Shown: piece after piece, positions 1-64,000 of the stretch | Layout of the letters: the number at the start of each line of letters is the position of its first letter | Numbering within the stretch: position 1 is the first letter of the stretch | NCBI GenBank assembly: GCA_045636365.1 | Contig: JAZTXG010000012.1 | Span: 6,559-70,558, forward strand | Origin: Eubacteriales bacterium | Lineage (GTDB): Bacteria > Bacillota > Clostridia > Oscillospirales > QAKW01 | Direction: 5' to 3' | Length of the DNA: 64,000 nucleotides | Program-made: the position numbers and the translations under genes | Notes under the pieces: model-generated | Database searches by the model: none | What the model was told of the DNA's origin: nothing | The model's input: only the letters and a program-made list of their open reading frames with translations

Positions 1-3000
1 TCAAGATCTCGCTAAAGGCAAAATCGAATTCCGCAATACCTCCATCGAGCACCTTAAAGACCAGAACGATTGCATCGAACTCACTGTTTGCCGCAATGTT
101 GGCTGCATTGCTCCAAGCGGCGGTGAAGGTACCGTCTTCTTCATTTACTGTTTGATTTTTGTTCGCGCCGAAGGCGTCGGTCAGAGTGATGGACTCCAGC
201 TTCAACAAGTTCTTATTATAAGAACCGTTGATGGTCATACCGCTCCACGCATTCAGATAATCCTTGACCGAAACGGTCACAGTGACGGTATCGCCAATCT
301 TCGCATCGGTCTTATCAGCAGTAGCAATCAAATGGGGCTGCGCCTTGACATTGACAACAACCGTTTCGCTGCGCTCCTCATAATCCCAGACAGAAACCAT
401 CGGCTCTTCGTCGAAGGCGATTGCCTGATCGATCTCTGCATAGAAGGAAATTTCACCTTCGACCTTCGGGCTATAATAGAGATTCATTAAGGTGAGGGCC
501 GTCTCTGTTGAGATGTAGTCTGTGGACACCAAAATGAAATGAACGTATCCTTCGTCCTCATTCAGGAAAACCACTCCGGTCACATCGTCCCTATCGCTCT
601 GCCACTCATCGATATCCTCTTGGTCGATGGTAACCTCGCTCTTATCATAGTACAACTTCACCGAAAGCGCTTGCACGCGATTGTTGAGGTTGTTGACAGT
701 GAGTGTCAGGGCCTCTTTCCTATTCTTGATCGCAGCATCCGCAGTGCCGATCGACAGGAACATCGGATCCATATTTTCATATTGGTTTGCGATCGTGATG
801 ATTTGATCCTCTGCCTTGGGAGCGTAGGTTTGGGTATCGACTACGGTAAAGCCGCCGTTCGAATCGGGGGTCTTAACACTGTCTGTTACAAACCCTGCAC
901 CGAATTTGGCTTCGCCGTCTTGGTATGCTTTGAAGGGGATGGAAGCAAGCAAGATCTGCTCGCGGTCATCCTGAATGTTCTCAAGGGAGATCCAGGTAAA
1001 GACAATCTTGCCGTCTCCGGAGCGGAGCAATACCTGAGCGTCCTCTCCGCCCAGCGGATTGCAGACGATATCGCTCTCTTTGATGCGGATCCGCTCTTTA
1101 TCAAATTCCAAAACGACCGGAACGGTGCACCATTCGCTGCTATATTCATTCAGATAAAGATGGAGAACACTGTCGTCGCCTTCATCCATCGCGTTGCCCT
1201 TTTCGAGGACCATGGTCAGATGAGGGAATCTTATTTTTTTAGCGTCAACGATGAGCGCCTCGGCATCCGCCACATACTCATAGGGGTCCACATCGACATT
1301 CGCGTTGCCGTCGAAGGTCTTGACCTCGGTCAACGCTGCATCGAACTGCACATCGTCTTTAAATCCGTTTGTCTTGAAGGTGATGCTCAGAAGGGTGTTG
1401 TCCTTTTCGGCATCGATATTCGCGGCGCCTGCGGGGAAGACCAAAGAGATCTTACCGTCGACCGAAGTATCTACCGTCGGGGTAATTCCGCCAAAGGCCT
1501 TGGGAACAACCTCCTCGATGGTAAATACGCTTGCATCGTAGCTCAGCTCTGCGCTGAAGGAAGACCACAGATCGCTGTAGTCCTTCAGTTTCAGCTCCAC
1601 AGTGTACTCTTCACCCTCTTGAGCTTTGCTTTCGCCGACAATCTCCAAGAAGGTAGGAGCAAACAAAACAACCGGCGCGGACACAGGCGCTTCAGAGTAA
1701 GAACCTTCCGGCGCATACATTCCGCCATCGGTGGCAGGATCTTCCACAATGATACCGTTCTCGGGGAACGCGAAGGAAACGTTGGGATCGCCTTCATCAA
1801 GAACCTCAAAGACGAGTGTCATCGCTTCAAAGTTTCTACCCAAAGCAACAGCCTCATCGTTCATCCAGGCAGCCTGGATCGTACCAGGCTTGGTTTCGTC
1901 TGCCTCGAAGTACGCGAAGCCGTCGACCGAAGAAGTTGCTTCGATGAACTTCAGCTTCGTTTGATCGTAGTTTGCGAAGATGGACATTCCCAGCCAATTG
2001 TCTTGATATTCCGAGACATTGACGGTGTATGTAATTTGCTCGCCGACCTTGACGCGATCCTTAGAAACCGTTGCTCCCAAATGAGCTTTGGAGTTATCGA
2101 TTTCCAAAATAACCGTATCGCTCACTTCAGTCGCATCGTACCAACTCTCGGGAGCGTACTCTCCGTTGGCATCCAGAATTCCGTCGGGAACAAAGGAGAA
2201 GTTGAAACTTGCTTCGCCTTCCGCCAAAACGTCGAAGACGATTACCAATGCCTCAAAATTCGGATTTTCGGTCACGATCGCATCAGCATGTGCCCAGCAG
2301 ACCTTGATCTCGCCGTTTTCGTTTTTGATCTCCGGCTCGATGACCTCGTCCTGGAAATTTTTAGGAGTGATGGTCTTCACCGCGAGCTTGGCGGGATCAT
2401 AAGTTCCTTGAATGGTCATCGCGGACCAAAGATTTGCATAATCCTTAACGTTTACACGAACGGTAACTGTCTTGCCGACATAAGCGCTGTCTTCATCCAC
2501 TTTGACTTCCAAAGAGGTTGTGACATCGTTATAAAGCAACTCTACCGTATCGGATACCTTTGCATCGGCGGCATAGGTCTCGGTGGGGACCTTATCGCCG
2601 TTTTCGTCCAGAACTCCGTCGGGGATAAAGGAGAATTCAAATTTCTCTGTAGTGTTTTCGCCGGACAAGACCTTAAAGGTCAGTTCCATTGCGGTAAACG
2701 TATCGTCTGCCATAACAACGGTATCGTCGTTGAGCCAGTTCACCGCTATTTTACCGTTTTCATCTGCAATGACCGGCTCTCCGGCAATTCCGCCATCGCT
2801 GAAAGCGGCAAATTTGCTTTCTTCTTCAATCAGTTCAAATTTTTTGGCGTCATAAGTACCCATGATGGTCATGACCGCCCAATTATCTTTGTAGTCCACT
2901 ACGTCGACCTTGACGGTGATGGTCTCGCCGAGCTTGGCGGAGTCTTCCACTACATCGACGTTCAGCATCGTTCCCTGCACAGAAGGAGCGATCGCGATGG

Positions 3001-4399
3001 TCGCTGTTTTTTCTGCGCTGTCAAAATTGGAAACGAACTCGCCGTTGGCATCTGCAATACCGTCGGGAACAAAGGAGAAGGAAAGGTTGGCATCGCCTTC
3101 TTCCTTCACCTTGAAGGTCAGGGTCAGCGCGGAGAACTCCGGCTCCATATCGACTGCGTCGACATTAATCCAGGTCACACCCAGAACGCCGTCGATGCTA
3201 TCTTCAATCACCGCTTCGGTGCCGGAGATGGTATCTTTAAAGTCGATCGGCTCGACCTTTTGCAAGTCTAATTTATCTTTATCGTAGGATCCCTTGATGG
3301 TCATGGTCGACCAGGCATCTGCATAGTCCTTGACATTGACGATGACGGTAATTTCGCCGCCGACTGTCGCGGTAGAAGGAGCAACCACTTCCAGCCCCAC
3401 AAGGGTGGTGGACTCGCTGATGACGATCTCTTTTTCTACAGGCTCTTTGGAAAAACCGGTGGTAATTTGATCCGTTTCGTTTTCGCCGAAGATGCCGTCC
3501 TCTATGAAGGAGAAGGAGAGGTTGGCATCGCCCAGCGCTTTGACATTAAAGGTCAGAGTTAAGGCTTTGAATTCTGCATCTACGTCATCGACAATATTCT
3601 CATTGACCCAGACCGCCGAGATGGTTCCGTTTTCGACCTTAAAGATGGAGTCTTCCATGATTTCGCTGTTCTTAAACGTACCCTTGACGGACCGTTCTTC
3701 GTCCAGCTCCAATACATCCTTGTTGTAAGAACCGCGGATGGAGAGGGTCGACCAATTCTTGGCATAATCCTTGACCCAGACTTCGACGGTAATTTCATCG
3801 CCGACCACCGCAGTAGACGGAACAACCACGTCCAGATAAGTGGGAGTGGCCGTATCGATCGTGATGGTTTCGGTCGCCGGCTCTACACTGTATTTCGCTG
3901 TATCCAGCGGAGCAGAACCGCCTTCGGCCGCGACCAACATTTCGCTTTCCACAAAGTTGAAAGAGATCTCCGCCTCGCCCAACGCAGCATCCGCCTTGAC
4001 GGTCAGAGGAACAACCATTAAGGTCGCACCCTCTTCCGGAGCCACATCCGAAGTGGCAACCCAACCCGCAAGGATCTTGCCGCCCGAAATATCTGCGTCC
4101 TTGACCGTCAGCTCGGTATCGCCGACGTTAAAATCATATGTCTCCGGTTCGCCATCGGGCGCGAAGAGGTCGGTGCTGTATGTACCTGCAACCGCCATCC
4201 CGCTGAGAGCGACCGTATTATGAATCGTGACAACAGCGTTGACCGCATCCCCGGGCGCGACAGAAGTCAGCGGATTGCCTTCGCCATCCACCAATTCCAC
4301 CTTCAGTTCCATCGGGTCAGAAAGCGCCGAGGAAAAGACGGACGCCATAGAAAGCAGCATAACGATTGTCACAATTGTTGCTCCTATACGTTTGAACAT
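1..4399 (-). CDS. Secreted scaffoldin-like protein with a signal peptide and about ten tandem cohesin-like modules. The 3-prime end is cut by the window edge, so it is at least 1466 aa.
   Basis: Absent from the supplied ORF track because it runs off the window. The reverse complement of 4380-4415 reads GGAGGAtctctATGTTCAAACGT. Hand translation gives MFKRIGATIVTIVMLLSMASVFSSA (signal peptide). This is followed by repeated units of about 150 aa such as VVVPSTAVVGDEITVEVWVKDYAKNWSTLSIRGSYNKDVLEL...LTLTFNVKALGDANLSFSF. I checked the frame as open at 4399-2900, 2460-2390 and 190-119. The plus-strand ORFs here (for example 539..3271) look like antisense shadows. Confidence 0.8.
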   Translation of the reverse strand, partial: MFKRIGATIVTIVMLLSMASVFSSALSDPMELKVELVDGEGNPLTSVAPGDAVNAVVTIHNTVALSGMAVAGTYSTDLFAPDGEPETYDFNVGDTELTVKDADISGGKILAGWVATSDVAPEEGATLMVVPLTVKADAALGEAEISFNFVESEMLVAAEGGSAPLDTAKYSVEPATETITIDTATPTYLDVVVPSTAVVGDEITVEVWVKDYAKNWSTLSIRGSYNKDVLELDEERSVKGTFKNSEIMEDSIFKVENGTISAVWVNENIVDDVDAEFKALTLTFNVKALGDANLSFSFIEDGIFGENETDQITTGFSKEPVEKEIVISESTTLVGLEVVAPSTATVGGEITVIVNVKDYADAWSTMTIKGSYDKDKLDLQKVEPIDFKDTISGTEAVIEDSIDGVLGVTWINVDAVDMEPEFSALTLTFKVKEEGDANLSFSFVPDGIADANGEFVSNFDSAEKTATIAIAPSVQGTMLNVDVVEDSAKLGETITVKVDVVDYKDNWAVMTIMGTYDAKKFELIEEESKFAAFSDGGIAGEPVIADENGKIAVNWLNDDTVVMADDTFTAMELTFKVLSGENTTEKFEFSFIPDGVLDENGDKVPTETYAADAKVSDTVELLYNDVTTSLEVKVDEDSAYVGKTVTVRVNVKDYANLWSAMTIQGTYDPAKLAVKTITPKNFQDEVIEPEIKNENGEIKVCWAHADAIVTENPNFEALVIVFDVLAEGEASFNFSFVPDGILDANGEYAPESWYDATEVSDTVILEIDNSKAHLGATVSKDRVKVGEQITYTVNVSEYQDNWLGMSIFANYDQTKLKFIEATSSVDGFAYFEADETKPGTIQAAWMNDEAVALGRNFEAMTLVFEVLDEGDPNVSFAFPENGIIVEDPATDGGMYAPEGSYSEAPVSAPVVLFAPTFLEIVGESKAQEGEEYTVELKLKDYSDLWSSFSAELSYDASVFTIEEVVPKAFGGITPTVDTSVDGKISLVFPAGAANIDAEKDNTLLSITFKTNGFKDDVQFDAALTEVKTFDGNANVDVDPYEYVADAEALIVDAKKIRFPHLTMVLEKGNAMDEGDDSVLHLYLNEYSSEWCTVPVVLEFDKERIRIKESDIVCNPLGGEDAQVLLRSGDGKIVFTWISLENIQDDREQILLASIPFKAYQDGEAKFGAGFVTDSVKTPDSNGGFTVVDTQTYAPKAEDQIITIANQYENMDPMFLSIGTADAAIKNRKEALTLTVNNLNNRVQALSVKLYYDKSEVTIDQEDIDEWQSDRDDVTGVVFLNEDEGYVHFILVSTDYISTETALTLMNLYYSPKVEGEISFYAEIDQAIAFDEEPMVSVWDYEERSETVVVNVKAQPHLIATADKTDAKIGDTVTVTVSVKDYLNAWSGMTINGSYNKNLLKLESITLTDAFGANKNQTVNEEDGTFTAAWSNAANIAANSEFDAIVLVFKVLDGGIAEFDFAFSEIL

Positions 4400-4488
4400 A
4401 GAGATCCTCCTTCAAATACGCACTTATAAAATAACCAAAAAAGGGTATAAATACCCCTAACGGTACGTATCCATTATTAGTTATTAAT

Positions 4489-4552
4489 ATTATAACAGAG
4501 CCGTTGTCAAATTGACATTACCTTATGTGTCTTTTTTAACACACTTTGCGTA
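4489..4552 (-). promoter_or_regulatory. Putative promoter of the scaffoldin-like gene: extended -10 (TGtTATAAT), a weak -35-position hexamer GTCAAT, and a conserved 36-nt upstream element (copy A).
   Basis: On the minus strand, TATAAT is at 4494-4489, preceded by TGt. A 16-nt spacer follows, then a hexamer at 4516-4511. The element at 4517-4552 (plus strand ATTACCTTATGTGTCTTTTTTAACACACTTTGCGTA) recurs with the same spacing at 11405-11440 and 52646-52681. Confidence 0.45.
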
Positions 4553-4620
4553 ATTTTAAAATTTATTTTGCCGCGCATAAATCGCCCCGCTTTGCCCCTT
4601 TCGCCCCCCATTTTGCAGCT

Positions 4621-4766
4621 ATATCATCACCGCAAGGTGTATATCATCACGCGCCAGCGTGTATGAAATCAACCGAAGGTTGAATGTAACCACCGTAGGT
4701 GTATGTAATCACCGCAAGGTGTATGTAACCACCGTAGGTGTATGCCATTTGCCCTGCACGGGCAAA
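4621..4766. repeat. Tandem array of seven mini-hairpins of about 20 nt each (array A).
   Basis: The units are atcaCACCgcaaGGTGtat, atcaCACGCgccaGCGTGtat, aaaTCAACCgaaGGTTGAat, gtaacCACCgtaGGTGtat, gtaatCACCgcaaGGTGtat, gtaacCACCgtaGGTGtat and TTTGCCCtgcacGGGCAAA. The AT-rich flanks are conserved. The stems vary but remain complementary. Confidence 0.7.
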
Positions 4767-4799
4767 AAAAGTGCGTCAGGAGTTCCTGACGCACTTTTT
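4766..4799 (-). terminator. Rho-independent (bidirectional-looking) terminator downstream of the 4801-5640 gene.
   Basis: AAAAAGTGCGTCAGGagttCCTGACGCACTTTTT: a perfect 10-bp GC-rich stem flanked by an A-run and a T-run, immediately after the TAA stop at 4801. Confidence 0.75.
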
Positions 4800-4800
4800 A

Positions 4801-5640
4801 TTATTCTTCTTTGGATTTTTTGCGCAGCAGCAATGCGATGGCAAAGGCGCTGGCGCTGGCAACCATCAAGGAGATCCAGAGGATCAGGTCAAAATGGTCG
4901 CCGGTATCGGCGTTATCGGAATCGGGCTTGGTTTCGGGCTTTTGCTCCGGCTTGGGTTCCGGCTCCGGCTCTGTCTCGCCCTCTCCGCCGGGCTGGCCCG
5001 GTTGCTCGGGTTCCGGTTCGGGATCGGGGGTGGGCTCGGGATCGGGGGTGGGGTCGGGATCAGGCTCGGGTCCGGGGGCAGGCTCTCCCTGCTTTTTTGC
5101 CAAAGCAAAATAGCATTTGCTGCCGCCCGCCTTAAAGATCAGTTCTCCGTCTTTGATTTCGGAGGGAATCAAGGATTTTTGACTATCGGTAGTCAGGCGG
5201 TAGACCTCTAAATCCTCGGAGGAGACCTTGATGCGAATCTCGTCCCCTTCCTCTAATTCGATGCGCTGACCGGTGGTCTTATCGCGATAATAGACCTCAA
5301 AGGGCATGGCATCTTGGGTATCCAAGCCCTCGATGCACTCTTTAAACCAATCCAATGCTTCTTTATGATCGGGTTCAAAAAACCGCACCACCAGCTCCAG
5401 CTCCCCATTGGGCTCTGCGGGAGTGACAGCTAAAGCGCCCTCTTCTACCTCAATCTTATACAAATCGTCTTGCAGAGGGGCAGTATGCTGATTGGGTTCT
5501 TCCGCAGGAACATAGGTACCCTGCACTTGGATGGGAACCTCGCCCGGCAGTTGGGTAATGGTCGTCGAATTATCCGCTTGGGCGACGATGCCCAAAGCAA
5601 GCAGCATACATATTAAAATTGCGCCGATCCTTCGCTTCAT
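4801..5640 (-). CDS. Secreted protein with a Pro/Glu/Asp-rich linker and a C-terminal tail resembling a cell-wall sorting signal.
   Basis: ORF track 4801..5646. GGAGG abuts the first ATG, so the start is more likely the MKRR ATG at 5640. Features: signal peptide [22 protein letters not shown]; linker [28 protein letters not shown]...[11 protein letters not shown]; tail NADTGD, a hydrophobic stretch [21 protein letters not shown], then RKKSKEE. Confidence 0.8.
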
Positions 5641-5670
5641 GCTCATCCTCCAACTAAATTATTGTCGCTA

Positions 5671-6192
5671 TTACTTATTCTTTACCGCGGGCTTCAAGGA
5701 GACCGAGCCGCTGCTCAAATAGGTTTCCGGCTCATAGCCCATCACCTTAAAGGCCAGCGGTTCATCGTCCGCTACCGCGCGGGAAAATTCAATGGTCTGC
5801 AGATATTCGCCGGGCTTAATTAAGCCGGTCTCGGCGATGATTTCACCCTGCGCATCCAATACACGCAATTTCAGCCAGCTTTCGTTTTTGGGAACGTTAT
5901 AGAACCAGATATCCGCTTGGTTTTGCTCATTGATCAAAACACCGCCGCAAATGTATACGGTATAGGGCAACCCCTCTTGATGGATTTTCGACCATAACAG
6001 CCCTTTTAATTCATCGGTTTCTTCCAATTTTCCCGCCACCGCCGCTTCATCAAAGGCGGGGGGGACAAATTGGGGTTGCGCTCCGGGCTTAAAATGAATC
6101 AACGCCGCAACCATCGCGCAAACCGAGACGATACAAACCGCCCCGATGACGATCAAAGCAATTTTCAGTTCTTTTCTTGAGATTCTTCGCAC
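5671..6192 (-). CDS. Single-pass (N-terminal anchor) membrane protein with an extracytoplasmic domain; paralogue of 8243..8794.
   Basis: A 173-aa ORF with a GTG start and a weak RBS. The TM segment is IALIVIGAVCIVSVCAMVAALI. The C-terminal region ADIWFYNVPKNESWLKLRVLDAQGEIIAETGLIKPGEYLQTIEF aligns with GMVYFSFTNPYESNQDMVLQVFVKDKLIAQSKLLPPGNALSQLPL of the 8243..8794 product. Confidence 0.7.
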   Translation of the reverse strand: MRRISRKELKIALIVIGAVCIVSVCAMVAALIHFKPGAQPQFVPPAFDEAAVAGKLEETDELKGLLWSKIHQEGLPYTVYICGGVLINEQNQADIWFYNVPKNESWLKLRVLDAQGEIIAETGLIKPGEYLQTIEFSRAVADDEPLAFKVMGYEPETYLSSGSVSLKPAVKNK

Positions 6193-6285
6193 GTTTTTTG
6201 ATACCTGTTCTTTCTTTTTCCCTTGGTTTCTTTCGTCAAAAACGGCTGCAGGCGGAAATTCGCCGGCAGCCGCCTAAAAATTCAT

Positions 6286-7347
6286 TTATGAAATGGTGAC
6301 AGTAAAGATACCCAGAATGCCAGCCTCTTCTTCAGTAATTCTGCCGTCAACAGTAACCGTACCGGAAATAGCACCTTTGGTGCCATCGGGATTTTCCACA
6401 TTAGCCTCATTCACAGTAGCTTTATTAACGGTAACATCTTCTACAGCTGCCTTCAATGCGGTCTCAGCACCGCCTTCAGTGTCTTTATAGGAAAGGGAAG
6501 CCTTAACATCTTGGCTGGAATGATTCTCAATATTAACGGTAAGAGTAGCTTCTTTGACAGACCATGCGCCACTCTCAGAAACATCCCACTTATGTGTTTT
6601 GGTGTTCCACTCGTTAGTATCGGCATCTATAAAGGTAAATACCGCCAAGTCATTCCAAGATAAACCAACCTTATAAGCGTGGGAATCACGAGATTCATCA
6701 ATATACTCGCTCCCCACATCGATTTTTACTTCATTGCCGGGTGCTTTATTGGTAGTAATAGTCGCTTTATTGGAAGCAGGTTCTTCGGGATCTTGAGGTT
6801 GGTCGGGGTCTTCTTCCGGCTGGACTTCGATCGGGGCGGACTCCACCTCCGCGGAACTAAACGCACTGCCATCTGTATTTACAATGGGTTCCTCTGAACC
6901 AAGTTCCGCCTGACCGTCCGGGGTGAAACCGGCAGAGATGATTGCGTTTGTCGTTTCGGCAAGTGCGGTAAATTGCAGTTGAACCAAATAATCGGCGGCG
7001 GGAACACCATCGGAGCTGATCCAGTTGATCAGAATGGTACCCTCACCGTTTTTTACATCGGCAACGACCGTTTGAATATCCTCCAAGGCAGCATTGCCGA
7101 GAACGCCGGTCTCTTTATCAAAGGACAGATAGGCGGGGTCATAGGTGACTTTTACCGTCATCGCAGACCAGGTGTTCGCGGTATAATTCAATGCATTTAC
7201 GGTGGCTGTCACCGTTTCGCCTTCCTTTACCGCAGTTTGATCTACGGTGATCGCCAAAGAGGGAGCGGTTCCTTCCGCGCTCACAAAGGCGGCCAGCCCT
7301 GCCAACAGCAGGGCGCAGATCATCAAAATGCTGAATACTCGCTTCAT
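6286..7347 (-). CDS. Secreted protein: signal peptide, one cohesin-like module, an acidic Pro-rich linker and the shared C-terminal domain (CTD).
   Basis: ORF track 6286..7362 has a TTG start that overlaps the RBS. GGAGGatatatctATG places the start at 7347 (MKRVFSILMICALLLAGLAAFVSA). The cohesin-like stretch is ITVDQTAVKEGETVTATVNALNYTANTWSAMTVKVTYDPAYLSF. The CTD at 6289-6678 is highly similar to that of 7585..8151. Confidence 0.85.
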   Translation of the reverse strand: MKRVFSILMICALLLAGLAAFVSAEGTAPSLAITVDQTAVKEGETVTATVNALNYTANTWSAMTVKVTYDPAYLSFDKETGVLGNAALEDIQTVVADVKNGEGTILINWISSDGVPAADYLVQLQFTALAETTNAIISAGFTPDGQAELGSEEPIVNTDGSAFSSAEVESAPIEVQPEEDPDQPQDPEEPASNKATITTNKAPGNEVKIDVGSEYIDESRDSHAYKVGLSWNDLAVFTFIDADTNEWNTKTHKWDVSESGAWSVKEATLTVNIENHSSQDVKASLSYKDTEGGAETALKAAVEDVTVNKATVNEANVENPDGTKGAISGTVTVDGRITEEEAGILGIFTVTIS

Positions 7348-7584
7348 AGATATATCCTCCAAAAACTATATTTGGGGTTTATTGCTCAAATATCGCCGGT
7401 CTTTTTTTGCAGGCCGGAGATAGTTCAGCCATAAACCAAAACAAATGTTTTTCGGGGCGCGGCGGCTGCAAGGATGCTCGCCGCGCCGATTTTTCATGAA
7501 AAACGAATTCGCTTAATGTAAGCTTGGCAGCATGCCAAGGGCGGATTGCCGCCCTTGGCAAACTGCTTTAGATTAAAGGATTAA

Positions 7585-8151
7585 TTAGCCCTCAACAGGA
7601 GCAGTATACTCGGCAACGGTAACAGTGAAGGTACCCATAACGCCAGCTTCTGCTTCAGTGATTCTGCCGCCAACAGTAACGGTACCGGAGATAGAACCTT
7701 CAGTGCCTTTGGGAGCTTCTTCTTCAGTCTCATTCACAGCAGCTTTATCAACAATAACATCTTCTACAGCAGCCTTCAATGCGGTTTCAGCGCCACCTGC
7801 AGCATCTTCATAGCCAAGGCTAACTTTAACATCTACGCAAGAATGGTTCTCGATATTAACGGTAAGAGCAACTTCTTCAGCAGACCAAGAACCACCCTCA
7901 GTAACATCCCACTTGTGTGTTTCGACATTCCACTCGTTTTCGTTGGCATCAGTAAAGGTGATTGCAGCCAAGGCGTCCCAAGTCAGAACAACTTTGTAGT
8001 TAGGAACATCAGTTTGCTCATCGGAGTATGCACCGGTAACTTCGATCTTAGTATTGGCATCGGGAAGAGCGGTGATATCAGCAGCAAAAGCAACAGCGGA
8101 CATAGAGGCGATCATCGCGATCGCGAGAACGATAGATAATACCTTTTTCAT
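7585..8151 (-). CDS. Small secreted protein consisting essentially of a signal peptide plus the shared CTD.
   Basis: A 188-aa ORF. RBS AAGGAG lies 9 nt before the ATG. Signal peptide MKKVLSIVLAIAMIASMSAVAFA. The CTD is YKVVLTWDALAAITFTDANENEWNVETHKWDV...LTVNIENHS...GGAETALKAAVEDV...GTFTVTV. Confidence 0.85.
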   Translation of the reverse strand: MKKVLSIVLAIAMIASMSAVAFAADITALPDANTKIEVTGAYSDEQTDVPNYKVVLTWDALAAITFTDANENEWNVETHKWDVTEGGSWSAEEVALTVNIENHSCVDVKVSLGYEDAAGGAETALKAAVEDVIVDKAAVNETEEEAPKGTEGSISGTVTVGGRITEAEAGVMGTFTVTVAEYTAPVEG

Positions 8152-8242
8152 TTTTTAAGTCTCCTTAAAATAATTTTTTATATTTGACCGCTTAACGCTC
8201 CTTGCAGCGCAAAAGCGGCTAAATACCTTAAATAAGTTTGAT

Positions 8243-8794
8243 TTATTCCTGCACCTTAACGATGAGAGGAATATCGGTTTGAAGGATGGCTTTTTCGCCG
8301 GTTTCATAATAATAGGCGGCGGTATATTTGCCATCATAGCCGCCGGCGGAAAGCTTCACACCATCCCGCAAGGGAAGCTGGGAAAGGGCATTTCCCGGGG
8401 GCAATAATTTGGATTGGGCAATCAACTTATCCTTAACAAACACCTGCAGGACCATATCCTGATTGGATTCATAGGGGTTGGTGAAGGAAAAATAGACCAT
8501 CCCATCGGAAAGATCCACACGGACCTCTTTTTGATATTGAATACTCACCGAGCCGCCGCCCTGCTCCTGCTCCAATTTCTCGTTTTCCTTATCGGAATCG
8601 GGGGTGGGGGTAGCGTTCGGTTCGATCTCCTGCGGGGCATAGTCCGGCGCAAGAGTGGGGGTGGTATCGCGGAAGAAGATGGACCAGATGGTGACACTGC
8701 AGCTGGTAATCAACAGCAACAGCAGCAAGATCAGCGCAGCAAGCATCCAGCGTTTCTTTTTGCGATTATTTTCTTGATTGACGTGCTTACTCAA
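8243..8794 (-). CDS. Single-pass (N-terminal anchor) membrane protein; paralogue of 5671..6192.
   Basis: A 183-aa ORF. RBS AGGAGG lies 6 nt before the TTG start. A basic N-terminus is followed by the TM segment WMLAALILLLLLLITS. The extracytoplasmic domain aligns with the 5671..6192 product. The gene lies 21 nt after the upstream stop, so it is probably co-transcribed. Confidence 0.75.
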   Translation of the reverse strand: MSKHVNQENNRKKKRWMLAALILLLLLLITSCSVTIWSIFFRDTTPTLAPDYAPQEIEPNATPTPDSDKENEKLEQEQGGGSVSIQYQKEVRVDLSDGMVYFSFTNPYESNQDMVLQVFVKDKLIAQSKLLPPGNALSQLPLRDGVKLSAGGYDGKYTAAYYYETGEKAILQTDIPLIVKVQE

Positions 8795-8815
8795 CGGGGA
8801 CCTCCTGCGTTATTC

Positions 8816-11296
8816 TTAAACTGCTTTATCAATAGTCACTGTAATGGTGCCGAGCACCGTCTTCGTATCGGTCGAAAGTTCTGCGCCGGCGGGCAGGTCG
8901 CCCAACTCAAATTGAACCGTTGCCGAATTATATGCATCGCCTTCGGCCTTATCGACTGTCAACGACGATACTGCAGTTCCATCCTGCTCGAATGTATGGG
9001 TCAGCCCGACAAGGTCGGTCTTCTCCGGGTTTACAGCAAATTCAAACGTCGCTGTAATATCAACCTTACCTTGGTTGGTGACGGTGATCCAATTTTCGGC
9101 TTCGCTGTCTGCATTTAAGCAGGTCCAACCGCGGCCATCCCAAATATGGTTTTGGGGATCCCAGGTGCCGAAAGAATAGGTAAATGCCATTGCGCCCCAT
9201 TCGATTTTCACCGAAATTTCCGACGCGGCCGTTTCGATCTTGACTTCGACTTCGGCGGGAGTATCTGTATAGTTATCGCCATCCAGCTCTGCGCCGTTTT
9301 GATAGTTTCCGCCTTCAAGAAACGCTACAGAAACGAACCGGCGAAGTTGCTCTTCGGTCAGGTCTTCCTGCCTTACTTTCAGCGTAAATACCATAATGTC
9401 TTGATTCGGCAAGTACATTGGCAAAGGATCGCCGTTGAACCAGCAGGCAAGCAACGTTCCTTTGGCGTGTTCGGTGATGAACTCGGAATGAGCGCCTTCA
9501 CCATCGTCGTTAAACGCGTTCTTATCTTCGACAGAAACAAACTCGAATACGTCGGAATCAAACAACGCCTTGAGGGTCATTACTTCCCAAGCGCTTGTAA
9601 AATCCTTGATCGAGACAGCAAAACGAACTTCTTTGCCCTGCTCAATAGCGCCGATTTCTTCCCCTTCGGGAACATCCACGCCGTCGATCTGATCGATCCG
9701 GATGGAGAGTTCGGGCTTGCCACGAACGGTTATGGGCTTCACGGCAGACGTTTCGATATAACCGGCAACATCATCGCCGGAAAGGTTACCCCCCGCCAGG
9801 AAAGAGGCGGTGATGGGGAATTCGGATCCGTCTACCGTATAATCACTTTTAATTGTTATGGGGATCTCAAGGATCGTTCCGCTTGAGGCGCCCAGCTTGA
9901 GATCATCGCCTTCTTCAGAGAAAATGGTGATACCAAGTTTGTTTCCGCTAATCACCGGCACAACGGCGACATCACTGTCGCCTAATGCAACGATATTATC
10001 CGTATCTACCTCAAAAACGTTTTTATTGAGGTTGACAAGGATACTCATCATCGACCACGGATCAACATAATCAGTGATGTTCACTTGAAGAGTGAATTTC
10101 TCACCGCGAGAAAAGGCGGGTTTATCTTCCTCAACCACTACAGATAAGTAGGGGAACACCTTCTGCGTTACCTTGACTTCAGCTGTACCCTCTTCGTGCT
10201 CTTCAACATAATCGTCGGCGGAGGTCAGCAGTTCTTCTTCGCCTGTCGCGGCATCGTATTTAAAGTTGCCTTCTTGCTGGAAAGAGGTCCCGATTTCGAG
10301 CGCGCTTCCCGCGCCTTGGGCTTCCAAGGTCAGCTCCAGAATATCTGCATCGGATGCACCGTCTTTCAGAATCATATTGCCCAAAGAGGGGCTGAAGAAG
10401 CAGATTGAAAGCGGTTTTGCAGCATCTTCGGTCTCTGCCACCAGCATGGAGACGGGATCCGAAGTTTCGGAGTCAACAAGATTTCCTAAGTCTTCCGAAC
10501 TTATATACTTGAATTTATTGCCATTGTATTGAAGGTCCAGAGTCATCATCATCCAGCCTTCGTAGAAATTGTTCAGGCAAACGATTGCTTTGACTTTTTC
10601 CCCTTGCTCAATTTCGGTAACCGGATTTCCGCTCTCATCCACCAACCGCATGGTCAGATGCGGCTGATACACACGGACCTCTCTTTCAAAATCGGAGGTG
10701 GCGGCATAAGCTTCGGTAGCGATGAACTCCGGTTCGTCACCAACATACCCCGCGACACTATCGTCTACAAAGGTAAAAGAGAGTTTCGCGTTATCGGTCT
10801 CCGCAATTGCTTTGAATTTCAAATCCATCAATGCGGCAGTTCCCTCTACGGCAGGGAGGTTGGTGCCTTGATTGCTCATCATAAAAACCATCAAGGAACC
10901 GCTTGCTTTATTAGACTCATCAATCGAGAGGGTGAACTCCTCGCCGATCTTCGTTTCAAAACCCTTATATTCCAGCTCCGCCGGATCATAGGTCAATTCG
11001 GCAACAAAGATCGCCCAATCGCCCCTATAATTTTCCAGCGAGACAGAAATATCAAACTCTTCGTCCAGCGAAAGATGCTCTTTCTCTGTACTCATCACCA
11101 CGGAAGTCGGCTCAGAGCCGCCTTCGGTGTTTAACAATGCGGGCTGCTCGGAAGCGTAATTATTCAGTTGAACTGTTGCATCCAACGCATCGCTCTCAAG
11201 TACGCTTTCGTCGGCAGCAGAGACGACAAAGACCGAGCATACCATGGAGCAGAGCATTGCCAGCGCAACAGCGATTGACCATACACGCTTATTCAC
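8816..11296 (-). CDS. Secreted protein with four cohesin-like modules and a divergent copy of the shared CTD.
   Basis: ORF track 8816..11365. GGAGGtatttcGTG makes GTG at 11296 the likely start (VNKRVWSIAVALAMLCSMVCSVFVVSA signal peptide). The module signatures are ISVSLENYRGDWAIFVAELTYDPAELEY, AIVCLNNFYEGWMMMTLDLQYNGNKFKY, LQVNITDYVDPWSMMSILVNLNKNVFEV and FAVSIKDFTSAWEVMTLKALFDSDVFEF. The CTD at 8819-9217 reads ISVKIEWGAMAFTYSFGTWDPQNHIWDGRGW...ITVTNQG...GTITVTI. Confidence 0.85.
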   Translation of the reverse strand: MNKRVWSIAVALAMLCSMVCSVFVVSAADESVLESDALDATVQLNNYASEQPALLNTEGGSEPTSVVMSTEKEHLSLDEEFDISVSLENYRGDWAIFVAELTYDPAELEYKGFETKIGEEFTLSIDESNKASGSLMVFMMSNQGTNLPAVEGTAALMDLKFKAIAETDNAKLSFTFVDDSVAGYVGDEPEFIATEAYAATSDFEREVRVYQPHLTMRLVDESGNPVTEIEQGEKVKAIVCLNNFYEGWMMMTLDLQYNGNKFKYISSEDLGNLVDSETSDPVSMLVAETEDAAKPLSICFFSPSLGNMILKDGASDADILELTLEAQGAGSALEIGTSFQQEGNFKYDAATGEEELLTSADDYVEEHEEGTAEVKVTQKVFPYLSVVVEEDKPAFSRGEKFTLQVNITDYVDPWSMMSILVNLNKNVFEVDTDNIVALGDSDVAVVPVISGNKLGITIFSEEGDDLKLGASSGTILEIPITIKSDYTVDGSEFPITASFLAGGNLSGDDVAGYIETSAVKPITVRGKPELSIRIDQIDGVDVPEGEEIGAIEQGKEVRFAVSIKDFTSAWEVMTLKALFDSDVFEFVSVEDKNAFNDDGEGAHSEFITEHAKGTLLACWFNGDPLPMYLPNQDIMVFTLKVRQEDLTEEQLRRFVSVAFLEGGNYQNGAELDGDNYTDTPAEVEVKIETAASEISVKIEWGAMAFTYSFGTWDPQNHIWDGRGWTCLNADSEAENWITVTNQGKVDITATFEFAVNPEKTDLVGLTHTFEQDGTAVSSLTVDKAEGDAYNSATVQFELGDLPAGAELSTDTKTVLGTITVTIDKAV

Positions 11297-11376
11297 GAAA
11301 TACCTCCACACAAAACTTTCAAAATGAATGAACCCCCGCGCCATATTGCAAAGGGGATACTTCAACCATTGACTTT

Positions 11377-11440
11377 ATTATAGCAGAGCGAAAAACAAAT
11401 TTACATTGCTTTATGTTGCTTTTTTTAAACGATTTGCGTC
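11377..11440 (-). promoter_or_regulatory. Putative promoter of the 8816-11296 / 8243-8794 unit, with the conserved upstream element (copy B).
   Basis: On the minus strand, TGcTATAAT has its -10 at 11382-11377. A 16-nt spacer follows, then the hexamer GTAAAT at 11404-11399. The element at 11405-11440 is ATTGCTTTATGTTGCTTTTTTTAAACGATTTGCGTC. Confidence 0.45.
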
Positions 11441-11511
11441 TTTTTTTAAAAAATTAGTGCATTTTATACATTTTTTTGCATCATTCTTTATTTCAGTCGT
11501 CGAAATAGACT

Positions 11512-11553
11512 ATGAAAAAAGAAGGCTTGCTTTACCCCATAGCAAAGCAAGCC
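11512..11553 (-). terminator. Rho-independent terminator downstream of murA.
   Basis: Stem GGCTTGCTTT / AAAGCAAGCC with a 10-nt loop. On the minus strand it is followed by ttcTTTTTTc. Confidence 0.65.
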
Positions 11554-11584
11554 CTATATATTAAATATGAAAGGTTTTGAAAAA

Positions 11585-12841
11585 TCAATCGGGGACGATA
11601 CGGATATCGGCGCCCAGCGCGGAGAATTTTTCCACAATCCGCTCATAACCGCGGCGGATATGGTCAATATCCTCAATGGCGGTGGTTCCCTGCGCCGCCA
11701 GACCCGCGATGACCATCGCCGCTCCCGCCCGCAGGTCGCAAGCCCGCACCGGCGCGCCCAGCAGCTTGCCGCCGCCCTTGACGGTGGCGATCTTGCCCGC
11801 GACCGCAATATCGGCGCCCATACGGATCAGCTCTTCGGTATATTTGAAGCGGCTTTCCCAGATGCTTTCATCGATTTTGCTGGTGCCTTCTGCCCGCAGC
11901 ATAACGATTGCCATCTGCGGCTGCATATCGGTGGGGAAGCCGGGGTAGGGCATCGTCTTAATATTGGTTTTTTTCAGCGGTGCGGTGGCATCCACTAAAA
12001 TGCTATCGTCGTATTCCTCGATATGGACACCCATCTCCTCCAATTTGGCGGTGATACATTCCATATGCTTGGGGATGACATTTTTGACCAGCACCTTTCC
12101 GCCGGTCGCCGCCGCGGCAGCCATATAGGTGCCCGCTTCGATCTGGTCGGGGATGACCGCATAAGAGCCGCCCCGCAGCTCGGCCACACCCTGCACCTTG
12201 ATGACATCGGTACCCGCGCCGCGGATATTGGCGCCCATCGAGTTCAAAAAGTTTGCCACATCGACGATATGGGGCTCTTTGGCGACGTTTTCAATCACCG
12301 TCTGCCCTTCGGCCTTGACCGCCGCCAGCATCGCATTGATGGTGGCGCCCACCGAGACCATATCCAGATAGATGCCCGAGCCTTCCAGCTTTTCGGCATG
12401 GCAATGGACATTTCCGTGCAGAATATCCACCTGCGCACCCAGCTGCTCAAAGGCTTTGATATGCTGATCCATCGGGCGCGCGCCCAGATGCCAGCCGCCG
12501 GGCAACGCCACTGTGGCATTGCCGAACCGCCCCAAAAGCGCGCCCAAAAAATAATAGGAAGCGCGGAACTTGCGGGCATATTCATAGGGGACCTCGGTGC
12601 AGCGCACCGCCGAGCAATCCACTTCCAAGCAGTTTCCGCCCGACCGACGCACCTTCGCGCCCATGGCAATCAAAATATTGCAGATATTTTCCACATCGCT
12701 GATCTGGGGGACGTTTTCAATTCTGCAAACGCCGTTGACCAGCATCGCGGCAGGCAAAATCGCCACAATGGCGTTCTTTGCGCCCGCAATATCTACCTCA
12801 CCTTCCAGCCGGCAAGGTCCGTTGATGATGATTCGATCCAT
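11585..12841 (-). CDS. murA: UDP-N-acetylglucosamine 1-carboxyvinyltransferase (MurA family); the catalytic-loop Cys position is Trp.
   Basis: A 418-aa ORF that aligns end to end with E. coli MurA from memory: GAKNA (Lys22), LPGG-x-x-x-GARP loop, PTDMQ, DLRAGAAMV and HIRRGYERI. The loop reads LPGGWHLGARPMD, against LPGGCTIGARPVD in E. coli. Confidence 0.85.
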   Translation of the reverse strand: MDRIIINGPCRLEGEVDIAGAKNAIVAILPAAMLVNGVCRIENVPQISDVENICNILIAMGAKVRRSGGNCLEVDCSAVRCTEVPYEYARKFRASYYFLGALLGRFGNATVALPGGWHLGARPMDQHIKAFEQLGAQVDILHGNVHCHAEKLEGSGIYLDMVSVGATINAMLAAVKAEGQTVIENVAKEPHIVDVANFLNSMGANIRGAGTDVIKVQGVAELRGGSYAVIPDQIEAGTYMAAAAATGGKVLVKNVIPKHMECITAKLEEMGVHIEEYDDSILVDATAPLKKTNIKTMPYPGFPTDMQPQMAIVMLRAEGTSKIDESIWESRFKYTEELIRMGADIAVAGKIATVKGGGKLLGAPVRACDLRAGAAMVIAGLAAQGTTAIEDIDHIRRGYERIVEKFSALGADIRIVPD

Positions 12842-12904
12842 TTCTTCTCCTATCTTAAATGATACTCTATATATAATGTATCACACGCAAACGAAAAAAT
12901 AAAG

Positions 12905-13936
12905 TTATTCTTTCACAAATTTTTCGGGGCGGTATTTTTTGATTGCCTTTTTATTGATCTTTACCTTAAATTGCTGCTCCCATTCCGAAAGCAGCGCCTC
13001 GATCTCTTCGGCGCGGATCTCTTCCAGGGTCTGCTGCCGCAGGGTGGCGGTAAACAGCTCGTCGGTGGTGCCGTCGTACCGCTTTAGGATCATCAGCGCG
13101 CCCTCGGTCTCCACCAAGGTCACCTCGCCAAGCTCCAACTTAAAGGCGGCTTCCTCCACCTTTTTATTAAAAGTACCGTCGTTGGTAATCACCATTCCGT
13201 CCGCCTCGTCGGCTTTCATATCCGAATGGGTTTCGATCAGGTCGGGGAAATAGTCCTTTTCGCTCTCCCGCTGCGCCGACTCCAGCACCGCCTGCGCGCG
13301 GTCGCGGGCGTCCTGCAATTCTTTGCCCACAAAAAAGTTGCCGTCCTCATCCTGCTTGGTGATATAGATGAATTTGACATAAATATGGTTCAGCGCATAA
13401 TAATTTTTCAAATCCTGCAAGGAGACGGGTTTTTCCCCTTTTTCGCCGAAATAATGGCTTAAAACCTTGGTTTTCTTGGCGGCATCGTAATATTCGGTCA
13501 AAAATTCATCGTAGGTATAATATCCGTCGGCAAGGGCGTTATTGAACTCGGTCATACTGCCATAGGATTCCGCAATCTGCGCCACCGCTTCGGTAATCGC
13601 CTGCTCCTCTTCGGCGGAAAAGGAAAGACCCAACGCTTCAAATTGCTCGGCGTAAAGCTTCTTTTCAATCAGTTCCTGCTGCAGGGTTTCGGTCAGCATT
13701 GCGGATAAAGTGCCGCCTTGCTCATCCTCGGTGGTCCAGAGTTCCTTGGTGTCCTCTTCGCCCGATTCCTGCAGATAATTCTGCCGCAGGGTGGCAACGT
13801 TCCGCTTATAATCGTTCTCGGAAACGATGGAATTGCCCACCTTGATGGCATAGTCCGGCCCGCTGCAGGCGGCAAGTGTTGTTATCAATAAAGCAACCAT
13901 CATTCCAACAACGATGGTGCGACAAAAGTTTCTCAT
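12905..13936 (-). CDS. PrsA/SurA-like foldase lipoprotein (degenerate parvulin-type PPIase region).
   Basis: ORF track 12905..14053. AAGGAGaatctcaATG places the start at 13936. Signal and lipobox: MRNFCRTIVVGMMVALLITTLAAC. The product is a long helical, acidic chaperone-like region with a parvulin-like C-terminal half. The family call is from overall architecture only. Confidence 0.55.
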   Translation of the reverse strand: MRNFCRTIVVGMMVALLITTLAACSGPDYAIKVGNSIVSENDYKRNVATLRQNYLQESGEEDTKELWTTEDEQGGTLSAMLTETLQQELIEKKLYAEQFEALGLSFSAEEEQAITEAVAQIAESYGSMTEFNNALADGYYTYDEFLTEYYDAAKKTKVLSHYFGEKGEKPVSLQDLKNYYALNHIYVKFIYITKQDEDGNFFVGKELQDARDRAQAVLESAQRESEKDYFPDLIETHSDMKADEADGMVITNDGTFNKKVEEAAFKLELGEVTLVETEGALMILKRYDGTTDELFTATLRQQTLEEIRAEEIEALLSEWEQQFKVKINKKAIKKYRPEKFVKE

Positions 13937-14027
13937 TGAGATTCTCCTTAATTTATATGTGTTTTCAGTATAACATAGGAAGATATTTTTGTAAATAGAG
14001 TTGTTAATCCGATAAAATCGTGTTAAA

Positions 14028-15398
14028 ATGGGATTTATGAAGAAAAACGACATTTTAAAAGTAAAAATTGAAGATTATACCGAAGAAGGCTTTGGTGTCG
14101 CCCGCGCGGATGGGTATGTTCTGTTCATTCCCAATACCATCGCGGGGGAAGAAGCGGAAGTGTTGGTGGTCAAGGCGGGCAAGCGCTTTGGGTATGCCAA
14201 GGTTTTGAAATTGCTCACCCGTTCCCCCCATCGCATCGAAACCGAATGTCCCTTGGGCAATCGCTGCGGCGGGTGCGCCTTCTGGCATCTTTCCTATGAG
14301 GAAGAATTGCGCCTAAAGGCAAGCCGCGTGCAGGCGCAGCTGCAGCGCATCGGCGGGCTTTCTTTGCAATGCGAGCCGCCCATCGGCGCGCCCACCCCCT
14401 TTGGGTACCGCAATAAAGCGCAGTTTCCCATTCGCCAGGTGAAGGGCGAGCCGCAGGCAGGATTTTATGCGGCGGGCAGCCATAGCATTGTATCGGGTGC
14501 GCCCTGCGTCATCCAACCGCCCATCTTCAACGCGATTTTGGAAGAAACCTTAAACTTTATGAAAACGCGGGGCATCCCCGCCTATGAAGAGCAGGGCTAC
14601 AGCGGCTTGGTGCGGCATCTTTATCTCCGCCGCGGCGAAGCCGCCGAGGAAATTTTGGTTTGCCTGGTGGTCAACGCCCAAGAGTTCCCGCTCAAGCAGG
14701 AGTTTGCCGCCGCTCTGCAGCAAAAATTTTCCCAAATCCAAACTGTCTGCATCAATTATAATGATAAAAACACCAACGTGGTGCTGGGCAAGCGGACCGA
14801 GACGGTCTGCGGCAAGGGCTATATCGAAGATATCTTATTGGGCAAGCGGTATCGCATCGCGCCCCAATCCTTCTATCAGGTCAACCGCGCCCAGACCGAG
14901 GTTCTTTATAAAAAAGCCATCGAATTGGCAGATCTTTCGGGCGACGAGCGGGTGCTGGACCTCTATTGCGGCATCGGCACCATCGGGCTTTCGCTGGCAG
15001 AAAAATGCAAAGAGCTGATTGGGGTGGAAATCGTCCCCCAAGCCATCGAAAACGCCAAAATCAATGCCCAAATCAACGGCATTGAAAACGCCGAGTTTTT
15101 CTGCGCCGATGCCAAGGATGCCGCCCAAAAATTTGCCGCCGAAGGCAAGCAATTCGATGTCATCATCGTCGACCCGCCCCGCAAAGGCTGCGACCAAAAA
15201 ACGCTGGATGCCATTATCCAAATGGCACCGCCCACCTTGGTCTATGTCTCCTGCAACCCCGCCACCTTGGCGCGGGATTTGAAAATTTTAGAAGCGAATG
15301 GATTTGAAACCCAACGCGCTGTTCCCATTGACCTTTTCCCAAAAACGCACCATTGCGAAACCGTCGCGCTTTTGAAGCGGAGAGAAGCCGATGTTTGA
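14028..15398 (+). CDS. rlmD: 23S rRNA (uracil-C5)-methyltransferase, RlmD/RumA family (TRAM domain, Fe-S Cys cluster, SAM methyltransferase).
   Basis: A 456-aa ORF. Motifs: TRAM-like N-terminus KVKIEDYTEEGFGVAR, Cys cluster CPLGNRCGGCAFWH, SAM motif LDLYCGIGTIGL, DPPRKG, and catalytic VSCNPATLARD. Confidence 0.8.
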   Translation: MGFMKKNDILKVKIEDYTEEGFGVARADGYVLFIPNTIAGEEAEVLVVKAGKRFGYAKVLKLLTRSPHRIETECPLGNRCGGCAFWHLSYEEELRLKASRVQAQLQRIGGLSLQCEPPIGAPTPFGYRNKAQFPIRQVKGEPQAGFYAAGSHSIVSGAPCVIQPPIFNAILEETLNFMKTRGIPAYEEQGYSGLVRHLYLRRGEAAEEILVCLVVNAQEFPLKQEFAAALQQKFSQIQTVCINYNDKNTNVVLGKRTETVCGKGYIEDILLGKRYRIAPQSFYQVNRAQTEVLYKKAIELADLSGDERVLDLYCGIGTIGLSLAEKCKELIGVEIVPQAIENAKINAQINGIENAEFFCADAKDAAQKFAAEGKQFDVIIVDPPRKGCDQKTLDAIIQMAPPTLVYVSCNPATLARDLKILEANGFETQRAVPIDLFPKTHHCETVALLKRREADV

Positions 15399-16269
15399 TT
15401 TGAAGCATTGCAATCTTTGCCCGCGGCAATGCGGTATCGACCGCGCCCAAGCGCGGGGCGTCTGCCGCGCAGACGGGGAAATGAAAATTGCCCGCGCCGC
15501 CCTGCATTTTTGGGAAGAGCCCTGCCTTTCGGGGGAGCGGGGGTCGGGAACGGTCTTTTTCAGCGGCTGTAATCTGGGTTGCATCTATTGCCAAAACCAA
15601 GCCATCAGCCGCGCCGATTGCGGCAAGGCGGTTTCCCCCGCAGAATTGGCAGAAATTTTTGCCGATTTGGAGCGGCAGGGAGCGCATAATATCAACTTGG
15701 TCACCCCCACCCACCATTGGCTGCAAATCAAAGAGGCGGTCGGGCTTTACCAAGGGAACCTGCCCATCGTTTATAATACCAGCGGGTACGAGCGCCCCGA
15801 AGCCATCGATGCGCTGGCGGATACGGTGGATATTTATCTGACCGACCTGAAATATGCGGAACGCGATTCCGCCGCCCGCTTCAGCCACGCCGCCGATTAT
15901 CCGCAGGTGGCAAGAGCCGCGCTGGAGCGGATGGTTCAAACCGTCGGAGTGCCTCAATTTGATAAAAGCGGACTATTGCAAAAAGGCGTTATTGCGCGGC
16001 TTTTGGTATTGCCCTCCATCGAGCACGAAGCAATGATGAACCTGAAATTTCTCAAGGAGCAATTTGGGAATCAAATCATCATCAGCATTATGAACCAATA
16101 TACCCCGATGGGCGAGGATTTGCCCGAAGAATTGCGGCATCCGCTGCCGCCCGCCGCCTACCAAACGGTGGTGGACTATGCCCGCGCTTTAGATTTTAAA
16201 TATGCCTATATTCAAGAAGGGGAAACGGCGAAAGAAAGCTTTATACCGCCCTTTAGAAAGGAATTGTAA
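15391..16269 (+). CDS. Radical SAM protein, PflX-like (homologue of pyruvate formate-lyase activating enzymes).
   Basis: A 292-aa ORF with CNLCPRQC and the canonical GCNLGCIYCQN CxxxCxxC motif. It overlaps rlmD by 8 nt. Confidence 0.7.
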   Translation: MFDLKHCNLCPRQCGIDRAQARGVCRADGEMKIARAALHFWEEPCLSGERGSGTVFFSGCNLGCIYCQNQAISRADCGKAVSPAELAEIFADLERQGAHNINLVTPTHHWLQIKEAVGLYQGNLPIVYNTSGYERPEAIDALADTVDIYLTDLKYAERDSAARFSHAADYPQVARAALERMVQTVGVPQFDKSGLLQKGVIARLLVLPSIEHEAMMNLKFLKEQFGNQIIISIMNQYTPMGEDLPEELRHPLPPAAYQTVVDYARALDFKYAYIQEGETAKESFIPPFRKEL

Positions 16270-17052
16270 ATGCGTATTTTATGCTTGGGGGACGTGGTGT
16301 CCCAAAGCGGCATCACCGCCTTGGAAAAGGTATTGCCTCGCCTCAAAAGAGAATACCGCCCCGACCACATTTTGATTAACGGGGAGAACAGCGCTCTCGG
16401 CAACGGTATCGACCGCCGCAGCGCCGAAGCGTTGTTTGCCTTAGGCGCCGATGTTCTCACCGGCGGCAACCATTCCTTCCAGCGCAAGGATGCCGCCGAA
16501 ATTCACGAAGAATTCCCCTTCCTGCTCCGCCCCGCCAATTGGAGCGGCGACCCCTTCGGCCGCGGAAGCTGCCGCTTGGAAGGGACCCGCTATGACCTGC
16601 GGGTCATCTCCCTGCAGGGAACCCTTTATATGAGCAAATGCGAAAACCCCTTCCTTGCCTTGGAAGAGCTGCTCAAGGAGCAGACCCCGCGGGATATCAC
16701 CATTGTGGATTTCCACGCCGAAGCCACCGCTGAAAAGCAAGCGCTGGCGCGGCATTTCGACGGAAAGGTTTCCCTGATTTTCGGTAGCCACACCCATGTC
16801 CAGACCAACGATGCCCAGATCCTCCCCCAAGGGACAGGGTACCTTACCGACCTTGGAATGTGCGGTGCGCAGGAGAGCATTTTAGGCAAGGGCATCGAGC
16901 CCTGTGTCCATAATTTTATCGACCCCGAACATCGGATGAAGATTACCGATGCCGATGCGCCTTATATCATCAACGGCTTTCTGGCAGAAATCGACGAAAA
17001 AACCAAGCGCTGCACCAAAATTGAACTGATAAATCTGCGGGAAATCAATTGA
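16270..17052 (+). CDS. ymdB: YmdB-family metallophosphoesterase (2',3'-cyclic-nucleotide phosphodiesterase type).
   Basis: A 260-aa ORF. Motifs: MRILCLGDVVSQSG, INGENSALGNGI, GGNH, VDFHAEATAEK and GSHTHVQTND. It starts immediately after the upstream stop. Confidence 0.75.
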   Translation: MRILCLGDVVSQSGITALEKVLPRLKREYRPDHILINGENSALGNGIDRRSAEALFALGADVLTGGNHSFQRKDAAEIHEEFPFLLRPANWSGDPFGRGSCRLEGTRYDLRVISLQGTLYMSKCENPFLALEELLKEQTPRDITIVDFHAEATAEKQALARHFDGKVSLIFGSHTHVQTNDAQILPQGTGYLTDLGMCGAQESILGKGIEPCVHNFIDPEHRMKITDADAPYIINGFLAEIDEKTKRCTKIELINLREIN

Positions 17053-17116
17053 CAAACCACTGCCAATGTGTTAAAATTGCTTTTGTTCTGAAACCTTGCA
17101 ATAAGGAAACGAACAT

Positions 17117-17205
17117 GCCGGTGTGGCGGAACTGGCAGACGCCCGGGACTTAAAATCCCGTGGGTAGCGATACCCGTACCGGTTCGATCCCGGTCACCGG
17201 CACCA
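17117..17205 (+). tRNA. tRNA-Leu (anticodon UAA), class II with a long variable arm and an encoded CCA.
   Basis: Acceptor GCCGGTG/CACCGGC. Anticodon stem CGGGA/TCCCG with loop CTTAAAA (anticodon TAA). Variable arm TGGGTAGCGATACCCGTA. T-arm CCGGTTCGATCCCGG. The 3-prime end is ACCA. Confidence 0.9.
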
Positions 17206-17238
17206 AAAAAAGAGAACCCATTCGGGTTCTCTTTTTTT
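17206..17238 (+). terminator. Rho-independent terminator after tRNA-Leu.
   Basis: AGAGAACCCattcGGGTTCTCT followed by TTTTTT. Confidence 0.8.
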
Positions 17239-17244
17239 GTGTTT

Positions 17245-17409
17245 GTGTCTGCCAAGACACAACATCGTTTGACCGCTCGCGGTCAACATCATTTCGTGCA
17301 CCGCACGAACACCGTTTCTATACACAAAACGAGGTTGCCTAACGGCAAACAGTGTTGCGCCCTGCGCAAACGATGTGGGCTTTGCCCAACGATGTTGCGC
17401 TTCGCGCAA
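17245..17409. repeat. Tandem array of eight mini-hairpins (array B) between the tRNA-Leu terminator and gpsA.
   Basis: The units are GTGTCTgccaAGACAC, TTGACCGCtcGCGGTCAA, TTCGTGcaccgCACGAA, CGTTTctatacacaAAACG, GTTGCCtaacGGCAAC, TTGCGCcctGCGCAA, TGGGCtttGCCCA and TTGCGCttcGCGCAA. Flanks of the form (a/c)gatGTTG...CAAAcga recur, and the inner stems covary. Confidence 0.7.
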
Positions 17410-17487
17410 ATGAAACCGCCCACTTTGATTTGACTTTTTCAACAATCTTTTATATAATTATTAAAAATGCACCTCAGGAGAACATTT

Positions 17488-18465
17488 ATGGCAATTCATC
17501 CCAATAAAAAAGATATCTTTGTCATCGGCTGCGGGCGATGGGGAACCTTTATTGCTTGGTATCTGGATAAAATCGGGCATACTGTGGCACTCTACGGGCG
17601 GGAAAGCTCCGCGCGGATGCAAACGCTGATGGCCGAGCGCAAAAATGAGCAGCTCACCCTTTCCGACTCTATGGAGCTGACCACCGACCTGCGCGGTTGC
17701 CTGGATGCCGAGATTATCGTCATCTCCATCGGCGCGCAGCAGCTGGCGGATTTAGCGGAGCAGCTTCAATCCTTGGGATTGAGCGGCAAGACCATCGTCC
17801 TTTGCATGAAAGGGATCGAGATCGGCTCGGGGCGGCGGCTTTCGGAAATTTGCGCCGAGGCGCTGGCGCCCGCCAACAAGATCGCTGTCTGGCTGGGACC
17901 GGGGCATGTGCAGGAATTTTACCGCGGTGTTCCCAACTGCATGGTCATCGACAGCGAAGATGAGCAGGTAAAAGAGCAGCTGATCCAAGCCTTTTCGGGC
18001 GATCTGATCCGTTTTTACTACGGCACCGATCTGATCGGAAACGAGATCGGCGGCGCCGCCAAAAACGTCATCGGCATCGCAGCAGGAATGTTGGAAGGTG
18101 CCGGCCTTGGCTCCCTGAAGGGCGCCTTGATGGCGCGGGGGACGCGAGAGGTCGGGCGCTTGATCCAAGCCATGGGCGGGCAAGAAAACACCGCCTACGG
18201 TCTTTGCCATCTGGGCGACTACGAAGCCACCTTGTTCTCCCCCCACAGCCAAAATCTGGCCTTCGGAAGAGCCTTTATCCGCGGCGAGCAATACAGCAAA
18301 TTGGCAGAAGGATACTATACCGCCAAGGCGCTGAAGGAGCTTTCGGAAAAGTATCAGGTGGAACTGCCGATCTGCGAGGCGGTCTACCGCATTTTATATG
18401 ATAATACCAACCCCGACGAAATGCTGCAGCAGCTCTTCCGCCGCAGCCTGAAGAACGAATTTTGA
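17488..18465 (+). CDS. gpsA: NAD(P)H-dependent glycerol-3-phosphate dehydrogenase.
   Basis: ORF track 17467..18465. AGGAGAacatttATG favours a start at 17488. Motifs: FVIGCGRWGT Rossmann-like N-terminus, GAAKNVIGIAAG, and LCHLGDYEATLFSPHSQN. Confidence 0.8.
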   Translation: MAIHPNKKDIFVIGCGRWGTFIAWYLDKIGHTVALYGRESSARMQTLMAERKNEQLTLSDSMELTTDLRGCLDAEIIVISIGAQQLADLAEQLQSLGLSGKTIVLCMKGIEIGSGRRLSEICAEALAPANKIAVWLGPGHVQEFYRGVPNCMVIDSEDEQVKEQLIQAFSGDLIRFYYGTDLIGNEIGGAAKNVIGIAAGMLEGAGLGSLKGALMARGTREVGRLIQAMGGQENTAYGLCHLGDYEATLFSPHSQNLAFGRAFIRGEQYSKLAEGYYTAKALKELSEKYQVELPICEAVYRILYDNTNPDEMLQQLFRRSLKNEF

Positions 18466-18557
18466 TTTTTTGTTTACAATTCCTAACTAATATGTTATAT
18501 TAATATTTAATAGCTTTACAATTTTTTGGTATTAAAACCGTAAGGAAGGTCAAATAA

Positions 18558-20432
18558 ATGACAAAGAAATTTTCGTCTTGGTTTTCTGCTCCCATTCTGC
18601 AGAAAACAATCTTAGTGGTTTTATTGGATATTTTCTCCATCGCCGCCTCCTTTTTTATGGGGCTTTGGCTGCGGTTTGATTTCCGCTTCAATTCCATCAA
18701 TAAGCAATTCCTCGACGGCTACCTTTCCTCCATCCTCGTCTGGTGCGCTGTCGCGGTGGTGGTCTTTGCCTTTTTCCGGCTATACAACAGCATTTGGCTG
18801 TTTGTCAGCACCGATGAGTTTTTCCGCATATTGGGGGCCTACGGTGTTTTAGCCGCTGTGGGGCTGATTTATATCAACATTGTCGACCTGCAAATGCCCC
18901 GCTCTTATTTTGTTCTGGGGTTTGTGTTCAGCTTCTTCTGCACCATCGGGATCCGCTTTTCCTATCGATTGTTGCGGCTGATCGCCAAGCAATTTACCCA
19001 TTTCGGCGCAATGAACAAGAGCAAAAATATTATGCTGGTGGGCGCCGGTGAAGCAGGGCGGGTCTTAGCCAAGGAGTTTGCAGCAAGTTCCTATCTTCAT
19101 GGGCATATTGTCTGCGCCATCGACGATAATCCGGTCAAGCTCAATAAGCGGCTTTGCGGGATTCCCATTGTCGGCGGCAGGGATGAGATTCCTGCGGCGG
19201 TGGAAAAATATAAGATCGAAAAGATCATCTATGCCATTCCGTCCGGTTCTCCCGCCACCCGCAAAGAGATTTTGGATATCTGCACCAAAACCGGATGCGC
19301 TGTCCAAGCGCTGCCCGGTGTTTATCAGCTCATCAATGAAGAAGTCAGTGTCAGCCAGCTGCGGGATGTGGATGTGCAGGACCTGCTGGGCAGAGAGCCC
19401 ATCCGCGTTAATAACGATGAAATTTTAAGTTATGTCTCCGATAAAGTGGTTATGGTCACCGGCGGCGGTGGTTCCATCGGCAGCGAGCTTTGCCGCCAGA
19501 TCGCCCGCGCCAAGCCCAAAAAACTGATCATCTTTGATATCTACGAAAACAATGCTTACGATATTCAGTTGGAATTGCTTCGCAAATACCCCGACCTACA
19601 TCTGGAAGCGCTGATCGGTTCGGTGCGCAATACCGCGCGGTTGGATGATATTTTGGCCACCCATCGGCCCGAGTTGGTCTTCCACGCGGCCGCCCATAAG
19701 CATGTTCCTCTGATGGAGGACAGCCCCAACGAAGCCATCAAAAACAATGTCTTCGGCACCTTCAAAATGGCAAAAGCCGCCGCCAAATACGGCGTCAAGC
19801 GGTTTGTCCTGATCTCCACCGATAAGGCGGTCAACCCCACCAACATTATGGGCGCCTCCAAGCGGCTTTGCGAGATGGTGGTGCAGATGATGAACCGCAA
19901 GACCGAGACCGAATTTGTCGCGGTTCGGTTCGGCAACGTTTTGGGGAGCAACGGCAGCGTGATTCCGCTCTTTAAAAAGCAAATCGAAAAGGGCGGGCCG
20001 GTCACTGTTACCCACCCCGATATTATCCGCTATTTTATGACCATTCCCGAGGCGGTCAGCCTGGTTCTGCAGGCGGGCTACTATGCCAAGGGCGGTGAAA
20101 TCTTTGTTCTGGATATGGGCAAGCCGGTCAAGATCGATGCCATGGCGCGCAATTTGATCCGCCTTTCCGGTTTTGAGCCGGATGTGGATATCAAGGTCGA
20201 ATATACCGGCCTGCGCCCCGGCGAAAAGCTCTTTGAAGAGCTGCTGATGGAAGAAGAAGGCTTGCAGGAAACCAATAACAAGCTGATTCATATCGGCAAG
20301 CCCATCGAAATGGACGATGAGCTTTTTGCAAAACAGCTGGCTCTGCTGGAAAAAGCCTGCACCGGCGAATCCGCCGATATTAAAGAAATTGTGGCAAAAA
20401 TTGTCCCCACCTATAAACGAAACGAAGAATAA
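18558..20432 (+). CDS. capD: Membrane-bound polysaccharide biosynthesis protein, CapD/WbpM/PglF family (UDP-GlcNAc 4,6-dehydratase type).
   Basis: A 624-aa ORF with four N-terminal TM segments. Motifs: MVTGGGGSIGSELCRQI, HAAAHKHVPLME, STDKAVNPTNIMGASKR, and FGNVLGSNGSVIPLF. Confidence 0.85.
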   Translation: MTKKFSSWFSAPILQKTILVVLLDIFSIAASFFMGLWLRFDFRFNSINKQFLDGYLSSILVWCAVAVVVFAFFRLYNSIWLFVSTDEFFRILGAYGVLAAVGLIYINIVDLQMPRSYFVLGFVFSFFCTIGIRFSYRLLRLIAKQFTHFGAMNKSKNIMLVGAGEAGRVLAKEFAASSYLHGHIVCAIDDNPVKLNKRLCGIPIVGGRDEIPAAVEKYKIEKIIYAIPSGSPATRKEILDICTKTGCAVQALPGVYQLINEEVSVSQLRDVDVQDLLGREPIRVNNDEILSYVSDKVVMVTGGGGSIGSELCRQIARAKPKKLIIFDIYENNAYDIQLELLRKYPDLHLEALIGSVRNTARLDDILATHRPELVFHAAAHKHVPLMEDSPNEAIKNNVFGTFKMAKAAAKYGVKRFVLISTDKAVNPTNIMGASKRLCEMVVQMMNRKTETEFVAVRFGNVLGSNGSVIPLFKKQIEKGGPVTVTHPDIIRYFMTIPEAVSLVLQAGYYAKGGEIFVLDMGKPVKIDAMARNLIRLSGFEPDVDIKVEYTGLRPGEKLFEELLMEEEGLQETNNKLIHIGKPIEMDDELFAKQLALLEKACTGESADIKEIVAKIVPTYKRNEE

Positions 20433-20436
20433 ACCA

Positions 20437-20466
20437 AAAGCCGAGATGCAAAAGCATCTCGGCTTT
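20437..20466. terminator. Bidirectional terminator between the convergent capD-like and 2-epimerase genes.
   Basis: AAAGCCGAGATGCaaaaGCATCTCGGCTTT. Confidence 0.75.
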
Positions 20467-20470
20467 ATTA

Positions 20471-21577
20471 TTATATCTCGGTCTTGCCAAATTCTAAAAT
20501 GTCGGCAATGCGGCGGGATGCCTTTCCGTCGCCATAAGGGTTGCTGGCTTCCGCCATCGCCGCATAAGCGGCGGGGTCTTCCAGCAGCAGCTTAAAGTTG
20601 CTGTAGATCACCTCTTCGTCGGTACCCACCAATTTCAGGGTCCCCGCGGCGATGCCTTCGGGGCGCTCGGTGGTATCCCGCATCACCAAAACCGGCTTAC
20701 CTAAAGAGGGTGCTTCCTCCTGAATCCCGCCCGAATCGGTGAGGATCATATAGCTGCGCGCCATAATATTATGGCAATCCAACACCTCCAGCGGCTCAAT
20801 AATATGGATGCGGTCGCATCCGCCCAGCTCCTCCTCCGCTGCTGCGCGGACAATCGGGTTCATATGAATGGGGTAGAGCGCTTTGACATCGGGATGCTCC
20901 TCCAACACTCTGCGGATGGCGCGGAACATCTGGTGCATCGGCTCGCCCAGATTTTCGCGGCGATGGGCGGTAATCAAAATCAGGCGGCTGTCTTTGGCCC
21001 AATCCAGCTCGGGATGGGTGAAATCCTCCCGCACCGTGGTCTGCAACGCGTCGATGGCGGTGTTGCCTGTGACATAAATGTTCTCGGCGGGGCGCCCTTC
21101 ATTGAGCAGGTTTTCCTTCGCCTTCGGGGTGGGCGCAAAATTGTAGCGAGAGACGATGGAGACCGCCTGCCGATTGAATTCCTCGGGGAAGGGGCTATAA
21201 ATATCATAGGTCCGCAAGCCCGCTTCCACATGCCCGACCGGAATCTGCAGATAGAAGCACGCCAGCGCGGTGACAAAGGTGGTAGAGGTGTCGCCGTGGA
21301 CCAAAACCACATCGGGAGCGACTTCTTCCAGCACACCCTTGATCCGCTCTAAAATATTGGTAGTAATATCAAACAGCGTCTGCTTTGCCTTCATGATCGA
21401 AAGGTCATAATCGGGCACCACATCAAACGCTTCCAACACCTGCGTCAGCATCTCGCGGTGCTGACCGGTGACGCAAACGATGGTTTCCAGCCCCTTGCGC
21501 TTTTTCAGCTCATTGACCAAAGGGCACATTTTAATTGCTTCGGGACGCGTCCCGAAGACAAGCATGACTTTTTTCAT
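20471..21577 (-). CDS. wecB: UDP-N-acetylglucosamine 2-epimerase (non-hydrolysing), WecB/MnaA/CapP type.
   Basis: ORF track 20471..21610. The likely start is MKKVMLVFGTRPEAIKM at 21577. Motifs: VHGDTSTT, HVEAGLRT, and DSGGIQEEAPSLGKPVLVMR. Confidence 0.85.
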   Translation of the reverse strand: MKKVMLVFGTRPEAIKMCPLVNELKKRKGLETIVCVTGQHREMLTQVLEAFDVVPDYDLSIMKAKQTLFDITTNILERIKGVLEEVAPDVVLVHGDTSTTFVTALACFYLQIPVGHVEAGLRTYDIYSPFPEEFNRQAVSIVSRYNFAPTPKAKENLLNEGRPAENIYVTGNTAIDALQTTVREDFTHPELDWAKDSRLILITAHRRENLGEPMHQMFRAIRRVLEEHPDVKALYPIHMNPIVRAAAEEELGGCDRIHIIEPLEVLDCHNIMARSYMILTDSGGIQEEAPSLGKPVLVMRDTTERPEGIAAGTLKLVGTDEEVIYSNFKLLLEDPAAYAAMAEASNPYGDGKASRRIADILEFGKTEI

Positions 21578-21794
21578 ATCCTTATTTCTCCGTCGTCGAA
21601 ATGAAATCATATATAGGCATTATAGCAATTTTTGTAATTAAAGTCAAATGATATTCATAAAAACTGTATACTATATTATATAGATTATAATTATATAAAT
21701 AAATGTTGCAATAAATGTTGACTTATGATACAATTTACTCATAATGTATCATTGCGTCTTTTTTGACCTTATTATCGACATGGAGGGGATTTCT

Positions 21795-22412
21795 ATGTAT
21801 CAAAAATTTTTCAAGCGCATCATCGATCTGATCGTTTCCGGCCTTGGAATCTTAATCCTTTCGCCGATCCTTTTAATATTAGTGATCGTCATCAAATTGG
21901 ATTCCCCCGGCCCGATTTTATTCAAGCAAAAGCGCGTGGGGTTGCACAAAAAGCATTTCAACATTTTGAAATTCCGCACCATGCGGATCGATACCCCCAA
22001 GGATACCCCCACCCATCTGCTGGAAAACCCCGAGCAATGGATCACCAAAGTGGGCGGCTTCCTGCGTAAGACCAGCCTGGATGAACTGCCCCAGATCTTC
22101 AATATTTTTGCAGGGCAGATGTCCATCATCGGTCCCCGCCCTGCCCTTTGGAACCAATACGACCTGATTGAAGAGCGGGACCAATACGGCGCCAACGATG
22201 TGCTTCCCGGTCTGACCGGCTGGGCGCAGATCAACGGGCGGGATGAGCTGGAAATCCCGGTCAAAGCCAAGCTGGACGGCGAATATGTCCAAAAAATGAG
22301 CCTTTGGTTCGATATCAAGTGCTTCTTCGGCACCATCGCTTCGGTTTTGAAGAGCGACGGTGTGGTGGAAGGCGGAACCGGCCAAATGGAAAAGGAGAAT
22401 TCTAAGGAATGA
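21795..22412 (+). CDS. Small monotopic phosphoglycosyl transferase (bacterial sugar transferase, PglC/CapM type), the initiating enzyme.
   Basis: ORF track 21744..22412. GGAGGGgatttctATG places the start at 21795. Motifs: KRIIDLIVSGLGILILSPILL re-entrant helix, LFKQKRVG, KFRTM, DELPQ and GPRP. Confidence 0.85.
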   Translation: MYQKFFKRIIDLIVSGLGILILSPILLILVIVIKLDSPGPILFKQKRVGLHKKHFNILKFRTMRIDTPKDTPTHLLENPEQWITKVGGFLRKTSLDELPQIFNIFAGQMSIIGPRPALWNQYDLIEERDQYGANDVLPGLTGWAQINGRDELEIPVKAKLDGEYVQKMSLWFDIKCFFGTIASVLKSDGVVEGGTGQMEKENSKE

Positions 22413-23287
22413 AGAAAATCCTGATTACCGGCGCCAATAGCTATATTGGTACATCCTTTGAAAACTATATGGCTCAATGGCCCGATCAATACCAAATCGA
22501 TACCGTTGATATGATCGACGGCAGCTGGCGGGAGAAAAGCTTTGCCGGCTACGATGCCATCTTCCATGTGGCAGGAATTGCTCATTCCGATACCGGCAAT
22601 GTTTCGGAAGAGCGCAAGGCGTTTTATTATAAAATCAATACCGACCTCACCATCGAGACCGCCCAAAAGGCAAAGGCAGAGGGTGTCGGTCAGTTTATCT
22701 TTATGAGCAGCGCCATCGTTTACGGCGATAGCGCGCCCATCGGCAAAGAAAAAATCATCACCGCCGAGACCCCCACCGCTCCCGCCAATTTCTATGGCGA
22801 CAGCAAGGTGCAGGCGGAAAACGGCATCCTTCCCTTAAACGATGCATCGTTTAAAGTGGTTGTCCTGCGGCCGCCGATGATCTATGGGCCCCAAAGCAAA
22901 GGCAATTATCCCATTCTTGCTAAATTGGCGCAAAAGCTACCCATCTTCCCCGCAGTGCAAAACCGGCGCTCGATGCTGTTTGTCGAAAATCTGGCCGAGT
23001 TCATCCGCCTGATGGTCGAGAACAACGAAAGCGGTATTTTCCATCCCCAAAACAATGAATATTCCAATACCGCGGAGCTGGTCAAGCTCATCGCTGCCGC
23101 CCATGGAAAAAAGATTTTGTTGATCAAAGGCTTCGGCTGGGCGTTGAAATTAATGAGCCGCTGCACCGGTCTGGTCAATAAAGCCTTCGGCAGTTTATCC
23201 TACGACTCTTCCATCAGCGCATATCAGCAAGACTATTGCGTCTGCTCGCTGGGAGAATCCATCCAAAAAACCGAGGAATGCAAATGA
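22409..23287 (+). CDS. NAD-dependent epimerase/dehydratase family protein (CapN-like).
   Basis: A 292-aa ORF. Motifs: ILITGANSYIG and YGDSK (the YxxxK motif). It overlaps the upstream gene by 4 nt. Confidence 0.75.
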   Translation: MKKILITGANSYIGTSFENYMAQWPDQYQIDTVDMIDGSWREKSFAGYDAIFHVAGIAHSDTGNVSEERKAFYYKINTDLTIETAQKAKAEGVGQFIFMSSAIVYGDSAPIGKEKIITAETPTAPANFYGDSKVQAENGILPLNDASFKVVVLRPPMIYGPQSKGNYPILAKLAQKLPIFPAVQNRRSMLFVENLAEFIRLMVENNESGIFHPQNNEYSNTAELVKLIAAAHGKKILLIKGFGWALKLMSRCTGLVNKAFGSLSYDSSISAYQQDYCVCSLGESIQKTEECK

Positions 23288-24468
23288 AGATTTTAGTCTT
23301 TTCTCAATACTTTTATCCCGAAAATTTCCGCATCAATACCCTCTGCAAAGAGTTGGTCGCGCGGGGAAATGAAGTGACGGTCGTCACCGGTTATCCCCAA
23401 TATCCCATCGGCGAGATCTACGAAGGGTATGGTTTTGACCTCCCTTATGAAAAAGAATGGAACGGCGTAAAGATCGAACGTGTTAAGGTCCACCCGCGCG
23501 GTCATAACGCTTTGGGATTGCTTCGCAACTGCATTGACTATGTGGTAGCGGGCAACCGCTGGGTGCGGCAGTGTACCGAAAAATTCGACGCTGTTTTCGT
23601 ATTTGAAGTTTCTCCGGTGACTGTCGGCTTGCCTGCGGTTACCTATAAAAAGAAATTTGGTACTCCCATCTTTTTCAATCTTCAGGACCTCTGGCCCGAA
23701 AATGTCCACGAAGTGCTGGGGCTTCGCTTCCCGCCGCTCACCTGGGTAATCAATAAAATTGTGGACAAGATTTATACCAACAGCGATAAAATTCTTTGCG
23801 CATCCAACGGATTTGTCAAAAATCTCAAGGAGCGCGGTGTGCCGGATGAAAAACTGATCTTTTGGCCGCAATTTTGCCCCGAACCCAATTTTGAAGGGGT
23901 TTCAAAGCCCGAGATCTATTCCGATGAGCAGTTCAACATGGTCTTTACCGGCAACATCGGCGATGCCCAAGGGCTGGATTTAATGATCGAGGCCGCCAAA
24001 GAACTCAAGGGCCGCGGCATCCGCTGGCATCTGGTGGGCGATGGGCGCGCGAAAGAACGGCTACAAAAGCTCGCCGAAGAATATCAAGTGACCGACGAAG
24101 TCCGCTTTGTCGGGCGGGTGAGCGAAGAAGAGGCCAACCGCTATGTTCATTTTGCCGATTGCGCCTATCTTTCTTTCCAAGATAATGTCCTCTTTAATAT
24201 GACGCTTCCCGCCAAGCTCCAGACCTATCTGGCCTGCGGCGCCCCGATTCTGGCGGCTGCCGGCGGCGAAAGCGCCGAACTGATCGAATCGGTGCAATGC
24301 GGCATTGCCACCCCACCCCGATTAAAGGAACTTACTGCGGCCGTTGAAAAAATGCTCGCTCTTTCAACGGAAGAGAAAAAAGCTTTTTCCATCAACGCCA
24401 TCAATCACTATCAAAAGAATTTCACTCTCAGCCAATTGGCAGATGCGCTTGAATCTATGATGCAATAA
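23284..24468 (+). CDS. GT4 glycosyltransferase, WbuB/CapL-like (candidate L-FucNAc transferase).
   Basis: ORF track 23236..24468. GAGGAAtgcaaATG favours a start at 23284. The N-terminus MKILVFSQYFYPENFRINTLCKELVARGNEVTVVTGYPQYP is typical of the WbuB/WcaI-type subfamily. Confidence 0.75.
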   Translation: MKILVFSQYFYPENFRINTLCKELVARGNEVTVVTGYPQYPIGEIYEGYGFDLPYEKEWNGVKIERVKVHPRGHNALGLLRNCIDYVVAGNRWVRQCTEKFDAVFVFEVSPVTVGLPAVTYKKKFGTPIFFNLQDLWPENVHEVLGLRFPPLTWVINKIVDKIYTNSDKILCASNGFVKNLKERGVPDEKLIFWPQFCPEPNFEGVSKPEIYSDEQFNMVFTGNIGDAQGLDLMIEAAKELKGRGIRWHLVGDGRAKERLQKLAEEYQVTDEVRFVGRVSEEEANRYVHFADCAYLSFQDNVLFNMTLPAKLQTYLACGAPILAAAGGESAELIESVQCGIATPPRLKELTAAVEKMLALSTEEKKAFSINAINHYQKNFTLSQLADALESMMQ

Positions 24469-24477
24469 GGAGTCTTT

Positions 24478-25596
24478 ATGAACGTATTGTTGATCAATTC
24501 CGTCTGCGGCATCGGCAGCACCGGCAAAATCTGCGGTGCCATTGCTCAAGCCTACGAACAAGACGGTCATACGGTTAAAATCGCCTACGGGCGCGATCCC
24601 TTTGTTCCCGAACAATTTAAAAAGTTTGCCGTTCGCATCGGAAGCGATCTCGATGTTAAGCTCCACGCGCTGCGTACCCGCCTATTCGACGATCACGGAT
24701 TTGGCTCCAAAGCGGCCACAAAGAAATTCTTAAAATGGGCGGAGGAATTTAACCCCGATATTCTTTGGCTCCATAACATCCATGGTTATTATATCCATAT
24801 CGGCTTGCTTTTCGATTGGATCAAATCCCGCCCGCAGATGCAAGTCCGATGGACCCTGCACGATTGCTGGGCGTTCACCGGCCATTGCTCCCATTTTTCT
24901 TTTGTTCAATGCGATAAATGGAAAGGCGAATGTCGGCAGTGCTGCCAAAAGAAGGAATATCCTTCCAGCGCCTTGGCCGACCGCAGCCGCAAAAATTATC
25001 TCGATAAAAAGCGGCTGTTCACCGGTGTGAAAAATATGACCATCATCACGCCCTCCCAATGGCTTGCCGATCTGGTGGGGCAAAGCTTTTTGAAAGAATA
25101 TCCCGTTGAAGTTCAGTATAACGAGATCGACCGAGAGATCTTCAAGCCCACCCCGAGCGATTTCCGCGAAAGATACGGCTTATCTGATAAAAAAATCATT
25201 CTGGGCGTTTCGAACGTATGGACCGACCGAAAAGGGCTTTTTGATTTTTATGAACTTTCAAAAAAATTAAGCTCCGAATTCAAAATTGTTTTGGTGGGGC
25301 TTTCCGAGCAACAAATCGACGCGCTTCCCTCTGATATTTTAGGGCTTCCCCGCACCACCAGCGCTGAGGAATTGGCGGAGATCTATTCTGCCGCCGATCT
25401 GTTTGTCAACCCCAGCCGCGAGGAAACCTTCGGGCTGACCACATTAGAGGCTCTCGCCTGCGGCACGCCCGCCATTGTTTATAAAGGAACCGCCGGCGAT
25501 GAAATTATAGCCAAGCACGGCGGAAGCGCGGTGGATTTCAGCATCGATTCCCTTTACGCCGAAATCATCCGCCAACAAAACGAACAAGCCGAGTGA
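24478..25596 (+). CDS. Glycosyltransferase (GT1/GT4 fold) with a Cys-rich insertion.
   Basis: A 372-aa ORF. RBS TAAGGAG. The C-terminal motif is NPSREETFGLTTLEALACGTPAIV. The insertion is HDCWAFTGHCSHFSFVQCDKWKGECRQCCQ. Confidence 0.7.
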   Translation: MNVLLINSVCGIGSTGKICGAIAQAYEQDGHTVKIAYGRDPFVPEQFKKFAVRIGSDLDVKLHALRTRLFDDHGFGSKAATKKFLKWAEEFNPDILWLHNIHGYYIHIGLLFDWIKSRPQMQVRWTLHDCWAFTGHCSHFSFVQCDKWKGECRQCCQKKEYPSSALADRSRKNYLDKKRLFTGVKNMTIITPSQWLADLVGQSFLKEYPVEVQYNEIDREIFKPTPSDFRERYGLSDKKIILGVSNVWTDRKGLFDFYELSKKLSSEFKIVLVGLSEQQIDALPSDILGLPRTTSAEELAEIYSAADLFVNPSREETFGLTTLEALACGTPAIVYKGTAGDEIIAKHGGSAVDFSIDSLYAEIIRQQNEQAE

Positions 25597-25663
25597 CTGC
25601 AAAAACAAGCCATACAAAAAATATTTAGATCTTTATAAATCGCCTTGCTCAAGGAGAACTCTT

Positions 25664-27178
25664 ATGTTTAAAAAGAAACAAATACCGATCTCTCGTCTTA
25701 TATTTTTGGCGGCGACAGCGCTGATTCTGATTGCCATTGGGTTCATGATTGTCACCAGCCGCGAACCTGTCCAAAAAAATGGTTGGGTAATTGCAACGAA
25801 TGTTTTGAACATTTTGTTTTTCTTGGTGCAGCTGCTGCGCGCCATTTATTATCATCCGTTCAGCCTGGATATGATGTTCTGGGTCTTTCATCTGTTCTTT
25901 TTCGGCTATGCGCCGTTGCTGCAGCACCTTGTCGCCCGTTATAATTGGGGGGCGGACCCCACCTATGCCGAAGTGGTGGGTACAAATTTAATCATTCTCC
26001 TCTGGTCTGTTCTTTATGTTCTCATCAGAGATCGCGCTGTTATCGCCAAAACTTCTTTGGGCATTTATGTCAAAACCAAATGCGCCCCCATAAAAGAGTC
26101 CTGGATGAATTTTTATCAAAAAACACCGCTTTATAAAGCGACTTCTTCCCATAAATGTTCAAATGGCAAAGCCCATCTTCTGAAAAAACTTCAGAAATAC
26201 CAGCGGGGGAATATGAAATCCATTTTTATGAATACCCTTATGGTAGTTGCCATCCTTTTTGCCGGATTGGATTTATTGGTCAACGGCTTTGCCGCTCAAC
26301 TGACCCGCGCCTCCTCAGAGGCGTCGCTCGGCGGCTCTTCTTTTGATTTGATTTTTACGCACGGAGTCAATAATACACTGCTTTTCATCACATCCCTACA
26401 CATTTTTGATTCCTTTAAAAACCGCAAACTGAACATTCAAACCATTGTCGTATCCTTATGCTTTTTAATCGCCTGTTTCCCCACCGGCTTATCTCGAAAT
26501 ATGATGGCTGCTTTCTATGCCGGATTATTAATCGTCCTCTTTAAGCAAACCAAAAAAGGCCGCTGGTTCTCCTGGGCAGTCATCGGTGGGTTGGCGTTGG
26601 CATATCCCCTTCTTGAAATCTTTCGCTATGCCGCCACCTTATCCTCCGGAAACTTTTGGTCCACATTGACCTATATCTTCCGCAGTACCTACCTTGTGGG
26701 CCATTATGATGCTTTTTCCATGCTCACCACCATCTTTGACTATGTCCGAGAATTCGGAATCACATGGGGCGGGCAGCTTCTTGGCGCTTTGCTTTTCTTT
26801 GTTCCAAGAGCAATTTGGCCCGGAAAGCCTTCCGGCTCAGGGCACACCGCCATCAATGCGCTCGGGCAATATGATTTTTCCAATGTTTCTGCGCCTTTAT
26901 TGGCAGAAGGATATATTAATTTCGGTTTTTTAGGGATCATCCTCTTTGCCATCGCTCTCGGGGTAATCGTTCAAAAACTTGACCGTAGTTATTGGTCGGC
27001 CACAGATCAGGATTTCCGATTAATCGATTTCCTCTATCCGCATCTGATCTTTATGTTCTTTTTTATGCTCCGCGGTGATCTGCTCTCTTCCGGTGCGTAT
27101 GTGATCGCCCAATGCGTTATAGGAACCATATTGTTTAAATTATATCGTCTTAGCATTCACTTGAGTAAGGATAGCTAA
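25664..27178 (+). CDS. Polytopic membrane protein, oligosaccharide repeat-unit polymerase (Wzy)-like.
   Basis: A 504-aa ORF. RBS AAGGAG. It has at least 10 hydrophobic segments, lies in an AT-rich stretch, and sits among glycosyltransferase and flippase genes. Confidence 0.6.
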   Translation: MFKKKQIPISRLIFLAATALILIAIGFMIVTSREPVQKNGWVIATNVLNILFFLVQLLRAIYYHPFSLDMMFWVFHLFFFGYAPLLQHLVARYNWGADPTYAEVVGTNLIILLWSVLYVLIRDRAVIAKTSLGIYVKTKCAPIKESWMNFYQKTPLYKATSSHKCSNGKAHLLKKLQKYQRGNMKSIFMNTLMVVAILFAGLDLLVNGFAAQLTRASSEASLGGSSFDLIFTHGVNNTLLFITSLHIFDSFKNRKLNIQTIVVSLCFLIACFPTGLSRNMMAAFYAGLLIVLFKQTKKGRWFSWAVIGGLALAYPLLEIFRYAATLSSGNFWSTLTYIFRSTYLVGHYDAFSMLTTIFDYVREFGITWGGQLLGALLFFVPRAIWPGKPSGSGHTAINALGQYDFSNVSAPLLAEGYINFGFLGIILFAIALGVIVQKLDRSYWSATDQDFRLIDFLYPHLIFMFFFMLRGDLLSSGAYVIAQCVIGTILFKLYRLSIHLSKDS

Positions 27179-27199
27179 ATATCATTTTGGAGTTTTGCT

Positions 27200-28318
27200 A
27201 TGAACTTTAAATCTATCGTTAATAAAATCGAATATATTCTATGCCCCATTGCTCTTTTTTTATTGGCGGTCAATTATCTTCTTTTTTCTTTTTTTGAATA
27301 TGGCGCGTTAAAAAATATCATTCGTTTGGGTATTGTTTTGATTTTTGGGCTTATGCTCGCGGTTCAGTTTTATAAAAAAACATTTAAACGCACCCATATC
27401 GTTCTTTTTTTCATCTCGCTATTGCTCTTTTTGATTGATTCCTCCCTTGCATATAATTTACTTTTTCTTATTCTCTTGGTTTTGGCATTTCATACCGTCG
27501 ACGAACGCTATTTTTATAAGGTCGCCTTTTTCATCTCTTTTGCTCTAGCGCTTATCGTTCTTTTTAGTCTGCTGACCGGCTTGCAAACCCCATGGATCTA
27601 TACGGATGCAGACACATTGCGAACCCGCAATACATTAGGGTTCACCAATGTGAACAGCGCAAGCATCTTTTTCTTTTCGTTGATGGTATCCTTCTTATTT
27701 GCTCCAAAAAAGGTCACTTTTTGGCATTTGGGCGCTGTAACTGTCGGTTCTATTATTTTATTTATCATTACAGATTCTCGGACCCCTCTGCTCGGGATGT
27801 TGCTTTTGCTTTTTATTTATCTGCTTTTGCTGCGAATTCCCGAAAAATGGAGTTTGAGATGTTTCTATGCCGGCGTGATCCTTTTGTTTGCAACCGCCTT
27901 TCTTTGGACTCTTCCGTTCGTAAATACACCCATTATAAATTCCCTTCTGAGCGAAAGACCGCGCCATTTTGCAAATTATATTCAGCAACAAAATGTATGG
28001 ACCTTCTTTATCGGTGGAACCAACACGCCCGAAATTGATAATTTTTATCTGATTCTGCTTTATAACGTGGGGATCTTCTTATATGGTTTCATTTGCTGGA
28101 TTCTTTTAAAGGCGGGCCGCCAATTGATAAAAAACGGCCGATATTTAGAAATCTCGTTTGTTGCTTCTATGTTAATTTGCGGAGTGTTTGAAGCAACGCT
28201 TCTTCGCCCCGAGCTGATTTGCACCCCTCTTTTTTGGGTGATATGCTCTCGTGATATGCTCAATCGCAGCAAACCGCTTCTTTTTAAAAAGAAAGGCTGC
28301 GACGAACCTTTGAAATGA
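27200..28318 (+). CDS. Polytopic membrane protein, O-antigen ligase/polymerase (Wzy_C-like) family.
   Basis: A 372-aa, very hydrophobic ORF in AT-rich DNA. The segment ITDSRTPLLGMLLLLFIYLLLL resembles the Wzy_C core. The call rests on architecture and context. Confidence 0.55.
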   Translation: MNFKSIVNKIEYILCPIALFLLAVNYLLFSFFEYGALKNIIRLGIVLIFGLMLAVQFYKKTFKRTHIVLFFISLLLFLIDSSLAYNLLFLILLVLAFHTVDERYFYKVAFFISFALALIVLFSLLTGLQTPWIYTDADTLRTRNTLGFTNVNSASIFFFSLMVSFLFAPKKVTFWHLGAVTVGSIILFIITDSRTPLLGMLLLLFIYLLLLRIPEKWSLRCFYAGVILLFATAFLWTLPFVNTPIINSLLSERPRHFANYIQQQNVWTFFIGGTNTPEIDNFYLILLYNVGIFLYGFICWILLKAGRQLIKNGRYLEISFVASMLICGVFEATLLRPELICTPLFWVICSRDMLNRSKPLLFKKKGCDEPLK

Positions 28319-28340
28319 ACTTCTTTAAGGAGGGTTCCTT

Positions 28341-29564
28341 TTGAAAAATAAAATTGCCATCAATACGGCTATGCTTTATTTTATGAATATAGCCAAATTG
28401 ATCTTCCCGTTTCTGACACTGCCGTATCTCACCCGTGTCCTTTCGGTGGATAATTATGCCATGGTATCCTATGTCAAATCCACCATGCAATATATGCAGT
28501 TGATCGTCGACTTCGGATTCCTGCTTTCGGCCTCCTCTGCCATTGTTCTTGCGGCAGGGGATAAAAAGAAAATCGGCAGCATTGTCAGCAATACCGTTCT
28601 TGCCAAATTGATGTTGACCTTCTTTTCGTTGCTGACATTGGTTGTCCTTTCTTTCTCCATCCCGCTGCTGCGTCAAAATCTGCTTTTTGTTTTCCTTTCC
28701 TTTGTCACAGTGGCGCTTTCCGGTTTTTTGGTAGATTATCTCTTCCGCGGATTGGAGCAGATGCAAGAAATCACCTTCCGTTTTGTCTTAATGAAAGGGA
28801 TCTCCACCGCACTTACCTTTGTTTTTGTGCATAGTGATAAGGATATCTTATGGATTCCCATTCTGGATATTTTGGGTACGCTGGTTTCCTTGGTCTTGGT
28901 TTGGGCGCGGGTTAAAAAATATCAGCTTCCCTTTGTCTTGCCCAATCTGAAGGAAGCTTGGGTGCAACTGAAGATCTCCTTCACCTATTTTCTCTCCGAT
29001 ATTGCCACCACCGCCTTCGGGGCGTTGAATACCTTATTGATCGGCATTCTTTTGCCCACTGCCCAAGTGGCGTTATGGAGCGTTGCGCTGCAAATCATAT
29101 CGGCGGTGCAGGTAATGTATTCTCCCATCATCAACGGAATTCATCCCGAAATGGTGCGGAGCAAGAGCGCGCGCTTGCTCAAAAAGACCGCGTCGATATT
29201 TATGCCCATCGTTTTGGTCGGAAGCGTTGCCTTGTTCTTCCTCTCCGATACCGCCATTTTGATCGTTGGCGGAGCCAAATATCTGCAAGCATCCCCCATT
29301 TTGAGATTTCTCATCCCCATCTTGGTGTTCAGTTTCCCTGCGATGCTGATCGGTTGGCCGGGGCTGGGTGCGCTGGGTAAAATCAAAGAGACGACCGCCA
29401 CCACCATCTTTTCGGCCGTTTTCCAATGCGCCGGTCTTGGAATCTTGATTGCCTGCGGGCAATTTACCATTATCAATCTTGCCATATTGCGGGGGCTGAC
29501 AGAACTGATGCTCCTGCTTTCCAGACTCTTCTTCTGCTGGAAATATCGCAAACAATTTGCATAG
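28341..29564 (+). CDS. wzx: Polysaccharide flippase (Wzx, MOP superfamily).
   Basis: A 407-aa ORF. RBS AAGGAGGG lies 6 nt before the TTG start. It has about 12 TM segments and an N-terminus IAINTAMLYFMNIAKLIFPFLTLPYLTRVL typical of polysaccharide biosynthesis (Polysacc_synt) proteins. Confidence 0.7.
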   Translation: MKNKIAINTAMLYFMNIAKLIFPFLTLPYLTRVLSVDNYAMVSYVKSTMQYMQLIVDFGFLLSASSAIVLAAGDKKKIGSIVSNTVLAKLMLTFFSLLTLVVLSFSIPLLRQNLLFVFLSFVTVALSGFLVDYLFRGLEQMQEITFRFVLMKGISTALTFVFVHSDKDILWIPILDILGTLVSLVLVWARVKKYQLPFVLPNLKEAWVQLKISFTYFLSDIATTAFGALNTLLIGILLPTAQVALWSVALQIISAVQVMYSPIINGIHPEMVRSKSARLLKKTASIFMPIVLVGSVALFFLSDTAILIVGGAKYLQASPILRFLIPILVFSFPAMLIGWPGLGALGKIKETTATTIFSAVFQCAGLGILIACGQFTIINLAILRGLTELMLLLSRLFFCWKYRKQFA

Positions 29565-29579
29565 TATAAGGAGAATTTT

Positions 29580-30392
29580 ATGGATAACGAAACATTACGC
29601 AAAGTCCAGCTGGTGCAGCTGGAAATTGCCAAAGAAGTTCGCCGCGTCTGCGATGAAAACGGGATCGATTATTATCTCACCGCCGGCACCTGCTTGGGCG
29701 CCATTCGGCACAAGGGATTCATTCCTTGGGACGATGATCTGGACATCGGTATGCTGCGGGATCAATACGAAAAATTCTGCAAGATCGCGCCGGAAAAGCT
29801 GGACCCGAAATATAGTTTTCAAAATTGGCGCAACGACCCCACCTTTGCTGCGCCCTTTGGGAAGGTTCGCAAAAACGGAACCATCTATCAGGAGTCCAAG
29901 GCCAAGGAGGGTGGAATCAACGGCATTTATGTGGACATTATTGTTTATGATAACGCCCCCAAAATCAAGGAACGCGCTCATATCCTTAAATTATGGTTGC
30001 TGGAGCGGCTGATTTTGATGAAATGCCGCTATCGCCCTTGGAACAACGGCGATGCCATTGATTGGAAGCGTCGGCTTTTCTATCTTCCCTTCCAAATCCT
30101 CGCCTTATTCACCACCCAAAAAGGGCTGGTCGGCGCCTATGAACGCCTTGCCTGCCGCCCGAATGGCGATTCCGGCAATGTATACTGCCAGATCGGCGAA
30201 ACAAACTATTACCGTTTCAAAAAAGAATGGCTGGCCAACACCAAGGAGGTCCCCTTTGAAGATACCACCTTTAGAGTGCCTGCCTCTACCCACGAATATT
30301 TAACCGCCGCCTACGGCGATTATATGCAACTCCCGCCCGAAGATCAGCGGGAAAACCGCCATCAGATCCAAGTTCTTGATTTTGGCGAATGA
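29580..30392 (+). CDS. licD: LicD-family phosphotransferase (phosphocholine or similar CDP-alcohol-derived group onto glycan).
   Basis: A 270-aa ORF. Motifs: LQLEIAKEVRRVCDENGIDYYLTAGTCLGAIRHKGFIPWDDDLDIGM and YGDYMQLPP. Confidence 0.8.
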   Translation: MDNETLRKVQLVQLEIAKEVRRVCDENGIDYYLTAGTCLGAIRHKGFIPWDDDLDIGMLRDQYEKFCKIAPEKLDPKYSFQNWRNDPTFAAPFGKVRKNGTIYQESKAKEGGINGIYVDIIVYDNAPKIKERAHILKLWLLERLILMKCRYRPWNNGDAIDWKRRLFYLPFQILALFTTQKGLVGAYERLACRPNGDSGNVYCQIGETNYYRFKKEWLANTKEVPFEDTTFRVPASTHEYLTAAYGDYMQLPPEDQRENRHQIQVLDFGE

Positions 30393-30437
30393 GAACAATA
30401 CCTCGCATCACCTTCAATTCAGTTCAAGGAGTTTATT

Positions 30438-32222
30438 ATGCTAACAAAGAATGAATTTCTGGTGCTTCGCTGCATCTGCGAAGCCCATTGCCCCATCAAA
30501 GCGCACGCAATTTCCGAGCAAACACAGGTGCCTTTGGAAGAAGTAACGACCATTCTGAACGCCCTTTTGGAGCGCAACTTTATTTCAGAGGGCTATCTGA
30601 TCACCGAAAGCGGTGTTGCCGCGCTGGCACCCTACCGCGTAAACAACGCCATCATTCTGGCCGCCGGTATGAGCACCCGCTTTGTCCCTGTTTCCTATGA
30701 ATTGCCCAAAGGGCTGATTTCGGTCAAAGGGGATGTTCTGGTCGAGCGTCTGATCGAGCAACTGCAGGAAGCCGGCGTTCCGGAAATTGTCTTGGTGGTC
30801 GGCTATATGATGGAAAAGTTTTTCTATCTGCGGGAAAAATATAATGTCAAATTGGTTGTCAACAACGAATTCGCTGTGAAGAACACCCATTCCAGCATCT
30901 ATGCCGCGCGGGATTATTTGAGCAACACCTATATTGTTTGCTCCGATAACTACTATCCGAAAAATATGTTCCATCAATATGAATACCGCGCATTTTACTG
31001 TTCCATTTATCTGCCCGGCACCAGCTATGTGGAGCGCGCTTTTACCTTTGATTCCGATCATTTGATCACCGATACCAATAAACCCTCCCATGATCAATGG
31101 ATCATGTATGGCCATGCATACTATGACCAGACCTTTACCGATAAATTCAAGCCCATTCTGGAAAGCTACTACGGGCGTCCCGGCATTGAATATATGTATT
31201 GGGAAACCATTTACGCTGAAAATGTAAAAGAACTGCCCATGTATGTCTTGCCATGCACCGATCAGGACATCTTGGAATTCGATAGCATGGAAGAACTCAA
31301 AACTTTCGATCCCGATTTCATTGCCCATAACCGCGTTCGCGTTTTTGAGCATATCTGCACCACGCTGCAATGCGAACCTTCGGATATCAAGGAAATTGAA
31401 ATCATCAAAAAGGGGCTGAACAACCGCTCCTTCAAATTCACCTGCAAGGATACCACCTATGTTTACCGCCATCCCGGTGTCAACGCTTCCAATGTGATCG
31501 ACCGCAAAAACGAGGCCTTTTCACTGCGGGCTGCCAAGGAGCTGGGCATCGATGATACTTTGATCTATGCCGATTCCGAAGAAGGTTGGAAAATCTCCCG
31601 CTTTATCTGTACTACAGACACCTTTGATTTTGCAAACGAAGCGCATATCCGCCTGCTGGCAGGGCATCTGAAGAAGCTGCACCAAGCCGATATCAAAGCA
31701 GGCTTCCGGTTCGACTACGCGCAGGAAGCCCAGCGCCTGATTGAAATTGTCAAACGAATGGACGGCATTTCCTACCGCAAATTGGTGGCTGAATCCGAAA
31801 CGATACAGCCGATTCTGAACCTTTTAGAAAAAGAGGTCTGGCAGGTAAGCCTTTGCCACAATGATATTTATGAACCCAATCTCCTGCTGGAAAACGATCG
31901 CCTTTATCTGATCGATTGGGAATTTGCGGGGGATTCTGATATTGGCTTTGATATTTGCAAGCTCTTTTCGGTGCATAACCCTGCATACGAAGAGATCGAT
32001 AAATATCTTTTCAGTTATTATGGCCGAGAAACCACTCCCACCGAAAAATTGCATCTGCTTTCTTGCGCCGCTGTCATTTATTATTATTGGTTCGTTTGGG
32101 GCGTTTATGCCAGCAAGAACGGCGAGGAAGTTTCGGAGTATATCATGACATGGTATGATAAAATGTGCCATTTCCGCAATGAAGTTTTAAATCGCTTAGA
32201 GAAAGGAAGAAAAGAATCATGA
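30438..32222 (+). CDS. Fusion protein: N-terminal winged-helix-like segment, LicC-like nucleotidyltransferase, and LicA-like choline/aminoalcohol kinase.
   Basis: A 594-aa ORF. The nucleotidyltransferase motif is NAIILAAGMSTRF. The kinase motif is LCHNDIYEPNLLLENDRLYLIDWEFAGDSDIGFD (an APH/choline-kinase Brenner-type motif). Confidence 0.75.
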   Translation: MLTKNEFLVLRCICEAHCPIKAHAISEQTQVPLEEVTTILNALLERNFISEGYLITESGVAALAPYRVNNAIILAAGMSTRFVPVSYELPKGLISVKGDVLVERLIEQLQEAGVPEIVLVVGYMMEKFFYLREKYNVKLVVNNEFAVKNTHSSIYAARDYLSNTYIVCSDNYYPKNMFHQYEYRAFYCSIYLPGTSYVERAFTFDSDHLITDTNKPSHDQWIMYGHAYYDQTFTDKFKPILESYYGRPGIEYMYWETIYAENVKELPMYVLPCTDQDILEFDSMEELKTFDPDFIAHNRVRVFEHICTTLQCEPSDIKEIEIIKKGLNNRSFKFTCKDTTYVYRHPGVNASNVIDRKNEAFSLRAAKELGIDDTLIYADSEEGWKISRFICTTDTFDFANEAHIRLLAGHLKKLHQADIKAGFRFDYAQEAQRLIEIVKRMDGISYRKLVAESETIQPILNLLEKEVWQVSLCHNDIYEPNLLLENDRLYLIDWEFAGDSDIGFDICKLFSVHNPAYEEIDKYLFSYYGRETTPTEKLHLLSCAAVIYYYWFVWGVYASKNGEEVSEYIMTWYDKMCHFRNEVLNRLEKGRKES

Positions 32223-32329
32223 TGGAAATAATTATCGCAATTGGCCTTGGCGCCTGGTTTTTGCTCTGCGGCGCAGTTTCTCTGATTGCTTTTTCCAAAG
32301 ATTTCAAGAATAAGGAGGATAAAAAGTGA
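32219..32329 (+). CDS. 36-aa membrane micro-protein, a putative small subunit of the downstream symporter.
   Basis: Not in the ORF track. Sequence MMEIIIAIGLGAWFLLCGAVSLIAFSKDFKNKEDKK. Its ATG overlaps the upstream TGA (ATGA), and its TGA overlaps the downstream GTG (GTGA). An AAGGAGGA motif inside its 3-prime end serves the symporter start. Confidence 0.5.
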   Translation: MMEIIIAIGLGAWFLLCGAVSLIAFSKDFKNKEDKK

Positions 32330-33918
32330 ACATTTATTTAATAGGAATGTTGATTACGCTCTTAGCCTATGTTGTTGTGGGCGCGATCATCAGCCGCGGC
32401 GTTAAAAACGCCAACGACTACTATGTGGCGGGGCGTAATTCCCCCACCCTTTTGATCACCGGCTCGCTGGTGGCCTCCTTTATCGGCGTCGGCCTGTTTA
32501 TGGGCGATGTGGGAGAAGCATATAGCGGCTTTTTTGCCCCCATCTTAGTGGCGGTCGGTGTGCTTTCCACCGGCTATATTGTCGGTTCGGTCTTTTTTGG
32601 GCGCTACCTGCGCCGCTCCAACGCACTGACCATCCCGCAATTTTTCGGCAAACGGTTTGATTCCAAGCCGATGCAGTTGCTCGCCACCATCACCGGCACC
32701 TTTATTATGCTGGTTTATAGCCTCTCCTGCGTGCAGGGCATCGGAACGCTGATGTCGGTCGTCACCGGCTTAAACTATAAGCTTTGCGTCATTCTGGCGG
32801 TCATCGCCTTCACGCTGATTTCCGCCGCTTCCGGCGCCAAGGGCGTTTTGATTACCGATACCATTATGTTCGGCGTCTTTTCGGTTGCAACCATCATCGG
32901 TGCCGTTGCTGTCGCGGGCAAGGCGGGCGGCTGGCTGGAAACCGTTACCGAAATGGCCAACTATTCCGAAATCCCCGGCATCCTTTCGGGCAGCGGGAAT
33001 CTGGATTATTTCTACCCCACCGGAACCGAGAATATGATTTGGGCGGTGGGCTATGGAATTGCCTGGATGTCTGTTCTGATGGTTGCTCCCTGGCAATCCA
33101 GCCGCTATCTGATGGCCAAAAACGAGCATACCGTCATCCGTTCCAGCATCATTGCTTCCTTCAGCGTATTTGTGATTGAATTTTTAATGTGTATGGCAGG
33201 CGTTTTCGCCAATAAGCTCAACCCCGGAATGGAGGCTCCTTCCCATGCGCTGATCTGGGCATCGATGCACGCAATGCCGATCCTTTTGGGCATCGTTGTT
33301 CTCTCGGGTGTGTTGGCTTCGGGTATCTCTTCGGCCACCACCTTCTTATCCCTGATCGCCTCCAATATCACCAACGATATTCTTCCCATCAAAGAGGACC
33401 GCAAAAAGCTGAATCTGGGCCGCATGGTCACCTTGATCGCCGCAGTCATTATCTGCCTGCTCTGCGTTTATAATCCGCCCCAGATCTTCTGGATCACTTA
33501 TCTGGGCGCAACGATTGTTTCCTGCTCTTGGTTGCCTGTGGCCATCGCCAGCATCTGGAGCAAGCGCGTCACCAAGCACGGCGCTTTTTGGGGGATGTTG
33601 GTCGGCTTTATTGTCAGTGCAGTAATGAAGATCTATACCGCAATGAACAGCATTTCTTTGCCGATCTATTTCGATCCCTTCTTTATCGGAATTATCGCCA
33701 GCATCCTCACCTTGGTTATCGTTTCCGCCTGCACCAAAGTTACAGAAAAGGAAAAGGAAGAACGCGCGCTTCTCTTTGTTATCCCCGAAGAAGAAAAGGA
33801 TGCCAAAGAGGTTAAGAAAACCAAGCTGATGCTCCTGATCACCCTGCCTTTGGGCGCTTTGGTCACCGTTGTCTTGCTGGTTTTATGGGTCATTCCGTAC
33901 CTGCAAGGTTTAGTCTAA
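32326..33918 (+). CDS. Sodium:solute symporter (SSS) family transporter; substrate unknown, with choline-type uptake suggested by context only.
   Basis: A 530-aa ORF with a GTG start and about 13 TM segments. The N-terminus is typical of the SSS family: ISRGVKNANDYYVAGRNSPTLLITGSLVASFIG. Confidence 0.7.
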   Translation: MNIYLIGMLITLLAYVVVGAIISRGVKNANDYYVAGRNSPTLLITGSLVASFIGVGLFMGDVGEAYSGFFAPILVAVGVLSTGYIVGSVFFGRYLRRSNALTIPQFFGKRFDSKPMQLLATITGTFIMLVYSLSCVQGIGTLMSVVTGLNYKLCVILAVIAFTLISAASGAKGVLITDTIMFGVFSVATIIGAVAVAGKAGGWLETVTEMANYSEIPGILSGSGNLDYFYPTGTENMIWAVGYGIAWMSVLMVAPWQSSRYLMAKNEHTVIRSSIIASFSVFVIEFLMCMAGVFANKLNPGMEAPSHALIWASMHAMPILLGIVVLSGVLASGISSATTFLSLIASNITNDILPIKEDRKKLNLGRMVTLIAAVIICLLCVYNPPQIFWITYLGATIVSCSWLPVAIASIWSKRVTKHGAFWGMLVGFIVSAVMKIYTAMNSISLPIYFDPFFIGIIASILTLVIVSACTKVTEKEKEERALLFVIPEEEKDAKEVKKTKLMLLITLPLGALVTVVLLVLWVIPYLQGLV

Positions 33919-33950
33919 TATACGAATATTGGAATATAGGAGAAAAAACA

Positions 33951-34997
33951 ATGTCCTCATTCAAAAACAAAACTTTAATGATCACCGGTGGTACCGGTTC
34001 GTTCGGTAATGCAGTATTAAATCGCTTTTTGCAGACCGATATCGGCGAAATTCGTGTCTTTTCCCGCGATGAAAAGAAGCAGGACGATATGCGCCATGAA
34101 TTTCAGGCCAAGATGCCCGAAGTGGCCAATAAGATCAAGTTCTTTATCGGCGATGTGCGGGATCTCAATTCCGTTCGCTATGCGATGCACGGCGTCGATT
34201 ATATCTTCCACGCCGCTGCCTTAAAGCAGGTTCCCTCTTGCGAATTCTTCCCCATCGAAGCGGTCAAGACCAATGTCATCGGCACCGAGAATGTGCTGAC
34301 CGCCGCCATCGAAGCAGGGGTGAAGAACATTGTCTGCCTTTCCACCGATAAAGCGGCATACCCGGTCAACGCGATGGGTACGTCCAAGGCGATGATGGAA
34401 AAGGCCATTGTGGCCAAAAGCCGCACGGTCACGCCCGAAAAATCCAAAATTTGCTGCACCCGCTACGGCAACGTTATGTGCAGCCGCGGCAGCGTCATTC
34501 CCCTTTGGATCGAGCAGATCAAGGCAGGCAACCCCATCACCATCACTGAGCCTTCCATGACCCGCTTCATTATGTCTTTGGACGAAGCGGTGGATCTGGT
34601 GCTCTTTGCTTATGAAAACGGCGTCAGCGGCGATATTCTGGTCCAAAAAGCCCCCGCTTGCACCATCGAAACCTTGGCCAAGGCGGTTACCGGCCTCTTT
34701 GCTCCCGAACACGAGATCAAGGTCATCGGCATTCGCCACGGCGAAAAAATGTATGAAACCCTCTTGACCAACGAAGAATGTGCCAACGCCATCGATCTGG
34801 GCGATTTCTATCGTGTGCCTGCCGATAAGCGCGACCTGAACTACGATAAGTATTTCAAGGACGGCGATGTGGAGCGCAACCCGCTCACCGAGTTCAACAG
34901 CAACAACACCGATCTGCTGAATGTGGAGCAAGTTCAAGAAAAACTGCTCTCTTTGCAATATATCCGCGATGAACTCGCCGCATGGGAGAATAAATAA
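33951..34997 (+). CDS. fnlA: UDP-GlcNAc 4,6-dehydratase/5-epimerase, FnlA/CapE type (L-FucNAc pathway step 1).
   Basis: ORF track 33885..34997. AGGAGAaaaaacaATG places the start at 33951. Motifs: KTLMITGGTGSFGNAVLNRF, VFSRDEKKQ, HAAALKQVPSCEF, and STDKAAYPVNAMGTSKAMME. Confidence 0.85.
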   Translation: MSSFKNKTLMITGGTGSFGNAVLNRFLQTDIGEIRVFSRDEKKQDDMRHEFQAKMPEVANKIKFFIGDVRDLNSVRYAMHGVDYIFHAAALKQVPSCEFFPIEAVKTNVIGTENVLTAAIEAGVKNIVCLSTDKAAYPVNAMGTSKAMMEKAIVAKSRTVTPEKSKICCTRYGNVMCSRGSVIPLWIEQIKAGNPITITEPSMTRFIMSLDEAVDLVLFAYENGVSGDILVQKAPACTIETLAKAVTGLFAPEHEIKVIGIRHGEKMYETLLTNEECANAIDLGDFYRVPADKRDLNYDKYFKDGDVERNPLTEFNSNNTDLLNVEQVQEKLLSLQYIRDELAAWENK

Positions 34998-36199
34998 TGA
35001 TGAATATTCTCATTACCGGCGCGGCGGGCTTTGTGGGAAAAAATCTCACTGCCGCGCTGCAATCCATCAAGGACGGTAAGGACCGCACCCATCCCGCCTT
35101 GGAGATCGGCGAGCTTTATCTCTATGATATCGATACCCCCCAAGCTGTTTTGGAAGAAGCCTGCCAAAAGGCCGACTTTGTCTTTAACCTTGCCGGTGTC
35201 AATCGTCCGCAGGACCCCAAGGAGTTTATGGAAGGAAACTTTGGTTTTGCTTCCACCTTGCTGGACCTTCTGAAAAAATATAAAAACACCTGCCCGATCC
35301 TACTTTCTTCCTCCATTCAGGCCACCTGCATCGGCCGCTACGACAGCGACTACGGCCGGAGCAAAAAAGCAGGGGAAGAGTTGTTCTTTTCCTATGCCGA
35401 AGAAACCGACGCCAAGGTGCTGGTCTATCGGTTCCCCAATCTTTTCGGCAAGTGGTGCCGCCCCAACTATAATTCGGCGGTCGCCACCTTCTGCAACAAT
35501 ATTGCCAACGATCTGGAGATCACTGTCAATGATCCTGCCATCGAGCTGGAGCTGCTCTATATCGATGACCTGATCGATGAGATGCTTTGCGCGTTGGAAG
35601 GAACACCCCACCGTTGCGAGTTCGATGGGATCCAAACGGTGCTGACCGAAAACGGCCGCTATTGCGCTGCGCCCATCACCCATAAGGTGACCCTTGGGGA
35701 GATTGTGGACCTGCTGCATTCCTTCAAGGAGCAGCCCAATACCCTGATGATCCCCGAAATTCCCCATCATTCTTTTGCCAAGAAGCTCTATTCCACCTAT
35801 CTTTCCTATCTGCCGAAGGAAAAGGTTTCCTTCCCCTTAAAGATGAATGTGGACGAGCGGGGCAGCTTTACCGAGCTGCTGCGGACCGCCAACTGCGGGC
35901 AGGTCAGCATCAATATCTCCAAGCCCGGCATCACCAAAGGCCAGCATTGGCACCATACCAAATGGGAGTTCTTTATCGTCGTTTCGGGCAAAGGCTTGAT
36001 CCAGATGCGTAAGATCGGCTCGGATGAGGTTCTGAACTTTGAGGTTTCGGGCGAGAAGATCGAGGCGGTACATATGCTGCCCGGCTATACCCATAACATT
36101 ATCAACCTGAGCGATACCGAAGATCTGGTCACCGTTATGTGGGCCAACGAACTGTTTGACCCCAATAAACCCGATACATTTTTTGAGGTGGTAGAATGA
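34997..36199 (+). CDS. fnlB: FnlB/CapF-type bifunctional 3-epimerase/4-reductase (SDR domain plus C-terminal cupin).
   Basis: A 400-aa ORF. Motif ILITGAAGFVGKNL. The C-terminal cupin-like region is ERGSFTELLRT...SKPGITKGQHWHHTKWEFFIVVSG. It lies between the fnlA-like and fnlC-like genes. Confidence 0.8.
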   Translation: MMNILITGAAGFVGKNLTAALQSIKDGKDRTHPALEIGELYLYDIDTPQAVLEEACQKADFVFNLAGVNRPQDPKEFMEGNFGFASTLLDLLKKYKNTCPILLSSSIQATCIGRYDSDYGRSKKAGEELFFSYAEETDAKVLVYRFPNLFGKWCRPNYNSAVATFCNNIANDLEITVNDPAIELELLYIDDLIDEMLCALEGTPHRCEFDGIQTVLTENGRYCAAPITHKVTLGEIVDLLHSFKEQPNTLMIPEIPHHSFAKKLYSTYLSYLPKEKVSFPLKMNVDERGSFTELLRTANCGQVSINISKPGITKGQHWHHTKWEFFIVVSGKGLIQMRKIGSDEVLNFEVSGEKIEAVHMLPGYTHNIINLSDTEDLVTVMWANELFDPNKPDTFFEVVE

Positions 36200-36702
36200 G
36201 ACTGGTAATTCTCGGCGCGGGCGGTTACGGCCGCAATATTGCCGATCTAGCGGAACAGTCCGGTCGATATGATGAGATCTTTTTTTTGGACGACGGTGAT
36301 ACAAATACCGCCGGAAAATGCGCGGAGTTTCCGCGTTTTTCCAATGAAAACACCGAATTTTATGCCGCTTTCGGCAATAACGCTCTACGCATGAGCTGGC
36401 TGAAACAGTTTGATGACTGCGGCTGTGCCGTTGCGACCATTGTGCACCCTGCCGCTTATGTCAGCCCCAAGGCGACTGTGGGCCGCGGGGTTGCCATTCT
36501 TCCCGGAGCAATCGTGAATACCGGCACAGTGATCGGTGACGGCTGTATCATTAACTGCGGCTGTATTGTGGATCACGACTGTGTGGTAAGCGAAGGCGTC
36601 CACGTCAGTCCGGGCGCCATTGTCAAGGCCGAGAACCGCATCCCTGCTCTTGAAAAGATCGAAGCAGGGCAGGTCATTGCCAACCGAACCTATCCCTTAT
36701 AA
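36196..36702 (+). CDS. Hexapeptide-repeat sugar acetyltransferase (NeuD/PglD family).
   Basis: A 168-aa ORF with a Rossmann-like N-terminus LVILGAGGYGRNIADLA and left-handed beta-helix repeats VGRGVAILPGAIVNTGTVIGDGCIINCGCIVDHDCVV. Confidence 0.75.
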   Translation: MRLVILGAGGYGRNIADLAEQSGRYDEIFFLDDGDTNTAGKCAEFPRFSNENTEFYAAFGNNALRMSWLKQFDDCGCAVATIVHPAAYVSPKATVGRGVAILPGAIVNTGTVIGDGCIINCGCIVDHDCVVSEGVHVSPGAIVKAENRIPALEKIEAGQVIANRTYPL

Positions 36703-36731
36703 AACACAAAAAAGAGAAAGAGGAAACTACT

Positions 36732-37916
36732 ATGGATATCAAACTGGACTATTCCGATGTCTCCTTTCAGGAAAACGGAAAGCTGAAGCTTTTGATCATC
36801 GTCGGCACCCGCCCCGAGATCATCCGCTTGGCGGCGGTCATCAATAAATGCCGCCAATATTTCGATTGCATTTTAGCCCATACCGGCCAGAACTATGATT
36901 ATAATCTCAACGGCATCTTCTTCCGCGATCTGGGCCTTGCCGATCCCGAAGTTTATATGGATGCGGTGGGGGACGATCTGGGCGCCACCGTAGGCAACAT
37001 CATCAACTGCTCTTATAAGCTGATGGATCAGATCAAGCCCGACGCACTGCTGATTTTGGGCGATACCAACTCCTGCCTTTCCGCCATTTCCGCCAAGCGG
37101 CTGCATATCCCCATCTTCCATATGGAAGCGGGCAACCGCTGCAAGGATGAATGTCTGCCGGAGGAAACTAACCGCCGCATTGTAGACATTATTTCCGATG
37201 TCAATCTGGCCTATTCCGAACACGCCCGCCGCTATCTCGCCGATTGCGGTCTGCCCAAGGAGCGTACCTATGTCACCGGCTCGCCGATGGCAGAAGTGTT
37301 ACACAATAATCTGGACTCCATTATGGCATCCGACGTCCATCAACGGCTGGGTCTGGAAAAGGGCAAATACATTCTGCTTTCCGCCCATCGGGAAGAAAAT
37401 ATCGATACCGAAAAGAATTTCCTTTCCCTCTTCACCGCCATCAATAAGATGGCAGAAAAATACGATATGCCGATCCTTTATTCCTGCCATCCCCGCTCCA
37501 AAAAGCGGCTGGAGGCGAGCGGATTTAAGCTGGATCCCCGCGTTATCCAAAACGAGCCGCAGGGCTTCCACGATTATAACTGCCTGCAGATGAACGCATT
37601 TTGCTGCGTTTCCGATTCGGGGACTCTGCCCGAGGAGAGCAGCTTCTTCACCAGCGTGGGCCATCCCTTCCCCGCGGTTTGCATCCGCACCTCCACCGAG
37701 CGCCCCGAGGCGCTGGACAAGGCTTGCTTTGTTCTGGCAGGTATTGATGAAAAATCCCTGCTGCAAGCGGTGGATACCGCTATCCAAATGAATGTGGACG
37801 GCTGTTACGGCATTCCCGTTCCCGACTATGTGGAAGAAAATGTTTCCACCAAGGTGGTCAAGCTGATTCAAAGCTACACCGGCGTGGTGGATAAAATGGT
37901 CTGGAGAAAATATTGA
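36732..37916 (+). CDS. fnlC: UDP-2-acetamido-2,6-dideoxy-L-talose 2-epimerase, FnlC/CapG type.
   Basis: A 394-aa ORF of the 2-epimerase family. Motifs: LLIIVGTRPEIIRLAAVI, ILGDTNS, HMEAGNR, and DSGTLPEES. Its position after fnlA/fnlB supports the call. Confidence 0.8.
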   Translation: MDIKLDYSDVSFQENGKLKLLIIVGTRPEIIRLAAVINKCRQYFDCILAHTGQNYDYNLNGIFFRDLGLADPEVYMDAVGDDLGATVGNIINCSYKLMDQIKPDALLILGDTNSCLSAISAKRLHIPIFHMEAGNRCKDECLPEETNRRIVDIISDVNLAYSEHARRYLADCGLPKERTYVTGSPMAEVLHNNLDSIMASDVHQRLGLEKGKYILLSAHREENIDTEKNFLSLFTAINKMAEKYDMPILYSCHPRSKKRLEASGFKLDPRVIQNEPQGFHDYNCLQMNAFCCVSDSGTLPEESSFFTSVGHPFPAVCIRTSTERPEALDKACFVLAGIDEKSLLQAVDTAIQMNVDGCYGIPVPDYVEENVSTKVVKLIQSYTGVVDKMVWRKY

Positions 37917-37925
37917 TTTCATAAC

Positions 37926-37958
37926 AAAAGCGAGGTGCTGATGCACCTCGCTTTTTTT
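37926..37958. terminator. Bidirectional terminator (twin of 39282-39312).
   Basis: AAAAGCGAGGTGCtgaTGCACCTCGCTTTTTTT, between the convergent fnlC-like and transporter genes. Confidence 0.75.
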
Positions 37959-37977
37959 GCAGAAATATATAAGAATA

Positions 37978-39189
37978 TTATGATAAGAAGAGGATTAGGA
38001 ATTGGTTTACCAGCACCACAGAGATTAGCGCGATGGGGTAGGTAGCCGCATAGGCGGAAGCCACATCCTCGGTGCCGGTCACATGGATCAGCGTCCCCAG
38101 AGCGGGGGTGGAGGTCATGCCGCCGGTGATGGAGCCCAGATTATTGAACAGGGGCAGCTTCAGCAAATACTTTGCGATCAGGAACCCAACGAACATAGGC
38201 ACAATGGTCATAACCATACCATACAAGAAATATATCGGCTGGAACAGCTCGATGAAACGGGAGCCGCCGGAGATGCCGGCGCCCATAAGGAAGAACACCA
38301 AGCCCAGTTCCCGCAAGGACTTGAGGACCGTCGTCTTGGGCATAATATTCACCGGTCCGATGTGCAAGAAATGACCAAACAGCAGGCCGGCCAGCAAGCA
38401 GCCTCCGGTGGCGGTCAGGGAGAAATTGCCGAACTTTAAGTTCCCGATGACAATACCGATTAATACCGCCAAAGCAAAGGGCATAAAGCCGAAGTCGTCC
38501 ATATCGATGAGCTTGCCCTCGTAGGTTTTTTTCTTGCCCGTATCGGCAACGGCAATCTTTTGGCGTTCCGTTTCCACATCCACACGCATCAACTTGGGCA
38601 TCAGCTGCACAAACAACACGACGCCCACAACGCCAAACAGGTAGGCAATGCCGTAGCCGGTGGAAACATAATCCACAAGCTCTGCTGCCACAGTTCCCTT
38701 GGCGGCGGAGAAGGCAGGGGTGGAGGTGAGGGCGCCGGAGAAGAGGCCGGACATCATGGCGGTCAGCTCGCTGTTGGCAAGCTCGGTAAAGTTTCTGCCT
38801 ACCAGGATGCAGCCCATGCAGGTCAGACCTCCGGACACGATAATTATTAGTCCTATAAGGATATAGGATTTGAAATTCTTTTTAAAGTTCGCGACAAAAC
38901 TGGGGCCTGCGATAAAGCCAACAGCGGTGACAAAGAACATAAGACCCAGATTCTCCACAATCTTCAGCGCTTCGCTGACAAAGGTCTGCTCTTTCACAGT
39001 AAGGGCAGCGGCCAAGTCCTTATAGAAGACGCAGCCAAACACCAGCGCCATGATGAAAACACCGGCAGTACCCAGATTGATGCCCTTAATGGTGATACGG
39101 CCGAGCAGGTACCCCACAGCAATCACAGCAAATAAGCAAAGCATCATAAAGGCAACGCCGGTAGATGCGGTAAATGTAAACATATCCAT
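37978..39189 (-). CDS. AAE-type (Asp-Al_Ex / YidE-YbjL-like) permease lacking TrkA_C domains.
   Basis: ORF track 37978..39207 with a GTG start. AAGGAGcaaATGgatATG favours an ATG at 39189 or 39183. A duplicated motif is present: LGRITIKGINLGTAGVFIMALVFG, and GNLKFGNFSLTATGGCLLAGLLFG. Confidence 0.65.
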   Translation of the reverse strand: MDMFTFTASTGVAFMMLCLFAVIAVGYLLGRITIKGINLGTAGVFIMALVFGCVFYKDLAAALTVKEQTFVSEALKIVENLGLMFFVTAVGFIAGPSFVANFKKNFKSYILIGLIIIVSGGLTCMGCILVGRNFTELANSELTAMMSGLFSGALTSTPAFSAAKGTVAAELVDYVSTGYGIAYLFGVVGVVLFVQLMPKLMRVDVETERQKIAVADTGKKKTYEGKLIDMDDFGFMPFALAVLIGIVIGNLKFGNFSLTATGGCLLAGLLFGHFLHIGPVNIMPKTTVLKSLRELGLVFFLMGAGISGGSRFIELFQPIYFLYGMVMTIVPMFVGFLIAKYLLKLPLFNNLGSITGGMTSTPALGTLIHVTGTEDVASAYAATYPIALISVVLVNQFLILFLS

Positions 39190-39281
39190 TTGCTCCTTCA
39201 ATTTCACTCATTTTCTAAAGAATTATAGCATTTTTGTGTTTTTGCGTCAATAAGTGGAAGAAAAATATATCAAAGAAACGC

Positions 39282-39312
39282 AAAAGCGAGGTGAATTTCA
39301 CCTCGCTTTTTT
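39282..39312. terminator. Bidirectional terminator (twin of 37926-37958).
   Basis: AAAAGCGAGGTGaatttCACCTCGCTTTTTTT, directly after the TGA of the M20 peptidase gene. Confidence 0.75.
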
Positions 39313-40452
39313 TCATCCTGCAAAATAGGCAGATAATATCTTGGCCCGCAAGGGGATGCTTTCGGCGTTCAGGAATTCAGCAGGGGTATGTTGTTTGCCG
39401 CCGCTGGCGCCCATACTGCAGATGGAGGGGATCCCCGCCATCTGGGTAAAGCAAGAATCCGAGCCGCCGCCGGATTCCACCGGCGTCAGGGTACCCAGCC
39501 CATGTTTCTGGCAAGCATCCAAAAGATCTTGCAGCAATGCCATCGTTTCGGGTGTTTTCTCCATCGGCGGGCGAATCCCCAGCAGGGTAACCTCGCAGGA
39601 AGTGCCGGAGATGAATTCGGTTTTTGCCACCTTATCCACCACTTCTTTGGCGCGTTCCACCGCCTCGACCGTACGGGCACGGACATCGATCATCACCGAG
39701 CAATGGTCGGGGATGATATTCAACACCGAACCGCCCTCGATGATATTACAGCTATAGGTTGTTCCCTCCGGCTCACTCTTTTGGCTCAGAGCGACGATCT
39801 TATGGGCAGCTTCCACCACCGCATTTTTTGAGGTAAAGACCGCCTTGCCCGCGTGGCCCGATACGCCCTTGACATCCAATTTGAATTTGAGGATCGCCTT
39901 ACGGGCGACCACCACCTGATCGCCTTCGGTAGTCTCGCAGTTGATGGCGCAAGGGAAGCCTGCGGAGCGTTCCCGATAGAATTCCTGCTCCCGCTCACCG
40001 CCAAGGACGTTGGAGATCTCCTCATCGGAGGTAAGAACCAAACGCAGATGTTTATCAAAGCCCTTTTCCTTCAGCGCCTTCATCGTCAAAAGCGCGATGG
40101 CGATGCCGCCCTTGCAATCGATGACACCGGGACCATAGATTCGATTCCCTTCTCTACGCACCGCAGGGGAACCAAAGACGCCCTTATCAAAGACGGTATC
40201 CATATGCGCCATCATAAGACCGGCCTTTTCCGCGCCGGGGTTGATCTCAATGGTGAGAAAATCGCCGCATTGTTCCATCGGTGTCCGCGTCACCTGCAGG
40301 CCTTCGCCTTGGGCAAAATCGGCGATATAATCCACCATTTGGTCGATGGTCTCCTTATCGTAGGCGCGCGCCTCGAAGAAACAGATCTTGCATAAGAAAT
40401 CGATATATTTTTCTGCTGTATTATCAATAAATTGAAATGCTTGCTCTACCAT
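39313..40452 (-). CDS. M20-family metallopeptidase (carboxypeptidase G2 / glutamate carboxypeptidase-like).
   Basis: A 379-aa ORF. Motifs: MAHMDTVF, GPGVIDCKGG, TSDEEI and GGGSD. Confidence 0.7.
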   Translation of the reverse strand: MVEQAFQFIDNTAEKYIDFLCKICFFEARAYDKETIDQMVDYIADFAQGEGLQVTRTPMEQCGDFLTIEINPGAEKAGLMMAHMDTVFDKGVFGSPAVRREGNRIYGPGVIDCKGGIAIALLTMKALKEKGFDKHLRLVLTSDEEISNVLGGEREQEFYRERSAGFPCAINCETTEGDQVVVARKAILKFKLDVKGVSGHAGKAVFTSKNAVVEAAHKIVALSQKSEPEGTTYSCNIIEGGSVLNIIPDHCSVMIDVRARTVEAVERAKEVVDKVAKTEFISGTSCEVTLLGIRPPMEKTPETMALLQDLLDACQKHGLGTLTPVESGGGSDSCFTQMAGIPSICSMGASGGKQHTPAEFLNAESIPLRAKILSAYFAG

Positions 40453-40476
40453 AAAATTATCTCCTAATTATATTCC

Positions 40477-41145
40477 TTATCCGTAATATTCACCGGTCAG
40501 TTCCTCTACCTCGGTTTTCTTCCGCTCGCTGGTAAAGGAGAGCAGCCAATCGTAGTTGCTCTCATCGGAATAGACGGTGCTCCAGCAATTATGGGCACAT
40601 TCGGGGAAGAGAATCAGCTCCGCATAGCCGCCGTTTCGGTTGACCGCCTTGACCATCTCCAAACTTTCGATGGGATCGACCAGCGTATCCTTCAAGCCAT
40701 GGAAGGCGCGGATGGGGAGGTCTACCATCCCTCTGGTGAAGGCAGGAACCCCGCCGCCGCAGACCGGCATCGCCGCCGCAAACCAATCGGGATGGTGGGT
40801 GGCAAGCATCCATGTACCGTAACCGCCCATGCTGTTGCCGGTCAGATAAATGCGGGTTTTATCGATATAGGGGATTGCGCGGTAGTGTTCTACCAAGCCG
40901 ACCAACGGCTTCATCCATTCGTTCCAATCAGCGCTTTGGCAAAGGGGCGCTATGAGAATATAGCCTCTGGCATCCTGCCGCTCCAGCAGCCTGCCCACAT
41001 TGGCATTTCTCCCCAAGCGCTCCAAGGAATCGCTGCGGGTTCCCGCGCCGTGTAAAAATATAATCAACGGATATTTTTGCTCTTGCTGAAAACCCTTCGG
41101 AAAGGAGATCAGATATTTGAGCCCTTCAAATATTTTTTCTTCCAC
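40477..41145 (-). CDS. Alpha/beta hydrolase (carboxylesterase / prolyl-oligopeptidase-type serine hydrolase).
   Basis: A 222-aa ORF with a GTG start after GGAGAA. Motifs: PLIIFLHGAGTR, nucleophile elbow GNSMGG, and a late HGLKD...H. Confidence 0.7.
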   Translation of the reverse strand: MEEKIFEGLKYLISFPKGFQQEQKYPLIIFLHGAGTRSDSLERLGRNANVGRLLERQDARGYILIAPLCQSADWNEWMKPLVGLVEHYRAIPYIDKTRIYLTGNSMGGYGTWMLATHHPDWFAAAMPVCGGGVPAFTRGMVDLPIRAFHGLKDTLVDPIESLEMVKAVNRNGGYAELILFPECAHNCWSTVYSDESNYDWLLSFTSERKKTEVEELTGEYYG

Positions 41146-41148
41146 GTT

Positions 41149-42150
41149 TTATTCTCCTTTTTTTAATGAACGCGCTTTGGACCGTTGCACCATTCCGTAT
41201 GCAAGGGCGGTCGATGCCACGCAAACAATAATAGGATGGGCAAATTGAAGAAGGATAGAGCCCTCATAATTTATGGCAAACAGTTTATATATTCCGAGAA
41301 TTACCGTAGACAGCATCACATGGAAGATATAAATATAGGTACTGCATCCCGAAAGGGCATTTATAAACAAAGGGTATTGGACGTTTGCGTACTTAATAAA
41401 CCAAACAACCAGCGCAAACAAAATCAGCATGGAACCGATATACATCTCATTTCTGCCAAAGAAATGCCGAGAGATCAAGGCTTCGATCCCGCCGATGACC
41501 GCTAAAAGAATAAGCGCGTAATTGGGGATGTTGTGTAGTTTGTTTTCATGTTTTCTTGTAAATAGACCCAACAGGAAAAACGGCATTCCCATCAAGGCGA
41601 AATTCCGCACCCACCAAAGCGGGATTCGGATTCCGACCATCGAAAGACCCTCGCCAAGCAAAAGATGCCCGCCCAACAGCAAAAACGAAAGGATAAACAT
41701 CGCTTTTTCGTTGAACCGAGAAACCGTCATCCAATAAAAAACAAGATAGACATAAATCAGCGCCAACAAAAACCATAAATGACCGGCACTGATGGGAACA
41801 TTGAATATAAAGAGTTTACCCAACCTTGTAACATCCAGATACTTCGCAAAATAGAGAAAAACTCTTCCCACTTTCCCTTTTAAAAGGTAGGTCACGATGT
41901 TAAACACCGTGTAACTAACGACCGCAAGGATCGATAAATTCAGTATGTTTTTTGCTCTTTTCAGGATTTTTTCGGGCTTGATCTGATAAGAATAATAACC
42001 GGATATCAAAAAGAAAAGAGGCACCGCAAATCGCGCCAACGTCTCTATGGCAATGCCCAATCCCCCATAAAACTTTACATGGATAAACACCACCATATAA
42101 GATGCAAACAATTTTAATAATTCCAGTGTGTAATTTTTTTGATCGCTCAT
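41149..42150 (-). CDS. Acyltransferase-3 family integral membrane protein.
   Basis: A 333-aa ORF with about 10 TM segments. The N-terminus LLKLFASYMVVFIHV and FFLISGYY are typical of the family. Confidence 0.7.
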   Translation of the reverse strand: MSDQKNYTLELLKLFASYMVVFIHVKFYGGLGIAIETLARFAVPLFFLISGYYSYQIKPEKILKRAKNILNLSILAVVSYTVFNIVTYLLKGKVGRVFLYFAKYLDVTRLGKLFIFNVPISAGHLWFLLALIYVYLVFYWMTVSRFNEKAMFILSFLLLGGHLLLGEGLSMVGIRIPLWWVRNFALMGMPFFLLGLFTRKHENKLHNIPNYALILLAVIGGIEALISRHFFGRNEMYIGSMLILFALVVWFIKYANVQYPLFINALSGCSTYIYIFHVMLSTVILGIYKLFAINYEGSILLQFAHPIIVCVASTALAYGMVQRSKARSLKKGE

Positions 42151-42270
42151 CCCCTCACCGCCTTTTATTTATTTTAACACATCTTATTTCAAAAGTAAAT
42201 TATCGCAGTATAAATCTCCTCAAAATACAGATAATAACAACACGATTTGAAATTAAAAGGAGATTTATAT

Positions 42271-42810
42271 ATGAAAGCCACTGGAATAGTTCGAAGAATC
42301 GACGATTTAGGTCGTGTGGTTATACCAAAAGAGATTAGAAGGACTTTGCGGATTCGGGAAGGAGATCCGCTGGAGATATTTACAGGAAAAGAAGGGGAGG
42401 TTGTTTTTAAGAAATACTCGCCCTTCAGCGAGCTGGGGACTTTTGCGGGGGAATATGTTTCGGCGCTGCAGACGGTGAGCGGGTTTGGCTGCGCCATTGC
42501 CGACCGCGACAATGTCATCGCCTATGCGGGGAGCGGCAAGCGGGAGATTTTAGATCGGCCGCTTTCGGAGCAGGCGGAGGAGCTGATCGCCAGCCGCCGT
42601 GCCTTTATCACCGGCGCCGATACCGCCAGCATTCCGCTGCTGCGGGAGAGCGACAAGCACCGCATCGCCGCCGCCCGCCCCATCCTGGCGAGCGGGGACA
42701 TTTTGGGGATGGTCTGCTTTTTGATGACCGACGGCAGCACCATCTCTTCCACCGAAGAAAAGCTCTTGCAAGCCGCAGCTCTATTCTTAGGCAAACAAAT
42801 GGAAACCTAA
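42271..42810 (+). CDS. spoVT: Stage V sporulation protein T (AbrB-type SpoVT domain plus GAF-like C-terminal domain).
   Basis: ORF track 42247..42810. AAAGGAGatttatatATG places the start at 42271. The N-terminus is MKATGIVRRIDDLGRVVIPKEIRRTLRIREGDPLEIF. Confidence 0.85.
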   Translation: MKATGIVRRIDDLGRVVIPKEIRRTLRIREGDPLEIFTGKEGEVVFKKYSPFSELGTFAGEYVSALQTVSGFGCAIADRDNVIAYAGSGKREILDRPLSEQAEELIASRRAFITGADTASIPLLRESDKHRIAAARPILASGDILGMVCFLMTDGSTISSTEEKLLQAAALFLGKQMET

Positions 42811-42854
42811 GGCGGGCTTTAAAAATCGCCTGAAACTTCCAACCCTCGCCACTC

Positions 42855-43050
42855 GGCGTATTTTTATACGCCTTCGGGTGCCCTATCGGCGCGGTTTGAA
42901 ACTTTCAAACAATTTTTATGCGCCCTTAAATGAAACAACAAAATTAAAAGACCGATCAAATCGGATGCAGATTTTGTTTTCTCTTACCGAAGGCGTATGT
43001 CGATACGTCGAGGGAAGAAAAACGGAAGCTGCGCCGATTTCATCGGTCTT
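42855..43050. repeat. Loose array of mini-hairpins (array D) in the spoVT / M23-peptidase intergenic region.
   Basis: The units are GGCGTATttttATACGCC, GTTTGAAAcTTTCAAAC, AAGACCGATcaaATCGG, CGTATgtcgATACG and CCGATttcATCGGTCTT. The third and fifth are inverted copies of each other. Confidence 0.6.
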
Positions 43051-43056
43051 ATTTGT

Positions 43057-44664
43057 TTAGAAAATAAATCTTGCGGGGTTGACCTGCGATCCGTTGATAA
43101 TAATTTCAAAATGGACATGGGGGCCGGTACTGTTACCGGTGGACCCGATGCGGGCGATTTGCTGCCCTTGAGTGACGCTCTGGCCGGCACTGACCAGCAG
43201 CGAGCTGCAGTGGGCATAGAGGGTGACATAGCCGTTGCTATGGCGGATCTTGACACAGTTGCCGTAGCCGCCGCTCCAGCCTGCGCTGATGACGGTTCCG
43301 CTGGCGGAAGCGTAGATGGCGCGGCCGTAAGCGCCGCCGCGATAGGTCAGGTCGATACCTCTATGACCGGGGTAGCCCCCATAGGGGCAGGAGGTAAATC
43401 CACCGCTGATGGGGCGGATAAATGCGCCGGTTCCCGCCAAGGACGAGAAGGATTCGGGATAATCCTTGGTACCGACATAAAGCTCTCTGGTGACCGGCTC
43501 CTTGGTGACCACCGAGGAAATGATGTTGGTGGCCGACTTAACGCCGTCGATATAGGTGATCTCCGCGGTGACCACGCGGTTGCCCTTCTGGCCCGCCTTT
43601 TTCACCTTGGTCTGGTTGACATAGAGGGAGCTATCCTTATGACGGATGGTATTATATTGGATCTCTTCATCATAGGTAACGGTACGAACCACCTTGACCC
43701 CCAGATAGACATCCGGCTCGCTGATCAGCACCTTTTTGCCCGGCACCAATCGCCGCTCATCCAGATCGGGGTTGAGGAAATAGATCATACTGCGGGAAAC
43801 GCCGGTCTTTTCGACGATATCGCTGAGATAATCGTCCTCTTCGATGGTGTAATAGCGCGGGTCGGTAGACCCTTCAAACAACGCGCGCAACTGCGCTTTA
43901 TTAAGCATGGCATCGGGGGCAAACAAGCCGGTCCGCACCTCGACATTGCTCAAAAATTCGATCCGCTCGTCCTTCGCGCCGGTCTCATAGGGCGCTTTCA
44001 GCTCGTTGAGAACGGTCTCGATGGTTTCGCGCTTTTCAGCGGCGGCGATCAGCTCGCCATCCACATATAAGCCAAAATGATGGCCGATCTCTTCGGTGAC
44101 TGCGCGATACGCCTGCGCAAACAAGGTCTCTTCGCTGGCAAGCTGATTTTTCTTGACAATGGCAAACCGATACTCCGGCGCAGTGAACATACAATAGTTT
44201 TCGCCAATAGTCTCCGAAAGGCTTTGCTCCACCTCGGTGACCGCACCGGCGAACCGCGTTTCATTTTCCACATAGGTGACGGTGTTGCCGTTGATAGAAA
44301 CCTCCAGCGCGATGGCATGGGAATGGAAAAAGATTGCCGCGCCGATCAGCATCGCTGCGCCGAAAAAGGGCGCCCACATACAAAAGTCGGAGACAATACT
44401 GTGCGCCGCCCAGGAAAAGAACCGAACCAAGTGCAGATAGAGCCATTGGGAGACAGAGATGACCTTCTCACCAACCGCGCAGACCCATTCAAAAACTCGG
44501 ACAGGGGTGCATTTACTTAAAAGACGGATGATCGGCCAAAGCGTAAATCGGAAGATCCCGATGAAGATCTGCTCGATCACCCAACCGGTATTATAGATAA
44601 ATTTGCCGATGCCCCAAAGCACCGAAAAAATCACATTCCATACGCTCTTTACCGCGCGGTCCAT
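43057..44664 (-). CDS. Membrane-anchored LysM / G5 / M23 metallopeptidase (peptidoglycan hydrolase type).
   Basis: ORF track 43057..44673. GGAGGtgcatggATG favours a start at 44664. The LysM-like stretch is YYTIEEDDYLSDIVEKTGVSRSMIYFLNP. The G5-like stretch is VRTVTYDEEIQYNTIRHKDSSLYVNQTKVKKAGQKGNRVVT. The M23 domain shows HRGIDL and GSTGNSTGPHVHFEI. Confidence 0.8.
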   Translation of the reverse strand: MDRAVKSVWNVIFSVLWGIGKFIYNTGWVIEQIFIGIFRFTLWPIIRLLSKCTPVRVFEWVCAVGEKVISVSQWLYLHLVRFFSWAAHSIVSDFCMWAPFFGAAMLIGAAIFFHSHAIALEVSINGNTVTYVENETRFAGAVTEVEQSLSETIGENYCMFTAPEYRFAIVKKNQLASEETLFAQAYRAVTEEIGHHFGLYVDGELIAAAEKRETIETVLNELKAPYETGAKDERIEFLSNVEVRTGLFAPDAMLNKAQLRALFEGSTDPRYYTIEEDDYLSDIVEKTGVSRSMIYFLNPDLDERRLVPGKKVLISEPDVYLGVKVVRTVTYDEEIQYNTIRHKDSSLYVNQTKVKKAGQKGNRVVTAEITYIDGVKSATNIISSVVTKEPVTRELYVGTKDYPESFSSLAGTGAFIRPISGGFTSCPYGGYPGHRGIDLTYRGGAYGRAIYASASGTVISAGWSGGYGNCVKIRHSNGYVTLYAHCSSLLVSAGQSVTQGQQIARIGSTGNSTGPHVHFEIIINGSQVNPARFIF

Positions 44665-44758
44665 CCCATGCACCTCCTTTCAAAAGTTACAAATTAGTTA
44701 CAATGTGTAACAATCATACCATTTTTCGGTCAATTTGTCAATGGTAAATATTGTATTA

Positions 44759-44989
44759 TTAATGATGGTAATTCTTCATTAAATCGGTATAATATCGAAC
44801 TTCTTCCCGATACTTGCGGTATTGCGCCTTATTAAGCTTGCCTGCGGCATACAGCTCCTCGGCGCGCTTGCCCAAAAGCTTGCGGCAATCGTGGGCCTGA
44901 TCTTTATAGTTATTGGAAAGGAAGTTTTTCAGCTCCTGCAGAATGAAATCCAGCTCCTTTTGGGCTTTTGAACGAAAAAACAGCATCAT
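44759..44989 (-). CDS. Small basic helical hypothetical protein (76 aa).
   Basis: ORF with an ATGA overlap to the upstream DUF362 gene. I recognised no motif. Confidence 0.5.
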   Translation of the reverse strand: MMLFFRSKAQKELDFILQELKNFLSNNYKDQAHDCRKLLGKRAEELYAAGKLNKAQYRKYREEVRYYTDLMKNYHH

Positions 44990-46089
44990 TTCATCCTCAC
45001 AAGCTCATATTGTTGCGTCCCGATCCCCAGCTTTTCCGCGTGCTGGACGCAGGTGCGCCAATCGGTATTGGGATGGTTGGCGATAAAATGGTCGTGGTGG
45101 TGGGGGACTTCCGCCAGCTTGCTATTGGGCAGGATGGGCTGGTCATTGCAAAGGTCGGCGCAGGCGACATCCAGCGCCACAGGGTCGAAAGAAGCCAGCA
45201 TTCCCACATCCGAGATGATGGGCGCATCGTTCTCGCTATGGCAATCGCATTGGGGGGAAACGTCGCAGATCAGAGAAATATGGAAATGGGGGCGGCCGTC
45301 CAAAACCGCCTTGGTATATTCGGCGATCTTATAGTTGAGCAGCTTGCCGTCGCTATCGTGGGCGGCGACAATGGCATCCGCAGGGCATTCCCCAAGGCAT
45401 CTGCCGCAGCCGACGCACTTTTCGGGGTCGATGACCGCCTTGCCGCTATCAAACTGCGGCGCATCATGGGCGCACACCTTGGCGCAGACCTTGCAGGCGA
45501 TGCAATTTTTTGCCAACACCCGCGGCTTGCCGCTGCTATGCATCTCCATTTTGCCGGCGCGGGAACCGCAGCCCATCCCGATATTCTTCAGCGCGCCGCC
45601 GAACCCTGCCAGCTCGTGCCCCTTGAAATGATTGAGGGAAATGATGATATCGGCATCCATGATCGCTCTGCCGATTTTGGCCTCTTTAACATATTCCCCG
45701 CCGACCACAGGGACATAGGCTTCATCGGTCCCCTTCAAGCCGTCGCCGATCAGCACTTGGCAGCCGGTGGCAAAGGGGAAAAAGCCGTTGGCATAGGCGG
45801 TATCCAGATGCTCCAAGGCATCCTTGCGGCAGCCAACATAGAGGGTGTTGCAATCGGTGAGGAAGGGTTTGCCGCCCCGCTCCTTGATTAAATCCGCCAA
45901 GGCTTTGGCGTATTGATGGCGCAAAAAGGAAAGGTTGCCGTATTCCCCGAAATGCAGCTTAATTGCCACATACTTATTGTTGAAATCGATTTGATTTATA
46001 CCCGCTGTATTTGCCAGCCGTTGCAATTTGTGCATCAGCCCCTCGCTGCCGGTGCGAAAATCAGTAAAATAAACTTTCGATGTTTTCAT
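44986..46089 (-). CDS. DUF362-domain protein with a 2x[4Fe-4S] ferredoxin insertion.
   Basis: A 367-aa ORF. The N-terminus is VYFTDFR...VAIKLHFGE...FLTDCNTLY. The Cys motifs are CIACKVCAKVC and CVGCGRCLGEC. Confidence 0.7.
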   Translation of the reverse strand: MKTSKVYFTDFRTGSEGLMHKLQRLANTAGINQIDFNNKYVAIKLHFGEYGNLSFLRHQYAKALADLIKERGGKPFLTDCNTLYVGCRKDALEHLDTAYANGFFPFATGCQVLIGDGLKGTDEAYVPVVGGEYVKEAKIGRAIMDADIIISLNHFKGHELAGFGGALKNIGMGCGSRAGKMEMHSSGKPRVLAKNCIACKVCAKVCAHDAPQFDSGKAVIDPEKCVGCGRCLGECPADAIVAAHDSDGKLLNYKIAEYTKAVLDGRPHFHISLICDVSPQCDCHSENDAPIISDVGMLASFDPVALDVACADLCNDQPILPNSKLAEVPHHHDHFIANHPNTDWRTCVQHAEKLGIGTQQYELVRMK

Positions 46090-46101
46090 CCTTTTTTCCT
46101 C

Positions 46102-47049
46102 TCAAACAATTCTATTTTGCGGTGTTCCCGCAAAGAAACAACGGATATTTTCCGCGATGGTGGCAACGCACCGCGCGCGGGATTCAAAGCTGCCCCAGGC
46201 GTTATGGGGCGTCAGAATAACATTATCGCAGTCCAAAAGCGCATAAAAGGGATGGTTTTCGCTGAAGGGCTCCTCAGTATAGACATCGCAGCCCAGCCCG
46301 CCCAGCTTGCCCTGCAGGATGGCATCGGCGAGCGCTTGCTCATCGGTCTCGGCGCCCCGCGCGGTGTTGACGACAATGGCGGTAGGCTTCATCATCCCGA
46401 TCCGCTCGCGATTAATAAGGTTGCGGGTCTCCTCAGTCAGCGGCAGATGAATGGAGATAATATCACATTCGCGGCAGATGGTATCGATATCCGCCAAGGG
46501 GAATTCCCCCTCCTGCTTGCGGCGGTAGACCATCACCTCGCAGCCCAGCGCTTTGGCGATCTGCGCCACTCTGCCGCCGATGCCGCCGCCACCCAAAACG
46601 CCCCATTTCATCGAGGCGATATCGTGGAAGACCGGCTCTAGCCGATTGGCGACCCCGCCGGCGGAGTACCCGCCCGAATGGACAAAATCGCGGTATTCCT
46701 TCAGGTGGGTGACCAGCGCCAGCGCCATGCTGACCGAAAGCTGCGCCACACTCTCGCTGGAATAGCCGGGGACATTGCAAAGGGCGATTCCGCGGGACTG
46801 CGCGTAGGCGGTATCAATATTATCGTAGCCGGTGGCGGCCTCGCAGATGAGCTTTAGGTTCTTGGCTTGCGCCAAGTTCTCACCGTTCAGCCGCACCTTG
46901 TTCTGGCAAACGACATCCGCCTCCGCGACCCGCTCTGCCACCAGCGCGGGCGGGGTATTCTCATAGGCGACCACCTCGCCCAGCGCCTCAATGGGAGAAA
47001 GGTCGATATCTCTCCCCAACGTTTCTTTATCTAAAATGACAATCTTCAT
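46102..47049 (-). CDS. D-isomer-specific 2-hydroxyacid dehydrogenase (glycerate dehydrogenase / hydroxypyruvate reductase type).
   Basis: ORF track 46102..47199. AAGGAGaacctATG places the start at 47049 (MKIVILDKETL). Motifs: WGVLGGGGIGGRVAQIAKALG, and the LINRERIGMMKPTAIVVNTARG...TPHNAW region. Confidence 0.75.
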   Translation of the reverse strand: MKIVILDKETLGRDIDLSPIEALGEVVAYENTPPALVAERVAEADVVCQNKVRLNGENLAQAKNLKLICEAATGYDNIDTAYAQSRGIALCNVPGYSSESVAQLSVSMALALVTHLKEYRDFVHSGGYSAGGVANRLEPVFHDIASMKWGVLGGGGIGGRVAQIAKALGCEVMVYRRKQEGEFPLADIDTICRECDIISIHLPLTEETRNLINRERIGMMKPTAIVVNTARGAETDEQALADAILQGKLGGLGCDVYTEEPFSENHPFYALLDCDNVILTPHNAWGSFESRARCVATIAENIRCFFAGTPQNRIV

Positions 47050-47197
47050 AGGTTCTCCTTCATCACGCGTCCGTAGCATCGAAACGTGTTCGGTTCTGAA
47101 TTCTGATTCCTTATCTTTATTATACTTGATTTCAAACGGAAATTCAATCCTTGCATTCCGCGAGAAAAAATATCGAATTGCGGAGCAATATATCGAC

Positions 47198-47231
47198 AAA
47201 AAGGCACCTTCCTTGCGGAAGGTGCCTTTTT
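47198..47231 (-). terminator. Rho-independent terminator after the giant dockerin-protein gene.
   Basis: AAAAAGGCACCTTCCttgcGGAAGGTGCCTTTTT, 14 nt after the TAA at 47245. Confidence 0.8.
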
Positions 47232-47244
47232 ATTTGTTTAATTA

Positions 47245-50200
47245 TTATGCTGCGAGGGTGCGAACAAGCCATTCGTGAACGATTGCATAAACGTCAGCAA
47301 TCGCGAATTCGCCGTCCTCATTCATATCAGCATTCTTCATATTGATGGGTTTTGCATCAAGCTTTTCAGCCTTGACATACAATGCTGCGAGAGCATCGGC
47401 CAAATTAACATCGCCGTCACCGTTTGCATCGCCCAGGACACCGTCGAAACCAATGGTCGCAGTTGCGCCCGGAATTTCGATGGTGGTGCCTTCGGCATCG
47501 TTTGCTTTAGCACTCGCCACCTCAACTTTGAAGGTACCGCCCACGGCAGTAACATCTGCTGCGATGGTAACAGTTACGTCATCGCCATTGGAAACTGCAT
47601 ACTCGCCGCCGTTCCACTCAACACCATTGACATGGGTAATGGTATATGCGCCTTCGATGGTGAAGGTCAATACAGCAGTCGCCAGATTTTCAGGCAGGTC
47701 GATGACGATATCGCCATTTCCCTTGGGATTCAAGGTGATACCTGCTGCAGAAGCAGTGCCATGAATCTTATACTCTTTGACCAAGCAGCCTTCGTGTGCA
47801 CACTGTCTGTAAGACTTATTTGCATCGTCATCGTCTTCTTTCCAGCCTTCGCCGCCTTCGAAGTCATGGCCATTCTCTTTAGTTTCTTCGGCCTCTACCA
47901 TTGTGGGGTGAATCTCACAATCGAATTTCCAGAAATCGTTTTCGGTACAGTCTTCGTTGTGGACTTTTTTACCTTGGCAGGTTTCCTCATAATCGGCCCC
48001 ACAAGGTTCGCAATGAGCTACGTGTTTGCTCTCGCCGGTTGCCGAAATGGCGGAATCGTAATCCCAGTCTCTGGTGCAGCTTTCGGTCTTGGTATAACCG
48101 CAATCACCGCAAGCATAGGTATGCTTGTTTGTTTCATCCACATGGTTGCACTCGAGATTGGGATGTTCACAGACATCGATGGTTACAACGATAGCTGCAT
48201 CTTCGGTAACGGTCAGCGCGGTACCATCATATGCACCGCCCGAAGCGACTTCAACATTGACGATGGTTGTCTCGACACCATAGCCGAGTGCATCGCGCAG
48301 TTCCGCGTTTGTATATGCCTGGTTGGCATTGATATAGATGGTCTTGGTTTCCTCGCCAATGGTGGCTTCAACCTTGACAATCTTATCGGTTTCTGTACCG
48401 GTCGGGCGGATACCGCCATCCGCGGCCAGTTTGAAGTAGACGTCGCCTTCTGCTCCGGTGTTGGTTTTGTTGATCTCATAAGCTGCTGCACCTTCGGTCA
48501 TATCGCTATGAACCCAAGGATTATTTGCGCCGGCACCTGCGGTTGCACTTGTTCCAACACGATAGGATTGGGTGATATCCCCTACACCGTATACATTGCT
48601 TATATTCGCCGAGGCTGCAGTAAAGGCATCCTCGTCGGTAAAGCCAAACAGGTAAGCGGTCGCATTATCGGGATTTTTATTTGTCAGATTGATAACAATG
48701 TTTTTGAAAGAACCATTATCAGCCTGACCGGTGCTACGTCCGCCGTAAACACCATAGGCAACGTTTCTGTTGAAACCAGATTCATGGGGGTCTGTTTTAT
48801 TCACCGTTCCGTAGAAAGTAAAGCCGTCTACATTTACTACGGTTTCAGCATTGTCTGCATAAGCGCCTGCCAATGCACTAATATGATTACCTTTCACAGC
48901 CACAAGTGTTGCGCCGGACCAGACCTTATTAAAGGTCACAGTAGCTTCTTCATTAACAGCACCAAAGGTCGAAACGTTGGACGAAGCGGTGCCGGTAGTT
49001 CCGCGCATTGTACCGCTGTTGATACCAAATTCGGTAATAGTAGCTCCATCGAGAAGCGCAAACAGACCGACGTGGTTGTTTATATAATCAGCCTTGGCTC
49101 CCGGCTCGCCAACCTTAATGTTTTTAATATAAACATTCTCAAAGCCATAGCCATGACCGTTGATGGTACCGGCGAAAAATCTCAATGTACCGGCATCATC
49201 AGCATTACCCTTGCTACCCAGAGGCCACATATAGTCTGTATTTATTTCAGCCTCTTCGTCTTCGGTTGCAGCCGTATTATCTTGCGCGAAGTCGATATCA
49301 TCGATCAGGTGGAAGGTGGTATTTTCGAAATATGCACCTGCTTCGCCATCATTTGCTGCTTTATCCATTGCAAACCAGTCGGCTTTGTCTACGATCAGCC
49401 AGTTGGCTTTTGCGGGTTGATAATTCTTATATACATCGTAATCTTTGAAAGCGGGGATGCTATTCAAATATGTGGTCTCATCGAATGTCGCGGGCGCATC
49501 GTTGATCTCGATGAGCAAAGTGCCGCCGTTCATATGAGCAACTGCAGCTTCCAGCTCGGCCTTTTCTTCGCTCGTTGCCAACTCAAGCCATGCGTCCATA
49601 CCGATTTGGCCTTCGCCGGGAGTCTTGAAGTATTTAGCGTCGAATTTGGCGTTTGCCTGCAAAGCTTCGATTTCAGCAATCTTAGCTTCCAGTTGAGCTT
49701 TCAGATTGTTGATTTCTTGTTCATCATCGCCGATGGTGTAGGAAACGGTTACATCGCCTTCGATGAGATAGTTGCCTTCGCCATCCGGGTCGATCGGAGT
49801 AGGAGTTTCTTCTACGAGTTTAGAAACCACAATGTCTGTTGCACCGTTGGGAAGCAGCGCCGCTACGTCAACTGCAGCGCCAGCATTCGCATAGATGGGA
49901 TCTGCCTCTGCGTTGTTTTCCATAATGGCATACTTCACAATGCGGTCTGCTTTATCACCAAAGCGGATATCGCCGTTTTTGTTGATGGTGAAGTAGACCT
50001 CACCAATACCGCTTGCAGCGGGTTGGGCGTTGTTGATCTCCCATGCACCGATCTTATCGGAGTCAACTTCTCTATTGTTGACAGTTGTTCCTCCTGAAGT
50101 ATCGCCGCCATTTCGATAGATCGGGGCGCCTACGCTAAAATTATTGATCGCCACATAGTCCGAATACTTACTATCCGAAACATACAACGACATTGTGTCT

Positions 50201-52539
50201 GCAGGGGTACCCAGGAAAGTGGGCTTACTCAATGTGTTGTAAACATATACCGTTCTCAAGTACTGCATAATGCCGATCGCACTAGAGGATGTACTCAGCT
50301 TGCCAAAGAAATAAGCACCATTGATAGTAACCGATTGCTGCTGAGCGCGGCATACGATACCGGCAACCAAGTTGCCAGAAGATGTAATTGTTGCTCCGGA
50401 CCAGACTTTGTTAAAGGTGGGGCCGACCGAGCCGGATTTATTCGGGGCACCGAAGGTGGCAACATATCCTTCACCAGTGATACTACCGCTATCCACACCG
50501 AATTCATTGATGACCGCAGCCCCAGTCGGTGTATTGATCAAACCGAGTTCTGCGTCGTTGGAAGTAATGCTGATGTTTTGGAAGGCATTAAAATGCCCTT
50601 CAATGGTACCAGCAAAGGCACCGGTCACCGGTTTCATCGGCACTTCATTGAAATTGATATTGTCGGTTACGTGGAAGGTGTAACCTGCGAAGGTCTCTCC
50701 ATCTTCAGAAGCGTCAATCACCGCCAACCAGTCGTCGTCCTCGTTGATTGCCCAAACGTCGTTTTCGTTGTACTCGCCGAGGACATCAACCAAAGAATAG
50801 CCGGGGATCCGGTTCTCGGTTTCATTATAGGTTTCGTAGGTCTTCAGGGACAATTCATTGATTGCCTTAAGTTTTTCAGAAGCCGGAGCATTGCCGCTTA
50901 CTGTGCCTGCGACAGTTCCCAGATCAGCAGCCGACTCATTGGTCAGATAGGTCTCGTAACCATTATCCAAAATGGTTTGGTATTTTGCCCAAGCTTCAGT
51001 CACCTGCGTATTTTCATCGATGGTGACGGTGAATGTTGCATCACCTGTCAGCTTCCATCCTTCACCCTCTACAGTGGCACCGGTGATGTCACCAACAGTA
51101 ACCGCTTCTGCAGGAAGAGCACTATCAACGAGCTTAGCCAGATCGTCTTTTTTCAGTGTGTCGCCGTTGTTGACGTAGTCGAAATAATTATTCGTGCCGT
51201 CAGTCACCTTCACCTGAACGATTCTATTAGATTCTTTACCGGTCGGGCGGATGACAATGTTTTCGTTGGAGTCTTTCGTCCAGGTGTAGTAGACGGGAGA
51301 CATTGCTTCGCCCTTGGTATAGGATTTAGATACATATATATATTTTTTTACCGACGCAGTGTTACTATTGATCTTCCATGCGCCTTCTTCGGGGGAGCTA
51401 ACCGTCTCGCAACGTTCACCCAAATTTCTATCTGCAGTACAAGCCGGGTCAGTAAGGCTATAACAGTTTTCCAGCACACCATTGCCGTTTGCATGAAAGC
51501 CCGCTTCAATTGTTTGTACGCCGCCCTCGCCGACTGTAGAAGCGTCCAGCGAGTTATAAGTGGTTGTCGTGTTAACGTAACTTTGAAGACCGTAATTGCC
51601 GTAACTACCGGTCAGCTTACCGGAGAAATAAGCACCATTGATAGCTATATGGGTGCTTGCTATATGCCCTACAATACCTGTGGGCATGCCTCTAGTGAAG
51701 TTTTTTGAGGTTGCTACAAGCTCTGCGTTGGACCAAACCTTGTTTAATTCGGCATGTTGGTCAGCGGTTCCTCCAACCGGCTCGCCGAAGGTGGCGACAA
51801 TTACATAGGCCGCCTTGCCGGTCGCTGTAATGGACCCGCTATCGACACCGAATTCATTGATCTTAGCCTTGGGGCCCAGCTTACCGATCATACCGAGGAC
51901 ATAGTTGATTTTTTTAGTGTCATCTTTCAACTCGTATGTTACCGTGATATTTTTAAAGGCATACCCATGGCCTTCGATGGTACCGTTGAACGGACAAGCA
52001 GCGGCGTCACGCGCATCAGATGCGCTCAAGTTCAAGGGAGCCACCGGATCCTCGCCGGTAAAGTCAATGTTTTTGGTTACGTGGAAGGTGTAACCTTCAA
52101 ATTCGTTGGTGGCAGAAACATTAACCATCTCCCGCCAGTCTGCAGGAGCAGAGATGGACCAATTATTCCCCTTCGCGGCACTATAGCCTACCAAATCAAA
52201 CTCTTCGTGAAAAGCATAACGGGGATATTTTACGGAATCACCGTCGAAGTTCTTCCACTCGATTTTTTCCTCATCAAAGAGGCTATTCATCAGTTCTTCG
52301 ACGCTATCTTCCCCGTCGACATTATCGTCTTTTTTGTATTTTCCGGCATAATAAGCGTCTAAAACAGCCCCCATGTCCGGATCTGTGTTGTAGTCGACGA
52401 TTGCTTGGACAACCTTTTTCCAAGCATCTTCTTGATCTGGAGCCGCTGCGCTTGCGGGGATAACAAAGCAAGCCAGCATCGAAACCAGCATCGCAACGAC
52501 AGCCAAGATCGAAAGGACTCTTGTTCTTGTTGTGATCAT
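47245..52539 (-). CDS. Giant secreted surface protein (1764 aa): three GLUG/beta-helix-like modules, a Cys/His-rich segment, an Ig/cohesin-like module and a C-terminal dockerin.
   Basis: RBS AAGGAGG lies 9 nt before the ATG. Signal peptide MITTRTRVLSILAVVAMLVSMLACFVIPASA. The three modules are marked by GYTFHVTKNIDF...FNGTIEGHGYAFKNITV, GYTFHVTDNINF...FAGTIEGHFNAFQNISI and TTFHLIDDIDF...FAGTINGHGYGFENVYI. Each is followed by (I/V)(N/T)EFG(V/I)(D/N)SG(S/T) and FNKVWS. Confidence 0.9.
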   Translation of the reverse strand: MITTRTRVLSILAVVAMLVSMLACFVIPASAAAPDQEDAWKKVVQAIVDYNTDPDMGAVLDAYYAGKYKKDDNVDGEDSVEELMNSLFDEEKIEWKNFDGDSVKYPRYAFHEEFDLVGYSAAKGNNWSISAPADWREMVNVSATNEFEGYTFHVTKNIDFTGEDPVAPLNLSASDARDAAACPFNGTIEGHGYAFKNITVTYELKDDTKKINYVLGMIGKLGPKAKINEFGVDSGSITATGKAAYVIVATFGEPVGGTADQHAELNKVWSNAELVATSKNFTRGMPTGIVGHIASTHIAINGAYFSGKLTGSYGNYGLQSYVNTTTTYNSLDASTVGEGGVQTIEAGFHANGNGVLENCYSLTDPACTADRNLGERCETVSSPEEGAWKINSNTASVKKYIYVSKSYTKGEAMSPVYYTWTKDSNENIVIRPTGKESNRIVQVKVTDGTNNYFDYVNNGDTLKKDDLAKLVDSALPAEAVTVGDITGATVEGEGWKLTGDATFTVTIDENTQVTEAWAKYQTILDNGYETYLTNESAADLGTVAGTVSGNAPASEKLKAINELSLKTYETYNETENRIPGYSLVDVLGEYNENDVWAINEDDDWLAVIDASEDGETFAGYTFHVTDNINFNEVPMKPVTGAFAGTIEGHFNAFQNISITSNDAELGLINTPTGAAVINEFGVDSGSITGEGYVATFGAPNKSGSVGPTFNKVWSGATITSSGNLVAGIVCRAQQQSVTINGAYFFGKLSTSSSAIGIMQYLRTVYVYNTLSKPTFLGTPADTMSLYVSDSKYSDYVAINNFSVGAPIYRNGGDTSGGTTVNNREVDSDKIGAWEINNAQPAASGIGEVYFTINKNGDIRFGDKADRIVKYAIMENNAEADPIYANAGAAVDVAALLPNGATDIVVSKLVEETPTPIDPDGEGNYLIEGDVTVSYTIGDDEQEINNLKAQLEAKIAEIEALQANAKFDAKYFKTPGEGQIGMDAWLELATSEEKAELEAAVAHMNGGTLLIEINDAPATFDETTYLNSIPAFKDYDVYKNYQPAKANWLIVDKADWFAMDKAANDGEAGAYFENTTFHLIDDIDFAQDNTAATEDEEAEINTDYMWPLGSKGNADDAGTLRFFAGTINGHGYGFENVYIKNIKVGEPGAKADYINNHVGLFALLDGATITEFGINSGTMRGTTGTASSNVSTFGAVNEEATVTFNKVWSGATLVAVKGNHISALAGAYADNAETVVNVDGFTFYGTVNKTDPHESGFNRNVAYGVYGGRSTGQADNGSFKNIVINLTNKNPDNATAYLFGFTDEDAFTAASANISNVYGVGDITQSYRVGTSATAGAGANNPWVHSDMTEGAAAYEINKTNTGAEGDVYFKLAADGGIRPTGTETDKIVKVEATIGEETKTIYINANQAYTNAELRDALGYGVETTIVNVEVASGGAYDGTALTVTEDAAIVVTIDVCEHPNLECNHVDETNKHTYACGDCGYTKTESCTRDWDYDSAISATGESKHVAHCEPCGADYEETCQGKKVHNEDCTENDFWKFDCEIHPTMVEAEETKENGHDFEGGEGWKEDDDDANKSYRQCAHEGCLVKEYKIHGTASAAGITLNPKGNGDIVIDLPENLATAVLTFTIEGAYTITHVNGVEWNGGEYAVSNGDDVTVTIAADVTAVGGTFKVEVASAKANDAEGTTIEIPGATATIGFDGVLGDANGDGDVNLADALAALYVKAEKLDAKPINMKNADMNEDGEFAIADVYAIVHEWLVRTLAA
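47248..47433 (-). other. Type-I-like dockerin module (two EF-hand-like Ca-binding repeats) at the C-terminus of the giant protein.
   Basis: GDANGDGDVNLADALAALYVKAEKLDAKPINMKNADMNEDGEFAIADVYAIVHEWL contains duplicated D-x-N-x-D-G-x-x-x-x-x-D loops, each followed by a helix. Confidence 0.75.
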
Positions 52540-52617
52540 AAGTCACATCCTCCTTAAAATTATTGATTTTGTATATTTTTTGCATATTTGCAGATACAAA
52601 ACCAGTATTCTGACTTC

Positions 52618-52682
52618 ATTATAATAAAGTTCCGCCGATTTGCAAATTACCTTATGTTGCTTTTTTCACACGATTTGCATAC
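52618..52682 (-). promoter_or_regulatory. Putative promoter of the giant dockerin-protein gene, with the conserved upstream element (copy C).
   Basis: On the minus strand, TTGCAA is at 52645-52640 and TATAAT at 52623-52618, separated by a 16-nt spacer. The element at 52646-52681 is ATTACCTTATGTTGCTTTTTTCACACGATTTGCATA. Confidence 0.5.
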
Positions 52683-52748
52683 TTTTGGGCATTTTTTGGG
52701 ATTTTTTTTGAATTCTTGGCACTCTTTTGACAATTCTATACAAAAATA

Positions 52749-52803
52749 CACGCTTCGCGTGATGACATACAACCTTCGGTTGATTCCATACCGCGCCGAG
52801 CGC
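52749..52803. repeat. Short mini-hairpin array (array C) of the same family as array A.
   Basis: The units are atACACGCttcGCGTGat, atACAACCttcGGTTGat and a weaker GCGCcgaGCGC. In reverse complement the first two match array A units 2 and 3 apart from the loops. Confidence 0.55.
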
Positions 52804-52851
52804 AGAGAAACGATGGTTGATGCTATATTATATCTTTATTATATAAAGGAA

Positions 52852-52881
52852 AAAATCCGTTCGGCGAACCGAACGGATTTT
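52852..52881 (-). terminator. Rho-independent (bidirectional-looking) terminator after pck.
   Basis: AAAATCCGTTCGGcgaaCCGAACGGATTTT. Confidence 0.75.
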
Positions 52882-52902
52882 GTTTTATTGGTTTGTGTGA
52901 TT

Positions 52903-54684
52903 TTATGCGTCGAGGCGGCTTTCGAACTTAGCCAGCTCTTCTGCCAATTCGCCGGGAAGAGTCTTATCCTCATCGAACTTGGCATAGAACTCTTTGATGC
53001 CGACGATATCTTCTTTCCAGAGATCCTTATCGACAGAGAGCAGACCCTTGACGGTATCGAGGTCGATATCCTTCAAGCCTTCGATGTTGATATCCTCAGC
53101 CTTGGGCAGGTAGCCGATGGCGGTCTCGACAGCGTCTGCCTTATCGGCGCAGCGGTCGAGGATCCATTCCAGAACGCGGAGGTTATCGCCGAAGCCCGGC
53201 CAGATGAAGTTGCCTTCATCGTCGGTACGGAACCAGTTGACATTGAAGATCTTGGGAGCGTGGGGGATCTTTTTGCCCATTTCAATCCAGTGTGCAAAAT
53301 AATCGCCCATATTATAGCCGCAGAAGGGCAGCATAGCCATGGGATCGCGGCGGACAACACCGACAGCGCCTGCAGCGGCAGCGGTGGTCTCGGAAGCCAT
53401 GATGGAGCCTACGAACACACCGTGGTTCCAATCGAAGGATTGATATACCAGCGGAGCGGTCTTGGCGCGGCGGCCACCGAAGACGATAGCATCGATGGGT
53501 ACACCGTTGGGGTTATTGAACTCCTTGGAGATGCAGGGGCAATTCTCGGCGGGAGCGGTGAAGCGGCTATTGGGATGAGCCGCGCAGGTGGACTTATCCT
53601 TCTTATCGAACTTGGCGGGATCCCAGGGTTGACCCTTCCAGTCGATGGCGTTTTCGGGCAGGTCTTTATTGAGGCCTTCCCACCATACGGTATTATCCGC
53701 AGTGTGGCAAACGTTGGTGAAGATGGTATCCTTCATGGTAGAAGCCAATGCGTTGGGGTTGGACTTATCGTTGGTACCGGGGGCAACACCGAAGAAGCCG
53801 TTCTCGGGGTTCATCGCATAGAGGCGGCCATCCTCGCCGACACGCAGCCAGGAGATATCGTCGCCGACGCACCATACTTTATAGCCTTTTTCGGCATAAA
53901 GCTCGGGGGGGATCAGCATGGCCAGATTGGTCTTACCGCAAGCGGAGGGGAAGGCGGCGCAGATATAGCGAACTTCGCCTTCGGGGTTTTCCACACCCAA
54001 GATCAGCATATGCTCAGCCATCCAGCCTTCCAGCTTACCCTGATAGGAAGCAATACGCAGAGCAAAGCACTTTTTGCCCAGCAGAACGTTGCCGCCGTAA
54101 CCGGAGTTGACAGACATAATGGTATTATCCTCGGGGAAATGCATGATATACTTCTTGGAAGCATCCATCTGAGCGCGGGAATGCAAGCCCTTAACGAACT
54201 CGCCATCGCCCAAAGCTTCCAGAACCTTCTTGCCGATGCGGGTCATGATGTGCATATTCAGCACAACATAGATGCTATCGGTCAGCTCAATACCGATCTT
54301 GGAGAAGGGAGAGCCGATGACACCCATGCTATAGGGGATGACATACATGGTTCTGCCTTCCATGGAGCCTTCAAAAAGTTCATACATCATTTTGTATGCT
54401 TCTTGGGGGTCCATCCAGTTGTTGGTGGGGCCGGCATCCTTCTTGGTCTTGGCGCAGATAAAGGTTCTATCCTCTACGCGGGCAACGTCCAAAGGATCGG
54501 TGCGGTGCAGGTAGCAGCCGGGCAGCTTTTCCTGATCCAGCTTCTCAATCTCGCCGGTGGCGCAAGCTTCGGCGCGCAGAGCTTCGAGTTGCTCCTCGCT
54601 GCCGTCGATCCAGACGATATTGGCAGGCTTGGTGATGGCTGCCATTTCGTCGACCCATTTGAGCAGTGCTTTGTTCTCAGTCAT
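52903..54684 (-). CDS. pck: Phosphoenolpyruvate carboxykinase (GTP-dependent).
   Basis: A 593-aa ORF. Motifs: IVWIDGSEEQ, GPTNNWMDP, AAFPSACGKTNLAML (kinase-1a), and WFRTDDEGNFIWPGFGDN. Confidence 0.9.
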   Translation of the reverse strand: MTENKALLKWVDEMAAITKPANIVWIDGSEEQLEALRAEACATGEIEKLDQEKLPGCYLHRTDPLDVARVEDRTFICAKTKKDAGPTNNWMDPQEAYKMMYELFEGSMEGRTMYVIPYSMGVIGSPFSKIGIELTDSIYVVLNMHIMTRIGKKVLEALGDGEFVKGLHSRAQMDASKKYIMHFPEDNTIMSVNSGYGGNVLLGKKCFALRIASYQGKLEGWMAEHMLILGVENPEGEVRYICAAFPSACGKTNLAMLIPPELYAEKGYKVWCVGDDISWLRVGEDGRLYAMNPENGFFGVAPGTNDKSNPNALASTMKDTIFTNVCHTADNTVWWEGLNKDLPENAIDWKGQPWDPAKFDKKDKSTCAAHPNSRFTAPAENCPCISKEFNNPNGVPIDAIVFGGRRAKTAPLVYQSFDWNHGVFVGSIMASETTAAAAGAVGVVRRDPMAMLPFCGYNMGDYFAHWIEMGKKIPHAPKIFNVNWFRTDDEGNFIWPGFGDNLRVLEWILDRCADKADAVETAIGYLPKAEDINIEGLKDIDLDTVKGLLSVDKDLWKEDIVGIKEFYAKFDEDKTLPGELAEELAKFESRLDA

Positions 54685-54733
54685 CGTTCAATTTTCCTTT
54701 CTTTTATGAAAATTCAATTTTTTCCTAATATAC

Positions 54734-54762
54734 ATTATATAGGCAGAATTGTCTCTTGACAA
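54734..54762 (-). promoter_or_regulatory. Putative sigma-A promoter of pck.
   Basis: On the minus strand, TTGTCA is at 54762-54757 and TATAAT at 54739-54734, separated by a 17-nt spacer. The -10 lies about 50 nt upstream of the ATG. Confidence 0.45.
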
Positions 54763-54782
54763 TCCCTATTTTTGCTAAAGTT

Positions 54783-55616
54783 TTAAATTTTATCCCTCAA
54801 ATTTTGTGCAAGATGGAAAAGGCGAATAAAATCTTGGGGCGAAAAGGTTTCGGCGCGTGCGGTTTGGGGCAGGTCTGCCGCTTCCAAAAGGGCGCAAAGC
54901 CCCGCCTTATCGGTATGGAGCAAGCCCTGCACCGCCGAAGAGGAGGCAAACATCTTGCGCCGCGCCGCAAAGGCCGCCTGCACAAAGGCGATAAAGCCCT
55001 TGGGGTCGGGATGCTCCTTTTTGGGGGTCAGCCGCACCACCGCGCTATGGACATGGGGGGCGGGATGGAAGCAATGGGGCGGGACTTCAAACAAAAGTTC
55101 CCCCTCGCATAACCCCTGCACCCAGACCGAAGCGGCGCGATACTCCTTGCCCTTCTTGGCGAGCAGACGCTCGGCGACCTCCTGCTGGACCATCAAAACA
55201 GCGGAATCCCAGCAATCGATATTCTTTAAAAGAAGCAGCAAAATCTCGGTCGTTATATAATAAGGTAGATTTCCCACAATGGTACACTTGCCGCCAAACG
55301 CTTCCTCGGCGATTTTCGGCAGGTCGCATTTCAAAACATCCTGCCAGATAAACCGATGGTTCTCAAAGGGAACCTGCTCCATAAGCAACGGCTCCAAGCT
55401 GCGGTCGATTTCGATGGTGACCGCTTTTTTTGCCCTTTGGCAGAGCAGGCTTGTCAGCGAGCCGATGCCTGCGCCAATCTCCAGAATATGCTCCCCTTCG
55501 GCGGCAGCGGCGATGCCCGCCAGCACCGAGGAATCCTTCAGAAAATTCTGCCCTAAACTTTTGGTGGTGCAAAGACCATACTGCGCCAAAACAGCGCGAA
55601 CATCAATATCATTCAT
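54783..55616 (-). CDS. rsmA: 16S rRNA (adenine1518/1519-N6)-dimethyltransferase.
   Basis: A 277-aa ORF. Motifs: KSLGQNFL, ILEIGAGIGSLT, and VGNLPYYITT. It overlaps lexA by 8 nt (ATGAATGA). Confidence 0.85.
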   Translation of the reverse strand: MNDIDVRAVLAQYGLCTTKSLGQNFLKDSSVLAGIAAAAEGEHILEIGAGIGSLTSLLCQRAKKAVTIEIDRSLEPLLMEQVPFENHRFIWQDVLKCDLPKIAEEAFGGKCTIVGNLPYYITTEILLLLLKNIDCWDSAVLMVQQEVAERLLAKKGKEYRAASVWVQGLCEGELLFEVPPHCFHPAPHVHSAVVRLTPKKEHPDPKGFIAFVQAAFAARRKMFASSSAVQGLLHTDKAGLCALLEAADLPQTARAETFSPQDFIRLFHLAQNLRDKI

Positions 55617-56211
55617 AACTTCTTGTTAGCCCTATCAAGCGTCCTAAAATTTGGCAATCTTGGGTATAAATCGGCTCCATTGCATCGTTTTCGGGCTGCA
55701 GGCGCATCCGCCCATCCTCCCGATAGACCCGCTTGAGGGTGGCTTCCTCCTCCAGCAAAACTGCGGCGATCTCTCCGTCCTCAACGACGGAAGTCTGCTC
55801 CAGCAGGACGATATCTTGGGGCAAAATCCCCGCGTTTATCATGCTCTCGCCCCGCACCTTCAGCGCAAAAAGGCTGCGCCCTCTTGCCACCGCGGGGTCG
55901 ACCGGCAAATACCCTTCAATCTGCTCCGCCGCCAGCAGCGGCGCGCCTGCGGCAATGGTCCCCAATACCGCCACAGGGATGCTCCCCTTGGCGCCTGCCA
56001 GCCGCCGATATCGGCCATCCCGCTCAAGGGCGCCCTGCTGCTCCAGCCGGTCCAGCAACGCTGCCGCCTGACTGGTGGAGGAAAGGCCCATCGCCTGCTG
56101 CAGCGCCCGAACGGTGGGGAACCGCCCCTGCTGCTCCACCGCATCGCGAAGCCATTGCAGCGCCCGCGCATCGCGTTCTATGATTTTTTTGGTGGTGTTT
56201 CTCTTGCTCAT
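55609..56211 (-). CDS. lexA: LexA repressor (winged HTH plus S24 autopeptidase).
   Basis: A 200-aa ORF. The cleavage-site region is IAAGAPLLAAE. The catalytic motifs are VRGESMINAGI (Ser) and LKRVY (Lys). Confidence 0.85.
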   Translation of the reverse strand: MSKRNTTKKIIERDARALQWLRDAVEQQGRFPTVRALQQAMGLSSTSQAAALLDRLEQQGALERDGRYRRLAGAKGSIPVAVLGTIAAGAPLLAAEQIEGYLPVDPAVARGRSLFALKVRGESMINAGILPQDIVLLEQTSVVEDGEIAAVLLEEEATLKRVYREDGRMRLQPENDAMEPIYTQDCQILGRLIGLTRSYE

Positions 56212-56741
56212 TTTAAGAATTTAAAGGTTTCGAGCATCTTTTCGATGTCGGTCAGAAAATAGGTATAGCTTTCAAATTCGCCGATATAGGTCAACACATA
56301 GATTTTTTCCTTATACTCGACAAAAATCTGCATAAAGCGCAGGGCATTGGACCCATCCTTGGAGGAGCTTTCATAGACGATCTGGTATGCCTTTTGGCCC
56401 GAAAGGGTGGTCTCCTTTTCGCTGACCAGCTTATAGTTTTCCACGCTGCTCTCCAGATCGGCAACATAGCCGCGGACATAATCGGTATAGGCCATATCGG
56501 GGGTGAACCGCTGCACCGAAAGGCTCTCGTTATGCTGGTCGCTATAACCCTCGGTGGGGGTGACGAACACCGCAATGCCGTCTTTGTTACTCGAATTCTT
56601 TTGCCAGAATTCGGGGTACTCGATGGAAAAACCCAGCGGGGTGGAGCGGAAGAGCTTATAGCCCTCGTTGGTCGCCTTTTGGCAGCCCGCCAAACCGAGC
56701 AGTAAAAGTATGGATAAAAGAAATGCGATGATTCTTTTCAT
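56208..56741 (-). CDS. Lipoprotein of unknown function (PsbP/DUF1795-like fold suspected).
   Basis: ORF track 56208..56849. The likely start is MKRIIAFLLSILLLLGLAGC at 56741 (the LAGC lipobox). It has a 4-nt overlap with the lexA start. Confidence 0.65.
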   Translation of the reverse strand: MKRIIAFLLSILLLLGLAGCQKATNEGYKLFRSTPLGFSIEYPEFWQKNSSNKDGIAVFVTPTEGYSDQHNESLSVQRFTPDMAYTDYVRGYVADLESSVENYKLVSEKETTLSGQKAYQIVYESSSKDGSNALRFMQIFVEYKEKIYVLTYIGEFESYTYFLTDIEKMLETFKFLK

Positions 56742-56869
56742 TGCGATTTTCCCCTTTAATTGCATAATTAATTTTATATTAACATAAAAATGTCTTTTTG
56801 ACAATACAAAAGGTTGCCTTTGCCCGAAATTTGTGCTATCATTAAGCAATGAAAGGAAGTAATTGTTTT

Positions 56870-57883
56870 ATGGCTGAAAAAAAGCAATGTAATTATACAA
56901 GTATCGGCGGTTCGGCGCTGATCGAAGGCGTGATGATGCGGGGGAGCGATAAGCTCGCTATTGCCTGCCGCCGCGCCGACGGCGCTATCCAGATGAAAAT
57001 CGAGCCGCTGGACACCCAAAAGAAATGGTATGCCAAAATCCCTGTCCTGCGCGGGATTTTAGCCTTTGTCTCTTCGCTGACGGTGAGCTATAAATGCCTG
57101 ATGTATTCCGCCGATGTCTCGATGGAGGGGCTGGAAGAACCGGAAAATCCAAGCAAGTTGGATCAATTTCTGGAAAAGCTGATGGGCAAAACCGGTATGG
57201 CGATTCTCGGCGGCATCTCGATGGTGCTGGGGCTGGCGCTTTCCCTTTTCCTCTTTATGTATCTGCCCACCCTCTTTACCAGCTGGGCAATGTTCTGGGC
57301 GCCCGCGCCGCTCAAGGCGGTGGCGGAAGGGATTTTGAAGATCCTCATCTTTTTGGGGTATCTGCTCTCGGTCTCCTTGATGCCCGATATGCGCCGCACC
57401 TTCCAATACCACGGCGGCGAGCATAAATCCATCTTCTGCTTTGAGGCAGGGGAGGAGCTTAATACCGCAAACACCAAAAAGCAAAAGCGGCTGCATCCCC
57501 GCTGCGGGACCTCCTTTATGTTCTTCACCCTTTTGATCAGCATTGTATTTGCCATGTTTATCCCTTGGGGCAACCGCTTGGTGCGGACCTTTTTGAAGAT
57601 CATCTTCATCCCGCTGGTGATGGGAATCGCCTATGAATTCATCCGCTATGCGGGCAAGCGGGATAATTGGTTTACCCGCATCCTCTCTGCCCCCGGCAAG
57701 TGGTTCCAGCTGATTACCACCAAGGAGCCGGACGAAAAACAAATCAATGTGGCGCTCTGCGCCTTAAAGGGCGTGCTGAACGATTACCCGCTCAATAAGG
57801 AATTCATTGTGGACGAAGAAGGAAACTATCTGAAGGATAAGGACGATGAGAACGAAGCTGAAGGACCTGCAACGGCAGGGTGA
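56870..57883 (+). CDS. DUF1385-family membrane protein (commonly found upstream of prmC).
   Basis: ORF track 56849..57883, with an ATG at 56870 after AAAGGAAG. Motifs: IGGSALIEGVMMRG and YHGGEHK. Four TM segments are present. Confidence 0.7.
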   Translation: MAEKKQCNYTSIGGSALIEGVMMRGSDKLAIACRRADGAIQMKIEPLDTQKKWYAKIPVLRGILAFVSSLTVSYKCLMYSADVSMEGLEEPENPSKLDQFLEKLMGKTGMAILGGISMVLGLALSLFLFMYLPTLFTSWAMFWAPAPLKAVAEGILKILIFLGYLLSVSLMPDMRRTFQYHGGEHKSIFCFEAGEELNTANTKKQKRLHPRCGTSFMFFTLLISIVFAMFIPWGNRLVRTFLKIIFIPLVMGIAYEFIRYAGKRDNWFTRILSAPGKWFQLITTKEPDEKQINVALCALKGVLNDYPLNKEFIVDEEGNYLKDKDDENEAEGPATAG

Positions 57884-58691
57884 GATCATATTAAAAGAGC
57901 GGGGGATCGAAAATTATCGCAACGATGTTTTCTGCCTGCTCAATAAGCATTTCGGCGCCTCCCGCGCTGATATCCTGCTCCAAGGGGAGCAGGATTTTGA
58001 AGAAGAAACGGTGCTCGCCTATATGCACGACCTGCAAAAGCGGGGCGACCGCACCCCCTTGCAGCACCTTTTGGGGAACTGGGAATTTATGGGCCTGCCC
58101 TTTATCGTTTCCCCCGATGTCCTGATTCCGCGGAGCGAGACCGAATGGCTGGTGGAATATGTGTTGAGTAAGTATGCCGACCGCCCCATCAAGGTGCTGG
58201 ACCTCTGCACCGGCAGCGGCTGCATCGGCATCGCGGTGAAGAAACTGCTGCCCCAGGCGCAGGTGACGATGGTGGACATCAGCGCTTTGGCGCTGGAGGT
58301 GGCCAAAAAGAACGCCAAGCAAAACGGCGCGGAGGTCACCATCGAAAAATGGGATATCCTGCAGGGCATTCCCTTCTTTTTGGAAAAGGAGCGGTTTGAT
58401 GTCATCCTCTCCAATCCGCCTTATATCAAGACCGAGGACTTAAAGGACCTGCAGCCCGAGGTTCAAAAAGAACCCGCCCTTGCCTTGGACGGCGGCGCCG
58501 ACGGTCTGCTTTATTACCACGCCCTCGCCAAGACCTGGAGCGATCTTCTCGCCGAGGGCGGCGAGCTGATTATCGAAGCAGGGGAGGATACCGCCGCAGG
58601 GGTGCGGGACATCTTCGAGCAACACCTCAAGAATGCCACATTGCATCACGACCTGGCAAATCTGCCCCGCTATGTTACGGCCACGAAATAA
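57846..58691 (+). CDS. prmC: Peptide chain release factor N5-glutamine methyltransferase.
   Basis: A 281-aa ORF. Motifs: PLQHLLGNWEFMGL, VLDLCTGSGCIG, and NPPYI. It overlaps the upstream gene by 38 nt. Confidence 0.85.
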   Translation: MRTKLKDLQRQGEIILKERGIENYRNDVFCLLNKHFGASRADILLQGEQDFEEETVLAYMHDLQKRGDRTPLQHLLGNWEFMGLPFIVSPDVLIPRSETEWLVEYVLSKYADRPIKVLDLCTGSGCIGIAVKKLLPQAQVTMVDISALALEVAKKNAKQNGAEVTIEKWDILQGIPFFLEKERFDVILSNPPYIKTEDLKDLQPEVQKEPALALDGGADGLLYYHALAKTWSDLLAEGGELIIEAGEDTAAGVRDIFEQHLKNATLHHDLANLPRYVTATK

Positions 58692-58695
58692 AATA

Positions 58696-58735
58696 AAATC
58701 TCTCAATCCGTTCTTCTTGGATTGAGAGATTTTTT
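58696..58735 (+). terminator. Rho-independent terminator after prmC.
   Basis: AAAATCTCTCAATCCgttcttcttGGATTGAGAGATTTTTT. Confidence 0.8.
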
Positions 58736-58793
58736 GTTTGAAAATCAAAATTTTTGTGTTTTTCGCAGTTATTTTATTACCAATGAAATTTTC

Positions 58794-58822
58794 TTGACTT
58801 TTAAAATACATTATTTTAAAAT
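58794..58822 (+). promoter_or_regulatory. Putative sigma-A promoter of the rnf operon.
   Basis: TTGACT is at 58794-58799 and TAAAAT at 58817-58822, separated by a 17-nt spacer, about 45 nt upstream of the rnfC ATG. Confidence 0.4.
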
Positions 58823-58867
58823 TGAAATGTATATATATTTAATATTAAAAGAGAAAGGTGATAAATT

Positions 58868-60184
58868 ATGTCAACTTATCTTCGCGGAATACACACGCCT
58901 CACCGAAAAGGCACCAAAAGCAAGCCGGTCCTTCGGATGGACATCCCCAAAAAGGTAACCATTCCGATGTCGATGCATATCGGCAAGCCGGCGACCCCCA
59001 TCGTCAAGGTCGGCGACCTTGTTCGGGTGGGGACCAAGATCGGCGAGGCCGACGGATATATTTCTTCGCCCGTTTTTTCTTCGGTTTCGGGCAAGGTGGT
59101 CAAGCTGGAGGAATACCGCCTCTCAAGCGGCGCCGCCACCACCGCCGTTGTCGTCGAATCGGATGGGGAGATGGCGGTGGATGAATCCATCGCTCCGCCG
59201 GTGGTGAGCAATAAGGAGGATTTGGTCGCTGCAATCAAAGCCTCCGGCATTGTCGGGCTGGGCGGCGCAGGCTTTCCCACCTTTGTCAAATTGGATGCGG
59301 ACCCTGCGCGAATCGATTATTTAATCATCAACGGCGCGGAATGTGAGCCCTATGTCACCAGCGACACCGTCACCATGCTGACCCGCGGCGAGGATATGCA
59401 GATTGCTCTGGAAGCGCTGCGTACCCATTTGGGAATCCAAAAGGTTCTCATCGGCGTGGAAAACAACAATAAAAAAGCCGCCGAGGCCATGAAGGAGCTG
59501 GCGGCAAACATCGAAGGGATGGACATCAAGGTGCTCTCCCTGCCCGCTGTTTATCCCCAGGGCGGTGAAAAGGTGCTGATCTATCATGCCACCGGCCGCA
59601 AGGTGCAGACCAATCAGCTTCCCATCGACCAAGGGTGCGTGGTCCTCAACTGCACCACCCTTGCCGCCATCGGCGCCTATCTGCAAAGCGGTATGCCGCT
59701 GGTGGAAAAATGCGTCACTGTCGACGGCGGCGCGGTTCGCCTCCCGCAAAATGTTCTGGCGCCCATCGGCGCCTCCTTCCAAGACCTCTTTGAGGTTTGC
59801 GGCGGGCTGACAAGCGAGCCTGCCAAGATGATCTACGGCGGGCCGATGATGGGAATCACTGTCCCCAACGCCACCGCACCGATCCTCAAGAACACCAACG
59901 CGATTTTGGCGTTGACCCAAAAAGAGGCGCGGTTGCCCAAAACCACCGCCTGCATCCGCTGCGGCGCCTGTGTCAATACCTGCCCCTTCGGGCTGGCGCC
60001 GGCGAGCATTGCCGCAGCCTATGATAAAAAAGATGCTGATGCGCTCAAGGACCTGCAGGTTCTCTCTTGCATGGAATGTGGTTGCTGCAGCTTTGTCTGC
60101 CCTGCCAACCGCCCCTTGGTGCAGCTGAATAAACTTTCCAAACAATTCCTTCGCGAAGAAGCAAGAAAGGAGGGCGGCAAATAA
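58868..60184 (+). CDS. rnfC: Rnf complex subunit C (NADH-binding, 2x[4Fe-4S]).
   Basis: A 438-aa ORF. Motifs: GIVGLGGAGFPT, NGAECEPY, CIRCGACVNTCP, and CMECGCCSFVCP. Confidence 0.9.
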   Translation: MSTYLRGIHTPHRKGTKSKPVLRMDIPKKVTIPMSMHIGKPATPIVKVGDLVRVGTKIGEADGYISSPVFSSVSGKVVKLEEYRLSSGAATTAVVVESDGEMAVDESIAPPVVSNKEDLVAAIKASGIVGLGGAGFPTFVKLDADPARIDYLIINGAECEPYVTSDTVTMLTRGEDMQIALEALRTHLGIQKVLIGVENNNKKAAEAMKELAANIEGMDIKVLSLPAVYPQGGEKVLIYHATGRKVQTNQLPIDQGCVVLNCTTLAAIGAYLQSGMPLVEKCVTVDGGAVRLPQNVLAPIGASFQDLFEVCGGLTSEPAKMIYGGPMMGITVPNATAPILKNTNAILALTQKEARLPKTTACIRCGACVNTCPFGLAPASIAAAYDKKDADALKDLQVLSCMECGCCSFVCPANRPLVQLNKLSKQFLREEARKEGGK

Positions 60185-61104
60185 TGAGCTCTTTATCTAA
60201 AGTTATGATTTCTCCCCATATCCATAGCGGCAGGTCCACTGCGCGGATTATGGCGGATGTTCTGATCGCCCTGCTTCCTGCCACCATCGCAGGAACGGTG
60301 ATCTTCGGCGAACGCGCCTTATTTGTCATCCTCGTTTGCGTGCTTTGCTCGATGGGCTTTGAGGCGCTGTTTAATCTCATCACCAAACGAGCGCAGACGG
60401 TCGGCGACCTTTCCGCCGCTGTTACCGGCCTGCTGCTGGCGCTGAACCTCAACGCCGAGACCCCCTTATGGCAATGCGCGGTCGGTTCGCTCTTTGCCAT
60501 CGTTATCGTCAAATGTCTGTTTGGCGGCATCGGGCAAAATCTGGTCAACCCCGCCATCGCCGCTCGTGTATTTATGATTGTCGCCTTTGCTTCCATTGCA
60601 AAGCCCTCTTTCCCGATCGATTCGGTCTCTACCGCCACTCCGCTGGCCGCGGATGCGATGCCCTCCTTTATGGACCTCTTTTTGGGCAACTACGGCGGCG
60701 CCATCGGCGAGACCTGCTCTGCAGCGTTGCTGCTGGGCGGCCTCTATCTGCTGGTTCGCCGTGTCATCAGCTGGCACGCCCCCGCCGCCTTTATGGGGAC
60801 CGTTTTTGTCTTTTCCTTCTTTATGGAAGGCTTCAGCGCTTATGATGCGCTGACCATGGTCTTGGCCGGCGGTGTCATCCTCGGCGCGCTCTTTATGGCC
60901 ACCGACTATACCACCACCCCGCCCACCGCGGGAGGCAAGCTGGTCTTTGGTCTGGGCTGCGGCCTGATCACCTGCTTGATTCGCTATTTCGGTGTTTATC
61001 CCGAGGGCGTTTCTTTCGCCATCCTCTTTATGAACATTCTCACTCCCTATATCAGCCGCTGGACACGGCGGAAGACCTTTACCGAAGGAGGGAAATGTTT
61101 ATGA
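60184..61104 (+). CDS. rnfD: Rnf complex subunit D (NqrB-like membrane subunit).
   Basis: A 306-aa polytopic ORF. Motifs: SPHIH, NPAIAARVF, and the flavinylation-type motif MATDYTTTP. Confidence 0.85.
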   Translation: MSSLSKVMISPHIHSGRSTARIMADVLIALLPATIAGTVIFGERALFVILVCVLCSMGFEALFNLITKRAQTVGDLSAAVTGLLLALNLNAETPLWQCAVGSLFAIVIVKCLFGGIGQNLVNPAIAARVFMIVAFASIAKPSFPIDSVSTATPLAADAMPSFMDLFLGNYGGAIGETCSAALLLGGLYLLVRRVISWHAPAAFMGTVFVFSFFMEGFSAYDALTMVLAGGVILGALFMATDYTTTPPTAGGKLVFGLGCGLITCLIRYFGVYPEGVSFAILFMNILTPYISRWTRRKTFTEGGKCL

Positions 61105-62270
61105 AAACCAACATTAAAAATCTGATAATCTTCGTCTGCATCTGCACCATCATCACCCTGCTGCTGGCAGCCACGAATTTTATCACCGCTCCTATCGTTG
61201 AGAAAAACCAAGCCGCTTCCGCCAATAAGGCATTGCTGGAAGTGTTCCCCGATGGCAACGGCTTTGAAGCGATGGACCTTTCCACCTTTGAGCTGCCCGC
61301 CACCGTCACCGAAGTCTATAAAGAATCCGACGCCAAAGGCTATGTGGTCAAATTGGTCACCACAGGCTACGGCTCCGATATGGTCATTATGTGCGGCGTG
61401 GATACCGCAGGGATGGTCACCGGTGCGGTCTGCTTATCCTCCAACGAGACCTTGAGCAAGGAAAAAACCTACGGCGCAAACTTTGCCGAAAAGGATGCCG
61501 CAGGGGTGGAGGCTGTGGAAATCATCAGCGGCGCCACCAAAACCACCGAAGCTTATAAGAATGCGGTCAAGGATGCCCTCAATACCGCCACCATTCTGGG
61601 CGGCGGCTCGGTAGACCTCCGCTCCGAAGAAGAAATTTTGGCCGATAATCTGAACGCTGCCCTGCCCGACGGCAATAAAGACTTTGAACCATGGTTCCAA
61701 GTTGAAAAGCTGGAGGGCATCGATGCGGTCTATGCGGCGAAAAACGGCGCGGGCTATGTCTTCACCGTCGGCGAGCAGTTCATCGGTGTCAAATCCGACG
61801 GCACAGTGGTCAGCGACGGAGTGACCGACCCCTCTCTCTTTACCGATGCGGCGGCAACGGTAAAAAATTCCGCTGTTGAAGAAATCACTGTTCCTGCCGA
61901 GCTGGAAGCCACCGTTACCAAGATTCAAAAGACCGCCAGCGGGAATTATATCATCGACGCCAAGGGTGCCGGCTACGGCATCAAGGGCGGCAGCGAATGG
62001 CATCCTGCGTCCAATGAATATATCATTGTTCGGGTCTGCATCAGCCCCGAAAATGAGATCCTCGATTGCCTGACTGTTTCCCAAGCGGAGACGCAAGGCA
62101 TCGGCGATGTCTGCGCCGAAGAAAGTTTCTACGGTCAGTTTGCAGGCAAGAATAATGAAAACTATAAAGAAATCGACGGCATCAGCGGCGCGACCATCAC
62201 CACCGACGGCTATACGCAAGCCATCGAACGCGCCTATGCGGCGGTCGACACTCTGAAAGGAGGAGCATAA
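61095..62270 (+). CDS. rnfG: Rnf complex subunit G, an unusually long form with two FMN_bind-like domains.
   Basis: A 391-aa ORF with an N-terminal TM anchor. It has two SGAT motifs, EIISGATKTTEAYKNAV and EIDGISGATITTDGYTQAI. The alternative start at 61101 (MKTN) is possible. Confidence 0.8.
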   Translation: MFMKTNIKNLIIFVCICTIITLLLAATNFITAPIVEKNQAASANKALLEVFPDGNGFEAMDLSTFELPATVTEVYKESDAKGYVVKLVTTGYGSDMVIMCGVDTAGMVTGAVCLSSNETLSKEKTYGANFAEKDAAGVEAVEIISGATKTTEAYKNAVKDALNTATILGGGSVDLRSEEEILADNLNAALPDGNKDFEPWFQVEKLEGIDAVYAAKNGAGYVFTVGEQFIGVKSDGTVVSDGVTDPSLFTDAAATVKNSAVEEITVPAELEATVTKIQKTASGNYIIDAKGAGYGIKGGSEWHPASNEYIIVRVCISPENEILDCLTVSQAETQGIGDVCAEESFYGQFAGKNNENYKEIDGISGATITTDGYTQAIERAYAAVDTLKGGA

Positions 62271-62272
62271 AT

Positions 62273-62962
62273 ATGAAACAAAAATCCTCCCTTTCCGTTC
62301 TGCTGAACGGAATTATTAAAGAAAACCCTGTTCTGGTTCTGATTTTGGGAACCTGCCCCACCTTGGCGACCACCAACACCGTCGACGGTGCCTTTGGTAT
62401 GGGTATTGCCGCCATGGTTGTCTTGCTTTGCTCCAATGTGTTTATCTCTCTGCTGCGCAAGGTGATTCCCGAGACCATGCGGATTCCCTGCTATATTGTC
62501 ATCATCGCAGGATTTGTCACCATTGTCAAAATGCTGGTGCAGGCCTATCTGCCCGCGCTTTATGAGACCTTGGGTGTCTATCTGGACCTCATCACCGTCA
62601 ACTGCATCATTTTGGGGCGCGCTGAAATGTTTGCCAATAAAAATGCAGTGGTCGCCTCCGCGCTGGACGGCATCGGGATGGGCCTCGGGTTCACCCTCGC
62701 GCTGACGGTGATGGCCACCATCCGCGAGGTCTTTGGCGCCGCTTCCTTTGCGGGCATCGCCATCCCCTTTATGCAAGACTTTAAGATCGAATTTTTGACC
62801 AAGGCCCCCGGCGGTCTGCTGGTCTATGGCTTGATGATCGCGCTGATTTACGCGGTCACCCACGGCAAGGCGCCGCTCAAGCAGTCCTTCTCCTGCGAAG
62901 GCTGCCCCCACGCAAGCACCTGCCGCCCCCAAGATTGCCAACTGGAAGGAGCTGAAAAATAA
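62273..62962 (+). CDS. rnfE: Rnf complex subunit E.
   Basis: A 229-aa ORF. Motifs: NPVLVLILGTCPTLATT and LITVNCIILGRAE. Confidence 0.85.
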   Translation: MKQKSSLSVLLNGIIKENPVLVLILGTCPTLATTNTVDGAFGMGIAAMVVLLCSNVFISLLRKVIPETMRIPCYIVIIAGFVTIVKMLVQAYLPALYETLGVYLDLITVNCIILGRAEMFANKNAVVASALDGIGMGLGFTLALTVMATIREVFGAASFAGIAIPFMQDFKIEFLTKAPGGLLVYGLMIALIYAVTHGKAPLKQSFSCEGCPHASTCRPQDCQLEGAEK

Positions 62963-63561
62963 TGGAATCTTTCAAACTTTTAATGATTATCCTGCTTTCT
63001 TCCGTTCTGGTCGATAACTATGTTCTCAGCCGCTTTTTGGGCATCTGCCCCTTCTTGGGCGTTTCTAAAAAATTGGACCAAGCCACCGGAATGGGTATGG
63101 CGGTCACCGCGGTGATGCTGATTGCCACCGCTGTGACTTGGCCGATCCAATATCTGATTCTCAACCCCTTGAATTTGGGCTATCTGCAAAACATTCTCTT
63201 CATCCTGATCATCGCATCGCTGGTGCAGATGCTGGAGCTGCTGCTCAAAAAGTTCTCGCCTGCGCTCTATAACGGGCTGGGTGTGTATCTCCCGCTCATC
63301 ACCACCAACTGCGCGGTGCTGGGTGTGACCATCAACAACATCAACGACGGATACAGCTTTATCGAATCGATGGTAAGCTCGCTGGGCTGCGGTTTGGGCT
63401 TCCTTTTGGCGATGGTGCTCTTTTCGGGGCTGCGCTCCCGCATCAACGATGCCAATATCCCCGCCCCCTTTAAAGGGCTGGGCGCCACCCTCATCGCTGC
63501 ATCCTTCATTTCGCTGGCCTTTATGGGCTTTAGCGGAATTGTTGAAAATATTTTTGCTTAA
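62962..63561 (+). CDS. rnfA: Rnf complex subunit A.
   Basis: A 199-aa ORF. Motifs: NYVLSRFLGICPFLGVS and LPLITTNCAVLG. Confidence 0.85.
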   Translation: MESFKLLMIILLSSVLVDNYVLSRFLGICPFLGVSKKLDQATGMGMAVTAVMLIATAVTWPIQYLILNPLNLGYLQNILFILIIASLVQMLELLLKKFSPALYNGLGVYLPLITTNCAVLGVTINNINDGYSFIESMVSSLGCGLGFLLAMVLFSGLRSRINDANIPAPFKGLGATLIAASFISLAFMGFSGIVENIFA

Positions 63562-63573
63562 GGAGGGCAGAGC

Positions 63574-64000
63574 ATGGATATCTTAATTGCAATTTCTATT
63601 GTTTTCGGCATCGCCATCGTTGTCGGCGTGCTGCTGCTTCTGTTCTCTCATTTCTTTAGGGTAGAGGTCGACCCCAAGGCGGTGGAAGTCCGCGCCCAGC
63701 TGCCCGGCATCAACTGCGGTGCCTGCGGCTATAAAGGGTGCGACGATTATGCCGCCGCGGTGGCGGCAGGCTCTGCCAAGCCCAACCTTTGCATCCCCGG
63801 CGCCCAAGCGGTTGCCGAGGAGATCGGCAAGATTATGGGTATGGAAGTGGAGCAGTTTGAACATAAAGTCGCCTATACCGCCTGCAACGGTCACTGCAAC
63901 GCCACCGACCATATCGCGGAATACGACGGAATTCAAACCTGCTATGCCGCATCGATGCTCTATGGCGGGACCAATTCCTGCCGCTTTGGCTGCTTGGGCT
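63574..64000 (+). CDS. rnfB: Rnf complex subunit B (ferredoxin-like); the 3-prime end is cut by the window edge.
   Basis: Not in the ORF track. AAGGAGGgcagagcATG places the start at 63574. Hand translation gives MDILIAISIVFGIAIVVGVLLLLFSHFF...LPGINCGACGYKGCDDYAAAV...CIPG. The listed minus ORF 63583..63936 is its antisense shadow. Confidence 0.85.
   Translation, partial: MDILIAISIVFGIAIVVGVLLLLFSHFFRVEVDPKAVEVRAQLPGINCGACGYKGCDDYAAAVAAGSAKPNLCIPGAQAVAEEIGKIMGMEVEQFEHKVAYTACNGHCNATDHIAEYDGIQTCYAASMLYGGTNSCRFGCLG

Follow-up and report, generated by a model that had tools for sequence, protein, structure and literature searches.

A large minus-strand gene at the edge of a conserved cluster

The window analyzed here, a 64,000-nucleotide stretch of one contig from an uncultured Clostridia lineage, opens inside a gene on the minus strand that runs from an ATG at position 4399 to coordinate 1—1,466 codons on reverse-strand translation, where an open frame of this length would be expected by chance with a probability of only (61/64)^1466, or about 1e-31. 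The first-pass annotation had singled out this stretch, with a good ribosome-binding site (RBS) and a signal peptide, as a giant frame overlooked by the ORF track (which it was, because that track omits ORFs extending beyond the window edge), and the complete translation, in which no in-frame stop occurs, confirms it as a real gene. A GGAGGA RBS lies 6-7 nt before the ATG (4406-4411, minus strand), the N-terminus MFKRIGATIVTIVMLLSMASVFSSA/LS reads on inspection as a Sec-type signal peptide, and all nine of nine close homologues share the start MFKR(I/V)GATI. Farther upstream, and as consensus matches only, we found a sigma-70-like promoter-like site (ATGTCA-18-TATAAT with TG; 4518-4489, minus strand), a hairpin with a T-run in the leader (4458-4441), and a terminator-like hairpin (4766-4799) that ends the preceding gene. 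At its left end the window thus contains the first 77% of a 1,900-residue protein, whose gene runs on past coordinate 1 (Table 1).

Table 1. Features of the scaffoldin gene, its cluster, and the dockerin gene in the window
Feature	Position	Strand	Evidence
Scaffoldin gene, codons 1-1466 of 1,900	1..4399	-	Open frame; Pfam Cohesin 137 bits; 100% identity to P0001
Signal peptide, aa 1-27, likely cleavage after SSA	4319..4399	-	Inspection; N-terminus kept in P0002-P0010
Cohesin module 1, aa 28-185	3845..4318	-	Divergent, lacks DY..NWS; module HMM; hhalign 98.6%
Cohesin module 2, aa 185-331	3407..3847	-	hhalign probability 100%
Cohesin module 3, aa 332-474	2978..3406	-	Pfam Cohesin 24.7 bits singly
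Cohesin module 4, aa 475-625	2525..2977	-	Pfam Cohesin 28.8 bits
Cohesin module 5, aa 626-769	2093..2524	-	Pfam Cohesin 41.3 bits; AF2 pLDDT 93.9; Foldseek
Cohesin module 6, aa 770-914	1658..2092	-	Pfam Cohesin 26.3 bits
Cohesin module 7, aa 914-1055	1235..1660	-	Pfam Cohesin 32.8 bits
Cohesin module 8, aa 1058-1205, divergent	785..1228	-	HMM of modules 3-7 and 10, 46 bits; hhalign 98.2%
Cohesin module 9, aa 1211-1353, most divergent (15-27% identity)	341..769	-	hhalign 97.3%; identity matrix
Cohesin module 10, aa 1353-1466 of 1353-1494	1..343	-	Pfam Cohesin 37 bits; whole in P0001
Upstream control region	4400..4800	-	RBS, promoter-like site, leader hairpin, terminator-like hairpin; consensus matches only
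Six upstream cluster genes	4801..11365	-	Pfam Cohesin; module and Trp-rich-domain HMMs; order as in L002/L003 and L005
Pro/Glu-rich, membrane-anchored protein	4801-5646	-	Cluster gene
Second membrane protein	5671-6192	-	Cluster gene
1-cohesin protein with Trp-rich domain	6286-7362	-	Cluster gene
Stand-alone Trp-rich-domain protein	7585-8151	-	Cluster gene
Single-pass membrane protein	8243-8794	-	Cluster gene
4-cohesin protein with C-terminal Trp-rich domain	8816-11365	-	Cluster gene
1,764-aa secreted protein with C-terminal dockerin	47245..52539	-	Dockerin_1 26.2 bits, aa 1702-1750

The scaffoldin is encoded by the last gene of a conserved seven-gene cluster, the order of which is the same in the related loci L002/L003 and L005. 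The cluster's remaining cohesin proteins, which are smaller than the scaffoldin, bear a Trp-rich beta-sandwich domain without annotation, at the place where a dockerin would be expected. Neither Pfam nor a six-frame motif scan found a dockerin in the cohesin proteins of the cluster, so the usual pairing of a primary-scaffoldin dockerin with an anchoring-scaffoldin cohesin is not visible; likewise, Pfam recognized no CBM in the neighboring cohesin proteins.

Ten divergent cohesin modules on an SLH anchor

The protein contains exactly ten mutually homologous modules (about ten had been proposed) of ~145 residues each, set back to back with almost no linkers; nine are complete in the window, together with 114 of the ~142 residues of module 10. 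A search of the visible 1,466 residues with Pfam Cohesin (PF00963; gathering cut-off 24.1 bits) gave 137.2 bits (E = 5.5e-40) over seven stretches. Six modules—3, 4, 5, 6, 7, and 10—exceed the cut-off singly (24.7-41.3 bits). Modules 1, 2, 8, and 9 alone fall below it (module 8 by itself gives no Pfam match), and hhalign profile-profile comparison marks them as homologous to the others with probabilities of 97-100%. Cohesin was the sole Pfam family above its cut-off in these 1,466 residues, and no catalytic domain was recognized there, in agreement with the first-pass annotation. That annotation overstated the case in ascribing two motifs to every module: the DY..NWS type stands out in modules 2-7 and 10 but is altered or missing in 1, 8, and 9.

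A full-length protein of 1,900 residues (P0001), 100% identical to the window protein, supplies the remainder of module 10, then a Cys-rich spacer, and finally three SLH repeats (PF00395, 99.4 bits in three stretches), which lie beyond coordinate 1 and hence outside the window; SLH is the only addition to Cohesin among its Pfam families above cut-off. Of the C-terminal ends suggested beforehand (SLH, sortase, or dockerin), it is therefore SLH that the protein carries. No gene for a CsaB-type pyruvyl-transferase, which acts in synthesis of the SLH ligand, was seen within the window. Its nearest relatives derive from metagenomes of the ruminant gastrointestinal tract (XIEF21 records). Relatives carry 7 to 11 modules, and in public records such proteins are nameless or are called only 'S-layer homology domain-containing protein'. 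Several features of an anchoring scaffoldin are present—at least two cohesins, a secretion signal (by inspection), no catalytic domain, and a C-terminal SLH region—and, judged by its sequence, the protein is an SLH-anchored scaffoldin laid out like ScaB.

Identity between modules is only 15-50%, and each module most resembles its positional counterpart in other proteins: against the orthologue P0005, modules at the same position share 48-68% identity, those off the diagonal 14-47%. The order from 1 to 10 is retained in nine homologues, with occasional loss or duplication. A search of PDB sequences with the module profile found only cohesins, to which the modules are 12-24% identical where structures are solved; the best sequence match was a type II cohesin of A. 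cellulolyticus (33 bits, 24% identity), with type I close behind.

Structure prediction, applied to module 5, gave a nine-strand beta-sandwich (AF2, pLDDT 93.9). Of its top 43 Foldseek matches in the PDB, 42 were cohesins, with all of types I, II, and III represented (probability 1.0, TM 0.6-0.74), the one exception being a fibrillar-adhesin CLIPPER domain (9ifr) at rank 25, with TMq 0.65 and TMt 0.74. Together with the sequence searches, this outcome of the proposed Pfam and Foldseek comparisons supports membership of the modules in the cohesin family. On cohesin type the comparisons point in different directions: sequence slightly favors type II, Foldseek intermingles all three types, and the model shares the compactness of type I, lacking the type II helix and beta-flaps (by DSSP its only helix spans three residues). 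Conservation among positional orthologues was 0.51 on the 8-3-6-5 face, the putative dockerin-binding surface, and 0.45 on the opposite sheet (p = 0.32).

A giant dockerin protein and the remainder of the window

A single dockerin was found in the window, at the C-terminus of the 1,764-residue secreted protein; a six-frame scan for dockerin-type motifs matched nothing but its two calcium loops, and its PDB matches, to dockerins of C. thermocellum, were weak. The protein comprises three large repeats and no recognizable enzyme domain, and its family keeps the dockerin at the C-terminus. One family member, P0019, shares its metagenome sample of origin with the scaffoldin orthologue P0005, and its dockerin was the only one detected in the ~115 kb of related loci L001-L007. 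The dockerin proteins of the window and these loci are giant and without a recognizable enzyme domain, and we regard the 1,764-residue protein as a candidate ligand of the cohesins. As had been noted from the sequence, the window contains a capsule-type locus (surface-polysaccharide genes at 18.5-38 kb) and no glycoside hydrolase: no such domain, dockerin-fused or other, was recognized in any of the ~51 ORFs scanned. For the non-cellulolytic organism that the first-pass annotation suggested, however, 64 kb is too small a basis, and the nearest relatives are of ruminant-gut origin.

Comparison with known scaffoldins

The closest counterpart is ScaB of Pseudobacteroides (Bacteroides) cellulosolvens, with 10 cohesins and SLH (PMC5590126), which shares the signal peptide, the ten tandem cohesins, the lack of a catalytic domain, and the C-terminal SLH region, and whose gene likewise adjoins another multi-cohesin gene. 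In ScaB, however, the cohesins recognize the dockerin carried by ScaA1, the primary scaffoldin, whereas the adjacent 4-cohesin protein here has none. The modules described here are also not assignable to type I, with the low identity to solved cohesins given above, and show far greater divergence among themselves; a Cys-rich repeat forms the spacer that precedes SLH; and the host belongs to a lineage of uncultured Clostridia, with no cellulase observed in this window. OlpB, Orf2p, and SdbA of Acetivibrio (Clostridium) thermocellum and ScaC of A. cellulolyticus are SLH-anchored type II cohesin proteins in which, as here, a triple SLH repeat follows the cohesins; they anchor partners bearing dockerins to the wall. 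Their 1-7 cohesins are separated by linkers and bind X-dockerin type II modules, whereas ours has ten with almost none; and the module 5 model lacks the helix and beta-flaps of their kind, even though the best sequence match is to type II.

Non-cellulosomal cohesin-dockerin systems are also known, among them the amylosome of Ruminococcus bromii. Minor et al. 2024 described non-cellulosomal 'scaffoldin-containing' microbes (PMC11557425), and the 'mucinolysome' scaffoldins of Limousia have up to 12 cohesins (PMC12632915). All of these are gut Clostridia with multi-cohesin scaffoldins and non-cellulase cargo, and a multi-cohesin scaffoldin is present here too. The mucinolysome, however, relies on an LPxTG/sortase anchor, dockerin-bearing scaffoldins, and mucin-degrading CAZymes (PMC12632915), whereas here no dockerin-fused CAZyme was seen, the anchor is SLH, and the cluster scaffoldins lack dockerins; on the last two grounds we rejected a mucinolysome of the Limousia type.

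Proposed role and alternatives

The gene probably encodes a cell-surface anchoring scaffoldin whose cohesins bind dockerin proteins. As in established SLH proteins, the SLH triplet would bind a secondary cell-wall polymer non-covalently and, in holding the protein to it, would leave the cohesin array projecting from the wall. Each cohesin would bind a calcium-dependent dockerin borne by some other secreted protein, as established cohesins do; because the modules are mutually diverged yet conserved by position, they are unlikely to share a single dockerin partner, and the platform may bring together a defined rather than a random set of proteins. With a dockerin protein that lacks a recognizable enzyme domain as the sole candidate in view, display of non-cellulase proteins appears no less likely than a classical cellulosome.

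Besides the gene, sequence, and structure results above, the presence of a dockerin protein on the same contig, the shared metagenome sample of P0019 and P0005, and a layout equal to that of ScaB (PMC5590126) speak for the scaffoldin reading. Against it stand the single dockerin in 64 kb, the dockerin-free cohesin neighbors, the unseen CsaB-type gene, the non-significant excess of conservation on the binding face, and the abutting of modules where scaffoldins typically have Pro/Thr linkers, an arrangement that a rigid stalk would fit as well.

The protein could instead anchor a true plant-fiber cellulosome in a fibrolytic organism, with the dockerins of primary scaffoldins or glycoside hydrolases encoded elsewhere; we judge this unlikely, although the layout is identical to that of ScaB and OlpB-type anchors and the nearest relatives are of ruminant origin. 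Under the definition of Minor et al. 2024, a cellulosome requires one or more multi-cohesin scaffoldins together with one or more dockerin-fused glycoside hydrolases (PMC11557425). In known producers, scaffoldin genes are clustered and dockerin genes scattered over the genome (PMC5590126), so absence from one window says little. Nevertheless, the lack of glycoside-hydrolase domains in the scanned ORFs, of dockerins and CBMs in the adjacent cohesin proteins, and of enzyme domains in the giant dockerin proteins argues against a cellulosome, and scaffoldin systems of other kinds than cellulosomes have meanwhile been described (PMC11557425; PMC12632915). More speculatively, and in our view with rather low probability, the seven-gene cluster might constitute an undescribed, self-contained surface-assembly system of uncultured gut or rumen Clostridia, in which the ten divergent but positionally conserved cohesins order a non-cellulosomal complex, with ligands that would include giant dockerin-tipped proteins lacking recognizable enzyme domains and perhaps the Trp-rich domain.

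We consider it very improbable that the modules are purely structural, forming the stalk of a fibrillar adhesin or an S-layer-associated protein that binds no dockerin. A nearly linker-free tandem array on a wall anchor, the CLIPPER match, and the unexceptional conservation of the presumed binding face would all suit a stalk. The stalk repeats of fibrillar adhesins, however, are usually near-identical, whereas these modules are divergent and conserved by position; moreover, their sequence matches are specific to Cohesin, no distinct adhesive tip domain is present (module 1 directly follows the signal peptide), and the contig encodes a dockerin protein.

If the anchoring-scaffoldin reading is correct, the system joins a class of proteins that form the backbone of cellulosomes and of the newer amylosome and mucinolysome complexes. 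Very large scaffoldins are few—the record in cultured bacteria in 2017 was ten or eleven cohesins (PMC5590126)—and an uncultured ruminant-gut Clostridia lineage would make an anchor of record-like size (ten modules here, 7 to 11 in relatives). An SLH-anchored ten-cohesin scaffoldin is in itself an already known kind of protein scaffold; less ordinary are the divergent yet positionally conserved modules, the dockerin-free cohesin neighbors with their Trp-rich domain, the lack of a recognized glycoside hydrolase in the scanned ORFs, and a sole dockerin protein without a recognizable enzyme domain. Should the cargo prove non-cellulolytic or the specificities distinct, the system would be a natural case of ordered, multi-specificity surface display and would offer orthogonal cohesin-dockerin pairs for use in designer scaffolds; were the cargo ordinary fiber-degrading enzymes, it would add one further cellulosome producer to rumen ecology.

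Finally, that the long, ATG-initiated plus-strand ORF of 910 aa (539-3271) is the true gene and the minus-strand frame an artifact can be dismissed almost entirely: this product, already described as odd in the first-pass annotation, is an antisense shadow that shares its codon boundaries with a frame backed by Pfam, PDB, and homologue matches, stays open because codons that become stops when read antisense (TTA, CTA, or TCA) are nearly absent from the scaffoldin gene (5 of 1,466), and has the Leu/Gly/Ile/Val/Asp/Arg-rich composition expected opposite an Asp/Glu/Val/Thr/Ala-rich gene.

An edge-cut minus-strand gene

The minus-strand frame that begins with an ATG at 4399 and runs on past coordinate 1 comprises 1,466 stop-free codons within the window—an unbroken length with a chance probability of ~1e-31—and GGAGGA lies upstream of its start, in agreement with the open frame and good ribosome-binding site noticed in the first-pass annotation. 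The gene is missing from the ORF list because that list leaves out ORFs running off the window end. A signal peptide had also been proposed, and the N-terminus indeed reads, by inspection, as a Sec signal peptide, a feature common to all close homologues. A sigma-70-like site lies upstream of the gene (4518-4489, minus strand) and the preceding gene ends in a hairpin terminator (4766-4799), so that transcription of the scaffoldin gene probably starts from a promoter of its own. In the leader, a hairpin with a T-run (4458-4441, minus strand) separates the promoter-like site from the ribosome-binding site, and farther upstream (~4610-4650) there are two copies of the direct repeat GTGATGATATA; both may be regulatory elements.

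Ten cohesin modules and an SLH anchor

Pfam Cohesin (PF00963) matched the scaffoldin over seven stretches (137 bits), and the Pfam scan of the visible 1,466 aa found no catalytic family, as the first reading had held. BLASTP self-comparison did not report internal repeats; an HMM from the ten modules, followed by hhalign, was used in its place, and the HMM delimited exactly ten modules in the full-length protein, giving a firm count to what had been described as about ten tandem cohesin-like units. When scanned singly, modules 3, 4, 5, 6, 7, and 10 scored above the Cohesin cut-off and modules 1, 2, 8, and 9 below it, the latter aligning with the Pfam-positive modules at hhalign probabilities of 97-100% (profiles of positional orthologues). 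Two sequence motifs previously ascribed to every module are typical of modules 2-7 and 10, but not of modules 1, 8, and 9.

The AlphaFold2 model of module 5 (pLDDT 93.9) is a nine-strand beta-sandwich, and Foldseek comparison with the PDB returned cohesins of types I, II, and III as 42 of the top 43 matches (probability 1.0, TM 0.6-0.74, identity 10-24%), the lone exception, at rank 25, being a fibrillar-adhesin CLIPPER domain. Searched against PDB sequences, the module profile matched cohesins only—best of all a type II cohesin of A. cellulolyticus, with type I close behind—and the model is without the type II helix and flaps; on these grounds we assign no cohesin type.

The C-terminus beyond the window was supplied by a 1,900-aa protein (P0001) that is 100% identical and encoded on an 80,854-bp NCBI contig. 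After module 10, it contains a Cys-rich spacer (~aa 1494-1670) with two and a half repeats of the pattern H..KH..TC..GCG..KE..C, followed by three SLH repeats (PF00395, 99 bits); neither a sortase signal nor a dockerin was present at this end. Ten cohesin modules with C-terminal SLH repeats thus identify the protein, on domain content, as an SLH-anchored scaffoldin. ScaB of P. cellulosolvens, with ten type I cohesins and SLH, has the same layout (PMC5590126).

Positions of the features considered here (window nucleotides, or residues of the scaffoldin where marked aa)
Feature	Position	Strand	Basis
Scaffoldin module 1	aa 28-185		repeat HMM
Scaffoldin module 2	aa 185-331		repeat HMM
Scaffoldin module 3	aa 332-474		repeat HMM
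Scaffoldin module 4	aa 475-625		repeat HMM
Scaffoldin module 5	aa 626-769		repeat HMM
Scaffoldin module 6	aa 770-914		repeat HMM
Scaffoldin module 7	aa 914-1055		repeat HMM
Scaffoldin module 8	aa 1058-1205		repeat HMM
Scaffoldin module 9	aa 1211-1353		repeat HMM
Scaffoldin module 10	aa 1353-1494		repeat HMM
Pro/Glu-rich protein, C-terminal membrane anchor	4801-5646	-	
Second membrane protein	5671-6192	-	
1-cohesin protein	6286-7362	-	
188-aa secreted protein	7585-8151	-	
Single-pass membrane protein	8243-8794	-	
4-cohesin protein	8816-11365	-	
Trp-rich domain, three cluster copies	7585-8151, 6286-6750, 8816-9268	-	
Surface-polysaccharide locus	18558-37916		
GTP-dependent PEP carboxykinase	52903-54684	-	Pfam 550 bits

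Conservation of module positions

A search of 5.8 billion clustered proteins turned up only ten relatives of the scaffoldin. Nine close relatives share 44-73% identity and have 7-11 modules each, and SLH is present in all eight with a complete C-terminus. The sole named record is 'S-layer homology domain-containing protein [Clostridia bacterium]', and GTDB-representative genomes yielded a single match, from an uncultured Clostridia MAG.

Within the scaffoldin, modules are 15-50% identical to one another. Comparison with a 54% identical orthologue (P0005) gave 48-68% identity for modules at the same position and 14-47% for other positions, and all nine close homologues preserve the order from module 1 to module 10, save for single losses or duplications. 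These observations indicate that the array is old and that each position is under its own constraint, a pattern that points to differing specificities among the cohesins without proving them. As an indirect test, surface conservation among positional orthologues was 0.51 for the 8-3-6-5 (dockerin-binding) sheet versus 0.45 for the opposite sheet, a non-significant difference (p = 0.32).

A conserved gene cluster and a Trp-rich domain

The scaffoldin gene is the last in a seven-gene minus-strand cluster (4801-11365 plus scaffoldin), whose gene order recurs in two MAGs, one from ruminant gut (GCA_017506005.1) and the other far more distantly related (GCA_052831025.1). Pfam and motif scans found no dockerins in the cluster proteins, and NCBIfam gave no useful match for the scaffoldin, the six other cluster proteins, or the dockerin protein described below. 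By far the best conserved of these genes encode the two small single-pass membrane proteins (8243-8794 and 5671-6192), at 93% and 82% identity to the ruminant MAG and 59% to the distant MAG; identity to the ruminant MAG is 54% for the scaffoldin and 37-41% for the other cohesin and Trp-rich-domain proteins. No family match was found for either membrane protein, which may act in assembly or export. The Pro/Glu-rich product is secreted and has a Pro/Glu/Asp-rich stalk; the protein terminates with NADTGD, a hydrophobic segment, and KKSKEE in that order, an arrangement resembling a sortase-type or membrane-anchor sorting signal, though the canonical LPxTG is absent.

A Trp-rich domain of ~150 residues is C-terminal in the two smaller cohesin proteins and makes up the whole of the 188-aa protein. 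Sequence searches of Pfam and the PDB gave no match to it, and nothing in the PDB is significantly similar in structure to its AlphaFold2 model, a beta-sandwich (pLDDT 83.8). The domain is widespread (1,446 representative protein clusters at E <= 1e-3), mostly in stand-alone secreted proteins of 170-190 aa, with some copies fused to ubiquitin-like, BspA-LRR, GDSL-lipase, GLUG, or cohesin domains. A role as dedicated cohesin ligand lost support, since cohesins occur in just 4 of the 150 best relatives and most of these relatives are stand-alone.

Candidate cargo and the proposed role of the scaffoldin

A secreted protein of 1,764 aa (47245-52539, minus strand) carries the only dockerin in the window at its C-terminus; this dockerin has two canonical calcium loops, scores 26 bits against Pfam Dockerin_1, and matches those of C. 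thermocellum weakly. Three ~400-residue repeats (~aa 112-512, 570-941, and 1018-1455; ~30% mutually identical) are followed by a segment rich in Cys, then by a small beta-rich one and the dockerin, outside which no Pfam, NCBIfam, or PDB match was found. The repeat motif F.GTIEGHGY.F.NI is one we take to resemble GLUG-type beta-helix proteins. The dockerin is kept across a small family in Clostridia MAGs, one member of which shares a metagenome sample with a scaffoldin orthologue. A 1,340-aa EEP-domain protein encoded beside one relative (P0019) was rejected as cargo: it had been flagged with a 'faint' dockerin, but its sequence has no dockerin motif. A Cys/His-rich repeat (H..KH..TC..CG...E..C) occurs both in the scaffoldin spacer and in the dockerin protein (aa ~1457-1585), directly before the C-terminal anchoring or docking module in each; pairwise similarity is weak (E = 0.002), and the repeat might be a metal-binding spacer.

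From the domain content and anchor type found here, we infer the rest of a mechanism that we consider likely: the scaffoldin would be attached through its SLH repeats to a wall polymer, its ten cohesins would bind dockerin-bearing proteins, and the diverged modules would probably select different partners. Non-cellulosomal cohesin systems have recently been described in gut Clostridia (PMC11557425, PMC12632915).

That the protein anchors a classical fibre-degrading cellulosome appears unlikely, if still worth weighing. As the first reading had it, glycoside hydrolases are missing from the window: none of the ~51 ORFs scanned has such a domain. Known cellulosome producers have dockerin genes scattered around the genome (PMC5590126), so a window free of such hydrolases does not establish a non-cellulolytic organism. 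Rather less plausible is a purely structural stalk or adhesin: the CLIPPER match to module 5 stands beside the cohesin matches and a dockerin in the same window.

Scaffoldins of the wall-anchored, dockerin-binding kind that we favour are already well known, and the present protein is an essentially unannotated addition from an uncultured lineage. Unusual in it are the modules, divergent yet position-conserved, the neighbours that lack dockerins and carry a new domain, and the Cys-rich spacer.

The rest of the window encodes housekeeping genes, an Rnf complex, and, at 18.5-38 kb, the surface-polysaccharide locus earlier read as capsule-type. This locus includes two CapD-like dehydratases, a sugar transferase, GT4 glycosyltransferases, a Wzy-like polymerase, a flippase, LicD, a fused nucleotidyltransferase/choline-kinase, an SSF transporter, a PglD-like acetyltransferase, and two UDP-GlcNAc 2-epimerases, and has choline-kinase/cytidylyltransferase genes; together with LicD, the choline-kinase genes hint at a wall polymer decorated with phosphocholine. 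At a related locus in the ruminant-gut MAG (L002), the scaffoldin gene is immediately followed by APH/choline-kinase-like and nucleotidyltransferase genes. The sole Rfam match in the window was one tRNA (17117-17202, plus strand).

Antisense open frames

That the 910-aa plus-strand ORF, which had looked odd at first reading, is the real gene is scarcely credible: its codons are in register with those of the minus-strand scaffoldin gene, where TTA, CTA, and TCA together account for 5 of 1,466 sense codons, and the ORF is an antisense shadow. A 940-aa plus-strand shadow ORF lies opposite the dockerin gene. A third plus-strand ORF, of 723 aa (52588-54759), was likewise rejected as an antisense shadow, the real gene there being the minus-strand PEP carboxykinase.

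Follow-up and report, generated by a model that had tools for sequence, protein, structure and literature searches.

A conserved pair of phased direct repeats ahead of cohesin and dockerin genes in uncultured gut Clostridia, a candidate activator operator

The window, i.e. the whole 64-kb stretch of DNA that was analysed, harbors three cohesin/dockerin-type genes on the minus strand (Table 1). Pfam assignments and domain counts bore out the identities given in the initial annotation, with a scaffoldin-like gene (A), a gene with four cohesin modules (B) and a dockerin giant (C). Downstream of gene B, the operon spans 4801-8794 and encodes a 358-aa cohesin protein along with four small proteins, either secreted or membrane-located, in the order B, 183 aa, 188 aa, 358-aa cohesin protein, 173 aa and 281 aa, the small products all carrying a signal peptide or a membrane anchor. 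Since each promoter lies directly after the intrinsic terminator of the preceding gene, A, B and C constitute three independent transcription units. The signal peptides of the three genes (starts at 4402, 11296 and 52539) are alike, reading MFKRIGATIVTIVMLLSM..., VNKRVWSIAVALAMLCSM... and, for the C type, MITTRTR...AxAMLVSML, the last being complete in relatives. This likeness is suggestive of a joint duplication of promoter and signal peptide.

Elsewhere, the window holds housekeeping genes, Rnf genes and a cluster for polysaccharide synthesis. This large surface-polysaccharide cluster (18558-37916) separates the cohesin genes from the dockerin gene and lacks a copy of the element described below. 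A cell-wall polymer decorated with phosphocholine is hinted at by its LicD, choline-kinase/nucleotidyltransferase fusion and sodium:solute symporter. When all of the ~50 genes of the window were screened with Pfam, a DNA-binding domain was detected only in LexA, the sole transcription factor found, in agreement with the earlier statement that a matching regulator gene is missing from the window; the Cheo-box consensus of LexA does not seem to be matched by the repeats. The small B-operon proteins were rejected as autoregulators, as all of them possess signal peptides or membrane anchors and none has family matches.

Table 1. Positions of genes, terminators and promoter features of the three cohesin/dockerin transcription units in the window.
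Feature	Position	Strand	Remarks
Gene A, scaffoldin, at least 10 cohesin modules	2-4402	-	Start at 4402, runs past window end; orthologues also carry SLH
Gene B, 826 aa, 4 cohesin modules	8816-11296	-	First gene of conserved operon
Gene C, 1764-aa secreted protein, C-terminal dockerin	47245-52539	-	No further recognised domain
Intrinsic terminator, upstream 281-aa surface protein gene	4766-4799	-	Before promoter A
Intrinsic terminator, EPSP synthase gene	11522-11555	-	Upstream of promoter B
Intrinsic terminator, PEPCK gene	52852-52881	-	Upstream of promoter C
Promoter A, upstream module (-75 to -33)	4515-4557	-	A4 tract 4553-4557, distal repeat, A-rich linker 4532-4540 (GTTAAAAAA), proximal repeat, AATGT
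Promoter A, distal 12-bp repeat TACGCAAAGTGT (-70 to -59)	4541-4552	-	
Promoter A, proximal 12-bp repeat GACACATAAGGT (-49 to -38)	4520-4531	-	
Promoter A, extended -10 TGTTATAAT	4489-4497	-	TATAAT 4489-4494; weak -35-like ATGTCA 4513-4518, 18-nt spacer
Promoter B, upstream module (-75 to -33)	11403-11445	-	
Promoter B, distal repeat GACGCAAATCGT	11429-11440	-	
Promoter B, proximal repeat GCAACATAAAGC	11408-11419	-	
Promoter B, extended -10 TGCTATAAT	11377-11385	-	TATAAT 11377-11382; acceptable -35 hexamer not found
Promoter C, upstream module (-75 to -33)	52644-52686	-	
Promoter C, distal repeat TATGCAAATCGT	52670-52681	-	
Promoter C, proximal repeat GCAACATAAGGT	52649-52660	-	
Promoter C, core	52618-52645	-	TTGCAA 52640-52645, 16-nt spacer, TATAAT 52618-52623, without TG extension

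Upstream of the three genes, a 36-nt element recurs at 4517-4552, 11405-11440 and 52646-52681, on the minus strand and in gene orientation. The layout originally described, with element, spacing and TATAAT in succession, reads as claimed in A, B and C: a 36-nt conserved block is followed by 22 variable nt and then by TATAAT. A degenerate 35-mer derived from the three copies, with up to 3 mismatches allowed, matched the 64-kb window only at 4517-4551, 11405-11439 and 52646-52680 (three matches, versus none in 100 shuffles), and relaxation to 9 mismatches yielded no additional copy in the window. Similarly, a position weight matrix of -76 to -33, where promoter positions are numbered on the assumption that transcription starts 7 nt after TATAAT, scored 66-71 bits at the three promoters, compared to -24 for the runner-up site in the window and -13.7 for the best site over 30 shuffles. 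Copies of intermediate score were detected in the window by neither scan. In the window, the element heads each of the three cohesin/dockerin transcription units, and is absent from every other annotated gene.

Alignment with promoters of relatives (below) permitted dissection of the element. Two stretches, -75 to -33 and -18 to -7, have a high information content; the 36-nt element is present as annotated, but the conserved block is broader, spanning approximately -75 to -33. Judged from its sequence, this module is composed of two 12-bp direct repeats with the consensus RMMRCAWANNGT, at about -70 to -59 and -49 to -38, hence with a 21-bp period. The two repeats are linked by an A-tract, and an A-run precedes each of them (-75 to -72 for the distal and -55 to -50 for the proximal repeat). 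The initial annotation had proposed direct half sites spaced by roughly two helical turns with a T-tract between them, and direct repeats so spaced, with an A/T tract as linker, are indeed present; its ATGTTGC-like heptamers, 18-19 bp apart, are however better replaced by the 12-mers and their 21-bp period. Across 26 promoters, self-similarity peaks at offset 21, reaching 0.44 overall and 0.34 at G/C-containing positions, where other offsets mostly give 0.00-0.14, with a secondary peak of 0.20 at offset 18. The OmpR/PhoB-type arrangement that had been put forward found no support in this analysis: a 10-11-bp tandem repeat is not apparent at informative positions, with only 0.12 and 0.10 at offsets 10 and 11 versus 0.34 at offset 21 for the G/C-containing positions of the same 26 promoters, and what periodicity there is of this kind resides in the A-tracts.

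In promoters of the three canonical types, the distal repeat is a degenerate version that matches the proximal repeat at 5-8 of 12 positions, as exemplified by TACGCAAAGTGT versus GACACATAAGGT. Five G/C positions are invariant or nearly so, namely C-66, G-60, G-49, C-45 and G-39. Between the 8-bp CAWANNGT cores of the two repeats are 13 bp, and a minimal pattern of CAWWNNGT-N13-CAWWNNGY, followed 24-27 nt on by a TATAAT-like -10 (TAWAWT), has 29 matches in 270 kb of clade DNA and none in 382 kb of unrelated loci. The register is strikingly constant, with 25 nt separating TATAAT from the end of the proximal repeat in 28 of 29 promoters and 26 nt in the remaining one, of the L085 locus. We also considered a simple dyad (CRP- or TnrA-like, GTGT-N8-ACAC centred at -52.5), but inspection of the alignment demonstrated that it is perfect only in A types, without consistent covariation in B and C types. 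B-type promoters possess an extra conserved block further upstream (-110 to -76; TGCAAAAAAATGTATAAAATGCACTAATTTTTT, window 11441-11480, minus strand). At promoter B, a weaker third 21-nt unit is located at 11440-11460, 76% identical to 11419-11439, and may represent a third binding unit.

TATAAT is perfect in all 29 promoters. It is preceded by TGn at A (TGT) and B (TGC), as the initial annotation had noted for two of the three promoters, and in most relatives (TGT/TGC), the A and B types reading TnTG(C/T) before TATAAT; C and C-type promoters elsewhere are without TG. By sequence, the -10 fits a sigma-A (housekeeping, sigma-70-type) promoter of the extended -10 class, with its TATAAT and TGn. 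The -35 region, on the other hand, is not conserved across species, and neither are the 22 nt adjoining the -10. The -35 hexamers assigned earlier proved to be an arbitrary choice, as a promoter scanner returned ATGTCA (4/6 matches, 18-nt spacer) for A, nothing passing 4/6 for B, and TTGCAA or TTTGCA for C. The TG extension is found where the -35 is worst, and is missing where the -35 is better, as in the C types (TTGCAA, TTTCAA). In the A-type spacer there is also a palindrome, GTCAA-T-TTGAC (window 4506-4516), which takes in a perfect TTGACA at a distance of only 10 nt from TATAAT. It is kept in most scaffoldin promoters, while B and C types lack it, and it may serve as a second, scaffoldin-specific operator.

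Further features were noted in the transcribed and flanking regions. Tandem units of about 20 nt are located between upstream terminator and promoter (window 4620-4745 and ~52745-52830; L001 18600-18740; L005 9640-9790, where L numbers denote loci of relatives). Each unit is a mini-hairpin, in gene orientation for example CACC-UACG-GGUG, AACC-UUCG-GGUU or CACC-UUGC-GGUG; seven of them precede promoter A, and the arrays of relatives are found at the same place with different sequences. Rfam gave a sub-threshold match to Gut-1 on 4616-4692 (minus strand) upstream of promoter A, at 22.5 bits versus a cutoff of 50 (E=0.05), and at gathering thresholds returned a tRNA only; a structured RNA was accordingly rejected as an explanation. 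The scaffoldin 5'UTR (window 4403-4488, minus strand) is conserved across species as TATAAT-AnTAATAACTAATAATGGATACGTACC...GGGG..CCC-TTTTT...GCGCGTATTTGAAGGAGGA. It contains a terminator-like hairpin (4441-4458) followed by a T-run, and ATACG near +20 could pair with CGTAT directly 5' of the ribosome-binding site, a structure that may function as an attenuator or 5' stabiliser. Within the B operon, the intergenic region upstream of the 334-358-aa cohesin gene is likewise conserved and apparently structured (window ~7363-7584, minus strand; L053 4392-4632, L055 6021-6276, L057 5296-5549), with two GC-rich hairpins and a conserved stretch, GAACTATCTCCGG...CCGGCGATATTTGAGCAATAAACCCCAAAT. This region could be a processing or stabilising site, or alternatively an internal promoter or attenuator.

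The lineage comprises uncultured "Clostridia/Eubacteriales bacterium" from ruminant and other animal gut metagenomes. The module is kept in all promoters reached through protein similarity alone, in gut and rumen "Clostridia bacterium" metagenome-assembled genomes (MAGs) with 23-66% identical proteins. These encompass B-type orthologues (L001, L005, L053, L054, L055 and L057; 24-66% protein identity), A-type orthologues (L001, L055 and L057) and C-type orthologues (L079/L080 at 41% protein identity, and L085 at 23%, the latter with one extra base before the -10). A protein search with the dockerin alone gave no matches. Scanning one genome per species with a DNA pattern yielded 13 further copies in 7 MAG species, each before an A-, B- or C-type signal peptide, and its leftover matches were due to chance, without the rest of the motif. 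The upstream conservation check suggested in the initial annotation accordingly came out positive, at least 8 MAG species having retained the element in their orthologous promoters. At the L081 locus, variants with near-perfect repeats and the same register to TATAAT occur before a paralogous 1791-aa dockerin protein (ACAACATAGTGT-N9-GCAACATAAGGT) and before a secreted 457-aa Exo_endo_phos protein (GCAACATTGTGT-N9-ACAACATTGAGT). Such variant promoters preserve the 12-mer cores, and not A/T richness alone.

About half of the relatives' promoters were ascertained by a DNA pattern that forces some positions, and the key statistics are those of the protein-ascertained subset. In that set, the identity between paralogous promoter types is 0.83 for the proximal repeat, 0.76 for the linker, 0.64 for the distal repeat and 1.00 for the -10, against 0.35 for the spacer (-32 to -19), 0.35 upstream of -76 and 0.28 for the transcribed leader. 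Congruently, the flanks, the -32 to -19 spacer and the 5'UTR drift in relatives. Neutral descent from a duplicated promoter cannot explain this contrast between conserved module and drifted flanks. The earlier concern that the motif is a common intergenic repeat is contradicted by the fact that neither ~380 kb of unrelated control DNA nor the window's other transcription units contain it. A generic intergenic or mobile repeat (REP/MITE-like) was rejected with copies being present only at orthologous promoters, as was an inverton or invertible promoter, for which flanking inverted repeats were looked for and none found. A scan of JGI metagenomes with a relaxed pattern gave 21 matches, all by chance and with no true copy. 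The element is so far known from this clade only.

The claim of a dedicated surface regulon was sustained in part. The module is real, selected and tied to cohesin/dockerin genes; relatives, however, add a secreted Exo_endo_phos gene and skip at least two dockerin genes. The two repeat-less dockerin genes in relatives have ordinary promoters and encode a 1340-aa EEP-dockerin protein (L081, gene at 3618) and a small cohesin-dockerin protein of ~230-240 aa (L033, ORF 1249-1977), while in L081 the module is present before a secreted EEP protein without a detected dockerin. The regulon is thus not simply all cohesin/dockerin genes. As for the dockerin proteins themselves, those of the clade are giants of 1,700-2,700 aa without a recognisable catalytic or carbohydrate-binding domain (window 47245-52539; L081 1153-7640 and 10001-15376; L085 6001-14058), plus Exo_endo_phos (nuclease/phosphatase-like) enzymes. 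As no glycoside hydrolase was seen among them, the assembly may not be a cellulosome.

We then compared the module to known regulatory sites. Two direct repeats about two helical turns apart are also found in AraC/XylS-type sites (B. subtilis Btr at PfeuA, AraC at araI1-I2, XylS at Pm), of which araI and Pm have a repeat period of ~21 bp and span -35 to -70; we know of no family-wide DNA consensus for AraC sites. In the AraC/XylS type, as represented by Btr, the two DNA-binding domains of the dimer read imperfect direct repeats, with the proximal one abutting or overlapping a weak -35 and with strict positioning (PMC3333878). Here too, the proximal repeat (end at -38) is next to a weak -35 and at a fixed distance to the -10, but it adjoins rather than overlaps the -35 hexamer, and the linker is a conserved A-tract. 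LytTR sites (AgrA P2/P3, ComE, PlnC/D, VirR boxes) are direct repeats 12-13 bp apart (~21-bp period), directly upstream of the -35 of activator-dependent promoters (PMC5600425). They are resembled by the CAWANNGT cores, with their 13-bp separation upstream of the -35, and by an arrangement common to several dispersed promoters of a small regulon. Nevertheless, the best pair of matches to the LytTR consensus [TA][AC][CA]GTTN[AG][TG] scored 14.2 of 18, compared to 13.5 in shuffled sequence with a 95th percentile of 15, which is not above controls. Neither an AraC-family nor a LytTR gene is present in the 64-kb window. The architecture therefore resembles that of AraC/XylS or LytTR sites, and membership in either family cannot be claimed.

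Considering the selective conservation, the block is very probably a functional cis-regulatory element, maintained by selection, of a small surface-protein regulon. With the same module heading several independent transcription units, these would form one such regulon that is switched together. Moreover, phased repeats with an A-tract, a base-pair-exact register, a weak -35 and compensation between -35 and TG represent the classical signature of a polymerase-contacting tandem-dimer activator. From this we infer, with a probability of roughly 55%, that the module is the operator of a dedicated, tandemly bound transcription activator of the surface-protein regulon. Two copies of the activator's DNA-binding domain would sit head-to-tail on the two 12-bp direct repeats, with the 21-bp period placing both on one face of the helix and the conserved A-tract linker probably aiding DNA bending. 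The proximal protomer, adjoining the site of the missing or weak -35 hexamer, would then recruit or stabilise sigma-A RNA polymerase, which would otherwise be held mainly by the perfect, often TG-extended TATAAT. Precedents include Btr of the AraC family, an activator on imperfect direct repeats adjoining a weak -35 (PMC3333878), and the LytTR activator AgrA, with imperfect direct repeats separated by 12-13 bp (PMC5600425). In the window, the scaffoldin, the cohesin operon and the giant dockerin protein would be switched together, joined in relatives by the paralogous dockerin giant and the secreted EEP-family gene. Even in the absence of an activator, a promoter with a perfect, TG-extended TATAAT can be strong, and the site could therefore modulate instead of switch.

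The A-tracts near -42, -52, -64 and -73, with A6 at -55 to -50, are reminiscent of the UP elements and the phased A-tracts that strong promoters of Gram-positive bacteria carry, and would also fit a factor-independent UP-like or bent-DNA element. Such promoters would be constitutively strong, with the phased A-tracts binding the C-terminal domains of the RNA polymerase alpha subunit, and the similarity would reflect common descent and selection for strength. Scaffoldins are typically highly expressed, the conserved A-runs (-75 to -72, -65 to -63, -55 to -50 and -44 to -41) have a period of ~10.5 bp, a secondary self-similarity peak is seen at 10 bp, and the linker AAAAAAG(A/C)(A/C) resembles what we take to be an alpha-CTD subsite. 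However, base-specific G/C conservation as at the five near-invariant positions is unexpected in an UP element, and a pure UP-like element, as entertained in the initial annotation, leaves these positions unexplained. In addition, the 10-11-bp periodicity is lost at G/C-containing positions while the 21-bp direct repeat persists, and the variants conserve the 12-mer cores beyond mere A/T richness. We consequently hold this explanation to be improbable.

We judge it similarly improbable that the block is an operator for a repressor or other negative factor, which would keep the surface system off until a signal arrives, with the promoters being strong through their perfect extended -10. Indeed, TATAAT with TG could act without activation at A and B, and the palindrome of the A-type spacer could be a second operator. 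The block, however, is entirely upstream of -33, leaving the -10 and the start site, the usual targets of repressors, uncovered, and the distance to the -10, fixed to the base pair in all but one promoter, is typical of contact between activator and polymerase.

An alternative sigma factor recognition sequence deserves mention, as our understanding of how cohesin-dockerin systems are regulated stems mainly from Clostridium thermocellum and its relatives, with control via sigma-I/RsgI. There, cohesin/dockerin genes are subject to dedicated co-regulation by a shared promoter signature, C-N5-AAA ... CGWA (PMC4711584). The promoters analysed here likewise share a signature over cohesin/dockerin genes, but as an upstream candidate operator on housekeeping-type TATAAT promoters rather than as the -35/-10 of an alternative sigma factor. 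Sigma-I being a known cellulosome regulator (PMC4711584), its consensus (C-N5-AAA, N13-14, CGWA) was fitted to the promoters, but matched none of them in any register; the only conserved element at the -10 is the housekeeping TATAAT, and the block is too distant from it (25 nt from the repeat end, 22 nt from the element end) for a -35/-10 pair, which renders recognition of this type highly unlikely. Equally far-fetched is the notion that duplicated 5' regions, comprising promoter and signal peptide, are alike only through common descent or gene conversion, the 36-nt block being devoid of specific function, for despite similar signal peptides in the three genes (...A.MLLSM...) and related-looking early 5'UTR parts (TGG(A/T)T...GTA(T/C)C), the block is retained where proteins are 23-41% identical, with spacer and flanks at background identity.

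Returning to the operator of a tandemly bound activator, such a site on a sigma-A promoter is of a textbook kind, while the motif, the regulon and the lineage are new. A string search of the literature for the repeat sequences returned unrelated primers only, and the literature on cellulosome and amylosome regulation yielded sigma-I/RsgI and general transcription factor surveys, with no description of the motif found. To our knowledge, no shared cis-element has been described for most other cohesin-dockerin lineages, uncultured ones especially. It is conceivable, albeit doubtful, that the module is the operator of a novel master regulator, with a motif matching no characterised family, of a cohesin-dockerin surface system that is specific to this lineage of uncultured Clostridia from gut and rumen.

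The 43-bp module, with its testable repeat grammar, offers a direct handle on finding the regulator, and motif scanning with it can provide a regulon list for any MAG of the clade. It further represents a compact, probably inducible promoter part, and marks functional members of the surface system, giant dockerin proteins and EEP enzymes among them. If true, a novel master regulator would amount to a second, sigma-I-independent logic for cohesin-dockerin assemblies, in a system that is possibly no cellulosome at all.

Follow-up and report, generated by a model that had tools for sequence, protein, structure and literature searches.

Array A, a tandem run of mini-hairpins at positions 4620-4766 of the window (the 64,000-nucleotide stretch of DNA analysed here), is on its sequence a linker variant (T1/T1', GTATGTAATC / GTATATCATC) of the Gut-1 architectural class rather than a member of that family by Rfam threshold. 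We hold this family assignment with high confidence. As to what the array does, our confidence is evenly balanced over an account in which it is the orphan solo arm of a Gut-1-class repeat whose single-stranded fold would present its linkers, most likely to a cognate S23p protein, and in which it is not a dedicated regulator of the neighbouring scaffoldin gene. New here, at the level of sequence comparison, are the genome-level co-occurrence of the arrays with PF05635 genes, the test of linkers against protein clades on a tree, the test for the strand that folds and the finding that array A is an orphan.

The array consists of six perfect GC-rich mini-hairpins and a larger seventh, set on a constant 8-nt linker (TATGTAAT/TATATCAT). 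The six hairpin-linker units, of class T1/T1', occupy 4620-4748 of the plus strand, with hairpins at 4628-4639 (CACC-gcaa-GGTG), 4648-4661 (CACGC-gcca-GCGTG), 4670-4682 (CAACC-gaa-GGTTG), 4691-4701 (CACC-gta-GGTG), 4710-4721 (CACC-gcaa-GGTG) and 4730-4740 (CACC-gta-GGTG); the linkers are TATATCAT (twice), TATGAAAT, AATGTAAC, TATGTAAT, TATGTAAC and TATGCCAT. In order, the locus reads TATATCAT-CACCgcaaGGTG-TATATCAT-CACGCgccaGCGTG-TATGAAAT-CAACCgaaGGTTG-AATGTAAC-CACCgtaGGTG, continuing as TATGTAAT-CACCgcaaGGTG-TATGTAAC-CACCgtaGGTG-TATGCCAT-TTTGCCCtgcacGGGCAAA and then passing into a terminator at 4766-4799. The seventh hairpin (TTTGCCC-tgcac-GGGCAAA, 4748-4766) abuts this terminator, in the place taken by the 'head' hairpin of complete arrays. 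On the plus strand the six loops are of the cGNAg/cGNNAg type (GCAA, GCCA, GAA, GTA, GCAA and GTA). All seven stems are perfect, which confirms the seven tandem mini-hairpins described at 4621-4766 in the initial annotation. Tandem Repeats Finder gave periods of 20 and 39 nt, the latter in 2.9 copies, and the 39-nt period indicates that a two-unit segment was duplicated in place. The 211-nt region containing the array has folding z-scores of -6.0 and -6.5 for its two strands.

The flanks of array A are as first described, with the terminator of the 4801 gene on one side and the scaffoldin promoter on the other. The upstream gene (4801-5646, minus strand), which encodes a surface protein with an acidic repetitive stalk, is ended by a bidirectional intrinsic terminator at 4766-4799 (A-tract, 15-bp stem, T-tract) that precedes array A and would also halt a plus-strand transcript of it. 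About 100 nt downstream of the end of the array is the predicted scaffoldin promoter (4489-4518, minus strand; ATGTCA-18-TATAAT with TG), and the scaffoldin gene itself starts at 4399 on the minus strand.

Runs of this kind exceed what shuffled sequence provides. The genome (1.5 Mb) contains 25 runs in which three or more perfect GC-rich hairpins follow one another at spacings of 4-11 nt, compared with 4-6 in Markov-shuffled genomes, an enrichment for which the initial annotation had proposed a genome-wide search; the sole run of eight such hairpins, the longest in the genome, is the array A locus. The pattern GTATGTAATC-N8-16-GTATG has matches in 17 of the 41 relatives; across the order, 26 of 301 genomes match, from 19 of 152 genera and at least 15 families. 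The reversed pattern, used as a control, had no matches in the 41 relatives and a handful of scattered singles in the 301 genomes. In nearly all cases the fills between GTATGTAATC and GTATG are palindromic. Moreover, 52 inter-linker segments form perfect hairpins anchored at their ends, where letter shuffling leaves about 1 and an exchange of 3' halves 7.3. The T1-family stems covary, as had been proposed for array A: pairs 2-6 use all four Watson-Crick types, while the outer pair is always C-G and, being invariant, is part of the constant portion. Across 65 distinct hairpin words nothing is constant except this outer C-G pair and the linker, and perfect stems make up more than 80% of the total.

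The dimensions of the repeat set it apart from CRISPR arrays. CRISPR repeats are 21-48 nt long and are separated by unique spacers of 26-72 nt, with which a constant part of 8-10 nt and a self-complementary variable part of 11-19 nt are incompatible; the dismissal of a CRISPR in the initial annotation is thus upheld. Nor are the units simple terminators, as was also argued there, since units 1-6 carry no T-tract and the element at 4766-4799 alone qualifies. Two of the possibilities then raised have gained ground. The suggestion of a REP-like element fits the behaviour of a dispersed family with about 15 loci in this genome, and a protein-binding array is a serious candidate for the role of array A. 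The likeness to the REP/BIME elements of E. coli and Pseudomonas extends to an extragenic position behind transcription units, clusters of mixed orientation, short conserved connectors and many dispersed copies. However, it is the palindrome that is conserved in REPs, with a GTAG/CGTC head, whereas here the linker is conserved and the stems vary. A RAYT-driven REP was rejected: the Y1/RAYT transposase of the IS200 type that had been suggested as a partner gave no match in a PF01797 search of this genome (98% complete), control genomes being positive. No reverse transcriptase gene was found in this genome, and a DGR or retroelement origin was rejected for it on that ground. BOX elements of Streptococcus pneumoniae (boxA-boxB(n)-boxC) are also modular and intergenic, with fixed ends, variable internal units, predicted folding and positions near promoters or terminators, but their modules are 45-59 nt long and conserved in sequence, and they have neither the constant-linker/variable-stem rule nor a known partner protein.

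The closest described counterpart is Gut-1 (RF01706), which was found in human-gut metagenomes and in no sequenced organism and was considered probably a non-coding RNA (Weinberg et al. 2010, Genome Biol 11:R31, PMC2864571). That paper is silent on tRNA adjacency, composite architecture and a protein partner (PMC2864571), and our literature search found no later work on Gut-1. At gathering thresholds, the Rfam search of the window returned only a tRNA, array A falling below the cut-off. Once the thresholds are relaxed, array A gives a minus-strand match to RF01706 of 22.5 bits (E = 0.027; gathering cut-off 50), in an alignment that spans three hairpins and puts the linker in place of GUGAAAU. 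The best match in this genome, at a T2 array, reaches 30.1 bits. Canonical Gut-1 lies above the cut-off in 21 of the 41 relatives, which are gut, rumen or caecum MAGs of Clostridia, with up to 44 copies per genome; six of them (G003, G008, G026, G027, G031 and G036) have 20-44 copies each at 50-90 bits. The motif was absent from sequenced organisms in the original paper and is abundant here, which points to this order of uncultured gut Clostridia as a natural host. Copies above the cut-off are present within the genus itself and are likewise arranged as two inverted blocks. At one locus (L009) a canonical Gut-1 array of two inverted blocks is flanked by two T1 arrays.

Array A shares with Gut-1 the tandem small hairpins, the covarying stems, the short constant A/T-rich linker and the occurrence in gut bacteria. 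On the strand modelled by RF01706 its linkers read AUUACAUA, GUUACAUA, AUGAUAUA and, once, AUUUCAUA, and its loops UUGC, UGGC, UUC and UAC. It differs from Gut-1 in that a linker of 8-10 nt, (G)AUUACAUA(C) / AUGAUAUA, stands instead of GUGAAAU, that UUCG-like loops are lacking and that the polarity of the loops relative to the linker is reversed.

The arrays of this genome fall into two linker classes. Class T1/T1' (TATGTAAT/TATATCAT) comprises array A, a three-unit array at 52749-52803 of the window, C24:29860-29920, C38:318-545 and a degenerate copy at C13:216100-216160. Class T2, with linkers AATGATG/CATCAT and also ACGATG/CATCGT, comprises array B (17243-17409 of the window) and nine more loci on C8, C11, C17, C20, C25, C27 (two), C33 and C35. 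Array B, which lies upstream of gpsA, begins 37 nt past the tRNA-Leu gene (17117-17205) and the terminator of that gene; it is built of three CATCGT/CATCAT units followed by four ACAGTG/ACGATG units in inverted orientation. The array at 52749-52803 has its GNA-loop sense on the minus strand and lies between the PEPCK terminator and the promoter of a dockerin-protein gene. The initial annotation had named three related arrays; that at 52749-52803 proved to be of the same class as array A and that at 17245-17409 to be an array of the other class (CATCAT/ACGATG), whereas the region 42855-43050 has no shared linker or hairpin run and looks like ordinary terminators between convergent genes.

Complete copies are composites (C38 in this genome; L002-L012, L125 and L126 elsewhere), in which a tRNA or 5S terminator is followed by a head hairpin, a block of 3-5 units, a degenerate centre, an inverted block of 3-5 units, a tail hairpin and the next promoter. 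The head hairpin is conserved, as CCAATCC-gaa-GGATTGG in T1 and TTTGCC-tttc-GGCAAA in T2, and composites with an inverted block are found at C38:318-545, L004, L005 and L125. Array A is a single block without an inverted partner and is oriented as the promoter-proximal (gene-proximal) arm, while the arrays at 52749-52803 and on C24 are terminator-proximal arms. Divergent promoters were sought by eye in the centres of the arrays and nothing convincing was seen. In a rough regex count the blocks held 3-5 linkers with no sharp peak at 5, and the idea of five linkers per block for a pentameric protein is therefore unsupported.

A tRNA or tmRNA gene, of which the genome has 47, precedes eight of the 15 arrays at a distance of 23-60 nt, the array being always on its 3' side. 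One further array is behind 5S rRNA and one behind a tRNA-like 3' end, and the remainder follow the terminators of protein genes such as those for PEPCK, thioredoxin and a surface protein. The tRNA-like end (G000:C24:29700-29830), 350 nt past tRNA-Asn, finishes in GGTTCGAGTCCAACAGGGGGAGCCA, which corresponds to a T-arm, acceptor and CCA; ARAGORN makes no call there, and a terminator and then the T1 array follow. Several tRNA terminators (C11, C17, C35, L004-L006 and L010) have constant flanks around a variable stem, AAAAAATAAAG-stem-loop-stem-CTTTATTTTTT, and look bidirectional, given their A-tract and T-tract.

This strong enrichment downstream of tRNA, tmRNA and 5S genes and of highly expressed protein genes (PEPCK, thioredoxin, a surface protein) speaks for an element that acts on DNA topology or as an insulator where heavily transcribed units end, comparable to the gyrase site of BIME-2 or the IHF-binding BIME-1 in E. 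coli. The array lengths, 60-230 bp, would fall within the range of a gyrase footprint. We nevertheless regard such an element as highly improbable, since self-complementary fills and strand-asymmetric loops would have no rationale in a double-stranded site, and the clade-specific pairing with S23p, described below, would be left unaccounted for.

PF05635 (23S_rRNA_IVP/S23p) is a family of pentameric four-helix bundles related to the retroelement protein Avd. This genome has exactly one PF05635 gene (C27:289-645; match to PDB 2rld, E = 3e-29). Its product belongs to the T2 clade of S23p proteins, and the -35 box of the gene directly adjoins the end of a composite T2 array. Among the 41 relatives, RF01706 matches are present in 27 of 27 PF05635-positive genomes and in 3 of 14 negative ones (Fisher p = 1e-7), and with one genome taken from each of 16 other families the figures are 7 of 7 and 2 of 9 (p = 0.003); as the genomes are kin, both p-values overstate the evidence. 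Array number and PF05635 copy number are strongly correlated (Spearman rho = 0.88; 0.65 in positive genomes alone). Among 68 distinct S23p ORFs retrieved, some 45 are preceded by an array at no more than 350 nt, usually in a wholly co-directional layout of tRNA, terminator, composite array, promoter and S23p. At several loci the array is upstream of the S23p promoter and not obviously within that mRNA.

Moreover, the linker class of an array corresponds to the clade of the adjacent protein. The classes seen were TATGTAAT, TATATCAT, CATCAT, GTGAAAT, GTGATAT, CATGAATTG, GCGATAT, CGTGAAGT, GGTAAAT and GCTAAAT. Mapped onto a tree of 63 proteins, the 11 linker labels can be explained by 15 changes, the minimum being 10 and the mean after shuffling 42.3; none of 200 shuffles gave so low a figure. 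The T1 proteins form one clade (SH-aLRT 98) that is sister to T1' inside a clade with support 100. Upstream of the genes for all ten T1-clade proteins are arrays of the TATGTAAT class, the T1' linker being TATATCAT, and the T1/T1' clade carries the motif IFQIRKSSSSVFAN in place of the NQLxRSxTSIGAN of other S23p clades. Two S23p clades are without arrays. Several linker classes, each beside its own paralogue, coexist within a single genome (e.g. G008), so the linker match follows the gene and not the genome. The match could arise from linkage by descent, gene and array travelling as one cassette, rather than from recognition. We consider a partnership between PF05635 proteins and the arrays to be the somewhat more probable case. 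Neither the arrays nor such a pairing were described in the literature that we searched on tandem hairpin repeats in Clostridia and on S23p function.

Two known systems bear comparison with this pairing. A small gene flanked by its own repeat class is the logic that tied REPs to RAYTs, but the associated protein here is a four-helix bundle with no catalytic activity known. In Coxiella and Leptospira, S23p is encoded by ORFs within intervening sequences of 23S rRNA (PMC4990558). These sequences have in common with the present loci the family PF05635 and the ties to stable-RNA units and to stem-forming inverted repeats. In contrast, the genes found here lie outside rRNA, behind tRNA genes, with ladders of mini-hairpins instead of one long stem, and most of the arrays, array A included, contain no gene.

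The hairpins are asymmetric between strands. When the linker sets the reading direction, GN(N)A loops outnumber TN(N)C loops by 38 to 6 in T1/T1', while the T2, GTGAAAT and GTGATAT classes have GN(N)A in 2 cases and TN(N)C in 61; relative to the linker, the loop polarity of T1/T1' is thus inverted with respect to all other classes. The closing pair is C-G in 49 of 52 hairpins. On the strand carrying GNA loops, single stem defects are G.T in 19 cases and A.C in 4 (binomial p = 0.0026). The loop asymmetry and the excess of G.T together indicate that the hairpins are kept foldable on one strand, with cGNAg/cGNNAg loops. These comparisons place the predicted folding strand opposite to the one modelled in Rfam; for array A the folding strand is the plus strand. 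Both genes flanking array A are on the minus strand, and its folding strand is antisense to each of them. With G.T wobbles and GN(N)A loops lying opposite to the RF01706 model in all linker classes, the orientation of that model may need review.

The loop types lean towards a fold in DNA rather than in RNA. Loops of the forms cGNAg and cGNNAg are classic, very stable DNA mini-hairpin loops, and C-G-closed triloops are said, from work by Hirao/Yoshizawa and Nakano 2002, to be typical of stable DNA mini-hairpins. Many GNNA tetraloops in the arrays, such as GCCA, GATA, GTTA and GTCA, are not GNRA. These loops count against the arrays being a structured RNA, as the filing of Gut-1 among Rfam sRNAs implies, or a cis-acting read-through module that blocks exonucleases or insulates adjacent transcription units. 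In favour of an RNA are the covarying stems, the loops of stable types and the placement between terminators and promoters, some arrays having a terminator on the Rfam strand (C8). At L125 the last hairpin runs into the ribosome-binding site of S23p, so that the array must be transcribed there, and the plus strand of array A leads directly into a terminator. However, no promoter was predicted beside array A on either strand, the wobbles favour the strand opposite to the Rfam model, and the two inverted blocks of most complete arrays mean that one transcript would have only half of its units in the folding sense. On balance we judge an RNA of either kind to be improbable.

The arrays have been shown to turn over fast between species. 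In two species of the genus, the arrays that follow 5S (C38 and L002) have the same architecture and differ in every stem; the head hairpin has passed from CCAATCC to CCAACCC with a compensating change. Downstream of PEPCK no synteny is shared among 80 relatives, where a single array with an unrelated linker was found. L116 was rejected as an orthologue of array B, its flanks not being syntenic. At L116 (G022:C5) an S23p gene has an upstream array with CATCAT/ACGATG linkers and, 0.8 kb past the gene, a second array (2560-2698) with GTGAAGT linkers, which puts two linker classes within one neighbourhood. At L126 (G028:C3:233770-234200) a tandem duplication directly upstream of an S23p gene takes in an entire T1 composite of about 210 bp, with a terminator-like hairpin.

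Such turnover is what a selfish or neutral modular DNA repeat would show, in the manner of BOX, REP/BIME or MITE elements, spreading by slippage, unequal crossing-over and occasional copying to post-terminator sites with S23p as cargo. Under this explanation, which we think unlikely overall, the perfect stems would come from template-switch correction in quasi-palindromes. Units are tandemly duplicated in array A and L006, as is the composite of L126, and some hairpin words recur across loci and genomes. C38 and L002 hold similar positions with no stem in common, array A is missing from the orthologous site in relatives, the two inverted blocks recall transposon ends, and arrays persist in genomes with no detected cognate gene. 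Set against these points are the negative searches for a transposase, whether Y1/RAYT or reverse transcriptase, and a co-occurrence with PF05635 that includes many arrays far from the gene. Moreover, the strand asymmetry of loops and G.T pairs, together with perfect stems at above 80%, points to selection on a single-stranded fold.

We return to docking of a protein on the folded strand, for which a mechanism can tentatively be sketched by analogy. The repeat unit is a constant linker of 8-10 nt plus a mini-hairpin whose stem is free to vary as long as it pairs, and arrays grow by tandem duplication of units and are dispersed over post-terminator sites. In single-stranded form, be it RNA from read-through or antisense transcription or briefly unwound DNA, the hairpins would act as rigid spacers that set the constant linkers at regular intervals, and the linkers would be docking sites for the cognate ring protein, with a logic like that of TRAP and CsrA on repeat RNAs or ParR on iterons. 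The working analogy is with spaced constant motifs that serve a multimeric protein, often upstream of its own gene (the 11 (G/U)AG triplets of TRAP, CsrA with CsrB/RsmZ, ParR with the parC iterons). There is no sequence or structural kinship to any of these, and docking is here a proposal by analogy to which we give slightly less than an even chance.

In its general form the proposal is that Gut-1-type arrays of all linker variants may be sequence-specific docking arrays for PF05635 proteins on single-stranded nucleic acid at the ends of stable-RNA units, array A having lost its cognate protein; we lean a little against rather than towards a statement of this breadth. If true, it would describe a partnership like that of REPs and RAYTs built on a non-enzymatic four-helix bundle, and would give one account of an orphan Rfam motif, of the '23S rRNA intervening sequence protein' family and of Avd relatives outside DGRs. 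To our knowledge, Gut-1 has been an orphan motif since 2010 and PF05635 has gone without an assigned function for about three decades. As array content tracks PF05635 content in one bacterial order, with a linker class per clade, a position behind tRNA genes and one folding strand, both orphans become the subject of a binding experiment with synthetic oligonucleotides and a 120-residue protein.

Lastly, we considered array A at its own locus, where a cognate PF05635 gene is lacking beside it. Searches by tblastn with representatives of every S23p clade found no T1-type copy or remnant in the 98%-complete, fragmented assembly, only the T2 gene being matched; the five T1 loci, array A among them, are thus orphans in this assembly. 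In the scaffoldin orthologues of G168 (59% identity), G319 and G318, conservation covers the promoter module and reaches about 150 nt beyond the promoter on its upstream side, and none of the three has array A upstream. Positional conservation, the lack of which the initial annotation had named as counting against a functional array, is not seen for array A at these orthologues. This absence argues against a dedicated role at the scaffoldin promoter; a conserved cis-regulatory role was rejected on the same ground, and the array is probably irrelevant to regulation at the cohesin-scaffoldin locus. Taken together, the missing T1-clade S23p gene and the missing array at scaffoldin orthologues make array A most likely an orphan and dispensable copy. 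The perfect stems that it retains without a cognate gene count against this explanation, fitting a relic poorly unless it is young or otherwise retained. For annotation, it would be wrong to record arrays of this kind as CRISPRs, as terminators or as promoter operators of an adjacent gene.

In two relatives a different repeat occupies the place of array A upstream of scaffoldin (L200 in G168 and L201 in G319). It is also present at G000:C20:61200-61400 and consists of palindromes, CACAATTCATTTGTG / CCAAATCATTTGG, with a constant core in 6-8 repeats; the appearance of these palindrome arrays suggests operator or iteron sites. The 5' leader of the scaffoldin gene contains a terminator-like hairpin (4441-4458 of the window, minus strand; AGGGGTATTTATACCCTT then TTTTGG) that is conserved in the orthologues and may be an attenuator of this gene.
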